DNA from: Pseudomonadota bacterium
GTDB lineage: Bacteria > Myxococcota > JACRCW01 > JAFGSX01
Length of the DNA stretch: 64,000 nucleotides
Direction of reading: 5' to 3'
Assembly: GCA_043821645.1 (NCBI GenBank)
Contig: JBDRCO010000063.1
Location: 1 to 64,000 of the forward strand
Within the stretch, counting starts at the first letter, position 1, and each line of letters begins with the position of its first letter. The notes below the pieces were generated by a model. The model ran no database searches, was not told the DNA's origin, and worked only from the letters and a program-made list of their open reading frames with translations. The position numbers and the translations under genes are program-made. Below, piece by piece: positions 1-64,000 of this stretch.

Positions 1-170
1 CAGAGGGGGCGTGCCGAACGCCTCCCTTGACAGTGCTGCCAGGGGTGAATGCGGCGGGACCTGCGCCCGACGCAGAGGGGGCGTGCCGAACGCCTCCCTT
101 GACAGTGCTGCCAGGGGTGAATGCGGCGGGACCTGCGCCCGACGCAGAGGGGGCGTGCCGAACGCCCCCT
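1..170. repeat. 72-bp tandem repeat (2 identical units plus a partial third), REP-like hairpins; may extend left of the window
   Basis: 1-72 and 73-144 are identical. 145-170 repeats the first 26 nt as a perfect hairpin, AGGGGGCGT-gccga-ACGCCCCCT. No variable spacers. Confidence 0.9.
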
Positions 171-296
171 TAAAACAAAAGAGACCCGCACCCGCTCCAC
201 GTCGGAGGAGGCCGTGCACATCAAGTTGAGCCGTTTGCTGTGCTGCGTGGAGCGAGCGAGGTCCGGTCGACGGTGATCGCCAGTGACCCTGTGTCG

Positions 297-650
297 CTAC
301 TTCTTCTTGGCGGGCTTCTTCGCCTTCTTCGCCGCCTTCTTGGCAGGCTTCTTCGCCTTGGCCTTCTTGGCCGGCTTCTTCGCCTTCTTGGCTGCCTTCT
401 TGGCCGCCTTCTTCTTGCGGGCGGTGCCGCCGCGAGACATCTTGGTCCGCGACACGTCGCCTTCCTTGTCGATGAAGTACAGGTAGCCGTCCTCGCGCTT
501 CACGCCGGTCTTGGCCACCTTCTCGGGCTTGCCCTTCTTGCGCTCACCGCCGCGAACCATACGGGCGCGGGCGACGTCGCCTTCCTTGTCCAGGTAGTAC
601 AGCCAGCCCTGCTCTCTCTTGATACCAGCCTTGGCAACCTTCTGAGCCAT
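297..650 (-). CDS. Small basic protein: two tandem 40-aa modules plus a histone H1-like Lys/Ala/Pro tail (putative nucleoid-associated protein)
   Basis: ATG at 650 preceded by AGAAGGAG RBS. KVAKxGxKRExGxLYxxDKEGDVxRxxMxRGG occurs twice with 40-aa period, followed by a KKAAKKAKKPAKK tail. Confidence 0.8.
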   Translation of the reverse strand: MAQKVAKAGIKREQGWLYYLDKEGDVARARMVRGGERKKGKPEKVAKTGVKREDGYLYFIDKEGDVSRTKMSRGGTARKKKAAKKAAKKAKKPAKKAKAKKPAKKAAKKAKKPAKKK

Positions 651-737
651 CCGAGTCTCCTTCTGTGCTCCCCCGAGGAGCATTCCGTGGGCGCCTCCTC
701 CATTCACAAGTCAGGTGCCCGGCGATCACCGCGGCGC

Positions 738-765
738 AGTATAGCACCACTGATGATTGCACCAA
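738..765 (-). promoter_or_regulatory. Putative sigma70 promoter for the histone-like gene
   Basis: Minus strand TTGGTG-16nt-TATACT with extended -10 (TGcTATACT), about 90 nt upstream of the ATG. Confidence 0.45.
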
Positions 766-1224
766 GCAAAAAATCACCACGCTCTCGACGAGAACAGGCC
801 AGCTAACTAGATGGCGGGTGTCAACCTGTTCGGGGTCTCCTGAGCGGGCTTCAACAGCGGCCAGGCCGCCCCAGCGACGGAGAAACACTTTTATCGAAAA
901 CGCTTTTGTTGTGCCGAGTTGCGCCAGAAAGTGAAACCTCGTCGAGAATCTAATAAGCCGCTGTTTTTGCTCCGTCGGGGCCCCGTCGAGCCCTCCTCGG
1001 AGCCATTTCTGTATGGATCCGTCCCCGAGCCCACCTCCAGCGGGAGGTCGCTCGCCGAATATCCGTCGAGACCTCGACGAGGCCTGGCGGGGTCCGGCAC
1101 ACATCGGGCGAGATCTGGAGTGCGTGGCGACGAGTCACGTCGGAGTTCACGCGGAAGATGGTCCCGGCCACAAGGGTGCAGGAGCTGGTTGCCGCCGCCA
1201 CCGTGGTCGTGGTACCCAGGCCCC

Positions 1225-2259
1225 ATGAAACTTTCCTCCATCGTCGGCCAGCAATCGGTCGTCGAGCGCCTGCATCGCGCCATCGAGCGTGATCGCCTGG
1301 CGCACGGCTACCTCTTCGTGGGTGCGGACGGAACGGGGCGCGAAGCCGTCGCCCGGGGTCTGGCAGCCCGGGTGCTGTGCGAGCAGCCCGCGGGGATGGA
1401 TGCGTGCGAGCAGTGCTCATCCTGCCGTCGTATGCAGGCCGGGTCCCACGCCGATCTGCAGGTTCTGCTCACCGAGGCCGAGTCCGTGCGACGTGCACTT
1501 GCCGAACCCGAGGGGGGCCGTAACCCCTCCCCGGAGATCCGCATCGAGGCGGTGCGCGAGCTCTGCCGCCGCCTGCGCATGCACGCCTACGAGGGCCGTG
1601 CGCGGGTGGGTATCGTGGTCGGCGCACACAGGCTTCGCGTGGAGGCGGCCAACGCCCTGCTGAAGACCCTGGAGGAACCTGCCCCGGGGACCTTGCTCAT
1701 CCTGATAGCACCGGGTCCCAGGGCCGTGCTCGACACTTTGCGCTCACGCTGCCAGGTCGTGCGCTATTCACCCCTCAGTGTGGAAACCCTCGCTGAGGAG
1801 CTGGCACGACGCGGTGGTGGCGATGCCGTGGCCCTGCGCCGGGTGGCCGAACGCGCCGAGGGCAGCCTGCAACGCGCCCTCGAGCTGCACGCCGAGGACC
1901 TGAGCCAGCGCCACGATCAGTGCCGTGCTTTCCTCGACGCCGCGGCCCTGCCCGATGCAGCCCTGGTGCAAGATCTCGTCGGGACGATGACCCGAGATCG
2001 CGATGCGGCCCTCGAGCACCTGGCCGAGCTTGCCCGGGTCCTTCACGACGCCATGGTCCGGGCCAGCCATCAGGGTATCCTCGACAGCATCGATCGCCTG
2101 GGCCGGTCCCACGCGGAGGTCCTGGTCACCGAGCGCGCGGTGAGAGGCAATGCCATGGCAGCGCTGGCTCTCGAGGCCCTTGCGGTGCGGCTTCTTCCCC
2201 TGTTGAATGGCACCGACCTGGGCGGCCTGGAGGCGCCTGAACGAGGAGCACATGTCTGA
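1225..2259 (+). CDS. holB: DNA polymerase III subunit delta-prime
   Basis: MKLSSIVGQ...LAHGYLFVG, Zn module C..CEQCSSC, HADL, AANALLKTLEEP, SRC motif. Start moved to ATG 1225. Confidence 0.92.
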   Translation: MKLSSIVGQQSVVERLHRAIERDRLAHGYLFVGADGTGREAVARGLAARVLCEQPAGMDACEQCSSCRRMQAGSHADLQVLLTEAESVRRALAEPEGGRNPSPEIRIEAVRELCRRLRMHAYEGRARVGIVVGAHRLRVEAANALLKTLEEPAPGTLLILIAPGPRAVLDTLRSRCQVVRYSPLSVETLAEELARRGGGDAVALRRVAERAEGSLQRALELHAEDLSQRHDQCRAFLDAAALPDAALVQDLVGTMTRDRDAALEHLAELARVLHDAMVRASHQGILDSIDRLGRSHAEVLVTERAVRGNAMAALALEALAVRLLPLLNGTDLGGLEAPERGAHV

Positions 2260-2869
2260 CACGAGTTCACAACCCTCGGCCCGGAACTACCTGGTCGCCG
2301 CCGCCATCCTGCTCATCCTGCCCGCTGCCTCCTTCGTCATCGGGCGACTCAACACGCCCAGACCCATGAGCCTGGTCAAGACCCGGGCCGCAGTGGACCG
2401 CGATGGATTGAAAGGTACAGTTCTTCTGGATGCCCTGCCGTCAACGGTACAGCAGCCCATGACAGCAAACCTCGAGGACAAGATCGAGGTCCTGGGGTTG
2501 TCGGTGGACAAGCCATCTGCCCTTCAAGGCGAGCGCGTCGAGTTCACGTACTACTTCCGCGCGCTGTCCGACATCGACGAAGACTGGCAGATCTTCGGCC
2601 ACATCGACGGCATCAACAATGTGTACCGGATTCACGCCGACCACTACCCGGTCAACGGCAACTACACGACCGATCTTTGGTTGAAGGGCGAGATCGTCGC
2701 GGATACCTACGTCAAGTACATCCCGCTCGATGCGCCGAGTGGCCGCTATGACGTGTGGATAGGCTTCTACATCGGTGACAGTCGGCTCAAGCTCAAGAAT
2801 CCGGACAAGGTCACCACCGATGGTTCGAACCGCGTCAAGGTCGGCCAGTTCACGGTCGGGAGTCCGTGA
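2252..2869 (+). CDS. Membrane-anchored hypothetical protein with a beta-sandwich (Ig-like) extracytoplasmic domain
   Basis: GAGGAG RBS, overlaps the holB stop, one N-terminal TM (YLVAAAILLILPAASFVIG), W.KGEIV.D...IPLDAPSGRYDVWIGFY pattern. Confidence 0.7.
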   Translation: MSDTSSQPSARNYLVAAAILLILPAASFVIGRLNTPRPMSLVKTRAAVDRDGLKGTVLLDALPSTVQQPMTANLEDKIEVLGLSVDKPSALQGERVEFTYYFRALSDIDEDWQIFGHIDGINNVYRIHADHYPVNGNYTTDLWLKGEIVADTYVKYIPLDAPSGRYDVWIGFYIGDSRLKLKNPDKVTTDGSNRVKVGQFTVGSP

Positions 2870-3492
2870 GCCCGCGGCTCCTGACCAGGCACCTGGTTGC
2901 CTTTGACCTCGGGGGCGTGCTCTACGACATCGACATTCTGCGTTGCGCTCGCAGTGCCCGGGAGACTCTGGGTGTGGCGGGGCCTGCCCTGGAACACGCC
3001 GTATTCGGCGAGGGTCTGTGGCAGCGGCTGGAGGTCGGCCGTGTGGATGGCGACACCTTTCTGCGGCAGGTGCTGACTCGCCTCGACGTCCCGGTCTCGA
3101 CGGAGAATGTGGCAAAACTGAAACATGCCTGGTGCTCGATCATCAAACTCAGAGCTGGAGCCACGTCCCTGCTCGCACGGGTTCGTGTGCCCTGCGACGT
3201 GTGGTCCAACACCGATCCCATCCATGCCGGGGTGGTGCGGGAAACCCAGGAACTGGCGCGCCACGTCGAGCGCTGGGCACTGTCGTATCGACTCGGCGTC
3301 GAGAAACCCTGCGCAGATTTTTTTCAGCAAGCACTCGAACTGGCCGACCTGCCACCCTGGCGTGCGGTCTATGTCGATGACCGTGGCGAGAACGTGGCCC
3401 AGGCCCGGGCCCTGGGAGTGGATGCCTTCGTCGCGACCTCCCTGGGCATGGTCCAGCAAGGTCTGGCTGCACGAGGGTTGCTCAGACCCTGA
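2866..3492 (+). CDS. HAD-family hydrolase (YihX-like)
   Basis: Motif I FDLGGVL, motif II WSNT, EKP, motif IV YVDD...NVAQARALG; GTGA overlap with the upstream gene. Confidence 0.85.
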   Translation: MSPRLLTRHLVAFDLGGVLYDIDILRCARSARETLGVAGPALEHAVFGEGLWQRLEVGRVDGDTFLRQVLTRLDVPVSTENVAKLKHAWCSIIKLRAGATSLLARVRVPCDVWSNTDPIHAGVVRETQELARHVERWALSYRLGVEKPCADFFQQALELADLPPWRAVYVDDRGENVAQARALGVDAFVATSLGMVQQGLAARGLLRP

Positions 3493-3587
3493 TGTCCTTT
3501 CACGCAGGATGTGGGATGGCCGGTGCACCAACCCCGTGGTAGAACCGCAGGCCGGGATCCGGTCCACTGCTCACAGGAGTGCATGCG

Positions 3588-5198
<1,611 letters not shown>

Positions 5199-5259
5199 TC
5201 TCATGAGGCCTGTGGCCAAGAGGGCGAAGGGGCCCACCCAGGGCCAGGTGGAGACAACC

Positions 5260-8200
5260 ATGAAGCACCATGCTGGGGCCCTTCTCGTCGTCGTGGCACT
5301 GCTCGGGACGACGGCCTGTTCTGCGCCGGAGCGTGCCAGCGCCTTCCGCATCACGTCGCGCGATCAACTCATCGGTGGCCCGGGTGCCCTGGGCGACCTC
5401 GGCGACTACCTGCTCGAGAACGGCAAGATCCGGGTCATCATCCAGGACGTCGGTTTCTCCCGAGGCTTCGCCGTGTTCGGCGGTGGGCTCATCGACGCGG
5501 ACCTGGTGCGGCCGCAGTCGAACAAGGGGAGCCAGGGAGGCAATGGCAAGGACCTGATGGGCGAGATGTTCCCGGCATTCTTCCTCGAGGCCCTGGACCC
5601 CAAGACCGTCACGGTGGTCAACGACGGCACCGATGGTGAGCCTGCCATGGTGCGGGTTGCTGGACGAGGCAACGAGTTCCTCGCCATGACAGAGTTCTTG
5701 CTCAAGACCGTCCTCGATCCCGAGACCCTGCGCTTCGAGACCGACTACGTGCTCAAGCCTGGCGCGAACTACGTCGAGATCACCTCCCGGGTGATCAACG
5801 ACGACGCACGCGGCTACGCTCACGAGTTTCACAACATCGAGTTCAGCGGCACCAGTGTTCCCATCCCGATGGGCGACGCCCTTCTGTTCAGCGAAAAGAC
5901 GCCCACCTTCGTCCCCGGAGACGGCGGATTCGATCAACGCATGCAGCTCGAGGAACGTTATGGCGTGCCCATCCAGCTCCCGGCCCTGCCCGGACTTGTC
6001 GCCGAGTTCCTGGCCGCAACCGGCGAGGGGGTGAGCTACGGTCTGCTCCCGGCCCGCGCCGGCGACAGCAACTTCGTCCACAAGAACAGAGATCTGTACG
6101 CCAACTACCCGGGGCAACCCAGCGACCACTCGCTGGTGGTCCCGTTCACCGCCAGCTCGCTGATGCCGGCCTACTATGCCTATCCCCCGGAGCTGCTCCC
6201 CTCCGGGGAAGCCTTCGAGTTCAAGCGCTACTTCATCGTCGGCAGCGGCGACGTTGCGAGCGTTGCGGACACGGTGCATACGATCCTGGGCGATGCCACG
6301 GGGACTTTTTCGGGTCGGGTTCTCGAGAAGCCGTCCCTGCGGCCAATGGCACAGGCGTCGGTGCTGATCCTCAACGGTCTGGGTTCCCCCGTCGACCAGG
6401 TGCTGACCGATGACGACGGATTGTTTCGCTGCACCCTGCGTCCGGGGACCTACAGCGCCACCATCGTTGCGGACAAGCGACGGGTCCCCGGCCCCACGCC
6501 GTTTGCCATCGAGGCCGGACGCGGCACCTACCAGGAGTTCTTTGTCGACGCACCGGCGCGCCTGGTGGTCAACGTCACGGACGCCGATGGCCGTCGTATC
6601 CCCGCCCGCGCCACCCTGGTCGGCACCACGGACGAGCGCGACATCGGTGTGCCACACCACAAGTCTGTCTACCTGGCCGCGCTGGGGGAGTCCTTCCGCT
6701 TCACGGACATGGTCGAGGACACCGCCGACCCCGAGACCCGGCGCTACATCGAGGCCATGCTCACGGGCACCCATGGCAGCATCGTGGGCGAGGCACGGCC
6801 GGGTCGCTACCAGGTGTACATCTCCCGGGGGCCCGAGTATGCGGTCAGCGTGGCGGACGTCGAGCTCAAGGCCGACCAGGTCGTCACCGTGGCCGCCCGG
6901 CTCGAGCGGGTGGTCGACACCAGCGGCTACATCTCGGCCGATTTCCACCTGCATAGCCAGGGCAGCATCGATTCGGCAGCCTGGCTGGTCCCCAGGGTGA
7001 TCGATGCAGCAGCGGAGGGGCTCGAGGTGGCCGTGTCCACCGACCACAACTACATCGTGGACTACAGCCCGACCATCGCAGCCCAGGAACTGCAACCCTG
7101 GCTCTACAGCATCGTCGGCATCGAGCTGACCACCCTCGAGATGGGGCACTTCAATGCCTTCCCGCTACGCTACCAAACAGGGCCCATCACCCATGGTGCC
7201 TTTGAGTGGGCGGGGCGCAATGCCGGGGTCATCTTCGACAAGCTGCGCGAGGCCGGGGACAGCCGCACCCTGGTGCAGGTCAATCACCCACGCGACACGA
7301 TCCTGGGCTACTTCTACCAGTTCCGCTTCGACAACGAGCGCGTCGAGGTCGATGGTCAGAGCGGTCTGATCGCACCCAATCCCGAGTCCCATCCGGAGTT
7401 CATGGCCGAGAACTTCTCCTGGAACTTCGACGCCATCGAGGTCATCAACGGCAAGCACATCGAGCAGGTGCACGACTTCCGGGTGCCGGATCCGCTGCCG
7501 CCGCCGCCCCTCCCAGCAGTCATCCCGCCGGCTGGCGAGGTCCTGCGCGACGAGAATGGCCAGATCGCCTTCTTTGGCGTGGCCGACGACTGGATGAGCC
7601 TGCTCGAGTCCGGTCGCGTCTTCACCGGAACCGCCAACAGCGATTCGCACACCACACACAAGGCCGAGACCGGCTACCCGCGCACCTACGTGCGCGTACC
7701 CGACGACGATCCCGCCAAGGTCCGCGCCGATGACATCATCGCAGGCCTGCGCGCACACGACGTCATCATGACCCATTGCCCCTTCGTCACCCTCCGCGTC
7801 GGCGATGTGGGCATCGGAGGCACAGCACACGCCGTGAACGGCAGGATAGGTGTGGATGTCGACGTGCAGACCGCCAGCTGGTGCAGGCCGGACCGGGTCA
7901 ACATCTACCTCGGCAAGAGGCTGATGGCCGAGGTTGCCATCCCCCTCGAACAGGCGAGGCACTTCACCACCCACGTCGATCTGCCGCTGCAGGGCGACAG
8001 CTTCGTGATCGCCGAAGTGGTCGGCAGTCACAGCACCTTCCCGGTGCTCCCCGGCGAGGAGGTGCCCTCCATCGACCTGAACAAGGCGCTCTCCTCCCTG
8101 GGTGACAGCCTCGGTCTCAGCTTCGACAACTTCGGTAACCTGCGCCCGGCACGCGGCCACCCCATGGTTGCCTTTGCCCTGACCAACCCCATCTTCATTG

Positions 8201-8412
8201 ACGCCGATGGCGACGGAGACTGGGAGCCCGTGCGCAGCTCGAGCTCGCCGCTGACCTCGCCGCCACCCGCGGCCCCCGGGTCCGGCCGGGGCAAGAAAGG
8301 GCAATCGCTGCTACCACCAGGCGCGGCGGTCCGGCATCCCTACTTTGCGATCCCGGCGAAGCCCTCACGAAGCGACATCCGTCGCGTCTTCCTGTCCTAC
8401 GGCCGCCACTGA
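5260..8412 (+). CDS. Large lipoprotein with carboxypeptidase-regulatory-like domains and a PHP (CehA/McbA-like) metallohydrolase domain
   Basis: Lipobox LLGTTAC; PHP motifs ADFHLHS, STDHN, GIELT..GHFNAF, QVNHP, NSDSH. Confidence 0.8.
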   Translation: MKHHAGALLVVVALLGTTACSAPERASAFRITSRDQLIGGPGALGDLGDYLLENGKIRVIIQDVGFSRGFAVFGGGLIDADLVRPQSNKGSQGGNGKDLMGEMFPAFFLEALDPKTVTVVNDGTDGEPAMVRVAGRGNEFLAMTEFLLKTVLDPETLRFETDYVLKPGANYVEITSRVINDDARGYAHEFHNIEFSGTSVPIPMGDALLFSEKTPTFVPGDGGFDQRMQLEERYGVPIQLPALPGLVAEFLAATGEGVSYGLLPARAGDSNFVHKNRDLYANYPGQPSDHSLVVPFTASSLMPAYYAYPPELLPSGEAFEFKRYFIVGSGDVASVADTVHTILGDATGTFSGRVLEKPSLRPMAQASVLILNGLGSPVDQVLTDDDGLFRCTLRPGTYSATIVADKRRVPGPTPFAIEAGRGTYQEFFVDAPARLVVNVTDADGRRIPARATLVGTTDERDIGVPHHKSVYLAALGESFRFTDMVEDTADPETRRYIEAMLTGTHGSIVGEARPGRYQVYISRGPEYAVSVADVELKADQVVTVAARLERVVDTSGYISADFHLHSQGSIDSAAWLVPRVIDAAAEGLEVAVSTDHNYIVDYSPTIAAQELQPWLYSIVGIELTTLEMGHFNAFPLRYQTGPITHGAFEWAGRNAGVIFDKLREAGDSRTLVQVNHPRDTILGYFYQFRFDNERVEVDGQSGLIAPNPESHPEFMAENFSWNFDAIEVINGKHIEQVHDFRVPDPLPPPPLPAVIPPAGEVLRDENGQIAFFGVADDWMSLLESGRVFTGTANSDSHTTHKAETGYPRTYVRVPDDDPAKVRADDIIAGLRAHDVIMTHCPFVTLRVGDVGIGGTAHAVNGRIGVDVDVQTASWCRPDRVNIYLGKRLMAEVAIPLEQARHFTTHVDLPLQGDSFVIAEVVGSHSTFPVLPGEEVPSIDLNKALSSLGDSLGLSFDNFGNLRPARGHPMVAFALTNPIFIDADGDGDWEPVRSSSSPLTSPPPAAPGSGRGKKGQSLLPPGAAVRHPYFAIPAKPSRSDIRRVFLSYGRH

Positions 8413-8532
8413 GCCCGGTCCGTGATCGGAGTCCCCCTCGGGTAGGGTCCTGCGCCTCGCACACCGGCGTGACCTGGCTCGCGATCCGAGATAACCTGAT
8501 GCTTTGACGTGCTTGACGACGAGGGTTGCCGC

Positions 8533-10455
8533 ATGCCCAAAGACCCTGTGATCGAAGAGCTGCCGCTGGATGCCCTGACCCCGGTTCAGGCCCCCACCTC
8601 GCCGGCTGCTGGACAGCCACGCCCATCCGGCCAGGCACCGCTTCCCGGAAGCGGTCCGGCCCCGACGAGGAATGCACCCCTGCCCGGTTCTGCAGTCCCT
8701 GCTCCGCGCCCTGCCGCACCACCGACCGGCCAGGCACCGCTCCCCGGAAGCGGTCCGGCTCCGACGAGGAACGCACCCCTGCCCGGTTCTGCGGTCCCGG
8801 CTCCGCGGCCTGCCGCACCACCGACCGGCCAGGCACCGCTCCCCGGCAGTGGTCCGGCTCCGACGAGAAATGCCCCCCTGCCAGGCTCCGCGGTGCCGCC
8901 ACCCAAGCCCGTGGTCCCGCCGCCCCCGGCAGGGCAGGCGCCTCTTCCCGGAAGTGCTCCTCCGCCCGCCAAGGCACCACCACCGCCCGCGCCGGTGCCC
9001 GTGGAAGCAGCGGCGGCGATCGCAGCCACGACGTCGGCGGCCGACAGCGAAGAGGATCTGCTGGCGTCGCTGGATCTTGCGGAACTCGCTGCCGATGCCG
9101 CCACCACGCCGGCTCCTCCGCCGGAGCCCGTGACGACGGCGAAGCCAGCCGCCCCGGCAGGCTCGACCGCGGACACGACCAGCGAGTCTTCAGCACCAGC
9201 ACGCGCCAAGATCGAAATCGGCGAGGACCCCCTCGCCGGCAAGGCCGTCCGCGAGCCCCTGCCCGCAGGCTTCATCTCGGACGCCCAGAAGAAGCATGTG
9301 GATCCCGCGACGCCGCCCAAGGCACGCATGCTGGCCGCCCGCGCCATGGTCCCCATGTCACCGCGCGACCAGGTCCACGTCCTGTACCAGCTCACCTATG
9401 ACGAGCACCCCAAGGTCGCGGCGGCTGCCGAGGAAACCCTGGCCAAGTTGCCCGAACGCATCCTCGACGGCGTCGTCGGCGACAACAGGGTGGCACCCCA
9501 GGTTCTGGCTGCGCTGGCCGAAGCGGTGCTCCCCAACCAACCGCTCAGTGAGAAGCTCCTGATCAACCCCTCGACGCCAGACGCGGTGTACGTGATCTTC
9601 GCCGAGCGTACGGGCTTCGAGGCCGTCGTCGAGATCGTGGCGAACAACCAGCAGCGGCTCTTGCGCAATCAGGACATCGTACGCGCCCTCAAGCGCAACG
9701 AGGCGACCCTCAAGTCCACTCTCGAACGTGTCGTCGACTTCATGGTCCGCAACGGTGTGCTGCTGCGGGACATGTTCGAGTTCTCCGAGTCCTTCTCTCG
9801 CCTCAACCAGAAGGAACTCGAAGAAGCGATCGCCGAGGTGGAGGTGCCCTTCGAGCTGCTCTCTCCCGAGGAGCAGCAGCGCCTCAAGCTCCTGGGCCGT
9901 GGGCCCACTCATGCTCCCCAGATCGACCTGGCCGAGCTCGAGCGTCTGGCGGCCATGGACGATGGCATGTCCCTCGAGGACATGGACCTCCTGGCCCAGG
10001 CCGAGGATTCCGAATCCGGAGATGGCGACGAGAACAAGAAGAAGTCTGCCCTCGAGCTGCTGCGCACCATGACCGTGGCTCAGCAGGTCAAGCTGGCCAT
10101 GGTGGGCAACAAGGAGGTTCGCAGCCTGCTCCTGCGCTCGACCGTGCGCATGGTGGCCGAGGCGGCAATTCGCTCACCCAAGATCACCGAGATGGAGGTG
10201 ATCGCGGCCTCGACGTCGCGCTCGGTGCAGGACTCGGTGATTCGCCTGATCGCCTCCAACCGCGAGTGGACGCGCATGTATCAGGTCAAGATCTCCCTGT
10301 GCAACAACCCCAAGACCCCACTCTCTTTCACCATGAGCTTCCTGCGCGGCCTGCGTCTGCACGACCTCAAGTCCATCGCCAAGTCCAAGAACATCCCCTC
10401 GGCGTTGACCGAGCAGGCCAAGCGACTGCTCAATCAGAAGGGCGGCGCTGGCTGA
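8533..10455 (+). CDS. Conserved hypothetical protein: Pro-rich repeat N-terminus and helical (HEAT-like) C-terminal domains
   Basis: Long ORF with genome-typical codon bias. C-terminal MTVAQQVKLAMVGNKEVRSLL...NREWTR.YQVK..L.NNPKTP resembles a deltaproteobacterial hypothetical family (from memory). Confidence 0.75.
   Translation: MPKDPVIEELPLDALTPVQAPTSPAAGQPRPSGQAPLPGSGPAPTRNAPLPGSAVPAPRPAAPPTGQAPLPGSGPAPTRNAPLPGSAVPAPRPAAPPTGQAPLPGSGPAPTRNAPLPGSAVPPPKPVVPPPPAGQAPLPGSAPPPAKAPPPPAPVPVEAAAAIAATTSAADSEEDLLASLDLAELAADAATTPAPPPEPVTTAKPAAPAGSTADTTSESSAPARAKIEIGEDPLAGKAVREPLPAGFISDAQKKHVDPATPPKARMLAARAMVPMSPRDQVHVLYQLTYDEHPKVAAAAEETLAKLPERILDGVVGDNRVAPQVLAALAEAVLPNQPLSEKLLINPSTPDAVYVIFAERTGFEAVVEIVANNQQRLLRNQDIVRALKRNEATLKSTLERVVDFMVRNGVLLRDMFEFSESFSRLNQKELEEAIAEVEVPFELLSPEEQQRLKLLGRGPTHAPQIDLAELERLAAMDDGMSLEDMDLLAQAEDSESGDGDENKKKSALELLRTMTVAQQVKLAMVGNKEVRSLLLRSTVRMVAEAAIRSPKITEMEVIAASTSRSVQDSVIRLIASNREWTRMYQVKISLCNNPKTPLSFTMSFLRGLRLHDLKSIAKSKNIPSALTEQAKRLLNQKGGAG
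8629..8960 (+). repeat. 99-bp in-frame tandem repeat (33 aa, GQAPLPGSGPAPTRNAPLPGSAVPAPRPAAPPT)
   Basis: Units start at 8629, 8728 and 8827, plus a partial fourth GQAPLPGS near 8932; copies differ mainly at synonymous sites. Confidence 0.9.
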
Positions 10456-10488
10456 AAATGGGTCCAGGTCTTGGACTCAGGGCGTGGC

Positions 10489-11088
10489 TCAGGCTCCCGA
10501 GGCAGGCCTGTATTCCGAGTCCGTGATCAGATCTTCCATCCGTTTCCACAGCTCGCTCACGTCGTTGGTCAGGATCCACACGTCCCGGGGTCGGCCCCTG
10601 CGGTCACGTGCCCGGCTCTTGAGGGTTGCCTCGACGTGAAAGCCGAGGGTCTCGAAGGCCCGGCGGGCGCCATCCTGTCCCTCGAGCACTTGCGCCTCGA
10701 TGATTTCCAGGTTGGTGTTCACGGCGCGAGCCACCAGCGCCTTCAGGATGGCCTGACCAACTCCCTGGCGTTGCCAGTCCGGCGCCACGACCAGGCGCAC
10801 CTCTCCGACGTGAGGGCTCCACCCTCGCTGGTTGCGATGCAGGGTCCCGTCGCCGATGACGGTGTCGCCGTGCAAGGCCAGCAGTGCAAAAACGTTGTCA
10901 GGATCTGAGTCCCGGAACCACGCCCGGATCACCTCCGGGTCTTTCACGTCGTGACGCAGGTACTGCAAGTCCTCTTCCGGCTGCCCGGCAAAGAAGCGAA
11001 TCAGCCTGTCCTCGTCGCCACTCTGTGCCGGACGCAAGGTGATCTCCTTGCCACCACGCACAGACACCTGCTGCGGATACGTCGCCAT
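10489..11088 (-). CDS. GNAT-family N-acetyltransferase
   Basis: VVAPDWQRQGVGQAIL acetyl-CoA motif A, ARRAFETLGF; GAGGAGG RBS before ATG 11088. Confidence 0.85.
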   Translation of the reverse strand: MATYPQQVSVRGGKEITLRPAQSGDEDRLIRFFAGQPEEDLQYLRHDVKDPEVIRAWFRDSDPDNVFALLALHGDTVIGDGTLHRNQRGWSPHVGEVRLVVAPDWQRQGVGQAILKALVARAVNTNLEIIEAQVLEGQDGARRAFETLGFHVEATLKSRARDRRGRPRDVWILTNDVSELWKRMEDLITDSEYRPASGA

Positions 11089-11278
11089 TCGCGCCTCCTC
11101 TCGCGAGGGGGGATCGGGTCGTTCACGTCGAGACCTACTCCCGCCTGAACGGCTCCCGGAGTTGCCCCTCGCCTCCGCCGGAAGTCGAACCCCGATCGGG
11201 GTTGTATGGACAGGAGAATAGCAGGATGCGAGGTCGCGCACACCTGGACCGCGGTGGGGCAGCGCGTCGTGGAGCTGA

Positions 11279-13177
11279 TTACTTGGTCTTGGGCTTGGCC
11301 TTGGGAGCCGGCGGGTTCTTGGCCAGCAGGGCCTCGATCTCGTCCATGGTGTGGTTCATCGCACGCATGGTCGCCTCGAAGGGCGCCTCGGTGGTCAGGT
11401 CGACGCCCGCGCTCTTGAGGATGTCGATGGGGTAGCGCGAAGAGCCGGCCTTGAGGAAGCCGAGATAGGCCTCGACCTTGTCCTTGTCGCCGCTGAGCAC
11501 GCGCTCGGCCAGGGCCGTGGCCGCGACGATGCCCGTGGCGTACTGGAACACGTAGAAGTTGTAATAGAAGTGCGGGATGTAGGCCCACTCGTAGTGGTAT
11601 GCCGGGTCGATCTCGCATACACCCTTGTCATGGCCGTGGTAGGCCTGGAGCAGCTCGCCGTACATCTGTGCCAGCTTCTCGCCCGTGAGCGCCTCGCCCT
11701 TTTCGGCGGTCTCGTGGATGGCCAGCTCGAACTCGGCGAACATGGTCTGCCGGAACAGCGTGGTACGCAGGCCCTCGAGGTACTCGCCGAGCAGGTACAT
11801 GCGGACCTTGGGATCCTTCTCGCGCTCCAGCATGTAGTGGTTCAGCAGGGCCTCGTTGGTGGTCGACGCCACCTCGGCCACGAAGATGGGGTAGTCTGCT
11901 GTGGCATAGGGCTGGTACTTGTTGCTGAACCAGCTGTGCATGGTGTGACCCAGCTCGTGTGCCAGGGTCGACACGTCGTCGTAGCTGTCGTTGTAGTTGA
12001 GCAGGATGTAGGGGTGGACGTCGAAGGCCGCTCCGTTGGAGTAGGCACCGCTCTTCTTGCCCGGGGTGGGTCGAACGTCGATCCAGCGACTCTCGAGCCC
12101 CTTGGCCATGGCATCGACATACTCGGTCCCCATGGGCTTGAGAGCATCGATCACGATCTTCTTCCCCTCGTCATAGCTGTAGCGAAGGTCCACCGCCTGG
12201 ACCAGGGGCGGGTACAGGTCGTGGTATCCCAGCTTGGCGATCCCCAGCATCTTGGCCCGCAGCTTGAGGTAGCGGTGCAGGGTGGGCAGGTTCTTGCGCA
12301 CGCTGACGATGAGGTTCTTGTACACGTCGACGGGCACATTGTTCTGGTCGAGGGACGCAGCCAGCGACGACGGGTAGTGGCGCGCCCGGGCAAAGAACAT
12401 GTCGCGCTTGACGTTGGCATCCAGGGACACGCCGTAGGTGCGGCCGTAGTCCTTGTAGGTCTGCCAGAAGGTCTTGAACACCTTGATGCGGTCGGCGCGG
12501 TTGTCACTCGAACGGTACTTGGTATAGGCGGCATTGGTCAGCTCGACTTCCTCGCCCGAGGATAGCTTGACCTTGGGGTACTTGATGTCGGCGTTGGAGA
12601 GGATGGTGTAGATGCTCTCGGCACTCCCCGCGATCAGGCCCGCATCCGCCAAGATCTTCTCCTCGGCGGGAGACAGCGTGTAAGGCGCCTTGCGCAGGAT
12701 GTCGTCGAGGATGGGCTGGTAGATCGCGAGCCCCTTGTCCTGCTTGACGAAGGCCTTCACCTTCTTGGTGCCCAGCTTGAGCACCGCGGGCTTGAGCCAG
12801 GCCGTGGCGGCCTGGTGGTCGGTGTAGACCACCTCCATCTCCTGCTTGAGTGCCAGGGAGGGGGCATCGCGGGTGTCGGTGTCTGACTTCTGAAAGGCGT
12901 AGGTCATCAGCCGATCCAGATCTTTCTCGACCGACGTGATCTCGTCGAAGGTCTTGCGAAAACTGGCAGCGCTCTTGCCGAAGCCCTTTTCGAGGTCTTT
13001 GAGCTTGGCGACCCTCGCCACCGCGGCCACCTTGGCCTTCTGGAAAGCCGCATCGTCCGCGTACAGATCCGAGAGGTTCCAGGTTTCCATCGCCGGAACC
13101 TTGTCCCGGGTCAGTTCCTTGGCCGAGGATGACGCGGCCAGCAAGACGACGACGCTCATCGCGATCCTTCTCCTCAT
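11279..13177 (-). CDS. pepF: Oligoendopeptidase F (peptidase M3B) with signal peptide
   Basis: TWNLSDLY, GKKSGAYS, HPYILLNY, TLAHELGH (HExxH), IFVAEVAST, EWAYIPHFYYNFYVFQYATG. Confidence 0.93.
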   Translation of the reverse strand: MRRRIAMSVVVLLAASSSAKELTRDKVPAMETWNLSDLYADDAAFQKAKVAAVARVAKLKDLEKGFGKSAASFRKTFDEITSVEKDLDRLMTYAFQKSDTDTRDAPSLALKQEMEVVYTDHQAATAWLKPAVLKLGTKKVKAFVKQDKGLAIYQPILDDILRKAPYTLSPAEEKILADAGLIAGSAESIYTILSNADIKYPKVKLSSGEEVELTNAAYTKYRSSDNRADRIKVFKTFWQTYKDYGRTYGVSLDANVKRDMFFARARHYPSSLAASLDQNNVPVDVYKNLIVSVRKNLPTLHRYLKLRAKMLGIAKLGYHDLYPPLVQAVDLRYSYDEGKKIVIDALKPMGTEYVDAMAKGLESRWIDVRPTPGKKSGAYSNGAAFDVHPYILLNYNDSYDDVSTLAHELGHTMHSWFSNKYQPYATADYPIFVAEVASTTNEALLNHYMLEREKDPKVRMYLLGEYLEGLRTTLFRQTMFAEFELAIHETAEKGEALTGEKLAQMYGELLQAYHGHDKGVCEIDPAYHYEWAYIPHFYYNFYVFQYATGIVAATALAERVLSGDKDKVEAYLGFLKAGSSRYPIDILKSAGVDLTTEAPFEATMRAMNHTMDEIEALLAKNPPAPKAKPKTK

Positions 13178-13339
13178 GGCAGCTCCTGCAGGCTAGGCAC
13201 AGCTCTTTGGCGAGCTGGGCCGGTCCAGTGGACGTTGGCTCCTTCTTGTAGCCGCGTTGGCCCATGCCATCAAGCCAGTTCTCGTCGAGGAACCCACGAG
13301 TCATGACAGCGCCTGCAGACTGTGCTGCGATCCCTGCTC

Positions 13340-14749
13340 ATGGCGTTGCCCTCCCCCACCGAACTCGAGCAGGCTCCACGCTGCATCTCCGCGACCCAGG
13401 CCGCGGCCATCGTGGCCGGCAACATGATCGGGGTCGGAATCTTCTTGCTGCCAGCGCAGGTCGCGAGCCACGCGCCCACCACTGGATCGTTCCTGCTGGT
13501 GTGGGCCCTGGGTGGCGCCTGGGCGCTGTGTGGTGCCCTGTGTCTGGGCGAGCTGGGTGCGATGTTACCGCGGGCCGGCGGTGACTATGCCTTCCTGCGC
13601 GAGGCCTACGGCCGCGATCTCGCCTGCACCTACGGCTGGCTGTCGCTGCTCATCACCTTTCCGGGATCCCTTGCAGTGATGGCCTCCCTCACCATGCAGT
13701 ACCAGGCCCCGACCCTGTTCGGGGACTGGATGTCGACCCAGCTGCTGCAGCCTGGCGACGGAAGCTGGAGCGTGCGCGCCTCGCAAGGTGTCGCCGTGCT
13801 GGTCCTGGCCCTGCTTACCGCGCTCAATCACCGCACCACCCGCGGCAGCGCCTGGAGCCAGGTTGCGGTCACGGCCGTCCCCCTGGCCATGCTGCTGGTC
13901 GGCGCCGCAGGGCTGGTGACACTGTCACGAGCGTCCGCACCGGTGCCTGTCGAAGTCACCGGCCAGCCAGGGCTCGGCGCCCTGGGTCTGGCGATGCTGC
14001 CTGTGTACTTCGCCTACGCGGGCTGGAACGCAGCGGCCTACGTCGGGGGTGAGATCAAGCATCCTGCGCGCAACCTCCCCCGCGCGCTGCTGCTCGGAAC
14101 TGGTGCAGTCACCGCTCTGTACCTGCTGGTCTGCCTGGCCTACACCCGTGTGGTGCCGGTGCAGGACATGCCCGGTACCTTCAGCGTGGGTGCCGCCGCA
14201 GCCCATGCCTTGCTCGGCGAGACGGGGGGATTTGCCGTCGATGCCCTGATCGTGATCGCCGTGCTCGGGAGCCTGAACGCCACGATCCTGACCGGTTCCC
14301 GTGTGGTCTACGCCCTTTCCGTCGACGGTTTGTTCCCGCGCTGGGCCGCGAACCTGCACCCGCGGTGGCGCACGCCTGCGCGCAGCTTGTGGATACAGTG
14401 CGCCCTGGCCTCGGCATTCATCCTCTACGGCGACGTCGAACCTGTCCTCGACGTGACAGTGAGCGCGATGGTGCTGATGTCCATGTTGACAGTGGGTGCG
14501 CTGCCTGTCCTGCGAGTCCGGCGCCCCGACACGCCTCGCCTCTTCCGTGTGCCCCTCTACCCGCTGCTGCCCGCAGCGTACATCGTCATCGGTGGCGTCG
14601 TGCTGTGGGCCTCGATGTTACACTCGCCATGGCGAGGCGGGATGGGCCTGGGCCTGGCTGGGCTGATCTGGCTCGCCCGCCATGTGTATGCACGTCAGCG
14701 GGTTCCGCGCGACGCCACGCCGGCCGGGCCAACCTCAAGAACGTTCTGA
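13340..14749 (+). CDS. APC-family amino acid permease
   Basis: GNMIGVGIF, ELGAMLPRAGGDYAFLREAYG, FAYAGWN, EIKHPARNLPRA; about 12 TM segments. Confidence 0.9.
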   Translation: MALPSPTELEQAPRCISATQAAAIVAGNMIGVGIFLLPAQVASHAPTTGSFLLVWALGGAWALCGALCLGELGAMLPRAGGDYAFLREAYGRDLACTYGWLSLLITFPGSLAVMASLTMQYQAPTLFGDWMSTQLLQPGDGSWSVRASQGVAVLVLALLTALNHRTTRGSAWSQVAVTAVPLAMLLVGAAGLVTLSRASAPVPVEVTGQPGLGALGLAMLPVYFAYAGWNAAAYVGGEIKHPARNLPRALLLGTGAVTALYLLVCLAYTRVVPVQDMPGTFSVGAAAAHALLGETGGFAVDALIVIAVLGSLNATILTGSRVVYALSVDGLFPRWAANLHPRWRTPARSLWIQCALASAFILYGDVEPVLDVTVSAMVLMSMLTVGALPVLRVRRPDTPRLFRVPLYPLLPAAYIVIGGVVLWASMLHSPWRGGMGLGLAGLIWLARHVYARQRVPRDATPAGPTSRTF

Positions 14750-15049
14750 CAAGTCATGGGATCGGCAGCCCAGTTTAGTAGCTCGAGCTGAGAGTGGCAG
14801 CGGCGTGAGCAGCAGCCAGAAGCCCAAGATTCAAGCATCCCTGACGCGCTCGACAGGTGCTGCGCCGATCGGTCGGCCGACACCGATCAGCGCACGGCAA
14901 CGACGGAACCTCGCCGGGCAGTTTCACTTCGCCTTGGTGGGAGGGCAATCTCATCTGGCGCGCCATCGGCTCGATCTGGCGCTGAGGACCCTTGCGGCAG
15001 CACGCAGCGTCGGGAGTATCGAAAAAAGCCAGAGCCCTGGCAAAACCCT

Positions 15050-15077
15050 TTGACAGCTCAAGACGGCAGAGTACGAT
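15050..15077 (+). promoter_or_regulatory. Putative sigma70 promoter upstream of the DUF507 gene
   Basis: TTGACA-16nt-TACGAT. Confidence 0.5.
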
Positions 15078-15213
15078 GCCCCCCGTTCGGTGGTCCGAAA
15101 GCATGATGCTTATGGACCCAATGGGCAGACCCAGCGTCCCTACCACACCCTGACCAGGCACACCGCCCCGGGAAGGTGGGGCGGAGCACGGGCAACATTC
15201 GCGAGGTGCAGAG

Positions 15214-15732
15214 ATGCGCTTGTACCGTCGAGTCATCCCCAAGATCGCGCGCGAGATCGTGCGCTCGCTCAATTCCCGCGGCGACATCGAGGTGGACGAA
15301 TCGATGCTGGACGAGGCGGAGCTGGACCTGGCCGCCGTCATGGTCGAGTACTGCAACCAGGACGACAAGCTGGCCCAGGACGCGCGCGAGGCCATCGCAC
15401 GTCGCGGCCTAAACCCGGAGCGTTTCGGTCAGGTCAAGAAGGGCCTGGCAGATGCCAAGGGCCTCAAGACCGGCGACGACGGCGTCGAGCGTCTCATCGA
15501 GCAGATGATCGAGGCGCTCTTTGCCAGCAAGAACGTCGAGGAAATTTTCGCCGAGGATCACGACATCCGGAAATTCGTCAACGAGGTGCTCAAGAAGTAC
15601 CTCGACATCGACGAGGACCTCGACAAGGAAGCGCGCGGCCGCCTCAAGAACCTGCGCGAGGGCACCCAGGAATGGGACATCGAGTACGAGCGCACGGTCA
15701 ACCAGATCAAGCGCCAGCGCGGCATGATCTGA
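15214..15732 (+). CDS. DUF507-family protein
   Basis: MRLYRRVIPKIAREIV...DIEV...VEEIFAED...DKEARGRLKNLREGTQEWDIEY pattern; GAGG RBS. Confidence 0.75.
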   Translation: MRLYRRVIPKIAREIVRSLNSRGDIEVDESMLDEAELDLAAVMVEYCNQDDKLAQDAREAIARRGLNPERFGQVKKGLADAKGLKTGDDGVERLIEQMIEALFASKNVEEIFAEDHDIRKFVNEVLKKYLDIDEDLDKEARGRLKNLREGTQEWDIEYERTVNQIKRQRGMI

Positions 15733-15771
15733 TCCTTCCCCTCTGGCCCGGCACAGCCTCCACGACACGAA

Positions 15772-18700
15772 TCAGAATGTCCCGATGCTCAGGTGGAGCG
15801 TGGTGCGCCCTTCGAGGCCCAGCAGCCCCGAGGACACCCCCAGGGACTCGCGAAGAGCGACAGTGGGGTCTTTCAGGGCCACACCGATGTCCACAGCAAT
15901 GGGACCCACGGGCGTGTTCCAGCGCAGGCCTGCGCCGCCACCAGCGCTGAACTGGGCCAGATCGAGATCCGAGGCATCCTCCACCAGTTCGCCCGCATCG
16001 ATGAACAGCCCGAGATCCAGGTCCCGGGACAGCGGTGTGCGCAGCTCGGCGCGGAAATTCCAGAAGAAGCGGCCTCCACTGGACGAGCCATCGGTGAGGT
16101 GCAACGCACGCTCGTCGGTGTAGGTCCCCGCATCGAGCTTGCGGCGGATGCGCGCCACTTCGTCGGCAGGAAGCACGCGATCCTCGTCGAAGCCACGCAC
16201 GCTGCCGGTGCCACCCAGGAAGAACTTCTTGTACAGCGGCACGTGCTCGGTGTCGGACATGCCGAAGATGTTGCCCACGCGCGCCTGCAGCGCCAGGGTC
16301 AGGTTCGTGGTGAGCGGGAGGTATCCCGAGGCGCTCGAGGCTGCCTTGATGAAGTTCGACGACACCGGCGTGGTGACACGGCCGGGGCCGGTGCCTGTCT
16401 CGCCATAGAGCACGCCGCCCCCCAGCGCCAGGTCCGCGACGGCAGCCAGGTGGAAACCGCTGTGGGGTTTAAAGGGATTGTCCCTCAGGTCGAGCACCGC
16501 CTCCTGCCGGAAGGTGAGCTGCCCCAGCTGACCCGTGTCCTGGCGGCGAGTCAGACCACCCTCGTCGCGTCCGCAGGTTCGATAGCGTCCCGCCACCTCG
16601 GCGTAGCACAGGAAGTCCGTACCCTCGAGCTCGACGGCGCTTCCCAGCGAGAGCGGACGCCAGGGTCTGAGGTCGGCACCCACGAGCACGCCGATCTTGT
16701 TGAGGGTGAAGGAGCTGCGGTTCTCGCGCAGTGCCACCAGCGAGCTGTGCCCGCTGGTGTCGATAGGGAGACCAAAGATCTTGGGGTACTCGACCGTGAC
16801 CAGACCCTGGCCCTCGGTGAAAAGGAGCTCTCGAAGCCTGGGATCCAGCCCCGGGTACTCGAGATCGAAGCGCTGCTCGAGCCGTCGACGGACAGACTGA
16901 TCGGAGATGGTGCCGTAGAACAGGCGCGGGTAATTGAGCTTGAGACGGCTGCGCGCCCCCAGACCAAGTCCCAGCACGTTCCGGTGTTCCACCATCACGC
17001 TGCCGCGTGGTCCATCCTCGACGCTCGCGCCGACGTTGGCCTCGAAGACCCTCGGCATGCGCTCCCGCACATCGATGCGCAGGTCCTTGATGGGATCGGG
17101 TTGCTCGGGCTCGACCAGTCCGAGATCGACGGAGGTAAAAAGCCCCAGACCGAGCAGCCGCTGGCGGCTCTCCTCGAGCGCGGTTGCGTTGTAGTCCGCA
17201 CCCTCCTTGAGCAACATGCGATCGAGGATCACGGCCGCTGCGGTGCGGTCATTGCCTTGCACCAGGACCCGGCCGATCTGGACCGCCGGTCCCTCGTCGA
17301 TGGCAAAGGTCACATCTGCGGCCTGGCGGTCCTCGCTGTAACGGATCTCGTCGAAGACTCGGGCGAAGGCATGTCCGCTATCTGCATAGCGCCCGAGCAG
17401 GATCAGTCTGGCCTGTTCCACCAGTGCCAGATCCAGCGGGGCGCCTGGAGATAGCAGCGCAGACTCGAGGAGGTCGAACGCCGCGATGGCCTCGTTACCG
17501 GTGATGCGAACCGATCGCAGGATGGTCTGCACGCCCTCCTCGACCCGATACACCGCCACCACTTCCCGGGAGTCGTTGCGCCACACAGGCCGGGGCCCCC
17601 GGATTCGTGCCTGCAGGTAGCCCCGGGTCGTGTACAGGTCGCGCAGGGTCGCCGCCGCCTCGCGGTAGGATTCCTCGTCGTAGACCCGCTCCGGATCGAC
17701 CACCTGATTCCAGGTCATGGGGACCTCGAGCCCGCGGTTCGGACTGGGGTGCCCGGGTGGAACGCTGAGCAGAGCCCGCAGGTCTCCGGGATCCACATCC
17801 CCGAAGGCCGAGGCGGATTCCGCCGCCAGGGCCACGGTGCTGCGGGCGAGGTCCGCCAGTTCACGCTCGGGGATTCCCACAGCGCCACGGACCTCGATGT
17901 CCCTCAGGTCCGCGCGAGAACCCTCGTCGACCACGAAGCGAAGGATGCGCCGATCCGACGCTCTGTCCGAGCCGATCCCGGCATGAACACTGGCACTGGC
18001 AAAACCCGCCCGGCGGTACTCCGCGACCACGAGTTGCGACAGACGCGCCAGGCTCTCGTCGTCGATGTCCTCGTCCGGGTAGAGCACGATCTGCCGTCGC
18101 AACACCGCGGGACTCACCGCATGCACACCCTCGAAGGCAAGACGGTAGCGCGGTCCGCGCTTGTAGCGCAGCCCCAGGGTGACCAGGGCATCGTCCTCCT
18201 GGCGGATTTCGATCGCCCCAGCACGGGCCTCAAGGTAGCCGCGCTCGCGGTCCCGCTTCTGCAACGCCTTGAGAGCGTCCTCGACGGTCCTGGCATCGAA
18301 GACATCGCCTGCGCGGAGATCGATCCAGGTTCGAAGATCGCGGCGCGCTGCGCTGCTGTCCGCGTCCAGGCGCAGCGCCCGGATGAGCGTCGGAGGGCCC
18401 TCGTGGACCTCGATGCGGACCCGCACCGCACCACCTCCCTCTGCCGGGTCCGTGGTGATCCCAACCACCGCCGACGGGTGGCCGCGCTCGTGGTAGAGCC
18501 TGCGGATACGCAGCGCCCGGTCTTCGAGGTCCACGCCGTCCAGCCACTCCCCCGGCCGCAAGCCCAGGGTCGCGCGCACCTCATCATCACTGACGCGCTG
18601 TGCCCCAACCACATCGACAGCATCGACCCGGCGCGCGGGGATCACGACCACGCGCAGGTGCACACCATCCGGACCAGGGGTGCCGTAGATCTGCACATCC

Positions 18701-18948
18701 GACACGTCTCCGAGCAGCATCACACGCTTGACGCTGCGCCGCAGACTCCTCCGGTCGAGCGGTTCGCCCACGCGCACTTCGAGGGCCGCACGCAGTTCCT
18801 GGGGGTCGTAGTTATCTGGAGCCTCGACCTGAACCGAACGCACCGGCACGTCGAACAGCGATGGCTCCGATGTCGCCGTGCCGACATCGTCGGCGCGGAT
18901 CCACGAAGGCGCGCTGACAAGCGCGAGCAGGAGCACGAAGAATCGCAC
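15772..18948 (-). CDS. tamA: Omp85-family outer-membrane protein (TamA/BamA-like) with multiple POTRA domains
   Basis: Repeated POTRA-like segments (...EGP..., GN.R/AI), barrel motif FFLGGTGSVRGF, GAGLRWNTPVGPI, C-terminal LSIGTF. GTG start is approximate. Confidence 0.8.
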   Translation of the reverse strand: MRFFVLLLALVSAPSWIRADDVGTATSEPSLFDVPVRSVQVEAPDNYDPQELRAALEVRVGEPLDRRSLRRSVKRVMLLGDVSDVQIYGTPGPDGVHLRVVVIPARRVDAVDVVGAQRVSDDEVRATLGLRPGEWLDGVDLEDRALRIRRLYHERGHPSAVVGITTDPAEGGGAVRVRIEVHEGPPTLIRALRLDADSSAARRDLRTWIDLRAGDVFDARTVEDALKALQKRDRERGYLEARAGAIEIRQEDDALVTLGLRYKRGPRYRLAFEGVHAVSPAVLRRQIVLYPDEDIDDESLARLSQLVVAEYRRAGFASASVHAGIGSDRASDRRILRFVVDEGSRADLRDIEVRGAVGIPERELADLARSTVALAAESASAFGDVDPGDLRALLSVPPGHPSPNRGLEVPMTWNQVVDPERVYDEESYREAAATLRDLYTTRGYLQARIRGPRPVWRNDSREVVAVYRVEEGVQTILRSVRITGNEAIAAFDLLESALLSPGAPLDLALVEQARLILLGRYADSGHAFARVFDEIRYSEDRQAADVTFAIDEGPAVQIGRVLVQGNDRTAAAVILDRMLLKEGADYNATALEESRQRLLGLGLFTSVDLGLVEPEQPDPIKDLRIDVRERMPRVFEANVGASVEDGPRGSVMVEHRNVLGLGLGARSRLKLNYPRLFYGTISDQSVRRRLEQRFDLEYPGLDPRLRELLFTEGQGLVTVEYPKIFGLPIDTSGHSSLVALRENRSSFTLNKIGVLVGADLRPWRPLSLGSAVELEGTDFLCYAEVAGRYRTCGRDEGGLTRRQDTGQLGQLTFRQEAVLDLRDNPFKPHSGFHLAAVADLALGGGVLYGETGTGPGRVTTPVSSNFIKAASSASGYLPLTTNLTLALQARVGNIFGMSDTEHVPLYKKFFLGGTGSVRGFDEDRVLPADEVARIRRKLDAGTYTDERALHLTDGSSSGGRFFWNFRAELRTPLSRDLDLGLFIDAGELVEDASDLDLAQFSAGGGAGLRWNTPVGPIAVDIGVALKDPTVALRESLGVSSGLLGLEGRTTLHLSIGTF

Positions 18949-19006
18949 ACCCCATGCTACGACAGCTCTCCACCATCCGGGAAACAACTCGACAGCGCAC
19001 AGGAGG

Positions 19007-22000
19007 TTAAAACTCGAGCCGATAGTTGAGATCCACCCCGGGGTCGCCGATGTTGCGCTCGGCATCGTTGTCGAGCACACCGCGCACGCTGGTGCTGTCG
19101 TTCAGGCGAATATCCAGCTCGACGCGCTGATCGCTCCGACCCCCGGCAGCCCCCAGCAGCGACGACTGTAGCCGCAGGTGCGCGCCCTCGACGTAAGGTA
19201 CCTGGAGCCGAAGACCCTCGAGCAGCTCTATTCCCACCACCACCGAGGGCACCGTGGTGCCTTGGCTCTCGGAGAAGATCGAGGACAGCCGGACCTCGTG
19301 GACGGGCAGTGGCAGCACCCGCTGGACCTCGCGGTCGAGTCCCGAGTAGGCACTGAGCACCTCGAGGGCCGCGGTGCCGGTCGTCGTTCGCACGTCGCGC
19401 AAATCCTCGCGGGTGAACCCCAGGGTGATGAGGGACAGGATATCGATCTCGGCCAGCTCCGGTGAGCTCTGGAGCTGGATGCGCAGGTCCTCGAGCGGTC
19501 CCTGCATGAGCACGTCGATGTCGTAGGGTCTGGGCTGGCGCGTTCGGGTGTGGGCAACGACGTCGAGGATGGGGGCGATGCGGTAGGCATCCACCAGGTC
19601 GATGGTGGTCTGCTCGAGTTCGTACCGGTTGCCCCGGAACTGGGCGGTGCCGCGCAACAGGTTGAGCGTCCCTCGCATGCCCGGCCGCTCGTCGGTCCCG
19701 GTGATCCGGACCTCACCCTTGAGCTCGGTGTCGAGGACGTTGTTGCGCACGATGATGTTGTCATCGGCCCGGAGGAGCACATCCAGGTTGACCTGCTCGT
19801 CGGTGGGATTGAACGCCTGGGGCACCAGACGCCGCCGGCGAAACTCTGGCAGGATGCGCTCGACGTCCCAGTTCTCCGTGTAGCGCGCACTCAGAACCTC
19901 GACGTCACCCCGCAGGTAAAGCGCATCGAAGTTCCCGCTCAGCTCGAGCATTCCCTGCGATCGGGTCGTCACGCTCGCCGGGATGTGCAGTGTGAGCGGT
20001 GCCTGGATGCGTGCTTGCAGACGCAGATGCCGTGGTGTGAGCCCCTCGAAGCGGAGCTCGCCGTCGCCCTCGACGGGCGCATCGCCGACCCTGGCGGTCA
20101 CGCTGTCCACCAGCAGCGTATCCCGGGTCAAGGAGAGGCGCCCCTGCAGCTCCTCGATGGGGTGCTCGAACTTGGCGATGACCAGGCGACCACCCTGGAT
20201 GCGCCCCTGCCCCAGCAGGACGGGATCCGTGTAGGCACCGCTGATCCCCACAGCCAGGTTCAATCGCCCCTCGGCCTCGATGACGCGATCGGTGAAGGCA
20301 GAGACAAGCTCCAGGCCAAGATCGCTGTCGATCTCGACCGAGAGCTGGCGGCGACCGATGCGTCCGCGCAGCTCGATACGGTCGAGCTCACCGTGGCGCA
20401 GCACCATTCGATTCACATCGAACTCGGCACCGGCAAAGCTTGCCTCGATCGGTCCTGACGCCGCGAACTCGACCCCCCGCACGCCCAGCTCGGCATCTTC
20501 CAGTCGCAAGGTCCCCGTGCTCTGGCTCAGTTCCTTGAGGTACCCGCTCGATGTGGCCTGGATGCGGGCGCTCAGGGTGAGATCCTCGGGCACGACCTGG
20601 TCGGGAAGCAGAGGCAGCAGATCGCCCCCGACCCGGGTCAAAGAAGCGCGATAGGCAAAGGGTGAGGCGATGGTGATGTGGCCATCAAAGGTCCCGTCAC
20701 CCGAGAAGGTCGTGCCATTGAGATCCAGCTCGATGTCATCGAGGCCGAGCTTCAGTTGGCCCTCCCCCAGCTCGGTCGGTCCCACGATCAGGTCGCGCAG
20801 CTGGAGCTGGCCTGTCGCCACCATGCGCGTGACCACACCTCCGATGCTCAGGTCCACATCACCCTCGCCGCGTACCGGGGCGGTCTCGTTGTCGAGCACC
20901 TCCATGCGGTCCAGGGGCACCGCCCGGGCCTGCACCGTGGCCGCGATGGCGCCGTCTTCGCGGGCAATGGTCCCCTGCATGGCGAGGGTCCCGGAGCCCT
21001 TGTTGAGTACGAGCTCGTCGACGAACAAGCTCTTCAGGGATAGCCGGCCCCGGCCGACGCCTCGCTCGAAGCTCTGCCCGTACAGGGCGCTGTCAGCAAA
21101 GATGAGATCAGCACTGCCCGTGAGATCTGCCGTGGTGCCACCACGGATATCGCCGCGCGCCACGCCCAGGCCGCTCAGCCTCCCGGTCAGGGGCAGGTCG
21201 CGCAGGAAGGACATGACTCCACCCACGTCGTCGCGAGGGATGATCTGCTGCAGGTCCTCGACGCGCGTGCCGTCGACCGCAGCCTCCACACTCAGGTCAA
21301 CCCCGTCATTGAAATCCAGCACCACGGTCGCGCGGTAGTCGCTCTGGTTCTTGTGCGCCTGCATCTGCAGGAAGGACAGGACCAGGCCACGATAGTGGAT
21401 GCGTCCCTGGGCGCGGCCAAAGTTGTAGCGCTCGATGGTGAAGTTCTCGAGATCCGCCTGCGCGGTGATCTCGGGGTCCGGGTAGGGCCCGCGCAGCGAT
21501 CCCGCGATCGCACCCACGCCTCCGAAGTCGACGCCGACGATGGGGGATACACTCGACAGGTCGCTGGCCTCGGAGGTGAAGTCCACCTCGAGACCACGCT
21601 GCACGTCGAAGTTCAGGGTGGCGCTCCCATGTAATTCGGTCCGGTCATCCTTGAGCGTGGCGTCCATGAACTGGAACCGGTCCGCGTCGAAGGCCAGTGC
21701 CGTGGTCATCTGCACCGGCTGCAGTCGCAGCACCGCGTCGTCATCGGCGGCCTCGAGATAGGCACGGTCATTGACCTCGAAATCGCGAATCCAGCCCTGA
21801 CCGGTGCCCTTGAAGGCCATGCGCGGCAAGAACTGTCCCCAGGCTTCCGCCTCACCATCGACGAAGAAGTTGACCCAGCTCCCGACCAGGCTCATGTCTG
21901 CGATCACCTCGCCAAAGCACAGATCGCGCCCCCGGACCCGCACCCGGGCCGACAGGTTGCGATCGAGCTGCAACTGGGCACTCCCCTGGACGACGGAACC

Positions 22001-22999
22001 GCCCCAGGCCATGGCCAGGTGCTCGACCTCGACCTGCTCGGGTGTGGCGTGGAAGAACAAGCTGACGTCGCCGAGATTGAAATCCTCGACCTTGGGGCTG
22101 GTCACCATGAGCAGACCATCGGCCTGGATGTCGACGGCAGCAGGCTTGCTGCGTACCCGCGTCTCGAGTTCGACGAGTCCGTCGAGAGGAAGCTGCGGCA
22201 CAACGATACGCTGCACGGCCTGCAGCGGCAGGTCCAGGTGCAGCTCGACGTCGGCGGCAGGCAGGTGATCCACACCGCGCTGTGAGAAATCCAGCTGCCC
22301 GGACAGCTCCGCGCGCGTGTCCTCGACACCCACCACGAAGCGGTTGAAATCCACCCTGCCGATCTCGAGCAGGCTGTCGCCGTGCTGCTCGGCCTCGCCA
22401 GAGAACGCGCTCAGAACCAGATGATAGGCTCCGTGATCATAGCTGCCACCGCCTACCGAGAAGGCCACGCCATGCCGCGTGAGGTCGCGCCCGGCGATGT
22501 GCACGTCGATCTCGCGCAGCGACAGCAGGCCGCTGTCCTCGATGGCAATGTCGACCCGCCCGTCGCGGATACGCAGGTCGTTGACGCTGATCTTGAGCAG
22601 GGCCTGGCCTGTCCTGCTCAAGCGAGGCAGACCGGCAATGCGACCGCCCACCACACTGAGGCGAGATGTCGGGGTATCCAGCTCCACGCGCTCGAGGCGC
22701 AGGCGCCCCGTCAAAAGCTGCATGGGTGTCAGCTCTATCTTCAGGCGCCGTGCCGCAAAGATCTCGCTCTGATCCTGAGCCCGCACCGAGATACCAGAGA
22801 GGTCGATGCTCGCACGCAGCAGATCAGCCTCGACGCTGTCGACCGTGAGCTGCAACCCGGCCTCGTCGTGGAGGCGCTGTGCAAGGATCCCGATCAGGGT
22901 GCGCATGCCACCGGGACTCTGTACCCACCACACCACAGCCACCCCGAGGGCGAGGTTGAGCAGCAGCAGCAGTGCGATCACGGTGCGCTTGCGTTTCAT
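19007..22999 (-). CDS. tamB: Translocation and assembly module TamB (AsmA-like) protein
   Basis: N-terminal TM anchor, about 1330 aa beta-rich, C-terminal DUF490-like region (L.S.PEL.E.DILSLI); adjacent to the Omp85 gene. Confidence 0.85.
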   Translation of the reverse strand: MKRKRTVIALLLLLNLALGVAVVWWVQSPGGMRTLIGILAQRLHDEAGLQLTVDSVEADLLRASIDLSGISVRAQDQSEIFAARRLKIELTPMQLLTGRLRLERVELDTPTSRLSVVGGRIAGLPRLSRTGQALLKISVNDLRIRDGRVDIAIEDSGLLSLREIDVHIAGRDLTRHGVAFSVGGGSYDHGAYHLVLSAFSGEAEQHGDSLLEIGRVDFNRFVVGVEDTRAELSGQLDFSQRGVDHLPAADVELHLDLPLQAVQRIVVPQLPLDGLVELETRVRSKPAAVDIQADGLLMVTSPKVEDFNLGDVSLFFHATPEQVEVEHLAMAWGGSVVQGSAQLQLDRNLSARVRVRGRDLCFGEVIADMSLVGSWVNFFVDGEAEAWGQFLPRMAFKGTGQGWIRDFEVNDRAYLEAADDDAVLRLQPVQMTTALAFDADRFQFMDATLKDDRTELHGSATLNFDVQRGLEVDFTSEASDLSSVSPIVGVDFGGVGAIAGSLRGPYPDPEITAQADLENFTIERYNFGRAQGRIHYRGLVLSFLQMQAHKNQSDYRATVVLDFNDGVDLSVEAAVDGTRVEDLQQIIPRDDVGGVMSFLRDLPLTGRLSGLGVARGDIRGGTTADLTGSADLIFADSALYGQSFERGVGRGRLSLKSLFVDELVLNKGSGTLAMQGTIAREDGAIAATVQARAVPLDRMEVLDNETAPVRGEGDVDLSIGGVVTRMVATGQLQLRDLIVGPTELGEGQLKLGLDDIELDLNGTTFSGDGTFDGHITIASPFAYRASLTRVGGDLLPLLPDQVVPEDLTLSARIQATSSGYLKELSQSTGTLRLEDAELGVRGVEFAASGPIEASFAGAEFDVNRMVLRHGELDRIELRGRIGRRQLSVEIDSDLGLELVSAFTDRVIEAEGRLNLAVGISGAYTDPVLLGQGRIQGGRLVIAKFEHPIEELQGRLSLTRDTLLVDSVTARVGDAPVEGDGELRFEGLTPRHLRLQARIQAPLTLHIPASVTTRSQGMLELSGNFDALYLRGDVEVLSARYTENWDVERILPEFRRRRLVPQAFNPTDEQVNLDVLLRADDNIIVRNNVLDTELKGEVRITGTDERPGMRGTLNLLRGTAQFRGNRYELEQTTIDLVDAYRIAPILDVVAHTRTRQPRPYDIDVLMQGPLEDLRIQLQSSPELAEIDILSLITLGFTREDLRDVRTTTGTAALEVLSAYSGLDREVQRVLPLPVHEVRLSSIFSESQGTTVPSVVVGIELLEGLRLQVPYVEGAHLRLQSSLLGAAGGRSDQRVELDIRLNDSTSVRGVLDNDAERNIGDPGVDLNYRLEF

Positions 23000-23205
23000 T
23001 CGGTTGACTCACTGCGTCACGAAACGCAGCTTCCTCTGTGGGACGTGAACACATCCCCTTTGTTCATTATTCATGGTGCCAAAGCCCAGCGCCCACCGCA
23101 AGAAAGCGGGGGGTCGAAGGAAAAAGCCCTGCACAGGCATGACACTCGCACCTCCCCCACAGCCGGTGATACAAGTGGCGGCCTGGTAACCGCGGGATTT
23201 CACTC

Positions 23206-24894
23206 ATGGGCGTGACACGCGATCTGGCCCGGCTCAACACCATCGCGATGGCCCTGGCCAGACATGGCTTCGGCCACCACCTGGCCAGGCTGCGCCAGTT
23301 CAGGGGACTGTCGCGCAACACCGAGCTTGATCCAGCGCTGGTCGAGGCGGACGCCGCCGTGCGCTTTGCCAAGATGCTCGAGGAGCTGGGCCCCACCTTC
23401 GTCAAGCTGGGCCAGATCCTGTCGACGCGCCCCGACCTGTTGCCACCGTCGTTCATTGCCGAACTCTGCCACCTGCAGGACAAGGTTCCCCCGCTGGCCT
23501 TCGACGAGATCCGCAATGCCATCGCCGATGGCCTGCCCGGGAGCGTGGAGGCGCACTTCAGCTTCATCAGCGAGCAACCGCTGGCCTCGGCGTCGATTGC
23601 CCAGGTGCACGCCGCCAAGCTGCTGGATGGGACCCCGGTGGTGGTCAAGGTACAGCGGCCGGGCATCGGCGCGCAGATGGCCACGGACTCGGACCTGATA
23701 CGCAAGATGGCCCGGGTGTTCGAGATGCTGTTCGAGGAGGTGGGCAGTTACGGCCCGGTCGCGGTGGTGGAGGAGTGGCAAAAAGGTCTCGCCCTCGAAC
23801 TCGATTTCGACAATGAAGCCCGTGCGGTGCATGCCTTCTACGAGGTCAACAAGGGCCGCGAGGGCGTTCGCATTCCCATGCTGTATGCCGAGCACAGCTC
23901 GCGTACCGTGCTCACCCTGGAGCGCCTGGCGGGCCGCCGCCTGGCGGACATCGTACTCCCCGCTGAACGTTGCACCGTGGCCACGGCGCTCATCGACTGC
24001 GCCTTCAGGCAGGTATTCGAGGACGGCCTGTTTCATGCGGATCCGCACCCCGGCAACTTCCTGATCCTGGACAGCGGCGCCATCGGGATCCTCGACTTCG
24101 GCCTGGTCGGACACATCACCAAGGACAGCCAGGACAGCCTGATCGCGCTGGCCCTGGCCATCGCCCTCGGTGACGCCGACACCGTGGCGCGCCTGGTCTA
24201 CCGCATCGGCAACCCGGAGGAGCGCATTCCCCTTGGTGCGTTCCGCTCCGAGATGAGGTTGTTGCTCGATCGCTATGTAGGCTTGCGCCTCGAGCAGGTG
24301 CGCACCCGTGTCCTGGCGCGCGAGCTGCTCGACCTGATGGCACGCTACAAGCTTCGGGTGCCTCGAGAGTTCGCGCTCCTGGCCAAGGCTACGGTCACCC
24401 TGGAAGGTGTGACCCGAGAACTCAACCCGGACCTCGACGTCAAGTCCACCTTGCTGCCCTACACCGAGCAGCTGCTCATGGAGCGCTTCGATCCTCGACA
24501 GATGCAGGGCGGTGGGCTCAAGCTCATGCTCCAGCTCGCGGGCTTCCTGCAGGATCTGCCGCTTCAGCTGTCCCAGGCCCTGCTCGACATGGAGACCGGC
24601 AAGACCACCATCCGCGTCGAGGGCCGCGGCATGGAGTCGCTCGCATCCAGCGTGCGCTCCCTGGGCATCGCCGTCCTCGCGGCGGCAGTGGCAGCCGCCT
24701 CCATCATCGGCGGTGTCATCGCGGCACCACACGTGCCCGGCTACATCCTGGGCTGGCCCACCAGCGTCGTCGGCGGCATCACCGTGGCCACCCTCGTCGC
24801 GCTGCCGGCCACCCTGTTCGTGCTGGCCCACGGCCGCCTCCCCCGCTTGCGCCTGCGGCGTGGGAGATCGCGCTTGCCGCCCCCGGGACACTGA
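23206..24894 (+). CDS. ABC1/AarF/UbiB-family atypical kinase
   Basis: LEELGPTFVKLGQILSTRPDL, PLASASIAQVH, VVVKVQRP, FHADPHPGN, LDFG; two C-terminal TM helices. Confidence 0.92.
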   Translation: MGVTRDLARLNTIAMALARHGFGHHLARLRQFRGLSRNTELDPALVEADAAVRFAKMLEELGPTFVKLGQILSTRPDLLPPSFIAELCHLQDKVPPLAFDEIRNAIADGLPGSVEAHFSFISEQPLASASIAQVHAAKLLDGTPVVVKVQRPGIGAQMATDSDLIRKMARVFEMLFEEVGSYGPVAVVEEWQKGLALELDFDNEARAVHAFYEVNKGREGVRIPMLYAEHSSRTVLTLERLAGRRLADIVLPAERCTVATALIDCAFRQVFEDGLFHADPHPGNFLILDSGAIGILDFGLVGHITKDSQDSLIALALAIALGDADTVARLVYRIGNPEERIPLGAFRSEMRLLLDRYVGLRLEQVRTRVLARELLDLMARYKLRVPREFALLAKATVTLEGVTRELNPDLDVKSTLLPYTEQLLMERFDPRQMQGGGLKLMLQLAGFLQDLPLQLSQALLDMETGKTTIRVEGRGMESLASSVRSLGIAVLAAAVAAASIIGGVIAAPHVPGYILGWPTSVVGGITVATLVALPATLFVLAHGRLPRLRLRRGRSRLPPPGH

Positions 24895-24904
24895 CGGTCC
24901 GGCC

Positions 24905-26098
24905 ATGCAGCTCGACCCCGCACAGCAGAAGATCCTCGACGGAGAACAGGGCCAGGCCGCGCGCATGGCCATGGAGATCCTGGTGGCACTCGGGCGTATC
25001 TACGGCGCGCTTCGACTGGCACCGGTGCGCAGCGTGCAGATCGCCGGAGTGTCGTACCACAACCTTGGCGACGCGGGACTGGAGTACCTGGCGGACCTGG
25101 CGGTCGACGGCAAGGTCCAGGTCCCGACCACCCTCAATCCCGCAGGCATGGACCTCGAGCGCTGGACCGAGATGGGTATCAGCGAGGACTTCGCTGCCAA
25201 GCAGCGCCGCGTCATCGAGGCCTACACGCGCATGGGTGTGAGCCTGAGTTGCACCTGTACACCCTACCTTTTGGGGAACCGTCCGCGCCGCGGCGAGACC
25301 CTCGCCTGGAGCGAATCGTCCGCCGTCACCTTTGCCAACAGCGTGCTCGGCGCCAGGACCAACCGCGAGGGAGGTCCCTCGGCCCTGGCCAGTGCACTCA
25401 CCGGCGTCACGGCCATCTACGGCCTGCACCTTGACAACGAGCGGCGTCCGACCCTCGCCGTGCACGCGACCTGCCCACTGGCGGGAAGCGACGACTGGGG
25501 CCTGCTGGGAGCCGTGATCGGCAAGACCCGACCCGGTGCCCTTCCCTGGATCCGCTCGCGCACCCGCCCCGACGACAGCGAGCTTCGGGCGTTGAGTGCA
25601 GCGTTGCCCACCTTTGGAGGCAAGCCCATGTTTCACCTTCAGGGTGTGACCCCCGAAGCCGAGCAGCACCGCCCTCCCGACGACGTGCTGACCGTCGACA
25701 GAGCGATGATCGAAAGGACCCGCGCCGAACTCGAGAGCGGGGATGACACCATCGATCTGGTGGCCCTGGGATGTCCCCACGCGTCCTTCGAGGAACTCGA
25801 GACGATCGCGCACCTGCTCGACGGCGGCCGAGCAGTGGTGCCGCTGTGGATCTCGACGGCGCGAGGCACCCTGGAACGCGCCCGCGCCGCAGGCATCGTG
25901 CAGAACATCGAGGCCCTCGGGGGCCACGTGTGGGCCGACACCTGCTTCGCCGTGGCGCCGCTCAAGGGGCGCTTCGCCCGCGTCGCCACCAGCAGCGCCA
26001 AGGGATGCTTCTACGGCAGCGGGCACAACCTGTTCCGCATGCGCCTGGGCTCCCTCGAGCAGTGCATCGCCGCAGCCTGCAGCGGGACCTGGACATGA
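24905..26098 (+). CDS. Aconitase X catalytic (large) subunit (DUF521); phosphomevalonate dehydratase-like
   Basis: QIAGVSY, TTLNP, CTCTPY, WSESSA, SVLGARTNREGG, GCPH, DTC. Confidence 0.88.
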   Translation: MQLDPAQQKILDGEQGQAARMAMEILVALGRIYGALRLAPVRSVQIAGVSYHNLGDAGLEYLADLAVDGKVQVPTTLNPAGMDLERWTEMGISEDFAAKQRRVIEAYTRMGVSLSCTCTPYLLGNRPRRGETLAWSESSAVTFANSVLGARTNREGGPSALASALTGVTAIYGLHLDNERRPTLAVHATCPLAGSDDWGLLGAVIGKTRPGALPWIRSRTRPDDSELRALSAALPTFGGKPMFHLQGVTPEAEQHRPPDDVLTVDRAMIERTRAELESGDDTIDLVALGCPHASFEELETIAHLLDGGRAVVPLWISTARGTLERARAAGIVQNIEALGGHVWADTCFAVAPLKGRFARVATSSAKGCFYGSGHNLFRMRLGSLEQCIAAACSGTWT

Positions 26099-26484
26099 CG
26101 GGCACCCTGCACGGACGCGTGATCAAGCACGGCCAGGCCGGCGGCCGCGCCCTGTGCAGTACCGTGCCGATCTCGTTCTTCGGCGGAGTGGACCCTGATA
26201 CCGGCATCGTGACCGAGAAGGGCCACCCGCTCGAGGGGCAGTGTTGTGCCGGCCGGGTGCTGGTGTTCCCACATGGCAAGGGCTCCACGGTCGGCAGCTA
26301 CGCCCTTTTACGGCTGCAGAAGAACGGCGTGGCTCCCGCGGCCATGATCAACCGCGAGTGCGAGACCATCGTCGCGGTGGGAGCCATCATCGCCGGCATC
26401 CCGTGCGTGGATCAGCTCGACATCGACGCCATCGCGGACGGGGACGCCGTGGATGTCGACGGAGAGCGGGTCACGGTGCGCTGA
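26095..26484 (+). CDS. Aconitase X swivel (small) subunit (DUF126)
   Basis: ISFFGGVDPDTG..HPL.GQ, GKGSTVGSY, IVAVGAIIAGIP; ATGA overlap with the large subunit. Confidence 0.9.
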   Translation: MTGTLHGRVIKHGQAGGRALCSTVPISFFGGVDPDTGIVTEKGHPLEGQCCAGRVLVFPHGKGSTVGSYALLRLQKNGVAPAAMINRECETIVAVGAIIAGIPCVDQLDIDAIADGDAVDVDGERVTVR

Positions 26485-26545
26485 TGGAAATGACCAGATC
26501 CGCTTGCGTCGGATCGTCGGTGGTCCCTGGCCGGCCGTCTCCGCT

Positions 26546-28243
<1,698 letters not shown>

Positions 28244-28490
28244 GGCACTCTCGCTCGGGTCGCGACGGTGGTCGTCGCCGGCCGGGATGTGAAGGGCGGA
28301 TACTGCCAGCACATGGGGCCTGGATGTCAATCCCGCGCGTGCCCTCGGATGGCCCCCCCGGGGGGGGCCCTGGCAAACGATTTGACCGCCTTCGGGGCAC
28401 GATGTTAACTTTGCCGGTGTCGAAGAACTTGCCGCGGACCAGACCCGTCGACGACGAGAACGGTGGCCTGCTCCGCTCAAGAACGCAGCA

Positions 28491-29258
28491 ATGAAACTGG
28501 TTGCCGCAGGTCAAACCAATGTGGGGCGCAAGCGCTCTCACAACGAAGACAACCTGCTACTGGTGGATTCGGAGAACCTCTTTGTCGTCGCCGACGGCAT
28601 GGGCGGACATGCCTCCGGCGAGGTCGCCAGCCAGATCGCCATCGAGTCGCTCAAGGATTTCTTCAAGCGCACCAGCGACAATGATGAGGTGACCTGGCCC
28701 TTCAAGGAAGAGAAGGGTCTCAAGTACGAGGAGAACCGCCTCGTCACCTCGATCAAGCTCGCCAACCAGCGCATCTTCGAGACCTCGAACAGCGAGGCCC
28801 GGCTCAAGGGCATGGGGACCACCATCGTCAGCGCCCTGTTCACCGACGGTACGGCCTACCTGGGTCACGTCGGCGACTCGCGAGCCTACCGGGTCCGCAG
28901 CGGCGCCATCGAACAACTGACCGAGGATCACTCGCTGCTCAACGACTACATCAAGGCCAACAAGCTGACCCCCGAGGAGATCGAGGCCTTCCCGCACAAG
29001 AACGTGATCGTGCGCGCCCTGGGCATGCGCGAGACCGTGCAGGTCGACATCAGCCGCCTGGATCCGCAGGTTGGTGATGTGTACCTGCTGTGCTCGGACG
29101 GGCTGTCCGGCATGCTCTCCGATCCGGATCTCCAGCGCATCGTCGACGCCGCGGGCAGCGACCTCGATGAGGCCTGTGCCGCCCTCATCGCTGGGGCCAA
29201 CGAGAACGGTGGCGTGGACAACATCACGGTGGTGCTGGTCCGGATCACCGAGGCCTAG
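28491..29258 (+). CDS. PP2C-family Ser/Thr protein phosphatase (Stp1/Pph1-like)
   Basis: [45 protein letters not shown]. Confidence 0.95.
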
Positions 29259-29305
29259 GCGGTCCCTCTCTTTTTTCGGCCTCGTGCCTGTGGTATCGCA
29301 TCATC

Positions 29306-31357
29306 ATGCCGAATCGATATCCTGGCACCGTCGTCGCCGTGCTGCTGTGGAGTCTGCTGGCTGTCGCCTGCAGCGGTTCGCGCAGCCAGCCCATCGAGAA
29401 GTTCCACGTCCGCCACCTCGCCGACCCCAGCAAGTACGTCGATGTGGACGCGGTGGTCCTGCTCGAGAAGCTGGAGCTGACCTTCAGCTTCAGTGTCAAG
29501 CAATGGCAGCCCTTTGCCGAGCTGGTGCACCACCGGCGCATCCACGTCCTCAAGCCTGCAGCCTTGCACCTGCGCAAGGTGGCCGTTCCCTTCGACGACA
29601 CCAGCGGCATCCTGGACATCACCGCGCGCATCACCCACCCCGACGGCAGTGTGCAGGATCTGGGAGCCGTGCCGACCCTGGACTTCAATCGCTTTGCTCC
29701 CGGCCACCGTGCCTCGGGCCTTTACAACGCGCCTGCCGCCAAGGTCTTTGCCGCTCCGGACCTGCAGGTGGGTGACGTCATCGAGTACCGCTACCGCCGG
29801 GTGATTCGCGATGCCTCCTGGGTGGACCCCTTGCGCCTGGGTGGGCCCTATCCCATCGAGCGCGGCGAGGTGGCGATCATCTACCCCGACGGCTTCGATG
29901 TGGACTACCGGGTGCTCAAGAACGAGCGCGCGGTCGACGACAAGCCGCAGCGGCTGCCCGAGCGCGTCCGGGCCGATCCCCGCGATTCTTCGAGTGAGGG
30001 CGTGCCCGGCATCAAGCTGCTATGGGTGTACCAGGACCTGCCGGCTCTGTACCCCGAGCCCCTGCGCCCGGCCGACGATGCGGTGGCCACCCAGGTTCAT
30101 GTTCGCTTCAAGAGCTTCTTCCTGGGTGACCGCGCCTTCGAGGGCTTTCGCACCTGGGACGACGTGGCACGCTGGTACGGGCGCCTGATCGGCGATGCCG
30201 ACGCACCCGACAGCTCGACCGAGCGACGCGTCAAGGAGATCGGCGCCACCACAACCGCACCCAAGCTCGAGCGCATGCGGCGCATCAACCGCTGGATCGC
30301 CGACCACGTCGTGCCCATCGACTTCGACGGCAACCTGGCCGCGCTCAAGGTCCACCGTGCCTCCAGCATCCTCGCCACCGGCGCCGGAGATGCCAAGGAC
30401 ATCGCCAGCCTGGCCCTGGCCATGCTGCGCGCGGCCGGCGTCGAAGCCTTTCCGGTGCTGTGCGCTCGCCGCGGCACCCAGGCGGTGGCCCTGGATTTGC
30501 CCACCCCGGCGGCCTTCAACGCCGTCGTCGTCGCGGTGGCCGTGGGCGGTGGCTACAAGTTCTTTGCCCCCGATGGCTACGGCCTGCCCACCGGACGTCT
30601 GCCCTGGCAGGTGCAAGGTTCCCGCGGCTTGCTCATCCGGCCCTCCGGCGCCGAGCTGGTCGAACTCCCCGAGGATGGCCTCGACGACAACCGGCGCGAG
30701 ATCGACATCAAACTCGATCTCGCCAGCGATGGCTCTGCCAGTGGCACGGCCCTGCTCACCCTGCGCGGCCAGGACGCCGGGCTGGGGCGCCTGGCCCTGC
30801 AACGTCTCGAGGGCGCGTCCCTGTTCGCCTTCTTCCAGGGTTACATCGTCGAGGACAGAAGCAAGCTCGTGGTCACCGCGGTGCAGCCCCCCAAGGGTGA
30901 CGACGGCGACAAGGCCCTCAAGGTCCTGGCTACGATCGTCGGGCCAGGCCTCGCCACACCCGCAGGAGGAGGTCTTCGCTACTCCGTGACCGACCTGGTG
31001 GGAATCCCCTTCTCGTTCCTGTGGCGCGAGATCCGCAGGACGCCGGTCGATGTGGGCTTCCGCTTCACCGAGCGCCGGCTGTTCTCGGTGGCCATGCCCG
31101 AGGGCACGGGGCTCACCGCACAGCCTCCAGACTACAAGCGCGACAGCACCCAGGTCCTGCTGGACGATCGCTACGCCCCGGCCGATGGCCGAGCTCGCAT
31201 GCTGCGGGATCGCGCGCAGAAGGTCGGTCGCATCATGCCGTCGGACTACGCCGACTTCAGGTCCTTCTATGAATCCCTGTGGCAGCACCAGGACAGCGCC
31301 TTCGTGATCGCGGTGGGCGGCGACCGGGGTGTGGACTACAAGGGAGACGACTTCTAG
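29306..31357 (+). CDS. DUF3857/transglutaminase-like lipoprotein
   Basis: Lipobox [19 protein letters not shown]; transglutaminase-like core GDAKD...[10 protein letters not shown]. Confidence 0.75.
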
Positions 31358-31445
31358 GGAATCCGTCGGGCTCAGGAGCCAAGACACCTGGCCATCGTCC
31401 GATGCCGTCACAGCGGTCCGGCCACTGCCGCAGAGGGACACCAGC

Positions 31446-32300
31446 ATGAGTGCGCAGATCATCGACGGCAAGGAGATCGCGGCCCGCGTGGTGGGCGAGC
31501 TGGTGGCCGAGGTACAGGCTCTGGTGGACCAGGGTGTGCAGCCGGGGCTGGCCACGGTACTGGTCGGTGACGACCCGGCCAGCGCGACCTACGTGCGCAA
31601 CAAGCACAAGAAGGCGCGCAAGCTGGGACTGTACACGGTGGAACACAAGCTCCCGGCCGACACCTCCCAGGCTGCAATACTCGAGCTCGTCGCCAGCCTC
31701 AACGCGGATCCCCTGATCGACGGCATCCTGGTGCAGCTGCCTGTGCCACCGCAGATCGACGCCAGCGTCGTCATCGAGCACATCGAACCGGCGAAGGACG
31801 TCGACGGCCTGCACCCTCAGAGCATGGGTTACCTGATGGCTGGCGTGCCGCGCCTGGTGGCCTGCACCCCGGCGGGTTGCCTGCGCCTGCTCGACGAGGT
31901 CGGTGTCGAATTGAAGGGTGCCCATGCGGTGGTGGTGGGGCGCTCGAACATCGTGGGCAAGCCCATGGCCGCCCTGCTCCTGGCACGACACTGCACCGTG
32001 ACCCAGTGTCACTCGCGCACCCGCGATCTGGCCGAGATCGTGCGCCAGGGCGACGTGGTGGTGGTCGCGGTGGGCAAGGCCGAGATGGTGCGCGGTGACT
32101 GGATCCGCGACGGGGCCACGGTCATCGACGTGGGCATGAACCGCCGTGACGACGGAACATTGGTGGGTGATGTGGAGTACGCCGCAGCCAGCGAGCGCGC
32201 CGCTGCCATCACGCCGGTTCCTGGCGGGGTGGGACCCATGACCATCGCCATGCTCATGGCCAACACCGTGCGCGCCGCGCGCCTTCGCCGGAGCCCATGA
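31446..32300 (+). CDS. folD: Bifunctional methylene-THF dehydrogenase/cyclohydrolase
   Basis: [48 protein letters not shown]. Confidence 0.97.
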
Positions 32301-33193
32301 GCGCCACGACCGCCTCGACCTGGCTGCCCGGTACGCGTGCAGTGGTGGCCTGTATCCTCTCGGTGGTGCTGCCAGGGAGCGGCTCCTTCTATCTGGGCCG
32401 GCTACGCACGGCGCTGGTCGCCCTCGGCTTCGCCACGCTGGGCTCGGTGGCGGCGGGACTGCTGTGGCGCGCCGGCGTCATCGGCGCTGCCCCCCTCGTG
32501 GTGGCCATCGCCTTGTGTACCCTGGTAGGGCATGCGGGAGGCGCTCTCCTCGCCGCCATCGAGGCCTGGCAAGGGCGAACCAAGCGCGCGTTCGTGCCCT
32601 CGCTGGGTTTCATGCTCCTCGCGGCCAGCAGTCTGTTCGCCATGCGCAGGCTGAGCCAGCTCTGGATCATGGCGACCTATGCCGTCGCCACCATCGCCAT
32701 GGAGCCGGGTCTACAGCACGGGGATCGGGTCCTGGTCGTTCCCCACGCCCCGGAGTACGCCTACCCCCGCGGCAGCATCGTGGCCCTGCGCGATCCCTCC
32801 AGTGGCGAGAACTTCGTCCGTCGACTCATCGCCGTCGGTGGTGATGGGGTGCGCATCCACGACAGCGAGGTGCTGGTCAACGGTCACAGTCTGCGCCAGG
32901 GCCCCTGCGACGACAGCGCCCTGATGCCCTGCTTCGTCGAGCGAAGCCTCGACGGGCTGGAGTACGTGGTGGTCGAGCGCCTGGCGGATGGCGGCATGGA
33001 TCTGCAGGTCACGGTGCCCGAGGGCTCGGTGTTCGTGATGCGGGATCGTCGCGACCTGAGCCTCCCCCTCGACCCCATGTCGCGAGAGTGGCTCACCGGC
33101 GAGGTCTGGGACGTGTGGTGGTCCTATACCCACCAGGGCGTCAGGCTTGAGCGCCTGGGGCTGCCGGCTCGACCCCGGCCAGCGTCGCCATGA
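32297..33193 (+). CDS. Signal peptidase I (S26)-like membrane protein with substituted catalytic residues
   Basis: Four N-terminal TMs; box B AMEPGL..GDRVLV, box [21 protein letters not shown]; overlaps the folD stop (ATGA). Confidence 0.75.
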
Positions 33194-33534
33194 ACGCCCT
33201 GAAGCGTCAACCCGTGGACGAGATCGTCGCCACCCGCGATCTCTTCGTGCTGGTGCTTGGCCTCGCCGGAGTGGTGGTCGGCGCCATCTTCGGCCTGCTG
33301 GTCTCCGGTCGCAGCCCCGAGCAGGTCGCACGCCTGGCAGCGTGGGCCACACCCACCTCGGGGGCGGTCACCGCCGTCCTGGTCTCCGACGTCTTCCTCG
33401 TGCTGCGACGGTCCCGGCCGCTTGCGTCGCTGTTGCTGCGCCTGGGCCTGCTTGGACTCAATGCCATCCTGTTCGTGGTGGAGCTACTGGTGCTGGTGGT
33501 CGCGCTGCTGAGCTCTCGGGGCGTCGGCCTCTGA
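33190..33534 (+). CDS. Small membrane protein (3 TM)
   Basis: ATGA overlap with the upstream gene; three hydrophobic segments. Confidence 0.6.
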   Translation: MNALKRQPVDEIVATRDLFVLVLGLAGVVVGAIFGLLVSGRSPEQVARLAAWATPTSGAVTAVLVSDVFLVLRRSRPLASLLLRLGLLGLNAILFVVELLVLVVALLSSRGVGL

Positions 33535-33642
33535 GTCCACTTCGAGCCTGGTGGGGTGGCGCGGACCTGTGGCGGTGCCGGACCGCTACCCGGGCCCGCA
33601 CTCGGCCCTCCCCTCGACGCTGAAGCCTGCTAGACTGGGCGC

Positions 33643-35151
33643 ATGTTCCTGACCTTGCGCCGCGCCTACCAGGTGTTCTTTCTCGGCCTGTTCCTGTTCC
33701 TGATCGGCGCCACCACCAGCGCCTTCGTCGGTGGTTTCCCGGTGTGGTGGTTCCTGGCCTTCGATCCCCTGGTTGCCTTGACCACGACCCTGGCGGGCCA
33801 CAGGCTCTACCACCTGCTCCTGTGGTCGGTGCCCCTCGTCGTGGTGACGCTGCTGGTCGGACGCTTCTTCTGCGGGTGGATCTGCCCCATGGGGGTGCTG
33901 CATCAGGCGATTGGCTGGCTGGCGAGGCCGCGCAAGATCTCCGCGCGCCTCAAGCTCAACGCGCCGCGCGCACTGTATCGCACGAAGTACCTCGTGCTGC
34001 TGTTCATGCTCGGCGCTGCCGCCCTGGGTTCGACCCAGATTGGCTGGCTGGATCCCATCGCCTTCACCTGGCGCGCCCTGTCCACGTCGCTGGTGCCGGC
34101 AGCGGACCGCATGGCCTTCGGGCTGTACCAGGGCGAGCGCCATTTTCACACCTCGACCTTGATCGCCACCCTGTTCCTGGCGGCGCTGGCCCTCAACCTG
34201 TGGACACAGCGGCTGTACTGCCGCCTGCTGTGCCCGCTGGGCGCCCTGCTCGGGCTCACCAGCAAGCTATCGCTGTTCCGGCTGACCCGTGATCTGCAGA
34301 CCTGCACCGACTGTAAAAAGTGCGGCGGCGACTGCCAGGGCGCGGCCGATCCCCAGGGTACGCTGCGCCAGACCGAGTGCCTGCTCTGCCTCAACTGCGT
34401 GTACGACTGCCCCGAAGGCAGCATGTCCCTGCGCTTCCTGCCCTCGCCCGAGCTCACCACCGTCGATATCGATCTTGGCCGCCGGCGCTGGGTCGGCGCT
34501 GCCGTGGCCGGAGCCGCCCTGGTACCGCTGGCACGGGCCTCCGACGGCGTGGAGCCGCGGCCGAACCCCGAACGCATCCGGCCTCCGGGATCACTTTGTG
34601 AAGAGGACTTCTTGGGCCGCTGCATCAAGTGCGGCGCCTGCATGAAGGTCTGCCCCACGGCCGCGCTGCAACCGGCCCTCACCGAAGCCGGGCTCGAAGG
34701 CCTGTGGAGCCCCATCCTGGTGCCGCGCATCGGTTACTGCGAACACCAGTGCACACTGTGTGGGCAGGTCTGCCCCACCGGTGCCATTCGCCCGATCAGC
34801 GTCGGCGAGAAGCTCGGTCTGCCACCGAACGAGCAGCCCATCAGCATCGGCACCGCCTTCTTCGACCGCGGCCGCTGCCTGCCCTGGGCGATGGACACCC
34901 AGTGCATCGTGTGCGAGGAGGTCTGCCCGACCTCACCCAAGGCGATCTACTTCAAGCTCGAGACCGTCGTCGACAGACATGGCAAGAGCGTCCAGCTCAA
35001 GCGTCCCTTCGTGGAGCCAGCGCTCTGCATTGGCTGCGGCATCTGCGAAACGCGCTGCCCCGTGTTCGACCGCGCGGCCGTGCGCGTGACCAGCGTTGGC
35101 GAGACCCGTGACGTCGAGAACCGCATCGTGCTCGGCAAGGACAAGGTCTAG
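33643..35151 (+). CDS. Membrane polyferredoxin (NapH/MauN fused to NapG/MauM-type 4Fe-4S domains)
   Basis: GRFFCGWICP and YCRLLCPLG motifs, several CxxCxxCxxxCP motifs, IRPPG...F..RCIKCGACMKVCP. Confidence 0.88.
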   Translation: MFLTLRRAYQVFFLGLFLFLIGATTSAFVGGFPVWWFLAFDPLVALTTTLAGHRLYHLLLWSVPLVVVTLLVGRFFCGWICPMGVLHQAIGWLARPRKISARLKLNAPRALYRTKYLVLLFMLGAAALGSTQIGWLDPIAFTWRALSTSLVPAADRMAFGLYQGERHFHTSTLIATLFLAALALNLWTQRLYCRLLCPLGALLGLTSKLSLFRLTRDLQTCTDCKKCGGDCQGAADPQGTLRQTECLLCLNCVYDCPEGSMSLRFLPSPELTTVDIDLGRRRWVGAAVAGAALVPLARASDGVEPRPNPERIRPPGSLCEEDFLGRCIKCGACMKVCPTAALQPALTEAGLEGLWSPILVPRIGYCEHQCTLCGQVCPTGAIRPISVGEKLGLPPNEQPISIGTAFFDRGRCLPWAMDTQCIVCEEVCPTSPKAIYFKLETVVDRHGKSVQLKRPFVEPALCIGCGICETRCPVFDRAAVRVTSVGETRDVENRIVLGKDKV

Positions 35152-35173
35152 CCCAGCGCGCCAGGACCCAGCC

Positions 35174-35764
35174 ATGGATGACCCGTCTGCCCGCCCGCTT
35201 CTGACACTGGTGCAAGCCTGGCACGTCGAGGAGCGCGAACTGCTCCTCGAGAACAAGCTCTTCAAGGTGCGCTCGCGCTTCGCGCAGTCGCTCACCAGCG
35301 CGAACAAGCGGGGCACTTTTTTTTACATGGATAGCCTGGACTGGGTGAACGTCATCGCGCTGACGCCGGAGCGCCAGGTGGTGTGCATCGAGCAGTATCG
35401 CGTGGGCAGCAACGAGGTCACGCTGGAGATACCGGGCGGCATGTGCGACGCCGGCGAGGCGCCCCTGGACGCCAGTATCCGCGAACTTCGCGAGGAGACC
35501 GGGTACGCCGGGACCCGGGCCGAGATCATCGGCAGCGTGACCCCCAACCCGGCCATCCAGAACAACCGTTGCCACACCGCCCTGGTCCAGGACGCGCGCC
35601 TGCTGCACGCCGTCGCCTTCGATGACAACGAGGAGATCGGCGTGCGCCTGCTACCCCTGGAGCACATCGACGCACTGATCCTCAGCGGCGTCATCCACCA
35701 CGCCCTGGTGCTGGCAGCCTTCATGCAGCTCAAGGTTCACCTGGCGGGCGGAGGCACCGAGTGA
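35174..35764 (+). CDS. NUDIX hydrolase (ADP-ribose pyrophosphatase-like)
   Basis: Nudix box GGMCDAGEAPLDASIRELREETG; QYR, LEIPG. Confidence 0.9.
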   Translation: MDDPSARPLLTLVQAWHVEERELLLENKLFKVRSRFAQSLTSANKRGTFFYMDSLDWVNVIALTPERQVVCIEQYRVGSNEVTLEIPGGMCDAGEAPLDASIRELREETGYAGTRAEIIGSVTPNPAIQNNRCHTALVQDARLLHAVAFDDNEEIGVRLLPLEHIDALILSGVIHHALVLAAFMQLKVHLAGGGTE

Positions 35765-36612
35765 CGACGGAGAGAACCCTGCTCGGACGCACCAAACCCA
35801 TCATCGGCATGGTGCACGTGGGCGCCCTGCCCGGAACGCCGCGGGCTGCTGCGGACCTGCGCACCCTGGCGGTCCAGGCCGCCGCCGAGGCCCGCGACCT
35901 GGCGCGGGGCGGCGTCGACGCGGTGATGATAGAGAACATGCACGACCTGCCCTATCTGCGCCGTGAGGTCGGCCCCGAGATCGTTGCCGCCATGACCGCG
36001 GTGGGCCTGGCCGTGCGCGAGGCGATGGATCTGCCCCTGGGTGTCCAGATTCTTGCAGGCGCCAACCGCGCAGCGCTGGCCGTGGCCCAGGCCTGCGGTG
36101 CGAGCTTCATCCGTGCCGAGGGCTTTGCCTACGCCCACGTCGCCGACGAGGGCCTGATGGACGCGGCCGACGCCGGGCCCCTGCTGCGGTACCGCCGCGC
36201 GATGGGTGCCGACACCATCGCGGTGTGGGCCGACGTCAAGAAGAAGCACTCGAGCCACGCCATCACCGGAGATCTCGACGTGGGTGAGGTGGCGGCAGGC
36301 ACGCAGTTCATGGGTGCCAGCGCGGTCATCGTCACCGGCAACGCCACCGGCCACGCCGCGTCCGTCGACGATCTCGCAGCGGCGCGCGCAGCCTGCACCC
36401 TGCCCGTGGTGCTGGGCAGTGGCGCCACGCCAGATAACCTGGCTGCGCTGTGGCCTCACCTCGACGCGGTGATCGTGGGCAGCGATCTCAAGCTGGGAGG
36501 AGACTGGCGGCAGCCGGTCGAGCTGGCACGGGTGCAGCGTTTCATCGAGGCGGTGAACCGGCTGCGTTGCGCCGACGCCGGGATCCCGGGGGCCACCGCG
36601 GACGCTACTTGA
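35761..36612 (+). CDS. BtpA/SgcQ-family TIM-barrel protein
   Basis: KPIIGMVH..ALPGTP, IENMHDLPY, ADVKKKHS, IVTG.ATG, GSG, IVGS. Confidence 0.9.
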   Translation: MTTERTLLGRTKPIIGMVHVGALPGTPRAAADLRTLAVQAAAEARDLARGGVDAVMIENMHDLPYLRREVGPEIVAAMTAVGLAVREAMDLPLGVQILAGANRAALAVAQACGASFIRAEGFAYAHVADEGLMDAADAGPLLRYRRAMGADTIAVWADVKKKHSSHAITGDLDVGEVAAGTQFMGASAVIVTGNATGHAASVDDLAAARAACTLPVVLGSGATPDNLAALWPHLDAVIVGSDLKLGGDWRQPVELARVQRFIEAVNRLRCADAGIPGATADAT

Positions 36613-37732
36613 CCTTCTTCTCCTCGCCCAGCAACGCACCAACGTCGTCAAAGGTGTACTCGACCGTGGTCTTGACAGTCTTGGTGCGCTTGCCCTGCTT
36701 GACCTTCTGCTTGTCGATGTAGACCCACAGGGTCTTGCCCTTCTTCTGGCGGATGACGTTGGGCTTGCGCTTCCACTCGTTGCCGATGCGCTGCTGATCC
36801 GGGCTCTTGTCGGCGAGAAAAACCTGGAACGCCTCGTAGGCCTTGAGCTCCTTCTCGGCGCTCTTGAGCGCACGATCGAGCTTCTTGTTCTCCTTCTCGC
36901 ACAGCCCAGCTGCCTTCTTGAGGGGGATGGGCTTGCCCTCCTCGATGGCGAGCTCGTGATTGTTCATGCCCATGTCCTCGGCGAGCAGCTTGGCCGAGAC
37001 CTCGGCGCAGGACAGGTACTTGGTGCGCGCCTCGGTGTAGTCGTTGATCTTGTCCTGGGGCAGCGTGCGTTCGTCCGCGCGCTCCACGGCACGCCGGGCG
37101 TCCTTGATGTCCTCGCGCACCCGGGCTGCCCGGGCCACCCGCTCGGACCTGTCCGCGGTGCCCGCGAGCACGCGCGCCCTGGCCTCGATCTCGTTGGCGA
37201 ACTCGCCACCCACCTCGACCTTGCCCGTGCGCCTCGCCTCGTTGAGCGCATCCTGGGTGTCGGCGATGGCCTTGCGCAGTGCCACCACATCCTCGCTGGT
37301 GGCTTCCTGCTTCAGCACGCGCTCCGCGATCTCCGTGGCCTGCACCAGGGGCCGTCTCACGTCGGCCTCGGCGTCCAGCTTGATCTGCGCCGCACTGCGC
37401 TCCGCCGCCACCTTCTGCAGCTGGCGCAGGCGCCGCTTCACCGAGTCGTAGCGGGTGAACAGCATGGCGGCTTCGGGGTGCAGCTCGATCTCCTTGCGAT
37501 GGCGGGCCACGTAGCTGTCCAGATCCTTGGCCTCGCTGTTGGCCGTTTTGACGTCCTCGCGCACGATGGCGTCGTTGAGCCGCTCCATGCGGGTCTCGAA
37601 CTCGTTGGCGATGGGGTCCCCACGCCGACCGCCGGAGCCACCGGTGATGCAGCCCGTGGTCAGACTCGCCATCGCAGCCAGCAGCACCAGCGCGACGAAG
37701 ACACGTGTCCCGATGATACGGTCGGTGTACAT
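36605..37732 (-). CDS. Hypothetical coiled-coil lipoprotein with a basic C-terminal domain
   Basis: Lipobox SLTTGC after a hydrophobic stretch; long helical region; Lys-rich C-terminus; GAGG RBS. Confidence 0.75.
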   Translation of the reverse strand: MYTDRIIGTRVFVALVLLAAMASLTTGCITGGSGGRRGDPIANEFETRMERLNDAIVREDVKTANSEAKDLDSYVARHRKEIELHPEAAMLFTRYDSVKRRLRQLQKVAAERSAAQIKLDAEADVRRPLVQATEIAERVLKQEATSEDVVALRKAIADTQDALNEARRTGKVEVGGEFANEIEARARVLAGTADRSERVARAARVREDIKDARRAVERADERTLPQDKINDYTEARTKYLSCAEVSAKLLAEDMGMNNHELAIEEGKPIPLKKAAGLCEKENKKLDRALKSAEKELKAYEAFQVFLADKSPDQQRIGNEWKRKPNVIRQKKGKTLWVYIDKQKVKQGKRTKTVKTTVEYTFDDVGALLGEEKKVK

Positions 37733-37849
37733 GCCCTCAATCTAGCTCCCTCGCTCCCCCCCCGCAAATTGCTGACCTTTTCTCCCCGTCGCCAGCGGCA
37801 CCCCGGCTGCTCTCTCAGCCGCGCGCATTATCTAGCGGGGGGAGGCCCC

Positions 37850-38674
37850 ATGCGACGCCGCGATCTGCAACTCGACGCCCAGGGCCAGCCCCGGCGTCGC
37901 GATCTCCTCGAATGGCTTGGCGGCACGGCTGTGCTCGCCCTGACCAGCCCGCTGCTCAAGGCATGCACCACGCCGGGCGCCTGGCAGGCCCTGCCCGACG
38001 ACGCCGGACAGCTTGGAGTATCCGGCGCCAGCGACGCGGCGCTGCTGGACGGCGCCCCGAGGGATGCGTCTGGCGTCGAGGAGAGCGGACCCTCCGTCCT
38101 CGACTTCGCACCTGGCGACGGCACGCACCCTATCTTCGAGCATTGGGGAGAGCGCACCGTGGACCGTCAGGACCTGGCCAGCATCCTGGCGAGCTGGCAG
38201 CTCACGGTGCACGGCCTGGTGGAGTCACCACTGCAGCTGAGCTTTGCCGACCTGCTGCAGCGCCCGCGCCTTGACACCCTGGTAGATTTTCATTGTGTCG
38301 AGGGCTGGAGCATCCTCGACGTGCCCTGGAACGGCGTACACCTGTCCACCCTTCTCGACGAGGTGCGCCCCTACAGCAGCGCCACACATGTGACCTTTCA
38401 CACCATCGATGGTCGCTACAACGAGTCGCTGCCCCTGGAGATCGCGCTCGAGCCTCGGACCCTGCTCGCCTTCGGCGTGGGAGGCTCCACCCTGCCTCTG
38501 TCCCACGGCTTCCCCCTGCGCGCGGTGGTGCCCCGGCTGTGGGCTTACAAGAGCGCCAAGTACGTCAACCGCATCGAATTCACCAACCAGGCCGTGCAGG
38601 GCTACTGGGTGCACGCAGGCTATCCCTACCTGGGCGAGGTGCCTGCGGACAGGTTGCGCCAGGACAGGTTCTGA
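37850..38674 (+). CDS. Tat-exported molybdopterin oxidoreductase, sulfite-oxidase/MsrP(YedY)-like domain
   Basis: RRRDLL twin-arginine signal, WQLTVHGLV, DFHCVEGWS (Mo-ligand Cys), HGFPLRAVVP..YKSAKYV..IEF, GYW; GGAGG RBS. Confidence 0.88.
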   Translation: MRRRDLQLDAQGQPRRRDLLEWLGGTAVLALTSPLLKACTTPGAWQALPDDAGQLGVSGASDAALLDGAPRDASGVEESGPSVLDFAPGDGTHPIFEHWGERTVDRQDLASILASWQLTVHGLVESPLQLSFADLLQRPRLDTLVDFHCVEGWSILDVPWNGVHLSTLLDEVRPYSSATHVTFHTIDGRYNESLPLEIALEPRTLLAFGVGGSTLPLSHGFPLRAVVPRLWAYKSAKYVNRIEFTNQAVQGYWVHAGYPYLGEVPADRLRQDRF

Positions 38675-38757
38675 AGCACGCCAGGCACGTCTGCCGCTGT
38701 TGACTGGGCTGTCCCGCGATCGCATGCTCCCCACTGGTAACGCACAGCGGAGTCACC

Positions 38758-39594
38758 ATGGAAGACCGCGTGATCAGCGCCATGCAACAGCTTGGCTTCA
38801 CGGCCACCGACGCCAAGGCCTACATTGGGCTGCTCAAGAGTCACCCTGCCACGGGTTACGAACTCGCCGCGCGCACCGGCGTGCCGCGCTCCGCCATCTA
38901 CAACGTCCTTGGCCGCCTCGAATCGCTCGGTCTGGTGAACGTGGTGCACGAGAAACCGGCACGTTACCTGCCGCTCAAACCCGACCGCCTGTTCGAGATG
39001 CTCAGCGCCCGCTTCTCCAACTCCCTGGGTGATCTCAAGGGCGCGATCCAGGGCCTGAGCGTGCGCCCGCAGGAGGCGGCAACCTGGACCCTGGTGGGCT
39101 ATCGCGCCATGCTCGAGCAGGCCAGTGCCCTGGTGCACAGCGCCGAGCAGCGGGTGGTGGCGTCGCTGTGGGCGCGGGAGGCCCAGGCGCTGGAACCCGC
39201 ACTGCAGGGTGCCCTGGCCCGCGGTGTCGATGTGGTGCTGTTCTCCTTCAATCCCATCGCGGAGACTCTCGGTACGATCCTCAGCTACGGCATCCCCGAG
39301 GACAAACTCGAGACCTACTGGCGCCACAAGATCATCCTCATCGCAGACCAGTCTCGCCTCATCGTCGGTGGCGCGGATCAAAGCGACGACACGCGCTCCG
39401 TCGTCACCGAGGAGCAAGCGCTGGTGGAGATGGCCTTGTCGAACCTGGTCCTCGACATCACGCTTTATGGCCAGCGCACGGGCCGCGACACCGGACAGAT
39501 CATCTCCCATCTGACGGCTCACCTGGCTCCTGTCGAGGATCTGGTCGAGGCCGCCCTGCATCAGGGTCCGGCCTCAGGGCACGCCATCGCCTGA
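38758..39594 (+). CDS. TrmB-family transcriptional regulator
   Basis: LGFT..DAKAY..LL, TGYELA..TGVPRS.IY.VL..L wHTH plus a C-terminal effector domain. Confidence 0.88.
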   Translation: MEDRVISAMQQLGFTATDAKAYIGLLKSHPATGYELAARTGVPRSAIYNVLGRLESLGLVNVVHEKPARYLPLKPDRLFEMLSARFSNSLGDLKGAIQGLSVRPQEAATWTLVGYRAMLEQASALVHSAEQRVVASLWAREAQALEPALQGALARGVDVVLFSFNPIAETLGTILSYGIPEDKLETYWRHKIILIADQSRLIVGGADQSDDTRSVVTEEQALVEMALSNLVLDITLYGQRTGRDTGQIISHLTAHLAPVEDLVEAALHQGPASGHAIA

Positions 39595-39739
39595 GCAGAT
39601 CTGGCCCGCTCGCCTCCGGATCCACCGCCCCCCCCTTGCCTTTTGCACCCCGTCCCGGGCTGGTTTCCAACCTGAATCTCCGGCGATCCTGAGAGCTTTC
39701 CTGTCTTCGCCGGCGCTCTCGGTGGTTCCCCAGGAGAGA

Positions 39740-39826
39740 AAATATATCTCTTACTAAACATGTAAGATATTGTTTTTCATTGCCTTTCTCGTTATAGCGT
39801 AATTACGATATCTAGATTACTGAATA
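39740..39826 (+). promoter_or_regulatory. AT-rich promoter/operator of the arsR-psr operon
   Basis: Sharp AT island; TTGCCT-18nt-TACGAT (39780-39809); palindromes CTTAC-N7-GTAAG (39750-39766) and CGTAATTACG (39798-39807); ATCT-N8-GAAT (39810-39825). Confidence 0.6.
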
Positions 39827-39837
39827 CTGGAGCTCCG

Positions 39838-40143
39838 GTGTTAAACGACCCGCGCAATGCTGACCTGGCGGCAGACCTGCTCAAGGCCATCGCCCACCCG
39901 ACGCGGCTGCGCATCGTGGCGGCGCTGGTGCACGGAGACCTGCACGTCGGTGGTCTGGCCGAACATCTGGGCCTCAAGCAACCCATCATCTCGCAGCAGC
40001 TCAAGATCCTGCGGCTCAAGGGTCTGGTCGATGTGACCCGCGCCAACGGCCTGGCCACCTACCGGATCATCGAGCCCCACCTCGAGACCATCGTCGGCTG
40101 CATGCAGCGCTGTCTGCTCAGCCGGCAGGAGAACCACCGATGA
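39838..40143 (+). CDS. ArsR/SmtB-family transcriptional repressor
   Basis: LKAIAHPTRLRIV, ISQQLKILR..GLV; C-terminal CxxxC; overlaps the psrA start. Confidence 0.9.
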   Translation: MLNDPRNADLAADLLKAIAHPTRLRIVAALVHGDLHVGGLAEHLGLKQPIISQQLKILRLKGLVDVTRANGLATYRIIEPHLETIVGCMQRCLLSRQENHR

Positions 40144-42392
40144 GCTTCTCCCGTCGTCAATTCATCCAGATCGGCGCCGGTGGCGTCGGTGCAGCCGCGG
40201 TGTCGGGACTGTCGACGAACTGGTGGGGCCTGGACCGCAATCCCGTTCCGGATCCCCAGACCGACGGCGAGCAGGTCATCCCGACCTTCTGCGAGCTGTG
40301 CTTCTGGAAGTGCGGTGTGCTGGCCCACGTCAAGGATGGCGTGGTGACCAAGCTCAAGGGCAACCCCGCCCACCCGCTGTCCCGGGGCCGCCTGTGCCCG
40401 CGCGGCGTCGGTGGCACGGGCCTGCTGTACGACCCCGATCGCCTGAAGAAGCCGCTCATCCGTGTCAACGCCCGCGGCGGCCAGGAGTTCCGGGAAGCGA
40501 GCTGGGACGAAGCCCTGGACCACATCGCCGAGAAGTTGGGCGAGGTGCGCCAGAAGCACGGCCCGGAGGCGGTGGCGCTGTTCTCCCACGGCTACGGCGG
40601 GTCGTGGTTCAAGCACCTGTGCAAGGCCTGCGGCACACCCAACATCAGCGCGCCGTCCTATGCCCAGTGCCGTGGCCCACGCGAGGTGGGCTACTACCTG
40701 ACCTTCGGCAGCGGCCTGGGATCGCCAGAGCCCCTGGACATCGAGAACGCTCGCTGCCTGGTGTTCCTGGGCTCGCACCTGGGCGAGAACATGCACAACA
40801 CCCAGGTGCAGGAGTTTGCCGAGGCCATCTCCCGCGGCGCCGAGCTGGTGGTGGTGGACCCGCGCTTCTCGACGGCCGCCGGCAAGGCGCGCTACTGGTT
40901 GCCCATCAAGCCCGGCACCGATCTGGCCTTGCTCCTGGCCTGGATGAACGTGATCCTCGAAGAGAAGCGCTACGACGCGGACTACCTGCAGAGCTTCGCC
41001 ACGGGTCTCGACGAGCTCAAGACGCACGTGGCGGACAAGACGCCGGAGTGGGCCTATCCCATCACCGGCATCCGCCCGGAGCTGATCCGCGAGACCGCGC
41101 GCTTCATCGCCTCGTTCAGACCCGCGACCTTGATCCACCCGGGCCGCCGCACCACCTGGTACGGCGATGACACCCAGCGCGGCCGCGCCATGGCCATCCT
41201 CACGGCCCTGTTCGGCGCCTACGGCCACCGCGGCGGCATCCTGATGACCTCGGCCATGGAGATCCCCAAGTTCCCGCTGAACAAGCCCTACCCCGAGCAC
41301 AAGGACATCGTGGACAGGCCCAAGCCCAGCATGTACCCGCTTGCCGACGAGGTGCTGGCCTCGGGCGTGTGCGACGCCAGCATTCCGGGCACCGCGGGGT
41401 ATGACGTCAAGGCCTGGATCGTCTATGGCACCAACCTGCTGCAGTGCCTGCCCAACCCCGAGCAGACCAAGAAGGCCATACAGGCGCTCGAGTTCATCGT
41501 GGCCATCGACGTGATGCCGTCGGAGATCTGTGGCTGGGCCGACGTGGTGCTGCCCGAGTGCACTTATCTGGAGCGTTGCGACGAGGTATGGGCGCCCGCC
41601 TACAAGCAACCCTTCCTGGCTGTGCGCCAGGCCGTGGTCGAACCCATGTACGAGTCCAAGCCCGGCTGGTGGATCGCCGCCGAGCTGGCCCGGCGCTCTG
41701 GCCACGGCGACTACTTCCCGTGGAAGGACAGCGTCGAGTACGCGATGGCGCGGGTGAAGGCTGCTGGTCTGGACTGCGACCAGCTCAAGAAGACAGGTGT
41801 GGCCCTGGGTAAGATCACGCCGACCTGCATCGAGGAGGGCTTGACCCCGACCTTTGACACGCCCAGCGGCAAGATCGAGCTGCACTCTCCGCAGCTCGCC
41901 GCCCTGGGCTTTGATCCCATCCCCAACTTCACACCGCCGGACGAACCGCCCCCGGGCATGTTCCGGTTGCTGTTCGGGCGTTCGCCCGTGCACACCTTTG
42001 GCCGCACCACCAACAACCCGGTGCTGACCAATCTGCAGGCCGAGAACGAGGTGTGGATCAACGCCGACGTGGCGCGGGAGCTGCCCGGTCTCGACGGACC
42101 GCTGCAGGACGGCGAACGCGTGGTGCTGGTCAACCAGGACGATGTGCGCTCGAACTCCGTGCGTGCCAAGGTCACCCAGCGCATCCGCGGCGACTGCGTG
42201 TACCTGGTGCATGGCTTTGGCCACACCGCGCCCGGACTGCGCTTCGCCCGAAACCGCGGTGCCAGCGATAGCGAGCTGGTCACCCGCTTCAAGGTCGATC
42301 CCATCATGGGCGGTACCGGCATGAACGTGAACTTCGTGCGCATCGAGCGCGCGCCCAAGGCGTCCACCGCCGAGAGCGGGAGGTCCGCATGA
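40140..42392 (+). CDS. psrA: Thiosulfate/polysulfide reductase catalytic subunit (bis-MGD, Tat)
   Basis: SRRQFI Tat signal; CELCFWKC...LCPRG FS0 motif; YAQCRG Mo-ligand Cys; GENMHN; HPGR; HTFGRT. Confidence 0.85.
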   Translation: MSFSRRQFIQIGAGGVGAAAVSGLSTNWWGLDRNPVPDPQTDGEQVIPTFCELCFWKCGVLAHVKDGVVTKLKGNPAHPLSRGRLCPRGVGGTGLLYDPDRLKKPLIRVNARGGQEFREASWDEALDHIAEKLGEVRQKHGPEAVALFSHGYGGSWFKHLCKACGTPNISAPSYAQCRGPREVGYYLTFGSGLGSPEPLDIENARCLVFLGSHLGENMHNTQVQEFAEAISRGAELVVVDPRFSTAAGKARYWLPIKPGTDLALLLAWMNVILEEKRYDADYLQSFATGLDELKTHVADKTPEWAYPITGIRPELIRETARFIASFRPATLIHPGRRTTWYGDDTQRGRAMAILTALFGAYGHRGGILMTSAMEIPKFPLNKPYPEHKDIVDRPKPSMYPLADEVLASGVCDASIPGTAGYDVKAWIVYGTNLLQCLPNPEQTKKAIQALEFIVAIDVMPSEICGWADVVLPECTYLERCDEVWAPAYKQPFLAVRQAVVEPMYESKPGWWIAAELARRSGHGDYFPWKDSVEYAMARVKAAGLDCDQLKKTGVALGKITPTCIEEGLTPTFDTPSGKIELHSPQLAALGFDPIPNFTPPDEPPPGMFRLLFGRSPVHTFGRTTNNPVLTNLQAENEVWINADVARELPGLDGPLQDGERVVLVNQDDVRSNSVRAKVTQRIRGDCVYLVHGFGHTAPGLRFARNRGASDSELVTRFKVDPIMGGTGMNVNFVRIERAPKASTAESGRSA

Positions 42393-42925
42393 CCCGCTAT
42401 GCCATGACCATGGATACCCGGCGCTGCGTCGCCTGCCAGGCCTGCGTGCTGTCGTGCAAGGCCGAGAACAAGGTGCCCGCCGAGGGCTTTCGCGACTGGG
42501 TGGTGCAGGTGACCAGCGGAAAGTTTCCGACGCTGCAGCAGGAGAATCGCTCCGAGCGATGCAATCACTGTGCGTCGCCCGCCTGCGTGGCGGCCTGCCC
42601 CACCGGTGCCAGCCACGTCGGCGAGGGTGGCACTGTGCTGGTCAACTACAACAAGTGCTCGGGCTGCAAGGCCTGCATCGCCGCCTGCCCCTACGGTGCG
42701 CGCTACGTGCACAGCGAGGGCTGGATAGACAAGTGCACCTTCTGCCTGCACCGCGTGGTCGAGGGCAAGAGGCCTGGCTGCGTGGAGATCTGTCCCACCG
42801 GCTCGCTGGTCTTTGGAGATCTCGACGACCCGGACAGCGAGGTGTCGAAGCTGCTGCGCGCGCGCGGCCACAAGGTGCTCAAGCCAGAACAGGGGCTGAA
42901 GCCGCAGATGTACTTCCTGACCTGA
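42389..42925 (+). CDS. psrB: Polysulfide reductase 4Fe-4S subunit (PsrB/NrfC/DmsB family)
   Basis: CVACQAC..C, CNHC..PACV..CP, CSGCKAC...CPY, KCTFC...C...CP. Confidence 0.9.
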   Translation: MTRYAMTMDTRRCVACQACVLSCKAENKVPAEGFRDWVVQVTSGKFPTLQQENRSERCNHCASPACVAACPTGASHVGEGGTVLVNYNKCSGCKACIAACPYGARYVHSEGWIDKCTFCLHRVVEGKRPGCVEICPTGSLVFGDLDDPDSEVSKLLRARGHKVLKPEQGLKPQMYFLT

Positions 42926-42964
42926 GTCCGGATGCGGGCCGACGACCCCGCGAGGAGAGGACGC

Positions 42965-43483
42965 ATGGAAACCAAGGAACAGAAATTCTGGAACCCCTAC
43001 CTGGCCGGCGTGGCACTGGGCCTGGTTCTCCTGGCCTCCTTTGTCATCATGGGTCAGGGCCTGGGGGCGTCGGGAGCGGTGTACCACGCAGGCGTCGCAG
43101 CCCTGGCCGCGGTGGCGCCTGACCACGTCGCCAGCAGCCCCTACATGGGCAAGCTCATCGCCGACGGCAAGAGTCCCTGGGACAACTTCTTCGTGTTCCT
43201 GGTGCTGGGTGCCTTCCTCGGCGGCGCGGTGTCGTCGTACGCCGCGGGACGCATGAAGCTCGGCGTGTACAAGGGACCGCGCATCAGCGTGCCCTGGCGC
43301 CTCACCCTGGCCCTCTCGGGTGGCATCCTGATGGGCTTCGCCGCGCGCTTGACCCGGGGCTGCACCTCGGGCCAGGCACTGTCGGGCGGCGCCATGCTGT
43401 CCGCGGGGAGCTGGATCTTCATGCTGTCGGTGTTCGCCGGCGGCTACGCGGTGGCGTACTTCATCAGGAGGGAGTGGATATGA
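42965..43483 (+). CDS. YeeE/YedE sulfur-transporter half-subunit
   Basis: WNPYLAGV, GASG, GGILMGFAARLTRGCTSGQAL. Confidence 0.88.
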   Translation: METKEQKFWNPYLAGVALGLVLLASFVIMGQGLGASGAVYHAGVAALAAVAPDHVASSPYMGKLIADGKSPWDNFFVFLVLGAFLGGAVSSYAAGRMKLGVYKGPRISVPWRLTLALSGGILMGFAARLTRGCTSGQALSGGAMLSAGSWIFMLSVFAGGYAVAYFIRREWI

Positions 43484-44694
43484 TCTTCCCCTTCGAGTCC
43501 CTCGTGGGCAGCCTGCACCAGGTTGGCCTGGTGGTCGGCGTGATGATCGGTTTCGGCTTTGGCTTCGTGCTCGAGCGCGCGGGTTTTGGCCGCTCGACCA
43601 AGCTGGCCGCGCAGTTCTACCTGTACGACATGACGGTGTTCAAGGTCATGTTCGGCGCCATCGTCACGGCCATGCTGGGTCTGGTGCTGGGCAACGGACT
43701 GGGCTTGCTCGACCTGGCCAGCCTGTCGGCGGGCGCGGTCTCCAGCACCTTCGTGTGGCCCATGCTCATCGGTGGCTTCGTGCTGGGCATGGGCTTCATC
43801 ATCTCGGGCTACTGCCCGGGCACCTCGCTGGTGGCCACGGCCTCGGGCAACGTGGACGGCCTGTTCACGGTCCTCGGTGTGGTCCTGGGCTCGCTGATCT
43901 TCGGCGAGGTCTACCCGGCCATCGAGGGCTTCTTCCTGTCCGGCAACCAGGGCCAGCTCTTCCTGTACCAGTGGCTGGGCGTGCCCCCGGTGGTGCTGGC
44001 CGGGATCGTCACCGTCGTCGCCATCGCCGCCTTCTTCGGCGCCGAGAAGGTCGAGAAGATCATGACCGCCCGCATCGCGGTGGCGCGCGAGGTGGTCGAC
44101 GAGGAACTGCGCAGCGCGCCGGTGCCTCGACGCTACGCGTTTGGATTTTTCGGCGGCACGCTGGCCGTGGCCCTGGTCACCCTGTTCCTGCCTGTGTCCG
44201 CGCCAGCCCGGGAGCGCCCCACAGATCACGCCCAGGTCGACGTGACCAGCCTGGCCCACCAGATCCTCGACACGCCGTGGAGCCTGCGCATCCTCGACGT
44301 GCGCGATCGCAAGGACTGTTTGGCCGAACGCGTGCCCGGCGCCGAGTGCGTGCCGGTCGCGGACCTGGACAAGCTGGGCCTGGGCTTCGCCGCCGGTCAG
44401 CGCACCCTGGTCGTGGTCGGTGATGCTGCGCTGGGCGAAGTGCCGCAGGAGGCCCTGGCGTATCCGGGCAAGGTGCGCCTGCTCCGGGGCGGCCATGGCG
44501 CCTGGCACGATTTCGCCCTGAGCGATCCCACACCCCCCGACGCCACCGCCAGCGCCGAGGTGCGTGACGCCTTCACCTTCAGAAGTGCCGTGCACGCGGT
44601 CATGACCGGCGCCCGGGCGGCTGCGCCACCACCGGCGGCCCCCGTCGAGGGATTGGTTCCGAAGAAGAAGAAAAAAGAGGGTGGCTGCGGCTGA
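43480..44694 (+). CDS. YeeE/YedE half-subunit fused to a rhodanese-like domain, with KKKKKEGGCG tail
   Basis: GFGFVLERAGF, F.LYD..VFKVMF, GYCPGT; ILDVRD..VPGA..L.GG..AW. Confidence 0.85.
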   Translation: MIFPFESLVGSLHQVGLVVGVMIGFGFGFVLERAGFGRSTKLAAQFYLYDMTVFKVMFGAIVTAMLGLVLGNGLGLLDLASLSAGAVSSTFVWPMLIGGFVLGMGFIISGYCPGTSLVATASGNVDGLFTVLGVVLGSLIFGEVYPAIEGFFLSGNQGQLFLYQWLGVPPVVLAGIVTVVAIAAFFGAEKVEKIMTARIAVAREVVDEELRSAPVPRRYAFGFFGGTLAVALVTLFLPVSAPARERPTDHAQVDVTSLAHQILDTPWSLRILDVRDRKDCLAERVPGAECVPVADLDKLGLGFAAGQRTLVVVGDAALGEVPQEALAYPGKVRLLRGGHGAWHDFALSDPTPPDATASAEVRDAFTFRSAVHAVMTGARAAAPPPAAPVEGLVPKKKKKEGGCG

Positions 44695-44720
44695 TCCACA
44701 CCCGCACCGCGGAGAGAGTG

Positions 44721-45674
44721 ATGCCCGAAATCGACATGGTCCGGCACAGCCTCCAGATCGACCCCCAGCTGACCATCTGGGGCTGGGAGATCCCGCTGTA
44801 CCTCTTCCTGGGAGGCCTCACCGCAGGCCTCATGATCCTGGGTGCGGCGCTGCGCCTGCGCACGGCGGACGATGCTGCGCCACGCTGGGAGCGCTGGCTG
44901 CCCTTCGCGGCGCCGGTGTTGATCAGTCTGGGCATGCTGGCTCTGTTCCTCGACCTCGCCCACCGCGAGCACGTGTGGCGCTTCTACATGGCGTTCAGAC
45001 CCACCTCACCCATGTCCTGGGGCGCGTGGATCTTGATCGCCATCTACCCCGCGACCCTGCTGCTCGGCCTGCAAGGTTTGCAGGACAGCGAGGTGAGCTG
45101 GTTGCGCGCCCTCGCGCCGGTGCGCGCCCTCAAGCTCGACGGTGTGATCACCTGGGCCCGGGAGCTGGCCACGCGCCAGGCTCGCATGCTGTGGTGGAGC
45201 AACATCGTGCTCGGTGTGGCCCTGGGCGCGTACACGGGTTTGCTGCTGGGGACCTTGGCCGCGCGTCCGGCCTGGAACAGCGTCGTGCTGGGTCCCCTGT
45301 TCCTGGTCTCGGGTCTGTCCACGGGCGCGGCCCTGATGATGCTGTTCCCGCTGGGAGAGCGCAGTCATCACCTGCTGCGACGCTGGGACGTGCTCGCCAT
45401 CGTGGTCGAGGTGCTGCTGCTGGGCCTGTTCTTCCTGGGCCTGTCTGCCAGTGCCGGCCCCGCGGGTGATGGCGCCGTGGCCATGTTCTTTGGCGGACGC
45501 TTCACGGCGGCGTTCTGGTCGCTGGTCGTGGCTGCGGGCCTGATCGTGCCCCTGGCCCTGGAGCTGATCGAGGCCAGGCGGGGCTTGCGACCGACGCTGG
45601 TGGCGCCGGCCCTGATCCTCGTCGGTGGGCTATCGCTGCGCTGGATCCTGGTGGCAGCGGGACAGGTGAGCTGA
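44721..45674 (+). CDS. psrC: Polysulfide reductase membrane subunit (NrfD/PsrC family)
   Basis: WGWEIPLYLFLGGL, LFLDL, TSPMSWGAW, YTGLLL, FLVSGLSTG, GGLSLR. Confidence 0.88.
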   Translation: MPEIDMVRHSLQIDPQLTIWGWEIPLYLFLGGLTAGLMILGAALRLRTADDAAPRWERWLPFAAPVLISLGMLALFLDLAHREHVWRFYMAFRPTSPMSWGAWILIAIYPATLLLGLQGLQDSEVSWLRALAPVRALKLDGVITWARELATRQARMLWWSNIVLGVALGAYTGLLLGTLAARPAWNSVVLGPLFLVSGLSTGAALMMLFPLGERSHHLLRRWDVLAIVVEVLLLGLFFLGLSASAGPAGDGAVAMFFGGRFTAAFWSLVVAAGLIVPLALELIEARRGLRPTLVAPALILVGGLSLRWILVAAGQVS

Positions 45675-45709
45675 GCGCTCCGACCGCTCTTCGGCCCGGA
45701 CCTGTCCCT

Positions 45710-46633
45710 TCACGAGTCCCGGTCACAGCCCAAAGATGCACCGACCTGCCGCGAACCTGACCTGGGCGGTGCGCGCAGCAGCACAAGCTCCGAGTAGAGC
45801 CCATCGATCTGATCGGCCCTCAAGCCCCGGGACAGGAACACGCCCTGGCGGTCCCAGCGCACCAGGGACAGCGGCGGGAGTTCCAGTCCTGCCACGAAGC
45901 GGGACGGAACATCGAGCATGCGAACCGCCAGTGCCCGGTGCAGGGCGCGCTTGATGACGTCGACACAGGACAGGAACAGCTCTCCACTCGCGATGTGGTG
46001 AAAGGTCGCGGTGGCGAGGCCCCGCAGCCCGGGATCGATGGTGAACACCGCGTAGCAGTCCCCCCGACGAGTTCTGGCCAGCACGTGATGACCCTCGAGT
46101 CCGACATGATCACGGTGGAGCTGCTGCTGCGCCGGGGTGAGCGAGCGCACCATCCTGCCGTCGTCGACGAAGACCCCGGCGCCCTCTCGACGGCGGCGGG
46201 CCAGTCCCGGCAACACGGGCATGAGCACCCGGCTGGTGTCCAGGGGGGCGAAGCCCAGGCGCCCCCACAGGGGGCGAACGTGCGGCGCGGCGGTGAAATC
46301 GGTGATGGTGTAACCCTGGGCGGCCAGCCTGAAGAGGGGAAACAGCAGCAAGGAACTCTGCGCGCGAAAGGCCGGATCCACGGCCCAGGTGGACAGGCTG
46401 CAGAACTTGTGAACGACCCCATCCACGGGGCGCCGGCTGTAGATATGGCCGATGAAACCCACGATCCTGCCCTCGTCGACCATGCGGTAGCCGCAGCAGC
46501 CCTCGTCGGTGCTCCAGCGCTGTGTGAACAGCTGGGCTATCGTGGCGTGGTCGAGATCCGGGAAATGACGGATCAGGAAGGTGCTGATCGGAGCCTGATC
46601 GCGAGCCGTGGCCGGGTGGATCGATGCCGTCAT
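45710..46633 (-). CDS. GNAT-fold transferase-like protein
   Basis: GRIVGF, LSTWAVDPAFR motif-A-like segment, LWGRLGF; GGGAGG RBS. Confidence 0.6.
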   Translation of the reverse strand: MTASIHPATARDQAPISTFLIRHFPDLDHATIAQLFTQRWSTDEGCCGYRMVDEGRIVGFIGHIYSRRPVDGVVHKFCSLSTWAVDPAFRAQSSLLLFPLFRLAAQGYTITDFTAAPHVRPLWGRLGFAPLDTSRVLMPVLPGLARRRREGAGVFVDDGRMVRSLTPAQQQLHRDHVGLEGHHVLARTRRGDCYAVFTIDPGLRGLATATFHHIASGELFLSCVDVIKRALHRALAVRMLDVPSRFVAGLELPPLSLVRWDRQGVFLSRGLRADQIDGLYSELVLLRAPPRSGSRQVGASLGCDRDS

Positions 46634-46671
46634 GGCAGGTACCCTCCCCTGCGCGCCACCTGCGAGCAGGT

Positions 46672-46944
46672 TCAGGGGCGCGTCCCGCTCGCCGCGACCT
46701 GGGCCACGAGGTGAGCCAGGGATTCAATGGTGTCGAGCGCCTCCAGCGGGAACTCCACGGTGAACAGATCCACTCCGTAACTGTCGGCCACGAACACGAC
46801 GGTCTCGACGATGCCAAAGGAATCGACGAAGAGCTCGCGCACCGGGTTGGTGGACGCGTGGATCTCGCTGGCGCGGTCCGGATAGGTCTCGCGGTAGAAG
46901 GCGAGCAGACCGTCGAGCACCTGCCGGTGGTCCACCGCGCTCAT
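46672..46944 (-). CDS. Stand-alone acyl/peptidyl carrier protein
   Basis: 90 aa acidic protein with LFVDSFGIVE phosphopantetheine-attachment Ser motif and L.TI.SLA helix; ATGA overlap with the PLP gene. Confidence 0.8.
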   Translation of the reverse strand: MSAVDHRQVLDGLLAFYRETYPDRASEIHASTNPVRELFVDSFGIVETVVFVADSYGVDLFTVEFPLEALDTIESLAHLVAQVAASGTRP

Positions 46945-48092
46945 GGGGTCCCCGCGCCTGGTCTCGCCTTCACAGCTTCGAGCGCCTGCGCGAGGTCCGC
47001 GATCAGATCCGCCGCACTCTCGATGCCCACAGACAGCCGCAGCAGCGACGGAGTGAGTCCGATCGTGGCTTTCTCCTCGGGCGTCATGGAGAGGTGGCTC
47101 CCGGAGTACGGTATGGCCACGGCCGAGGTCACGCAGGCCAGGGACGTCCCTCGATCGAAGAGCTGGAGCGCGGCGACAAAGCTCCCGACGGCACTCTCGC
47201 CCGGGTCCTTCAAGGTCAAAAAGATCATGCCGCCGTAGTCGCGCAGCTGAACGCCGTCCACCGTCGGCTGCATCACCTCGGCCACCATCGCGTGAGACGA
47301 CAGGAAGCGCACGATCTGCCGCGTGTTGTCGATGTGGCGCTGCAATCGGAGTTCCAGCGTCTGCAGGCTGCGACGAAGCAGCCAGGCGGCAAAGGGATCT
47401 GGCACGGCCCCGGCATAGAACCGGAACTTGCGGAGCTGCTCGACGATCGTCGGGGACGCGGCGCAGGCGATGCCGAGGATGAGGTCGCTGTGTCCCGAGA
47501 AAAACTTGGAGGCACTGTAGACGACGATATCCGCGCCGTGCTCGAGGGGTCTTTGCAGCAGTGGCGTGGCCCAGGTGTTGTCCACCACGAGGAGCGCGTC
47601 AGGACAGCGCGCCTTGAAAGCCGAGGCGATGGCCCGGATATCGAGGGTCTTCAGGAATGGGTTGGTCGGGGTCTCCAGCACGATCATACGAGGGTGTGCG
47701 TCCAGTGCTGATCGCAGTTGCCCAGGATCCCCCAGATCGACGACGTGCAGGTCTATCCCCAGATGGGCACACTGGTCCTGGATGAAACGGTACGAGCAGC
47801 CATAGATGAGGCGGTTGACGACGAGAACCTCGCCGGGCCGCAGGAGAGATAGGACGGCAGAGATACTGGCCATGCCCGCGCTGTACAGGACGCTGCCCGC
47901 CGCTCCGTCGAGGGCACAGAAGAGCGTTTCGACCTCCTCGAAGTTGGGGTTGCTGTTGCGCGTGTAGAAGTACGGATCTCCGGAACGGAAGGCGCTGGCC
48001 TGGAAGATGGGGGTCGACACCGGGTCGGCATCCTGGTGCTTGATCCGGTGTCGCACCAGCAGCGTCCCCGGGCTTCTCGCAACGCGGCTCAC
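46941..48092 (-). CDS. PLP-dependent Cys/Met-metabolism enzyme (cystathionine gamma-lyase/synthase family)
   Basis: TPIFQASAF, YTRNSNP, SAGMAS, LETPTNP, VVDNTWATP, YSASKFFSGHSD (PLP Lys), LRLSVGIE. Confidence 0.9.
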   Translation of the reverse strand: MSRVARSPGTLLVRHRIKHQDADPVSTPIFQASAFRSGDPYFYTRNSNPNFEEVETLFCALDGAAGSVLYSAGMASISAVLSLLRPGEVLVVNRLIYGCSYRFIQDQCAHLGIDLHVVDLGDPGQLRSALDAHPRMIVLETPTNPFLKTLDIRAIASAFKARCPDALLVVDNTWATPLLQRPLEHGADIVVYSASKFFSGHSDLILGIACAASPTIVEQLRKFRFYAGAVPDPFAAWLLRRSLQTLELRLQRHIDNTRQIVRFLSSHAMVAEVMQPTVDGVQLRDYGGMIFLTLKDPGESAVGSFVAALQLFDRGTSLACVTSAVAIPYSGSHLSMTPEEKATIGLTPSLLRLSVGIESAADLIADLAQALEAVKARPGAGTP

Positions 48093-49489
48093 GAGGCCTC
48101 ACCTGTGCCCGGCGCATCTCCTTGCACGGGGTAGTAGGCCCGATCGAGCAGCCCCAGCACCCGCGGGCTCGCGGCACGATGGTAAAGCCGCAGGCCCCGC
48201 TCATCGGGTCGAGATCTCGACACCATGAAGCGGGGAACCCCGCAGCGGCGTGTCAAACCCAGCGGCTGGCCCTGAGCATCGATGGCGACGTAGCACAGGG
48301 GCTCCGAGGACGTGTTCTCGACGTGCACGCAGGTGATGTCGCCACTCCAGGTGTAGTCCACCTGTCTCCAGGTTTGCAGGTCCTGCACCTCACGGGGTGG
48401 GACGATGTTGTCCGCCGGAGTGGGATCCCAGAACACGATGTCGGGTTGTCCGCCGCAGGCCGGGCAGGTGTGATCGGCGCGCAGATGGTTCGTGAGGGTG
48501 AGGCCGTAGCGCTCGATCAGGGGCTCACCGCAGTCGCAACGCGTGGTGTTGCCCTCTCCCTGCAACAGGTTGCCGGTGTAGACATGGCGGAGTCCCAGCG
48601 CGAGAGCAGACCGTCGTGCACGGTGCAGGAGCTCCACCGAGGTCCGCTCGACGCCGGTGTAGCGATGATCCGGATGAAAGCGCACGTAGTGCAGCGGCAC
48701 CCCGGGTCCCAGCTGTTCAAGAACCCAGCGCGCCACCTTGTCTGTCTCGCGGAGGGTATCGTTGCGCCCTGTGACGACCAGGTTGGAGATCTCCAGGTGC
48801 CGTCCACTGCGCTGAACCTGCCGGATGGCATCCAGCACCGGAGGCAGGCGGCCCCCGGTGTACTTCCGGTAGTACTCGCGGCTCATGGACTTCAGCGAGA
48901 TGCTGAACACGTCGATGACGTCGATGAGTTCGTCCACAGCCCGCGGGCTGATGTAGAACGCGGACTTGTACACGTTGCGCAAGCCGTGCTGCCGGGCCAG
49001 ACGCGCCGCGTCCAGCACGAACTCGTGCCACACCACAGGGTCGTCGTAGGTCCAGCACAGGATGCGGATGCCGGCTTCCAGCGCGCGGCGAACCAGGTCC
49101 TCGGCGCTGTACAGCAGGATGTCCACGTCCTCGGTGAGGACGGCCTGGCTGGTATGCCAGTTGTGGCAAAAATCGCAGCGCAGGTTGCAGCCGATATTGC
49201 CAACGGAGAGCGTCCGCTCACCCGGGCAGTAGTGCCAGATCGCCTCGGTCTCGATGGCATCCTGGGTGATCTGAACGCTCTTGCCATAGTTGAGCGTGAC
49301 CAGGGAGCCCTCCTGGTTCGCCCGCACCTTGCAGTAACCCAGGTGGCCGCGACGCACGTGGCACTGGCGCGGACACAGCTCGCAGATCACCTCGCCCTTT
49401 CCGTCGTCAGAAGGTCGCCACAAGCGCGCCGGATGCGACGTCGCGAGGAGCTTGGCCGGGAGCCTGCTGCCCTTCCAGGTTTCTTTCAC
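48089..49489 (-). CDS. Radical SAM enzyme, AmmeMemoRadiSam (AmrS)-like but divergent, with C-terminal extension
   Basis: CELCPRQC...C, GCNLRCDFCHNW..SQ (CxxxCxxC), LHYVRFHP, VYTGN, C.C...LIER, C..C; GTGA overlaps at both ends. Confidence 0.85.
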   Translation of the reverse strand: MKETWKGSRLPAKLLATSHPARLWRPSDDGKGEVICELCPRQCHVRRGHLGYCKVRANQEGSLVTLNYGKSVQITQDAIETEAIWHYCPGERTLSVGNIGCNLRCDFCHNWHTSQAVLTEDVDILLYSAEDLVRRALEAGIRILCWTYDDPVVWHEFVLDAARLARQHGLRNVYKSAFYISPRAVDELIDVIDVFSISLKSMSREYYRKYTGGRLPPVLDAIRQVQRSGRHLEISNLVVTGRNDTLRETDKVARWVLEQLGPGVPLHYVRFHPDHRYTGVERTSVELLHRARRSALALGLRHVYTGNLLQGEGNTTRCDCGEPLIERYGLTLTNHLRADHTCPACGGQPDIVFWDPTPADNIVPPREVQDLQTWRQVDYTWSGDITCVHVENTSSEPLCYVAIDAQGQPLGLTRRCGVPRFMVSRSRPDERGLRLYHRAASPRVLGLLDRAYYPVQGDAPGTGEAS

Positions 49490-51048
49490 AGCGCCGCCAG
49501 TGCAGCCCGATCGACCTTGCCGTTGGGGCTGCGAGGGAATTCGTCCAGGACGAGAACGGTGGCAGGCACCATGTAAAGAGGAAGTGTCGATAGCAGGTGC
49601 TCCCGCAGCACTGCTGGTCGTGGCGCCTGGCCCGTTCTCGGAACGATGAACGCCACCAGACGTGGTAGCTGGTCCGGGCCGACCTGGAGCAGTGCCACCG
49701 CATCGGCCACGTCGGGGTGCTCGCACAGCACGCTCTCGATCTCACCGAGCTCGATGCGCTGACCGCGCAGCTTGACCTGCTGATCGAGGCGACCCAGGAA
49801 CTCGATGTTTCCGTCCGCAAGAAAGCGCGCCAGGTCACCAGACCGGTACAGGCGGGCCCCGGGTGTCGCGTCAAAGGGATGCGGCACAAATTTCTGTGCC
49901 GTGAGCTCGGGCCGGTTGAGATAGCCGCGGGCGAGACCCACACCGCCGACGCACAGTTCACCCTCGACACCGACCGGGACCGGATGCAGCTCGGGATCGA
50001 GGACATAGAGCTGGAGGTTGGCCAAAGGACGACCGATGGGGGGACCTTGCGTGCCGTAGCATGCGTCCTCGTGGGTGAGGTGGCCAGACACCGTGACCGT
50101 GGCCTCGGCCGGGCCGTAGCAATTGAAGAAGCGCCGCCCGGGCGCCCAGCGTCTCACATTTTCCGTCGTGACGCGCTCTCCCACGGCGATCACGGTGCGC
50201 AGCTGCACAAGATCGCGGCTCGGCATCACCGCCAGCAGCGAGGGCGGGATCAGGGCCATGGTGATGCCCTGCTGCCTGAGCAGCTGCGGAAGTTCCAGGG
50301 CGATGAGACGCGGGTCCAGCCTGGGCAGGACCAGCCGGGCGCCCGCGGCCAGGGCCATGAAGATCTCCCACACCGACACATCGAAGCTGGGGGATGCAAG
50401 CTGCAGCAGGACCGTATTCTCGTCGACGTCAAACATCCGGTTCGAGGCTTCGATGAGGTTGGCCAGCCCCCGGTGCTCGAGGAGAATGCCCTTGGGGCGT
50501 CCGGTCGAACCCGAGGTGTAGATCACGTAGGCCAGGTCCCCTGGCCCGACCCGGGTCGCCGGTGCCACACCCGGCTGCTGCTGGATGCGATCGCTGTCCG
50601 TGTCCAGCCTGACGACGGTACCCGACACGAAGGGTGCCTGGGTGAGCAGGCCCTGCGTGGTCACCAGGAGTCGGGGCCGTGCGTCGTTCCAGATGTGCTC
50701 CAGACGGGTACGTGGGTAGGCGGGATCCAGGCACAGGTACGCCCCGCCGGCCTTGAGCACGGCCAGGATGGCGATGACCATGTCGAAGGACCGCTCCAGG
50801 AAAATGGCCACGATGTCGTCGCCAGCCGTCCCCTCTTGCACCAGCAGCTGCGCCAGCTGGTTGGAGCGCCGGTCCAGCTCGCCAAAAGACATCGAGCCCT
50901 GCGCCGACACGAGCGCGATGGCCTGCGGGCGCTCTGCCACGCGGGCCCCGAAGGCGCCAAGGATGCAGCCCTGACCCACCCCGACCGTGGCGGTAGCGTT
51001 CCACTCGTACAGGATCTGGTGTCGTTCCTGGGGTGTGAGCACGGACAT
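49486..51048 (-). CDS. Stand-alone NRPS-type amino acid adenylation domain
   Basis: LKAGGAY, LAYVIYTSGSTGRPKG, FDVS, YGPAE, GELCVGGVGLARGYL, YRSGDL, GRLDQQVKLRGQRIELGEIE, NGKVDR; ends right after A10 with no T or C domain. Confidence 0.92.
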   Translation of the reverse strand: MSVLTPQERHQILYEWNATATVGVGQGCILGAFGARVAERPQAIALVSAQGSMSFGELDRRSNQLAQLLVQEGTAGDDIVAIFLERSFDMVIAILAVLKAGGAYLCLDPAYPRTRLEHIWNDARPRLLVTTQGLLTQAPFVSGTVVRLDTDSDRIQQQPGVAPATRVGPGDLAYVIYTSGSTGRPKGILLEHRGLANLIEASNRMFDVDENTVLLQLASPSFDVSVWEIFMALAAGARLVLPRLDPRLIALELPQLLRQQGITMALIPPSLLAVMPSRDLVQLRTVIAVGERVTTENVRRWAPGRRFFNCYGPAEATVTVSGHLTHEDACYGTQGPPIGRPLANLQLYVLDPELHPVPVGVEGELCVGGVGLARGYLNRPELTAQKFVPHPFDATPGARLYRSGDLARFLADGNIEFLGRLDQQVKLRGQRIELGEIESVLCEHPDVADAVALLQVGPDQLPRLVAFIVPRTGQAPRPAVLREHLLSTLPLYMVPATVLVLDEFPRSPNGKVDRAALAAL

Positions 51049-51292
51049 CGCGGGCTCGCCTCGGCTCGATGCTCCGGCGGTGTGGTTCTCCTCCCGCACC
51101 CCTCGGGCGCCGCGTTCCATCGCGCTGGATGCCCGCAGGCTCATGCCGCTCCCGTCGTCAGGACGACAGGAATATACCGTGTGCCTCGCACCATGGCCAC
51201 CACTCCCGGGACAGGTCCAGCGCCCTGACAAGAGGTCCTGCCGGCGAGCCTCGGCACCAGCAGGCGTGGTTGGCCAGGCGGGGCTGCGAGGG

Positions 51293-52264
51293 TCAAGAAC
51301 GGTCCCGGCGCGGGCGAGCGACGTGGCCGCGGGAGACACCCCGCACCTCGGCGTCGTTGCCGTACAGAAAACGGATCGCGATCTCGGTGGCGCGAGAGCA
51401 ATACAGGGGTTGGGCGTGACCCACCTTGTTGATGAAGAAGTTCTGGGCCTCACGGTACGGCAACTCGGCGTTCTCCGGCGGCAGGATCATGGGGTCGAAG
51501 TTGTAATGCACCGACGCGAACTGGATCTGAGGCGGCAGGGGCATGGCGTTGAGCGCGGTCAGGAAATCACTGCCCGGAAGCAGCTGCAGGCCACTTTCGC
51601 CCCGCACCTGGCGTGCATAGGGGAGCAGCCCGATGGCCTTGCGCAGACCCTTGTGGGGGATGGCGGCAAGCCCCACCCAGGTGCCCCGATGCGGTGACGA
51701 CAGGAACAGGCACTTGGTGATGGGAAGTTCGCTGGCGAGACCGTGCTGCACCAGGGTGCGGATGATGATGCCGCCCTGGGAGTGACCGACCAGGTAGATC
51801 TCGTCGGCGTGGAGCTGCTGCTGGATCTGGCGCAGCCTGGCCTCGAGCTGCTGCGCCGAGAGCTGGATGTCCTGGCTATAAGGGAAGTCGCCGTAGATGT
51901 AGGTGAAGGCATCGAACACGTCGATACCAAGGTACCGCTCGAGGCGCTGAAAACCCGACGCGAGCTGCATGTAGCCGGGCACGAACACCACCAGCCTGCG
52001 CTGTCCCTGGAAGGCTTCCAGGCGGCGACGGTGATAGTCCTCGTCATACAGAACCTTCTCCGAGACATGGATGGTGCCGTCGATCAGATTCTTGCCCACG
52101 AAGTAGGCTTCCTCGACCACGCTCAGACCCATGTGCAGGGTGCTGCGCAGGCGCTCGGGAGGCAGCAGGAAGGCGTTCAAGGCACGCAGACCCCGGACCA
52201 GCTTGGCCGGCACCCGGTCCAGCTTGCGAATGGCGTCGCTGTCGGAACGGTACCGGGTGCTCAA
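51293..52264 (-). CDS. Alpha/beta-hydrolase (lipase/esterase-like)
   Basis: VVFVPG, LVGHSQGG nucleophile elbow, SSPHRGT, GSDFL..LN, GH. TTG start overlapping the aminopeptidase stop is inferred (alternative: the ATG of MGLSVVEE). Confidence 0.8.
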   Translation of the reverse strand: MSTRYRSDSDAIRKLDRVPAKLVRGLRALNAFLLPPERLRSTLHMGLSVVEEAYFVGKNLIDGTIHVSEKVLYDEDYHRRRLEAFQGQRRLVVFVPGYMQLASGFQRLERYLGIDVFDAFTYIYGDFPYSQDIQLSAQQLEARLRQIQQQLHADEIYLVGHSQGGIIIRTLVQHGLASELPITKCLFLSSPHRGTWVGLAAIPHKGLRKAIGLLPYARQVRGESGLQLLPGSDFLTALNAMPLPPQIQFASVHYNFDPMILPPENAELPYREAQNFFINKVGHAQPLYCSRATEIAIRFLYGNDAEVRGVSRGHVARPRRDRS

Positions 52265-53448
52265 GGTACAACCCACAGGCCGCCCTGCACCGAGAGCCGC
52301 GTGTCGTCGAGAAACACGGCTCGCCCCGCTCCTCCGCCCCGGAAGTCGGTGACGATGTCCACGTGCTGGGCGCTGGTGTTGAACCTGCCCTCGGCCCCGG
52401 CGGTGGCGAGCGCGGCCTTGCCGGCATCGCTGCCCGGGTCCTCGTGATAGCACTCGGGATAGCTGGCGCCGATGGCGATGTGCAAGGTCCCACCCACCTT
52501 CTCGACGAACAGGGGGTGGGTCAGGACCTGCTTGAGGCCGTTGTTCATGCCCAGGGCGACCTCGCCCAGGCGGTGCGAGCCCTCGTCGGTCTCGATGATC
52601 TTGGCCAGGACATCCTGGCCCTGCACAGCGCTGTAGCGCGTGATCACGCCACCCTCGAGACACAGGTGCACACCCTGGATGCGTGTCCCCGAGTAGGTCA
52701 CGGGCAGGTCGACGAAGATCTCACCCTCGACGCTGCGTGCGTCGGGGCTGGTGAACACCTCGCCATCCGGAAAGTTGCGCTTGCCGGTGCACTTGACGAT
52801 GCGCTGGCCGGTGATGTCCAGGCGCAGCTCGAGCTCACGTCCGTCGGGCGCGCGGCTCTGCACCCGCACGGTGCGCGTCTGCCGCAACTTCTGATACAGC
52901 GGCTCCTCGACCTGCTCGAGCGCGCGGGGATCCGTCACCGACGCCGACACCACGGCATCGGCATAGGTGTCGAGGCTCAGGCCGTCCATGGCGGCGAAGG
53001 CCTCGGTGGGAAACAGGGTCAGCACCCAGGGCTTGGCCAGGCGGATGTTCTTGGTTGGTTCGTCCGCGGTCATCAGGGCCTGCGCCGTGTCGGCGGGAAG
53101 GTCTCCGAACAGGGCGGGCTGTTCGGCTCCCAGGATCTCGATGTACTTGGTCATGGCGTGGTAGCGCGCCTGCATCCAGTCCGGCACGCGCTGGATCTGT
53201 TCGACGCTGCCATGACGACAGATCGCGGCACCGAAGACCTTGCCTCGATCGTTGTCCGGCGGCACCAGAAACACGTCGGCGATACCGCCCGCAGCGAACA
53301 CCCTCTCCTGCAGCACGCTGAGCAGCGGCCAGGTGCAGTGCTCACCCTTGATCAGGACCACGTCGTCGGAGCGAATCCCGCCCAGCGAGTACTCGAGCAG
53401 ATATCCGGCCCAGGTCTCCAGCTTGGTGCGGGAAATCTCCAGCGGCAT
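52261..53448 (-). CDS. Aminopeptidase, M29 (AmpS/AmpT) family
   Basis: NFPDGEVFTSP, LGEVALG, LFVEKVGGTLHIAIGASY, N.SAQHVD; AGGAGG RBS before ATG 53448. Confidence 0.9.
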   Translation of the reverse strand: MPLEISRTKLETWAGYLLEYSLGGIRSDDVVLIKGEHCTWPLLSVLQERVFAAGGIADVFLVPPDNDRGKVFGAAICRHGSVEQIQRVPDWMQARYHAMTKYIEILGAEQPALFGDLPADTAQALMTADEPTKNIRLAKPWVLTLFPTEAFAAMDGLSLDTYADAVVSASVTDPRALEQVEEPLYQKLRQTRTVRVQSRAPDGRELELRLDITGQRIVKCTGKRNFPDGEVFTSPDARSVEGEIFVDLPVTYSGTRIQGVHLCLEGGVITRYSAVQGQDVLAKIIETDEGSHRLGEVALGMNNGLKQVLTHPLFVEKVGGTLHIAIGASYPECYHEDPGSDAGKAALATAGAEGRFNTSAQHVDIVTDFRGGGAGRAVFLDDTRLSVQGGLWVVP

Positions 53449-53518
53449 GCACAACCTCCTGTTGCCACGGTCGTCGTGGCGCGACGTCGCGTGCAGTCTA
53501 TGGGCCGAGACCCGACTG

Positions 53519-55102
53519 TCAAGGTGGCGAAGAAATCTGCAAGGAGTCCGCCGTCGAGAGACCATCGAGCAGCCCTTGCAGTTCGGCGGCCCGTTCGAGA
53601 TGACCCTGGCGCCGGTGCAGCGCCGCAGCCAGCGCATACACACGGCGCGCCTCGGGTAGCTGCTGGTGCTGGCCACGCTCGAGGACCTCGACGGCCTCGT
53701 CGAGGGCGCGCAGGGCGGCTTCCCGGTCGTGGCCGTGCTGCTGCAGGTCGGCGACATTGAGCAGGGTTGTTGCAAGGTCGGGGTGATCCGGTGGCCGCGT
53801 CCGCCGGCACAGCTCGAGGGCGCGCTGGGCGAGGGGGAGCGCATCCTCGACGCGACCGCCGCGCAGCTCAGCCTGGGCCAGATTGCTATACACGAGGACC
53901 AGATCCGGGTGGTCAGGTGGCGCACCCAGCTCGAGGGTTCGCCGGGCGCGCTGCAGGCTATCGCGGGCGCCTGCCAGATCACCGGTCAGCAGCTGCGCCG
54001 TGCCCAGGGTGTTGAGGCTGCGGGCCAGACGAACCGGATCGACCGGCTGCACGCTTTCATAGGCCGCCAGAGCTCGACGTGCGCTGACCATGGCGCGCTT
54101 CGCACGACCCTGGCGCACCTGCACGCTGGCCAGCGTGTCCAGGGTCGCCGCGGTGGCAGGATGCTGGTCTCCCCACACTTTCTCGTGAATCCGCAAGGCG
54201 CGCTCGGCCATGTCCTCGGCATGTTCGCAGTCACCCTGGGCGCAGCGACTGCGGGCCAGGTTGCTCAGCGCCACGGCCACGCTCGCATGATCGAACCCCA
54301 GGCTTTGTTCGTAGATGGTGAGAGCACGGCGCAGCAGGGCGTCGGCCTGACGGTAGTCCCCGTCGTGAAAGGCCACGCGTGACATGTTGTTGAGGGTGGT
54401 GGCCACCGCCGGATGATCCGGCCCCAGGGTCTTTTCCTTGATCTTGAGAGAGCGCACGAAGCGCGGCCGCGCGCGCGCGTGGTCACCGCGATCGCAGTAC
54501 AGGTTGCCCAGGTTGTTCAGGGACACCGCGACCTCGAGATGGTCGGGTCCCAGGGCGTCTTCCTGGATGGCGAGGGCACGCCGGAACAGGGGCTCTGCGT
54601 CGTCGAGGCGACCCTGGGCTCGCAGCACTTCCCCCAGATTGTTCAGTGCGGTGGCCACGTCAGGATGGTTGGGTCCCAGAGCCTCCTGCCGCAGGGCCAG
54701 GGCGCGCGCGTACTGCGCCTGGGCCCTGATGAGGTTCCCGTTCTCGGTCAGGATGCTGGCGTGCAGGAACAGTCGCTCGGCCAGCTCGACGGGAACCTCG
54801 GCGGCCGCGGGCTCCAGCACCTCGACGCTCTGCCTGGCGAGGTCCTCCGATTCGCGCCAGCGAGGTCCCGCCCGCAGGACCCGGGCTCCGTGCGCGAGCT
54901 CCTGCGACCGGGACAGGCGCTGCTCCTGTGTGGCACCCGGGAGATCTTCATGCGCCGCGCTCCCGGTGCTGGCGCAGCCCGGGGACCCGAGCATGATCGC
55001 GATGGCGACGGCAGCCAGGGCGGTCGTCGAGCCACCTGCCAGGTGGTCTTTGCATCGCCGGTACACCTCTCTATGAATGGGCCCTCTGCCGCGTGGGGTC
55101 AA
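53519..55102 (-). CDS. Tetratricopeptide-repeat protein (kinesin-light-chain-like 42-aa repeats), probable lipoprotein; start uncertain
   Basis: Repeated LG.DHP.VA..LNNL...G....A..L..RAL.I.E units; hydrophobic stretch ending SPGC. Confidence 0.85.
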   Translation of the reverse strand: MTPRGRGPIHREVYRRCKDHLAGGSTTALAAVAIAIMLGSPGCASTGSAAHEDLPGATQEQRLSRSQELAHGARVLRAGPRWRESEDLARQSVEVLEPAAAEVPVELAERLFLHASILTENGNLIRAQAQYARALALRQEALGPNHPDVATALNNLGEVLRAQGRLDDAEPLFRRALAIQEDALGPDHLEVAVSLNNLGNLYCDRGDHARARPRFVRSLKIKEKTLGPDHPAVATTLNNMSRVAFHDGDYRQADALLRRALTIYEQSLGFDHASVAVALSNLARSRCAQGDCEHAEDMAERALRIHEKVWGDQHPATAATLDTLASVQVRQGRAKRAMVSARRALAAYESVQPVDPVRLARSLNTLGTAQLLTGDLAGARDSLQRARRTLELGAPPDHPDLVLVYSNLAQAELRGGRVEDALPLAQRALELCRRTRPPDHPDLATTLLNVADLQQHGHDREAALRALDEAVEVLERGQHQQLPEARRVYALAAALHRRQGHLERAAELQGLLDGLSTADSLQISSPP

Positions 55103-55259
55103 GACCCCGAGCGTCGCTGCGGCGTCCAGGCGCCAGCACCCGCCCGTCGTCGACTGCGGGGCGAAGACCTGGAGCCCAGGAAATCGGCGTTGCTTCCCGT
55201 TCCCCGCGCGATATGTACCTCTTCATCAAAGCTTCAAGATGCATTCAAGGAGAGGTCAC

Positions 55260-55811
55260 ATGCGCCAGCTGCGCTCACCAGTCTTCGTCGTCGCCGGGGC
55301 ACTGCTCGCCACGGCCTGCGCGGGTCCAACCACCATCTCGGCGGTCAAGGACGTGGACCTCGAGCGCTTTGACGGCACCTGGTACGACGTGGCGTCCTTC
55401 CCGCAGAGCTTCCAGGATGGCTGCCACTGCACCACGGCCACCTACACCCTGCGCGACAACGGGGAGGTGGGTGTTCTCAACCGCTGCCGCAAGGGCAGTG
55501 TCGACGGTGAGCTCAGCGAGGCCACGGCCCGCGCCTATCTCCCGGATCCGGACAAGCCCGGTGAACTCAAGGTGGAGTTCCTGTGGCCCTTCGCGGCGGA
55601 CTACTGGGTCATCGACCTCGGGACGCCCGACGTGGGCGAGTACACCCACGCCGTGGTCAGCGAGCCCGGTCAGCAGTACCTGTGGATCCTGTCGCGCGCC
55701 CCCGAGATGAACCGCACCACCTATGACGAGATCCTGGGCTGGCTCGTCGACCAGGGATTCGACACCGGCCGCCTGCAGGCCGTCGAGCATCAAGGCTGCC
55801 CCTCGGACTGA
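55260..55811 (+). CDS. blc: Bacterial lipocalin lipoprotein
   Basis: Lipobox LATAC; VDLERF.GTWY; LKV.F.WPF.ADYW; YLWILSR. Confidence 0.9.
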   Translation: MRQLRSPVFVVAGALLATACAGPTTISAVKDVDLERFDGTWYDVASFPQSFQDGCHCTTATYTLRDNGEVGVLNRCRKGSVDGELSEATARAYLPDPDKPGELKVEFLWPFAADYWVIDLGTPDVGEYTHAVVSEPGQQYLWILSRAPEMNRTTYDEILGWLVDQGFDTGRLQAVEHQGCPSD

Positions 55812-55820
55812 GCAGGTCGT

Positions 55821-56756
55821 CTACTTCTGAGCCGACGGCACCCCGCCCTCCGGGGCTCCCTCGTGCTCGAGCTTCACAGCCAGGGCTGAGGTCGCTTCGC
55901 CGACGTAGATCGTGCGATGCGGGAAGGGGATCTCTATCCCCTCAGCGTCGAAGCGTTTCTTGATGCGACGCAGGAACTGGCGACCGGTCTGCCACTGCTC
56001 GCCGGGAACGGTCTTGATGCGGCCGCGGATCACCACCGCGCTGTCACCGAGCTGGTTGACACCCAGCACCTCGACGTCCTCGCGCACCACGAGCGCGTAC
56101 ACTGGATCTGTGCGCAGCTCCGCAGCCACTTCGCGGATGACGTCGATCACGCGGTCCACATCCTCCTTGTATGCCACACCCAGATCAAACACGTAGGCAG
56201 ACCATTCCTTGGTCATGTTCGACAGCGTGGTGATGGCGCCGTTGGGAAACACGTGCACCGTTCCCGACAGGTCGCGCAGGACGACGGTGCGCAGGTTGAT
56301 CTTCTCGACCAGGCCACTGGTTCCATTGATCGAGGCCACGTCGCCCACCCGCACCTGGTTCTCCAGCACGATGAAGAACCCGGAGATCACGTCGCGCACC
56401 AGGTTCTGGGCACCGAAGCCCACCGCCAGACCCACGATCCCGGCCGAGGCCATGATGGGACCGATGTTGACGCCCAACTCCGACAGGGCCGTGAGCATGG
56501 CCACCACCCACACCGCGATGTGCGCTCCCTGGCGCAGCAGGCGCACCAGGGTCTCGGCCCGCTTGGCGCTCTCGTTCTCGTGCGGATCCTCGGCCTTATC
56601 TTTTTCGACCAGTCTGCGCTCGAAGCGCCTGAGCACCAGGTCGATGAAGCGCAGGACGAGCCAGGCCAGGATCAACACGCCGAGCGCCGAGCCCAGCTTG
56701 AAAGCCAGAGCCTTCCAGTTGAGCCCCAGCAGGGTCTGCTTCAGGGTCGTGAGCAT
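55821..56756 (-). CDS. Small-conductance mechanosensitive channel (MscS/YbiO-like)
   Basis: GIVGLAVGFGAQNLVRDVISGFFI..ENQ..VGD, G.VE.INLR, PNG.I..N, GIEIPFP. Confidence 0.93.
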   Translation of the reverse strand: MLTTLKQTLLGLNWKALAFKLGSALGVLILAWLVLRFIDLVLRRFERRLVEKDKAEDPHENESAKRAETLVRLLRQGAHIAVWVVAMLTALSELGVNIGPIMASAGIVGLAVGFGAQNLVRDVISGFFIVLENQVRVGDVASINGTSGLVEKINLRTVVLRDLSGTVHVFPNGAITTLSNMTKEWSAYVFDLGVAYKEDVDRVIDVIREVAAELRTDPVYALVVREDVEVLGVNQLGDSAVVIRGRIKTVPGEQWQTGRQFLRRIKKRFDAEGIEIPFPHRTIYVGEATSALAVKLEHEGAPEGGVPSAQK

Positions 56757-56846
56757 CCAGGACTCCCCGCGTGGTGGTGCTGATACACGTGTTTACGGGC
56801 AGGTCCCGGAGGGCGCAAGCGCGGTCCGCGCCACATGTCGAGGTGG

Positions 56847-56875
56847 TTGACGTCCGCGTTCGGTCCCGCTACAAG
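56847..56875 (+). promoter_or_regulatory. Putative sigma70 promoter of tRNA-Ser
   Basis: TTGACG-17nt-TACAAG. Confidence 0.55.
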
Positions 56876-56899
56876 GAGCGTCCGCGTCCTCAGACGCAT

Positions 56900-56994
56900 G
56901 GAGAGTTGGCCGAGTAGGTCGAAGGCGCTCGCCTGCTAAGCGAGTATACGGGCTTAAACCTGTATCGAGGGTTCGAATCCCTCACTCTCCGCCA
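56900..56994 (+). tRNA. tRNA-Ser (anticodon GCT), long variable arm
   Basis: GGAGAGT acceptor stem, CTCGC-CT-GCT-AA-GCGAG anticodon arm, GGTTCGAATCC T-loop, encoded CCA. Confidence 0.97.
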
Positions 56995-56995
56995 G

Positions 56996-57034
56996 ACCCG
57001 GCCCTGTCGACGTGATGGGGCCGGGTTTTTTTTT
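56996..57034 (+). terminator. Rho-independent terminator after tRNA-Ser
   Basis: ACCCGGCCC...GGGCCGGGT stem followed by a T-run. Confidence 0.9.
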
Positions 57035-57083
57035 GCCCGTCGCCGCCCTGCGCAGCCCTGGCGCGCATTCCTGCACTGGTAGC

Positions 57084-57112
57084 TTGACAGGCCCAGGTGA
57101 GATCCTTAGTCT
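57084..57112 (+). promoter_or_regulatory. Putative sigma70 promoter of tRNA-Arg
   Basis: TTGACA-17nt-TAGTCT, 13 nt before the tRNA. Confidence 0.65.
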
Positions 57113-57125
57113 CCCCCTCCGCGAT

Positions 57126-57203
57126 GCGCCCGTAGCTCAGCCCGGATAGAGCACCGGACTACGAATCCGTAGGTCGCACGTTCGAATCGTGCCGGGCGCG
57201 CCA
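57126..57203 (+). tRNA. tRNA-Arg (anticodon ACG)
   Basis: GCGCCCG/CGGGCGC acceptor stem, TAGCTCAG D-arm, CGGA-CT-ACG-AA-TCCG anticodon arm, GTTCGAATC T-loop, CCA. Confidence 0.97.
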
Positions 57204-57204
57204 C

Positions 57205-57245
57205 AAGGCCCCGTGAACCAAAAGGTTTTCGGGGCCTTTCTTTTT
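57205..57245 (+). terminator. Rho-independent terminator after tRNA-Arg
   Basis: AAGGCCCCG..AACC-AAAA-GGTT..CGGGGCCTT stem followed by TCTTTTT. Confidence 0.85.
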
Positions 57246-57293
57246 GCCTGGAGCCTCGTCGAGGCGCGAGCACACGCCGAGCAGGTCGTTCCC

Positions 57294-57707
57294 TTAGGTG
57301 GTGCATTCCTGGCTGACACAGGACAGGGGTGTTCCATAGGCGTTCGCCGGAGCGCATCCCACTGCGGTCTCGCAGGACTCGTACTGCATGCCCCGGCACT
57401 TGCTCTGGTCGGTGTTGCACGACGCACTGGCGCACTGTCTGTCCTCGGTGCAACTCGTCAGGTTGCGTCGCGAGTACTCGCGATAGCAGGTGGTCTGCTC
57501 CCGGCCGTCGAAGGCCGCACAGAACAGACCTGCACCACAGGCGTCGACGTTCCATTCGGCGCAGCAGGGCTCGGACTCCGCCTGCGAGACCGGGAATCGG
57601 TCCTGGCATGCTGCATCGCCCACCGGCCCCAGGTCACCGCAGGCGGCCAGGACAAGCCATCCCGAGAGCCACCCCATCGCTGCCAGGCCACGCGCCACGC
57701 TGTTCAT
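57294..57707 (-). CDS. Small Cys-rich lipoprotein (137 aa)
   Basis: AGGAGG RBS, lipobox LVLAAC, 14 further Cys. This is the C-terminal part of the spurious 730-aa ORF in the track. Confidence 0.8.
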   Translation of the reverse strand: MNSVARGLAAMGWLSGWLVLAACGDLGPVGDAACQDRFPVSQAESEPCCAEWNVDACGAGLFCAAFDGREQTTCYREYSRRNLTSCTEDRQCASASCNTDQSKCRGMQYESCETAVGCAPANAYGTPLSCVSQECTT

Positions 57708-57809
57708 GCACGATCCTCCTTGATGACAGAGCACTTTTAGCCGGTTCCGTGCAGTTGTGCTATGGGCCCCGCAGCGGCCCTGAGCTAGAGTGGCCCCGGA
57801 GGCAGAGCC

Positions 57810-58496
57810 ATGAGACTTTCCGTCGTCATCCCGGTGTTCAATGAGGTCGAGACCATCGAGCTCATCGTCCAGCACGTCCTCGACACACCCTGGGAGAAGG
57901 AGATCCTGCTCATCGACGACGGATCCACCGACGGCACCCGCGCCAAGCTGCGGGAACTGGACGCGATCGATGGCGTGCGGGTGCTGCTGCACGAGGTCAA
58001 TCGGGGCAAGGGCGCCGCGCTGGCGACAGGATTTGCCGCCGCCACGGGGGACATCGTGCTGGTCCAGGACGCGGACCTGGAATACGACCCGCACGACTAC
58101 GGCAAGCTGTTGCAGCCCATCCTCGACGGCAAGGCCGACGTGGTCTACGGCTCGCGCTTCATCGGTAGCGACTCGCACCGCGTGCTGTACTTCTGGCACT
58201 CCATCGGCAACCGGGCCCTGACCGTGATCTCCAATGCCTTCACCGACCTCAACCTGACCGACATGGAGACCTGCTACAAGGTCTTCAGGCGCGAGGTCCT
58301 GAGCTCCATCACCGTCGAGGAGGCGCGCTTCGGCTTCGAGCCCGAGATCACCGCCAAGGTGGCCAGGGGACGCTGGCGCATCTTCGAGGTCGGCATCTCG
58401 TACAACGGCCGCACCTACGAGCAGGGCAAGAAGATCGGCTGGAAGGATGGCGTGCGAGCGCTGTACTGCATCGTCAAGTACAACACCCGTGGCTAG
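57810..58496 (+). CDS. Glycosyltransferase family 2 (DPM1/polyprenol-phosphate glycosyltransferase-like)
   Basis: [59 protein letters not shown]. Confidence 0.95.
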
Positions 58497-58544
58497 CCCT
58501 TGCCTGTCGTGCGGGGGTCGACGCCCACCGCACCGCGGCCTAGA

Positions 58545-61265
58545 ATGGCCGCCGTGGTGACGCCTGCCCAGCCCGAGATCTTTGGACGCTACACCCTGCT
58601 TCACCGCCTCGCGGTGGGAGGCATGGCCGAGATCTACCTGGCTCGAGACGAGCGATCGGAGCACGGACCCGGTCTCGTCGTGATCAAGCGGCTGCGGCAG
58701 GAGCTGCAGTCCGATCCCGAGCACATCAAGATGCTGGTCGACGAGGAGGCCATCCTGAGCCGCCTCGATCATCGGGGAATCGTCAAGCCACTCGACTTTG
58801 GCAAGACCGATGGGCGCTATTACGTCGCCCTCGAACACGTGTGGGGGGAGTCGCTCGCCGCGCTGCTCACCCTGTGCGCCCAGCAGCGCACGCCCTTCCC
58901 TCTCAAGGCGGCCCTCCACATCGGCGCTCAGGTGGCCCACGCCCTCGCGCATGCGCATGCATCGCGGCTGCCCTCGGGCGAGCCGGCGCCGGTGGTTCAC
59001 CGCGACGTCACGCTGGGTAACGTGATGGTGTCGTACCAGGGTGAGGTCAAGGTCCTGGATTTCGGCATCGCCCGCACCAGCGGACGCCTGGCCGAGACCC
59101 AGCTCGGGATGGTCAAGGGCACGCTCGAGTACCAGGCACCGGAGCAGGTCGCGGGTGAGCCCGCGAGCCCGGCCACGGACCAGTACCAGCTCGGTGTGCT
59201 CCTGTACAAGCTGCTGGTGGGCTGCGCCCCGGTCGATGCCGACGACGACGCCCAGCTGCTGGTGCGCATCCGCGCTGGCGAGGTCGTCCGCCCCGGTCAG
59301 CGCGTGCCGGGCTTCCCACCGAGCGTCGAGTTGCTGCTGATGACGGCCCTGGCCCGGGAACCCACGCAGCGTTTTGCCAGTGCCAGACACCTGGCCGAGG
59401 CACTGGAAGCAGCGCTGGGGACGGGCTGGCACCGAGGAGACGAGGCGCTGCGCGCCATGCTCGAGAGCCTGGGCGGAGAGCGTCACCGCCGCCAGCGCGC
59501 CCTTGTCGACGCAGTCCTGGAGGGGCGATCCCTCGATCCGGGTGCTGCGACACTGCTCGAGCGCGACACCCGCGTGGACGAACCGGCGCGCTTCAACGTC
59601 GAGCTGTCGACCTTCCTGGACGCTGTTCCCGGACCTCGAGCGGAGGGCAGCGCTGCCGACCTGCCCTTTGCCTCGGCCGAACTGCTGGCGGTCGCTGGCG
59701 CCGAACCCCAGGCCGCGCCGACCACCGGGGCAGCGGCGAGCCTGCCCCCACCGTCCGACGCTCCTTTAGTGGACGGCGGCGGACCCACCATCGGCGCTTA
59801 TCGCGTGCTCGGTCGCCTGGGACAGGGAGCGTTCGGTGAAAGCTTCCATTGCCGGGACACCGAGCTGAGTCGCGAGGTCGTGGTCAAGATGCTGCGACCC
59901 GAGCTTGTCCGTGACGAGCTCACCCGGCAGCGCTTCCTGGCCGGCGCACGCAGCATGGCCAAGGCCGACGCGGCCGAGCTGGTGCGGGTGTTCCACGTCG
60001 GCGAGCACGAGGACAGGCCCTTTCTGACCATGGAATGGCTCGAGGGACAGGACCTGGGGAGCCACCTGGCCTCCGGTCCACTCGACGTGCGGACCGCCGT
60101 GGAGTGGCTTCAGCGCGCCGCCGCCGCCCTCGACAAGCTGGAGCAGCGGGGCCTGCACCACGGCAATCTCAAGCCGAGCAACCTGTTCGTGGGCGACAGC
60201 GGCCTCCACTTCGGTGATCTGGGCATGGGAGCACGCTCGCCTGGCGACGGCGACGACGAGAAAACCACGGGCGCCTTCCGGGCTCCCGAGCTGGCAGCCG
60301 GGCTTGAACCTGATGCGCGTGCGGACATCTACGCCCTCGGCGCAATCCTGTTCTGCTGCGTCATGGGCTCGCCGCCGGCGACCGGGACCGCCGCCGAACT
60401 CCAGCTCGAGGGCCTGCCTCCGCAGCTCGCGGGCGTGCTGCGGCACATGCTCGCCACCGATCCTGCCGAGCGCTTCTCCTCTCCGGCGGCTTTGGCGCGT
60501 GCCCTCGGAGTGCTGGCCTCCACCCTGGGACCCCGCCCCGAGGCCGCGTCGGTCCAGGTCCCCGCCGTCGTGCCTGCGGCAGCAGCGAGCGGTTTCAGCT
60601 GGCGGCGTCCCCAGGTGATCGCGGCCGCGCTGGCTGTGCTTGGCATCGTCGTCGCGAGCGTGTTTCTGCTGAGCGGTGACAACTGGGCGTCTCGGCTCGC
60701 CGCCGGTGAGGCCGCCCAGGTACAGCGCGAGATCGCGGCCATCCCGCAGGCCGATCGAACTCCCGACGAGGAGCTGTACCTCGGACACGCGCTCAACGAT
60801 CTCAAGACCTACGACGAAGCCTTCGAGGCCTATGCACGCGCCATCGCCGGGGGAGCCTTCGACGACAGGGTGCAGGCTTTCATGCTCGAGGAGCTCGACG
60901 CTCGCAAGGCCGACGACGTGGTCGAGGTGTTCCGGAGCTGGCCCGGGGACAGCGTGGACAGCCCCCTCAAGAGGATGGCCGAGGAGGGTCGTCGCTGGGA
61001 GCGCCTGCACGCGCTGGAGGCCTTGCGCGCGCGCGGCAAAGACGCGTTGGTCGACATGCAGAAGCTTGCCCTGCGGCACCTGGTCGAGGGCAGCAGCTGC
61101 GAGGAGAGGCGGCGCGGTGTGCGGGCGTTGATCGACGTCGGTCGTGACGCCACCGCCCTCGCCGCGGTGAAGCAGGCCAGGTCCAAGATCCTCGACAACA
61201 TGTGCATGCAGCTCGAACTCGACCAGGCCGAGCGCGCCATCCAGAAGCGAATTCAAGCGCGCTAG
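58545..61265 (+). CDS. Membrane Ser/Thr kinase with tandem kinase + pseudokinase domains, TM helix and extracytoplasmic TPR/HEAT-like domain
   Basis: Domain 1: GGMAE, VIK, HRDVT, DFG, APE. Domain 2: GQGAFG, HGNLKPSN, DLG, APE. TM VIAAALAVLGIVVASVFLL. Confidence 0.88.
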   Translation: MAAVVTPAQPEIFGRYTLLHRLAVGGMAEIYLARDERSEHGPGLVVIKRLRQELQSDPEHIKMLVDEEAILSRLDHRGIVKPLDFGKTDGRYYVALEHVWGESLAALLTLCAQQRTPFPLKAALHIGAQVAHALAHAHASRLPSGEPAPVVHRDVTLGNVMVSYQGEVKVLDFGIARTSGRLAETQLGMVKGTLEYQAPEQVAGEPASPATDQYQLGVLLYKLLVGCAPVDADDDAQLLVRIRAGEVVRPGQRVPGFPPSVELLLMTALAREPTQRFASARHLAEALEAALGTGWHRGDEALRAMLESLGGERHRRQRALVDAVLEGRSLDPGAATLLERDTRVDEPARFNVELSTFLDAVPGPRAEGSAADLPFASAELLAVAGAEPQAAPTTGAAASLPPPSDAPLVDGGGPTIGAYRVLGRLGQGAFGESFHCRDTELSREVVVKMLRPELVRDELTRQRFLAGARSMAKADAAELVRVFHVGEHEDRPFLTMEWLEGQDLGSHLASGPLDVRTAVEWLQRAAAALDKLEQRGLHHGNLKPSNLFVGDSGLHFGDLGMGARSPGDGDDEKTTGAFRAPELAAGLEPDARADIYALGAILFCCVMGSPPATGTAAELQLEGLPPQLAGVLRHMLATDPAERFSSPAALARALGVLASTLGPRPEAASVQVPAVVPAAAASGFSWRRPQVIAAALAVLGIVVASVFLLSGDNWASRLAAGEAAQVQREIAAIPQADRTPDEELYLGHALNDLKTYDEAFEAYARAIAGGAFDDRVQAFMLEELDARKADDVVEVFRSWPGDSVDSPLKRMAEEGRRWERLHALEALRARGKDALVDMQKLALRHLVEGSSCEERRRGVRALIDVGRDATALAAVKQARSKILDNMCMQLELDQAERAIQKRIQAR

Positions 61266-61289
61266 CTCGATCGCGCGCGGAGAGGACAG

Positions 61290-62954
61290 ATGACCCCTCA
61301 ACCCGGCAGCACCCAGGCTCTGGGGAGTGTGCAGGCAGACACGCCGAAGACCATCGGCGGCTACCAGGTCGAGGCCAAGATCGGCGAAGGCGGCATGGGG
61401 AGAGTGTATGCCTGCCGCGACGAGACCCTGGACCGTCGGGTGGCCATCAAGGTGCTGCTGGCCGAGGTGGCGCGCGAGCCCGCCATGACCGAGCGCTTCC
61501 TGCGCGAGGCGAGGGCCATGGCCACCTTGACCTCGCCCCGGGTGGTCACCGTCTACCACGTGGGCAGCGACGGAGACCTCCCTTACCTGGTGATGGAGTA
61601 CCTCGAGGGCGAGGACCTGTCGCGCACGGTCAAGCGCCAGGGGGCCCTGGCTGTGGCCGACGTGCTGACCTACGCCCTGCACACGGTCGAGGGCCTGCGC
61701 GTGGCCACCCGGGCCGGGCTGGTGCATCGCGACATCAAGCCCAGCAATCTCTTTCTCACCCCTGGCGGGGTCAAGCTCACCGACTTTGGCCTGGCGCGGC
61801 CTCTGGATGGTTCGGCCGATCTGACCCAGGCGGGCCTGGTCGTCGGCAGCCCGCACTACCTGGCCCCCGAGCTCGCCCGCGGTCTCCCGGCGACCGCCCA
61901 GTCTGACATGTACGCGCTGGGAGCCTCGCTGTGCGAACTGCTGACCGGCACGCCGCCGTTCAGTGGGCAGGCTCCCGTCGACGTCGTCACCCAGCACCTG
62001 ACCCAGCCCGTTCCCGATCTTCGCACCCGCCGACCGGAACTCCCCGGGGCCATCGCGGCCGTGGTGCAGCGCATGCTTGCCAAGATCCCCAAGGATCGCT
62101 TCGCGGACTACGACGAGCTGGAAGCAGCGCTGCGGGAGTCCAGCGATGCGGTGGAGGCAGGTGAAGGACCGACCCTGCCACCGGCCGGCCCTCGCGCTCT
62201 GGCCGCCGAGACCGTCGCTGCGCGCCTGACAGAAGGTTCGCGGACCGCTCGCCCCACGCCGCGGTGGCGCGGGATCGTCGACCTGCTCGGACGCAGACGA
62301 GGGATGGTCCTGACCGCGGGCGCCGCCCTGGTCCTGGTGCTGATCTGGAGCATGCTCGGGGACGATCGCCTCAAGCGCATCGACGCCGGTCAGGCCCGCG
62401 CCGTGCTCGAGGAGATCCAGACCCTCCCTGCAACGCAACGCAGCGGCCAGGACGAACTGGTTCGCGGTCACGCCCTGGTGGCGCTCCGGCGTGTCGACGA
62501 GGCCATGCGCGCCTACCAGAAAGCGCTCAAGGGTGGCGCCTCGGACGACAGAGCACGGCGTCACATCTTCGAGGCCATCGAGGACGATGAGGCCCCGGAG
62601 GCCGCCGAGGTACTGGCACTGTGGCCCGATTCGGACATCGACAAGGTGCTGCGCTCCCTGGTGCTCGAGGGCGAGTGGTGGCCGCGCCACAACGCGATGC
62701 GCGCGCTCGAGGGGCGGCGTGACGTCGAGCCAGAACTGCAAGAGCAGCTGGGCCGGCTCGACCTCAAGAGCGGAGACAGCTGCCCGCGGCGCCGCATGGG
62801 GCTGATGCGACTCAAGCGCATGGGTCAGTCCAGGGCCGCTGCCGACGCCATCCGCAGCGCCAGCCAGCGCATGCCCGACAACCTGTGCATGCTGCTCGAT
62901 TTCCCCGGCGCGGAGCAGGCCGTTCGCGCGCGCCTCGGGGACACCGAGGAGTGA
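61290..62954 (+). CDS. Membrane Ser/Thr protein kinase with extracytoplasmic TPR/HEAT-like domain
   Basis: GEGGMG, VAIK, RFLREA, HRDIKPSN, DFG, YLAPE; TM; C-terminal domain paralogous to that of the upstream kinase. Confidence 0.92.
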   Translation: MTPQPGSTQALGSVQADTPKTIGGYQVEAKIGEGGMGRVYACRDETLDRRVAIKVLLAEVAREPAMTERFLREARAMATLTSPRVVTVYHVGSDGDLPYLVMEYLEGEDLSRTVKRQGALAVADVLTYALHTVEGLRVATRAGLVHRDIKPSNLFLTPGGVKLTDFGLARPLDGSADLTQAGLVVGSPHYLAPELARGLPATAQSDMYALGASLCELLTGTPPFSGQAPVDVVTQHLTQPVPDLRTRRPELPGAIAAVVQRMLAKIPKDRFADYDELEAALRESSDAVEAGEGPTLPPAGPRALAAETVAARLTEGSRTARPTPRWRGIVDLLGRRRGMVLTAGAALVLVLIWSMLGDDRLKRIDAGQARAVLEEIQTLPATQRSGQDELVRGHALVALRRVDEAMRAYQKALKGGASDDRARRHIFEAIEDDEAPEAAEVLALWPDSDIDKVLRSLVLEGEWWPRHNAMRALEGRRDVEPELQEQLGRLDLKSGDSCPRRRMGLMRLKRMGQSRAAADAIRSASQRMPDNLCMLLDFPGAEQAVRARLGDTEE

Positions 62955-63054
62955 CGAACGGCCCCTGGATCGACAGCCCGCAGCCACGCGCTCAGCACTG
63001 GACAGCGCGCGGTTCCTGACGCTATGTGGCGGACCCCCTGTGGAATAGGTCGTC

Positions 63055-64000
63055 ATGAGCCTGATTGCCGTCGAGAACCTGTCCCTCTCCTTTGCGGGCC
63101 GCACCCTGTTTGACCACGTGGGTTTTGCGGTGTCCGCCCAGGACCGGGTCGGGTTGGTCGGCCGCAATGGCATGGGCAAGACCTCGCTGCTGCGCTGCGT
63201 CGTCGGCGAGCTGGCTCCCGACGATGGCCAGATCCGCGTCGCCCGGGGCGCGCGCATCGGCTACCTGCAACAGGAGATCTCGGCGCCCCGCGAGCTGCCC
63301 CTGCTCAGCTCGGTACTGCAAAGCGTGCCTGGCCTGGGTCTGGTGGAGCAGGAGATCGCCGTCGTCGAGGAGGAACTGGAGCGCACCGAGGACGAGGCCA
63401 GTCAGCAGGAGCTGGCGCTGCGGCTGAGTGAACTGTTGCACCGCCGCGAGAACTATCAGACCTGCTATGCCCCGCACGAGGCCGAGCGCATCCTGGCTGG
63501 GTTGGGTTTCGCACCTGCCCGCTTCGAGCAATCCCTGGCCACCTTGTCGGGAGGCTGGCGCATGCGCGCGGCCCTGGCCTCGCTGCTGTTCCAGCAACCG
63601 GATGTGCTGCTGCTCGACGAGCCCACCAACCATCTCGACCTGCCCAGCGTCGAGTGGTTCGACGGCTACCTCAAGAAGTACCCGGGCGCCTGCGTGCTGG
63701 TGTCCCACGACAAGGCCTTTCTCAACAGCCAGATCGCGCGCGTCATCAGTCTGGAACTCGAGGGCCTGCGCAGCTATTCGGGCAACTACGACCAGTACGT
63801 GGCGCTGCGTGACGACGAGGACGTGCTGCTCAAGAACCGCGCCCGCAACCTGGAGCGCGAGCGCAAGGAGATCGAGCGCTTCGTCGAGCGCTTCAAGGCC
63901 AAGGCCACCCACGCACGCCAGGCCTCGTCCCGGGCCAAGGTGCTGCACAAGATGGAAAAGGTGCAGACCCTGGCGTTGCCCAAGGAGCTGAGCTTTCGCT
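63055..64000 (+). CDS. ABC-F family ATPase (partial, runs off the window end)
   Basis: Absent from the ORF track because it has no stop. Reads [10 protein letters not shown]...GRNGMGKT (Walker A), [29 protein letters not shown]. Confidence 0.92.

Follow-up and report, generated by a model that had tools for sequence, protein, structure and literature searches.

A five-gene bacterial cassette that may make, activate and transfer a non-standard amino acid

Five minus-strand genes at positions 45710-51048 of the window (the whole 64,000-nt stretch of DNA analysed here, from a myxobacterium-like genome) encode an adenylation (A) domain, a radical SAM enzyme, a PLP enzyme, a small carrier protein and a GNAT-fold protein, and they raise the question of what such a compact set could produce. 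The open reading frames were confirmed as described in the earlier sequence-only reading. The first four genes are joined by three 4-nt stop/start overlaps, which read on the minus strand as GTGA (49486-49489), GTGA (48089-48092) and ATGA (46941-46944), and the fifth follows with its own RBS, its ATG (46633) being separated from the carrier stop (46672) by a 38-nt spacer that contains a Shine-Dalgarno-like GGGGAGGG. The same reading had noted that condensation, ketosynthase and thioesterase domains are missing from the cassette, and none was detected in the five proteins using Pfam and NCBIfam; condensation and TE domains were likewise absent from the scanned ORFs of the window. Upstream lies a 244-nt intergenic region (51049..51292, minus strand), probably the promoter region, with a weak sigma-70-like match at 51199-51171 (1 found, 0.6 expected by chance). 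Beyond it, on the same strand, a gene for an alpha/beta hydrolase with a GHSQGG elbow (51293..52260; Palm_thioest 32.9 bits, Abhydrolase_1 23.8 bits, no NCBIfam match) ends at 51293, 245 nt from the A gene, and may be a thioesterase-like accessory gene. No glycan or lipid gene adjoins the cassette in the window, where the nearest glycosyltransferase is at 57810-58496.

The first gene (49486..51048, minus strand) encodes a stand-alone NRPS-type A domain of 520 aa when read from the ATG at 51048; translation could also begin farther upstream, at one of two in-frame ATGs near 51144 and 51120. The protein matched TIGR01733 with 456.2 bits (cutoff 317.4), PF00501 with 263.6 bits and PF13193 with 46.1 bits, and among solved structures it is closest to NRPS A domains, for example those of LgrA, TycA and GrsA; the DltA model PRK04813 gave 264 bits, below its cutoff of 476, and TIGR03098 only 215 bits. 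The segments YTSGSTGRPKG, YRSGD and NGKVDR, which we take to be core motifs, are all present. At what we take to be the pocket positions of GrsA the residues are D-V-W-L-I-V-C-V-T-K; judged by these positions, the pocket appears apolar, and it gives no pointer to a specific unusual substrate.

The second gene (48089..49489, minus strand), whose GTG start codon overlaps the stop of the A gene, encodes a radical SAM enzyme of 466 aa with a CNLRCDFC cluster motif (PF04055, 63.5 bits). Only residues 22-348 matched the AmmeMemoRadiSam family of unknown function (TIGR04337, 285.5 bits, cutoff 220), with which this core shares an N-terminal Cys motif and CX3CX2C. Several features distinguish the window enzyme from that family. 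It adds a C-terminal domain of about 120 residues, a trait confined to a rare subfamily; its gene has neither AMMECR1 nor Memo as a neighbour, both being encoded on other contigs; and the recurrent neighbours of its subfamily are PLP enzymes instead. The extension (residues 350-466; 48092..48442, minus strand) is predicted to form a seven-strand beta-sandwich (pLDDT 76.6) and ends in a conserved LLDRAxYP motif. Ordinary AmmeMemoRadiSam homologs do not match it, and its structure model retrieved only generic beta-sandwich matches (Z <=6.6); W381, H389, R420 and D449-R450-A451 are invariant across 14 full-length relatives. The extended subfamily is rare: only 19 of the 150 best radical SAM representatives reach the C-terminal domain, and a search for full-length members gave 3 positive genomes among 401 of the window's phylum (the window genome included), 2 among 208 of one family and 2 among 401 of another phylum. 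In all four of the other genomes found to carry it, the extended enzyme is encoded beside or near a PLP enzyme. At two of these loci (L042 and L043) an ortholog of the window's PLP enzyme (49-51% identity) lies directly 3' of the radical SAM gene (45-47%). At the other two (L046 and L047) the PLP partner belongs to another fold family, a class-V aminotransferase 0.7-2 kb away, and the pairing with a gamma-family PLP enzyme is thus not universal. L043 also contains an IlvE-type transaminase (319 bits, cutoff 279) and an acyl-CoA ligase, and L042 a LysE exporter and a gamma-glutamyltransferase. In one representative protein (P0016) the extended radical SAM enzyme is fused to a PaaK/F390-synthetase-like adenylating enzyme. 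The PLP neighbours and the ligase fusion fit a role of the subfamily in amino-acid or 2-oxo-acid chemistry.

The third gene (46941..48092, minus strand) encodes a PLP enzyme of 383 aa from the Cys/Met-metabolism family (gamma-family, fold type I; PF01053, 315.8 bits), with Lys196 in SASKFFSGHSD and a YGCS motif as in methionine gamma-lyase. No NCBIfam equivalog matched at cutoff, the best score being 279.6 bits against 666, and among solved chains, methionine gamma-lyases and one cystathionine gamma-synthase come closest (221-224 bits). Like Pseudomonas putida methionine gamma-lyase (223 bits), the enzyme has the PLP lysine, the carboxylate arginine and a YGC motif, the last of which reads YGG in the cystathionine gamma-synthase. 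Together with the proteins of L042, L043 and a diverged metagenome contig (L028) it constitutes a separate ortholog group, and this group, which has its fold family in common with methionine gamma-lyase and cystathionine gamma-synthase/gamma-lyase, is set apart from the known PF01053 enzymes by its coupling to a radical SAM gene. The sequence-only reading had drawn an analogy with BesB, a repurposed PF01053 member; this gained no specific support. The window enzyme resembles methionine gamma-lyases and cystathionine gamma-synthases to about the same degree.

The fourth gene (46672..46944, minus strand) encodes a protein of 90 aa with a candidate phosphopantetheine site at Ser42 in FVDSFG. Its profile matches are below cutoff (PP-binding 14.7 bits, Pfam cutoff 20.8; NCBIfam ACP families with E 5e-5 to 3e-3), yet hhalign aligned it, DS motif included, to carrier proteins that adjoin relatives of the GNAT protein (probability 96.4%, E 1.1e-9), and the earlier label of carrier protein is in our judgement weak but real, as far as these alignments indicate.

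The fifth gene (45710..46633, minus strand) encodes a protein of 307 aa, here termed X307, which has no Pfam or NCBIfam match. Its earlier assignment to the GNATs is borne out by the predicted fold, which would make it a tandem GNAT: the model (pLDDT 85.5, pTM 0.82) matched Eis-type tandem GNATs with a Foldseek E of 2e-10 and tandem GNATs with Z 13-15 (VIA Z 13.8-14.9) over about 256-261 residues. In common with Eis, glucosamine N-acetyltransferase, MAB_4324 and N-myristoyltransferase it would consist of a fused pair of GNAT domains; comparison with these proteins gave Z 12-15 over about 256-269 residues at 6-16% identity. What sets the X307 family apart from them is a C-terminal IDxLYSE motif, invariant in the family alignment, and a gene company of carriers and their loaders rather than of acyl-CoA metabolism. 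Relatives of X307, all distant, were found at 17 loci from many phyla, and at 10 of these a carrier-loading enzyme lies within 5 kb: AMP-binding enzymes (L002, L005, L007, L009, L012 and L016), an aaRS-like amino acid-[ACP] ligase (L008), FkbH (L001) or FabH (L006 and L011). Carrier proteins adjoining the relatives were detected at three of these loci, and 11 of the 17 loci have glycan or envelope genes nearby. Seven of the 17 have no recognisable loader, two of them being on very short contigs. GNATs normally use acyl-CoA, and X307 may do so too; the loader context fits an acyl- or aminoacyl-carrier-dependent transferase, and we propose that X307 is an aminoacyl-carrier-dependent one.

The conservation of the cassette as a unit is supported in part. 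L028 encodes the PLP enzyme (69% identity), the carrier (40%) and the GNAT (49%) in the order seen in the window, this contig being only 1767 bp long and terminating within the PLP gene; the complete five-gene set was seen at no other locus.

We give about an even chance to the reading that the five genes form one operon that makes, activates and transfers a non-standard amino acid to an acceptor. First, the extended radical SAM enzyme would form a two-enzyme unit with the methionine-gamma-lyase-like PLP enzyme. Acting on free rather than carrier-bound substrates, this unit would make or edit a small amino acid, or the corresponding 2-oxo acid, probably starting from a precursor of the Met, homocysteine or homoserine type. 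The A domain would then adenylate this amino acid and load it as a thioester onto the phosphopantetheine arm of the 90-aa carrier; these functions are established for the families, and the pairing of this A domain with this carrier is presumed. Finally, as its fold and context suggest, the tandem GNAT may move the aminoacyl group from the carrier to an amine or hydroxyl acceptor; if the gene neighbourhoods of its relatives are a guide, this acceptor would most likely be a glycan or lipid of the envelope, with a small molecule as the alternative. The operon, the PLP-carrier-GNAT synteny, the link between radical SAM and PLP genes and the loader context of the GNAT support, indirectly and in part, the earlier proposal that an unusual amino acid is made, loaded and transferred, with substrate, product and acceptor each inferred.

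Two other readings are in our view unlikely. The operon could unite two unrelated modules, a radical SAM/PLP pair serving sulfur amino-acid, SAM by-product or 2-oxo-acid metabolism and an A-carrier-GNAT set that uses an ordinary amino acid. Either module is found elsewhere without the other (neither the radical SAM nor the PLP gene occurs at any of the 17 loci of X307 relatives, none of five searched genomes bearing such relatives has the extended radical SAM enzyme, and tblastn and Pfam scans found the pair at L042 and L043 without a carrier, NRPS A domain or GNAT), and the A-domain pocket is compatible with such a division. However, the block of radical SAM and PLP genes is flanked by the A gene and the carrier gene and overlaps each of them by 4 nt, L028 keeps the PLP gene beside those for the carrier and the GNAT at 40-69% identity, and the P0016 fusion joins a radical SAM enzyme of the same type to an adenylating enzyme. 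Alternatively, the radical SAM/PLP pair could yield a toxic amino-acid analogue that the tandem GNAT detoxifies by acyl-CoA-dependent N-acetylation, as PAT/Bar detoxifies phosphinothricin, with the A domain and carrier feeding a peptide made elsewhere. Acetyl-CoA is the typical GNAT donor, the best structural matches of X307 are acetyl-CoA enzymes such as Eis and glucosamine N-acetyltransferase, and the LysE-type amino-acid exporter of L042 adjoins the radical SAM/PLP pair. Against this stand the repeated company of carriers and loaders at 10 of the 17 X307 loci, the position of the GNAT gene directly 3' of the carrier gene in both the window and L028, the R-A-Q-S-S-L found at the pyrophosphate-loop position in place of what we take to be the usual R/Q-x-x-G-x-G/A, and the absence of a condensation domain from the scanned ORFs of the window.

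Tailoring of a standard amino acid while it is tethered to the carrier, with the radical SAM and PLP enzymes acting before off-loading by the GNAT, is distinctly unlikely because L042 and L043 have the radical SAM/PLP pair at loci where no carrier, NRPS A domain or GNAT was found, either by tblastn with the window proteins or among Pfam-scanned ORFs. Free A domain and carrier pairs are established as a means of tailoring, and the extra beta-sandwich of the radical SAM enzyme could dock a partner; gamma-family PLP enzymes, however, require substrates in which both the alpha-amino and the carboxylate group are free, and a thioester-tethered acid has no free carboxylate for the carboxylate-binding Arg that the window enzyme retains. 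That the cassette is a decayed or inactive NRPS-cluster remnant without a product is very improbable: the A domain begins with ERHQILYEWN, which we read as C-A-linker-like, and C and TE domains are absent from the scanned ORFs, but all five reading frames are intact with their catalytic motifs, GC3 (0.81-0.88) is near that of neighbouring genes, and synteny is kept in L028.

Among known systems, the preferred reading of one operon invites comparison with DltA/DltC, which serve D-alanylation of teichoic acids, and AlmE/AlmF/AlmG, which place glycine onto Vibrio cholerae lipid A. There, too, a stand-alone adenylation enzyme serves a small dedicated carrier, and a transferase decorates an envelope polymer or lipid. 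The cassette differs in that its transferase is a predicted soluble tandem GNAT, where Dlt has an MBOAT (DltB/DltD) and Alm an LpxL-type acyltransferase (AlmG), and in that radical SAM and PLP genes are embedded in it and no envelope gene is adjacent. A combination of ligase, carrier, PLP enzyme and GNAT-fold protein also characterises the exosortase-A-associated sets of unknown function: at L007, L009, L012 and L016 the X307 relatives directly adjoin TIGR03098 ligases (750.8 and 760.2 bits, cutoff 592) and TIGR03099 decarboxylases. In contrast to these sets, the cassette has an NRPS-type A domain, a gamma-lyase-family PLP enzyme rather than a decarboxylase, and an added radical SAM enzyme. 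No described pathway with this gene set was found, in agreement with the sequence-only reading, and the gene set and two of its enzyme families are not previously described; by analogy, the cassette would follow the aminoacylation logic of the Dlt and Alm systems in a new form.

The cassette is an intact, translationally coupled operon of five minus-strand genes, encoding in order an adenylation (A) domain (49486–51048; 520 aa from the ATG chosen in the sequence-only reading), a radical SAM enzyme (48089–49489; 466 aa), a Cys/Met-type PLP enzyme (46941–48092; 383 aa), a carrier (46672–46944; 90 aa) and a tandem GNAT (45710–46633; 307 aa), each with an uninterrupted reading frame. The stop/start overlaps described for the first four genes were recovered at all three junctions (GTGA, GTGA and ATGA), as was the 38-nt spacer before the ATG of the GNAT gene, which contains GGGGAGGG. 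Likewise, no condensation, ketosynthase or thioesterase domain was detected in the five proteins, in agreement with that reading. The 244-nt gap 5′ of the A-domain gene holds one sigma-70-like match, no more than chance would give (0.6 expected). The G+C content of the window is 64–70%, and GC3 is 0.81–0.88 in the cassette genes versus 0.80–0.90 in the flanking genes.

Upstream on the same strand lie an α/β hydrolase with a GHSQGG elbow (51293–52260), which matches palmitoyl-thioesterase-type enzymes weakly and has no signal peptide obvious by eye, followed by an M29 aminopeptidase (52261–53982) and a TPR_12/TPR_10 protein (53519–55102). These three could be accessory to the cassette, for example in a thioesterase or peptidase step, or unrelated to it. 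Downstream, a plus-strand operon resembling polysulfide/thiosulfate reductases (40140–45674) converges on the cassette, the stop codons of the two being just 35 nt apart. It encodes an ArsR regulator, a molybdopterin oxidoreductase, a 4Fe-4S protein, two Sulf_transp proteins and NrfD, with the two Sulf_transp genes interrupting the subunit genes. Neither the M29 peptidase flank nor the NrfD flank had a match at E ≤ 1e-20 in the three nearest genomes (G001–G003). No glycan or lipid gene adjoins the cassette in the window, where the closest glycosyltransferase is 7 kb away. The window's genome contains 29 MYXO-CTERM matches above cutoff, versus none in 14 control genomes, and the organism most likely belongs to the Myxococcota.

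An NRPS-type A domain activates its amino acid by adenylation and then attaches it as a thioester to a holo-carrier protein. The cassette A domain belongs to the NRPS amino-acid adenylation family (TIGR01733, 456.2 bits against a cutoff of 317.4, residues 54–452; PF00501, 263.6 bits; PF13193, 46.1 bits), and its nearest solved relatives are NRPS A domains. Its translation contains YTSGSTGRPKG, FDVSVWE, YRSGD and NGKVDR, which we take to be core motifs that include the A10 Lys and the α-amino-binding Asp. The pocket, which we assume to read D-V-W-L-I-V-C-V-T-K at the GrsA positions, looks apolar from its sequence, with both of these residues apparently kept. The top match to LgrA (618.8 bits) was rejected as a sign of glycine specificity, because this score sums two stretches of the chain and is uninformative on that point. 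The designation of the 90-aa protein as a carrier held at the level of remote homology but not by Pfam profile: it scored 14.7 bits against the PF00550 PP-binding cutoff of 20.8 and fell below the cutoffs of the NCBIfam ACP models, whereas hhalign aligned it with carriers located next to GNAT relatives (96.4% probability, E = 1.1e-9, 64 columns). In that alignment its FVDS falls on the attachment Asp-Ser, DS to DS, and FVDSFG is kept in L028, a short metagenome contig (1767 bp) that carries the closest GNAT relative with usable context.

Gamma-family PLP enzymes act at C-β or C-γ of free amino acids bearing sulfur or oxygen leaving groups. The cassette enzyme is a member of the Cys/Met-metabolism family (PF01053, 315.8 bits), and its K196 and R352 align with the PLP-binding Lys and the substrate-carboxylate Arg of methionine gamma-lyase (MGL). 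It fell below the cutoff of every NCBIfam equivalog, including those for methionine gamma-lyase (279.6 bits vs 666 for PRK07503; 251.5 vs 549.7 for TIGR01328), and among solved structures it matches methionine gamma-lyases and a cystathionine gamma-synthase about equally well (221–224 bits). The sole MGL-like feature is a YGC identical to that of Pseudomonas putida MGL, where the cystathionine gamma-synthase has YGG.

Radical SAM enzymes begin radical chemistry via a 5′-deoxyadenosyl radical. The cassette enzyme carries the CX3CX2C motif as CNLRCDFC, matches PF04055 (63.5 bits, cutoff 29.5) and passes the AmmeMemoRadiSam model TIGR04337 (285.5 bits against 220) over residues 22–348 only, leaving residues 350–466 as an extra region outside the match. 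The AmmeMemoRadiSam system owes its name to the AMMECR1 and Memo homologs with which the radical SAM gene is associated in genomes. A search of the contigs of the window's genome found AMMECR1 on C76 and C20 and Memo on C20 and C111, with the two apparently fused within one 596-aa frame on C20, and neither on the window's contig, C63; because these genes lie on other contigs, the cassette enzyme stands outside the system that gave the family its name. Two further AmmeMemoRadiSam-type paralogs occur in this genome (G000), at C72:61097–62098 (41% identity) and C43:149601–150614 (38%); both lack the C-terminal extension, and the C43 match has one or two in-frame TGA codons.

The family is large (5757 matches at E ≤ 0.001 in a representative library), and the extension marks a small subfamily within it. 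With the C-terminal region as probe, a word-indexed search recovered the query alone (1 match among 121 candidates). Among the 150 best matches of an exhaustive HMMER search, 10 full-length representatives and 5 fragments align to the very end, and BLASTP adds 4 further members from the same 150. W381, H389, R420 and D449-R450-A451 are invariant in the subfamily. The C-terminal domain is predicted to form a seven-strand β-sandwich (pLDDT 76.6), for which fold searches returned generic β-sandwich matches only (best Z 6.6; Atlas TM about 0.5). Full-length members were found in 3 of 401 genomes of the window's phylum, its own genome included, in 2 of 208 genomes of one family (both already among the same-phylum finds), and in 2 of 401 genomes of the phylum to which the genome of L008, a locus with a distant GNAT relative, belongs. 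One representative, P0016 (933 aa), is fused to a PaaK/F390-synthetase-like adenylating enzyme, all of its NCBIfam matches being below cutoff (best 113.9 bits).

The radical SAM gene and its PLP partner recur together in other genomes. At two same-phylum loci (L042 and L043), a PLP ortholog (49–51% identity) lies directly 3′ of the radical SAM gene (45–47%), and tblastn with the window's proteins together with Pfam-scanned ORFs revealed no carrier, NRPS A domain or GNAT at either locus. The L042 pair is isolated: the genes for a gamma-glutamyltransferase and a LysE-type exporter are divergent from it, and a P450 gene converges on it. The L043 pair starts a string of genes for an IlvE-type transaminase, a 239-aa unknown protein, an acyl-CoA ligase and an amidohydrolase. 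No gamma-family PLP gene was present near the radical SAM gene in the two genomes from the other phylum (L046 and L047), in which a class-V aminotransferase, 72% identical between the two, is encoded 0.7–2 kb away. Each of the four other genomes examined thus has a PLP enzyme beside or near the extended radical SAM enzyme, and there are two further links to an adenylating enzyme, through the ligase in the L043 string and through the P0016 fusion. Complex prediction for the cassette's radical SAM and PLP enzymes, run without controls, scored 0.00 in both runs and gave no verdict for or against an interaction. In L047 the radical SAM gene is surrounded by a compact small-molecule cluster (L047:7061–19512) encoding a cupin, an SDR, the class-V aminotransferase, a ketosynthase, a nitroreductase, a carrier and a 2-oxoacid:ferredoxin-oxidoreductase-like protein. 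L043 and L047 each have a 239-aa neighbour, the two proteins being unrelated.

The last cassette protein, which had been called a GNAT, proved to be a tandem GNAT by predicted fold, but not by membership of a sequence profile: no Pfam or NCBIfam family, Acetyltransf families included, matched at E ≤ 0.01. Its model (pLDDT 85.5, pTM 0.82) contains two GNAT folds, and it matches Eis-type proteins in Foldseek (E = 2e-10, probability 1.00) and three tandem GNATs with the VIA aligner (Z 13.8–14.9 over 256–261 residues). The gene is single-copy in the window's genome. An Acetyltransf_1 single-domain GNAT on the minus strand at 10489–11241, adjoining an M3 oligopeptidase and an amino-acid permease, is unrelated to it. 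The family is rare, with 5 other proteins found among 5.8 billion in a word-indexed search, and 17 loci with relatives of 25–36% identity found across one genome each of 185,579 species; it is spread over at least seven named phyla. In L028, the end of the PLP gene, the carrier gene and the GNAT gene follow one another in the cassette's order (PLP 69% identity over residues 201–358, carrier 40%, GNAT 49%). This is a single instance, with divergence large enough to suggest that selection has kept the gene order.

The neighbourhoods of the 17 distant relatives, in which Pfam was applied to 118 of 146 selected ORFs plus the five longest of the remainder, point to a link with carrier loading. A carrier-loading enzyme lies within 5 kb of the GNAT gene in 10 of them: AMP-binding enzymes in L002, L005, L007, L009, L012 and L016, an aaRS-like amino acid-[ACP] ligase in L008, FkbH in L001, and FabH in L006 and L011. 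Carriers were detectable beside the relatives in L008, L009 and L011. Seven loci have no recognisable loader, two of them being contigs of 2.6 and 5.2 kb, and no NRPS or PKS was found by Pfam among the long ORFs next to the relatives. The ligases of L009 and L016 pass TIGR03098 (exosortase-A-associated ligase), and the decarboxylases of L007, L009 and L012 pass TIGR03099 (exosortase-A-associated decarboxylase). Glycan or envelope genes occur in 11 of the 17 loci and include glycosyltransferases, Wzx, Wzm/Wzt and Wza types and polysaccharide deacetylases; Kdo transferase, LpxL and sulfatase or phosphodiesterase-type enzymes are also encoded nearby. The unannotated neighbours gave no BLASTP match at E ≤ 1e-4 among themselves or to the ligase half of P0016. 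At L011:6093–10756 genes for a split transketolase, FabH, a short-chain reductase and a 72-aa carrier precede the relative, and a polysaccharide deacetylase adjoins; the set looks as though it would supply a short hydroxyacyl- or ketoacyl-carrier donor. At L005:5767–12546, from an Olavius symbiont, the relative lies between lipid A/core genes (Kdo transferase, LpxL-type acyltransferase and GT4) and an AMP-binding enzyme, an arrangement that suggests LPS modification.

The cassette shares its logic with Dlt and Alm aminoacylation and with exosortase-A-associated ligase/carrier/decarboxylase sets. In Dlt and Alm systems, a dedicated membrane or lipid transferase (DltB/DltD or AlmG) adjoins the ligase and carrier, whereas MBOAT, DltD or LpxL-type transferase genes are absent from the cassette and its flanks. 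The exosortase-A-associated sets include GNAT relatives at L007, L009, L012 and L016, but the cassette A domain scores 215.2 bits against the TIGR03098 cutoff of 592.35 and a decarboxylase is absent. In line with the earlier impression, full-text literature searches gave no described pathway with this gene combination in the titles and abstract openings returned. The same material yielded no function for AmmeMemoRadiSam enzymes, the term itself being absent from the available titles and abstracts of papers that mention it.

We infer every chemical step of the cassette. The radical SAM and PLP enzymes would act jointly to produce or modify a small amino acid or 2-oxo acid, and they would do so on free substrates, since the pair travels where no carrier was found and has transaminases, an exporter and ligases as neighbours. 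The A domain would then activate their product and load it onto the adjacent carrier; that this product is its substrate is a tentative proposal. The tandem GNAT would take the aminoacyl-carrier as donor, because its relatives accompany carriers and loaders and because the gene lies directly 3′ of the carrier gene in both the window and L028. By analogy with the relatives' neighbourhoods, the acceptor is suggested to be envelope glycans or lipids. The comparative context supports this make, load and transfer pathway in part, and we consider the overall scheme about evenly balanced between right and wrong.

Among the alternatives, the operon may combine two unrelated modules. No radical SAM or PLP gene was found at any of the 17 distant GNAT-relative loci, and the extended radical SAM enzyme was absent from all five genomes with GNAT relatives in which it was sought. 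Co-occurrence is conserved only piecewise, as PLP–carrier–GNAT order in L028 and as radical SAM–PLP pairs in L042 and L043; the order in L028 spans the proposed boundary, and we regard unrelated modules as unlikely. Equally unlikely is an acetyl-CoA-dependent GNAT serving self-protection; the model resembles Eis-type proteins, and the family keeps company with carrier loading. Tailoring of an amino acid while bound to the carrier is more improbable still: the radical SAM–PLP pair occurs in L042 and L043 with no carrier found by tblastn or among the Pfam-scanned ORFs. That the operon is an inactive remnant is very improbable, its frames being intact.

The preferred reading, the make, load and transfer pathway, can be extended to the families. 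The cassette unites two unannotated ones, the extended radical SAM enzymes with PLP partners and the carrier-associated tandem GNATs. It is possible, though we hold it with limited confidence, that both of the following are true: that the extended radical SAM and PLP enzymes form a portable route to a new non-proteinogenic amino acid, and that the tandem GNATs decorate envelope glycans or lipids as carrier-dependent (amino)acyl transferases. The full gene set is very rare, so its reach is limited; both families are wider than the cassette, and testable. The analysis defines an unannotated tandem-GNAT family that accompanies carrier-loading systems in surface-glycan loci across many phyla, exosortase-A-associated sets included, and, if the proposal is true, the tandem GNAT would be a soluble counterpart of DltB and AlmG. 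The cassette also offers a handle for testing one radical SAM branch of the large orphan AmmeMemoRadiSam family, for any branch of which this would be the first function. If the model holds, the organism would have both a new amino-acid building block and a new route for attaching it to cell-surface or small-molecule acceptors.
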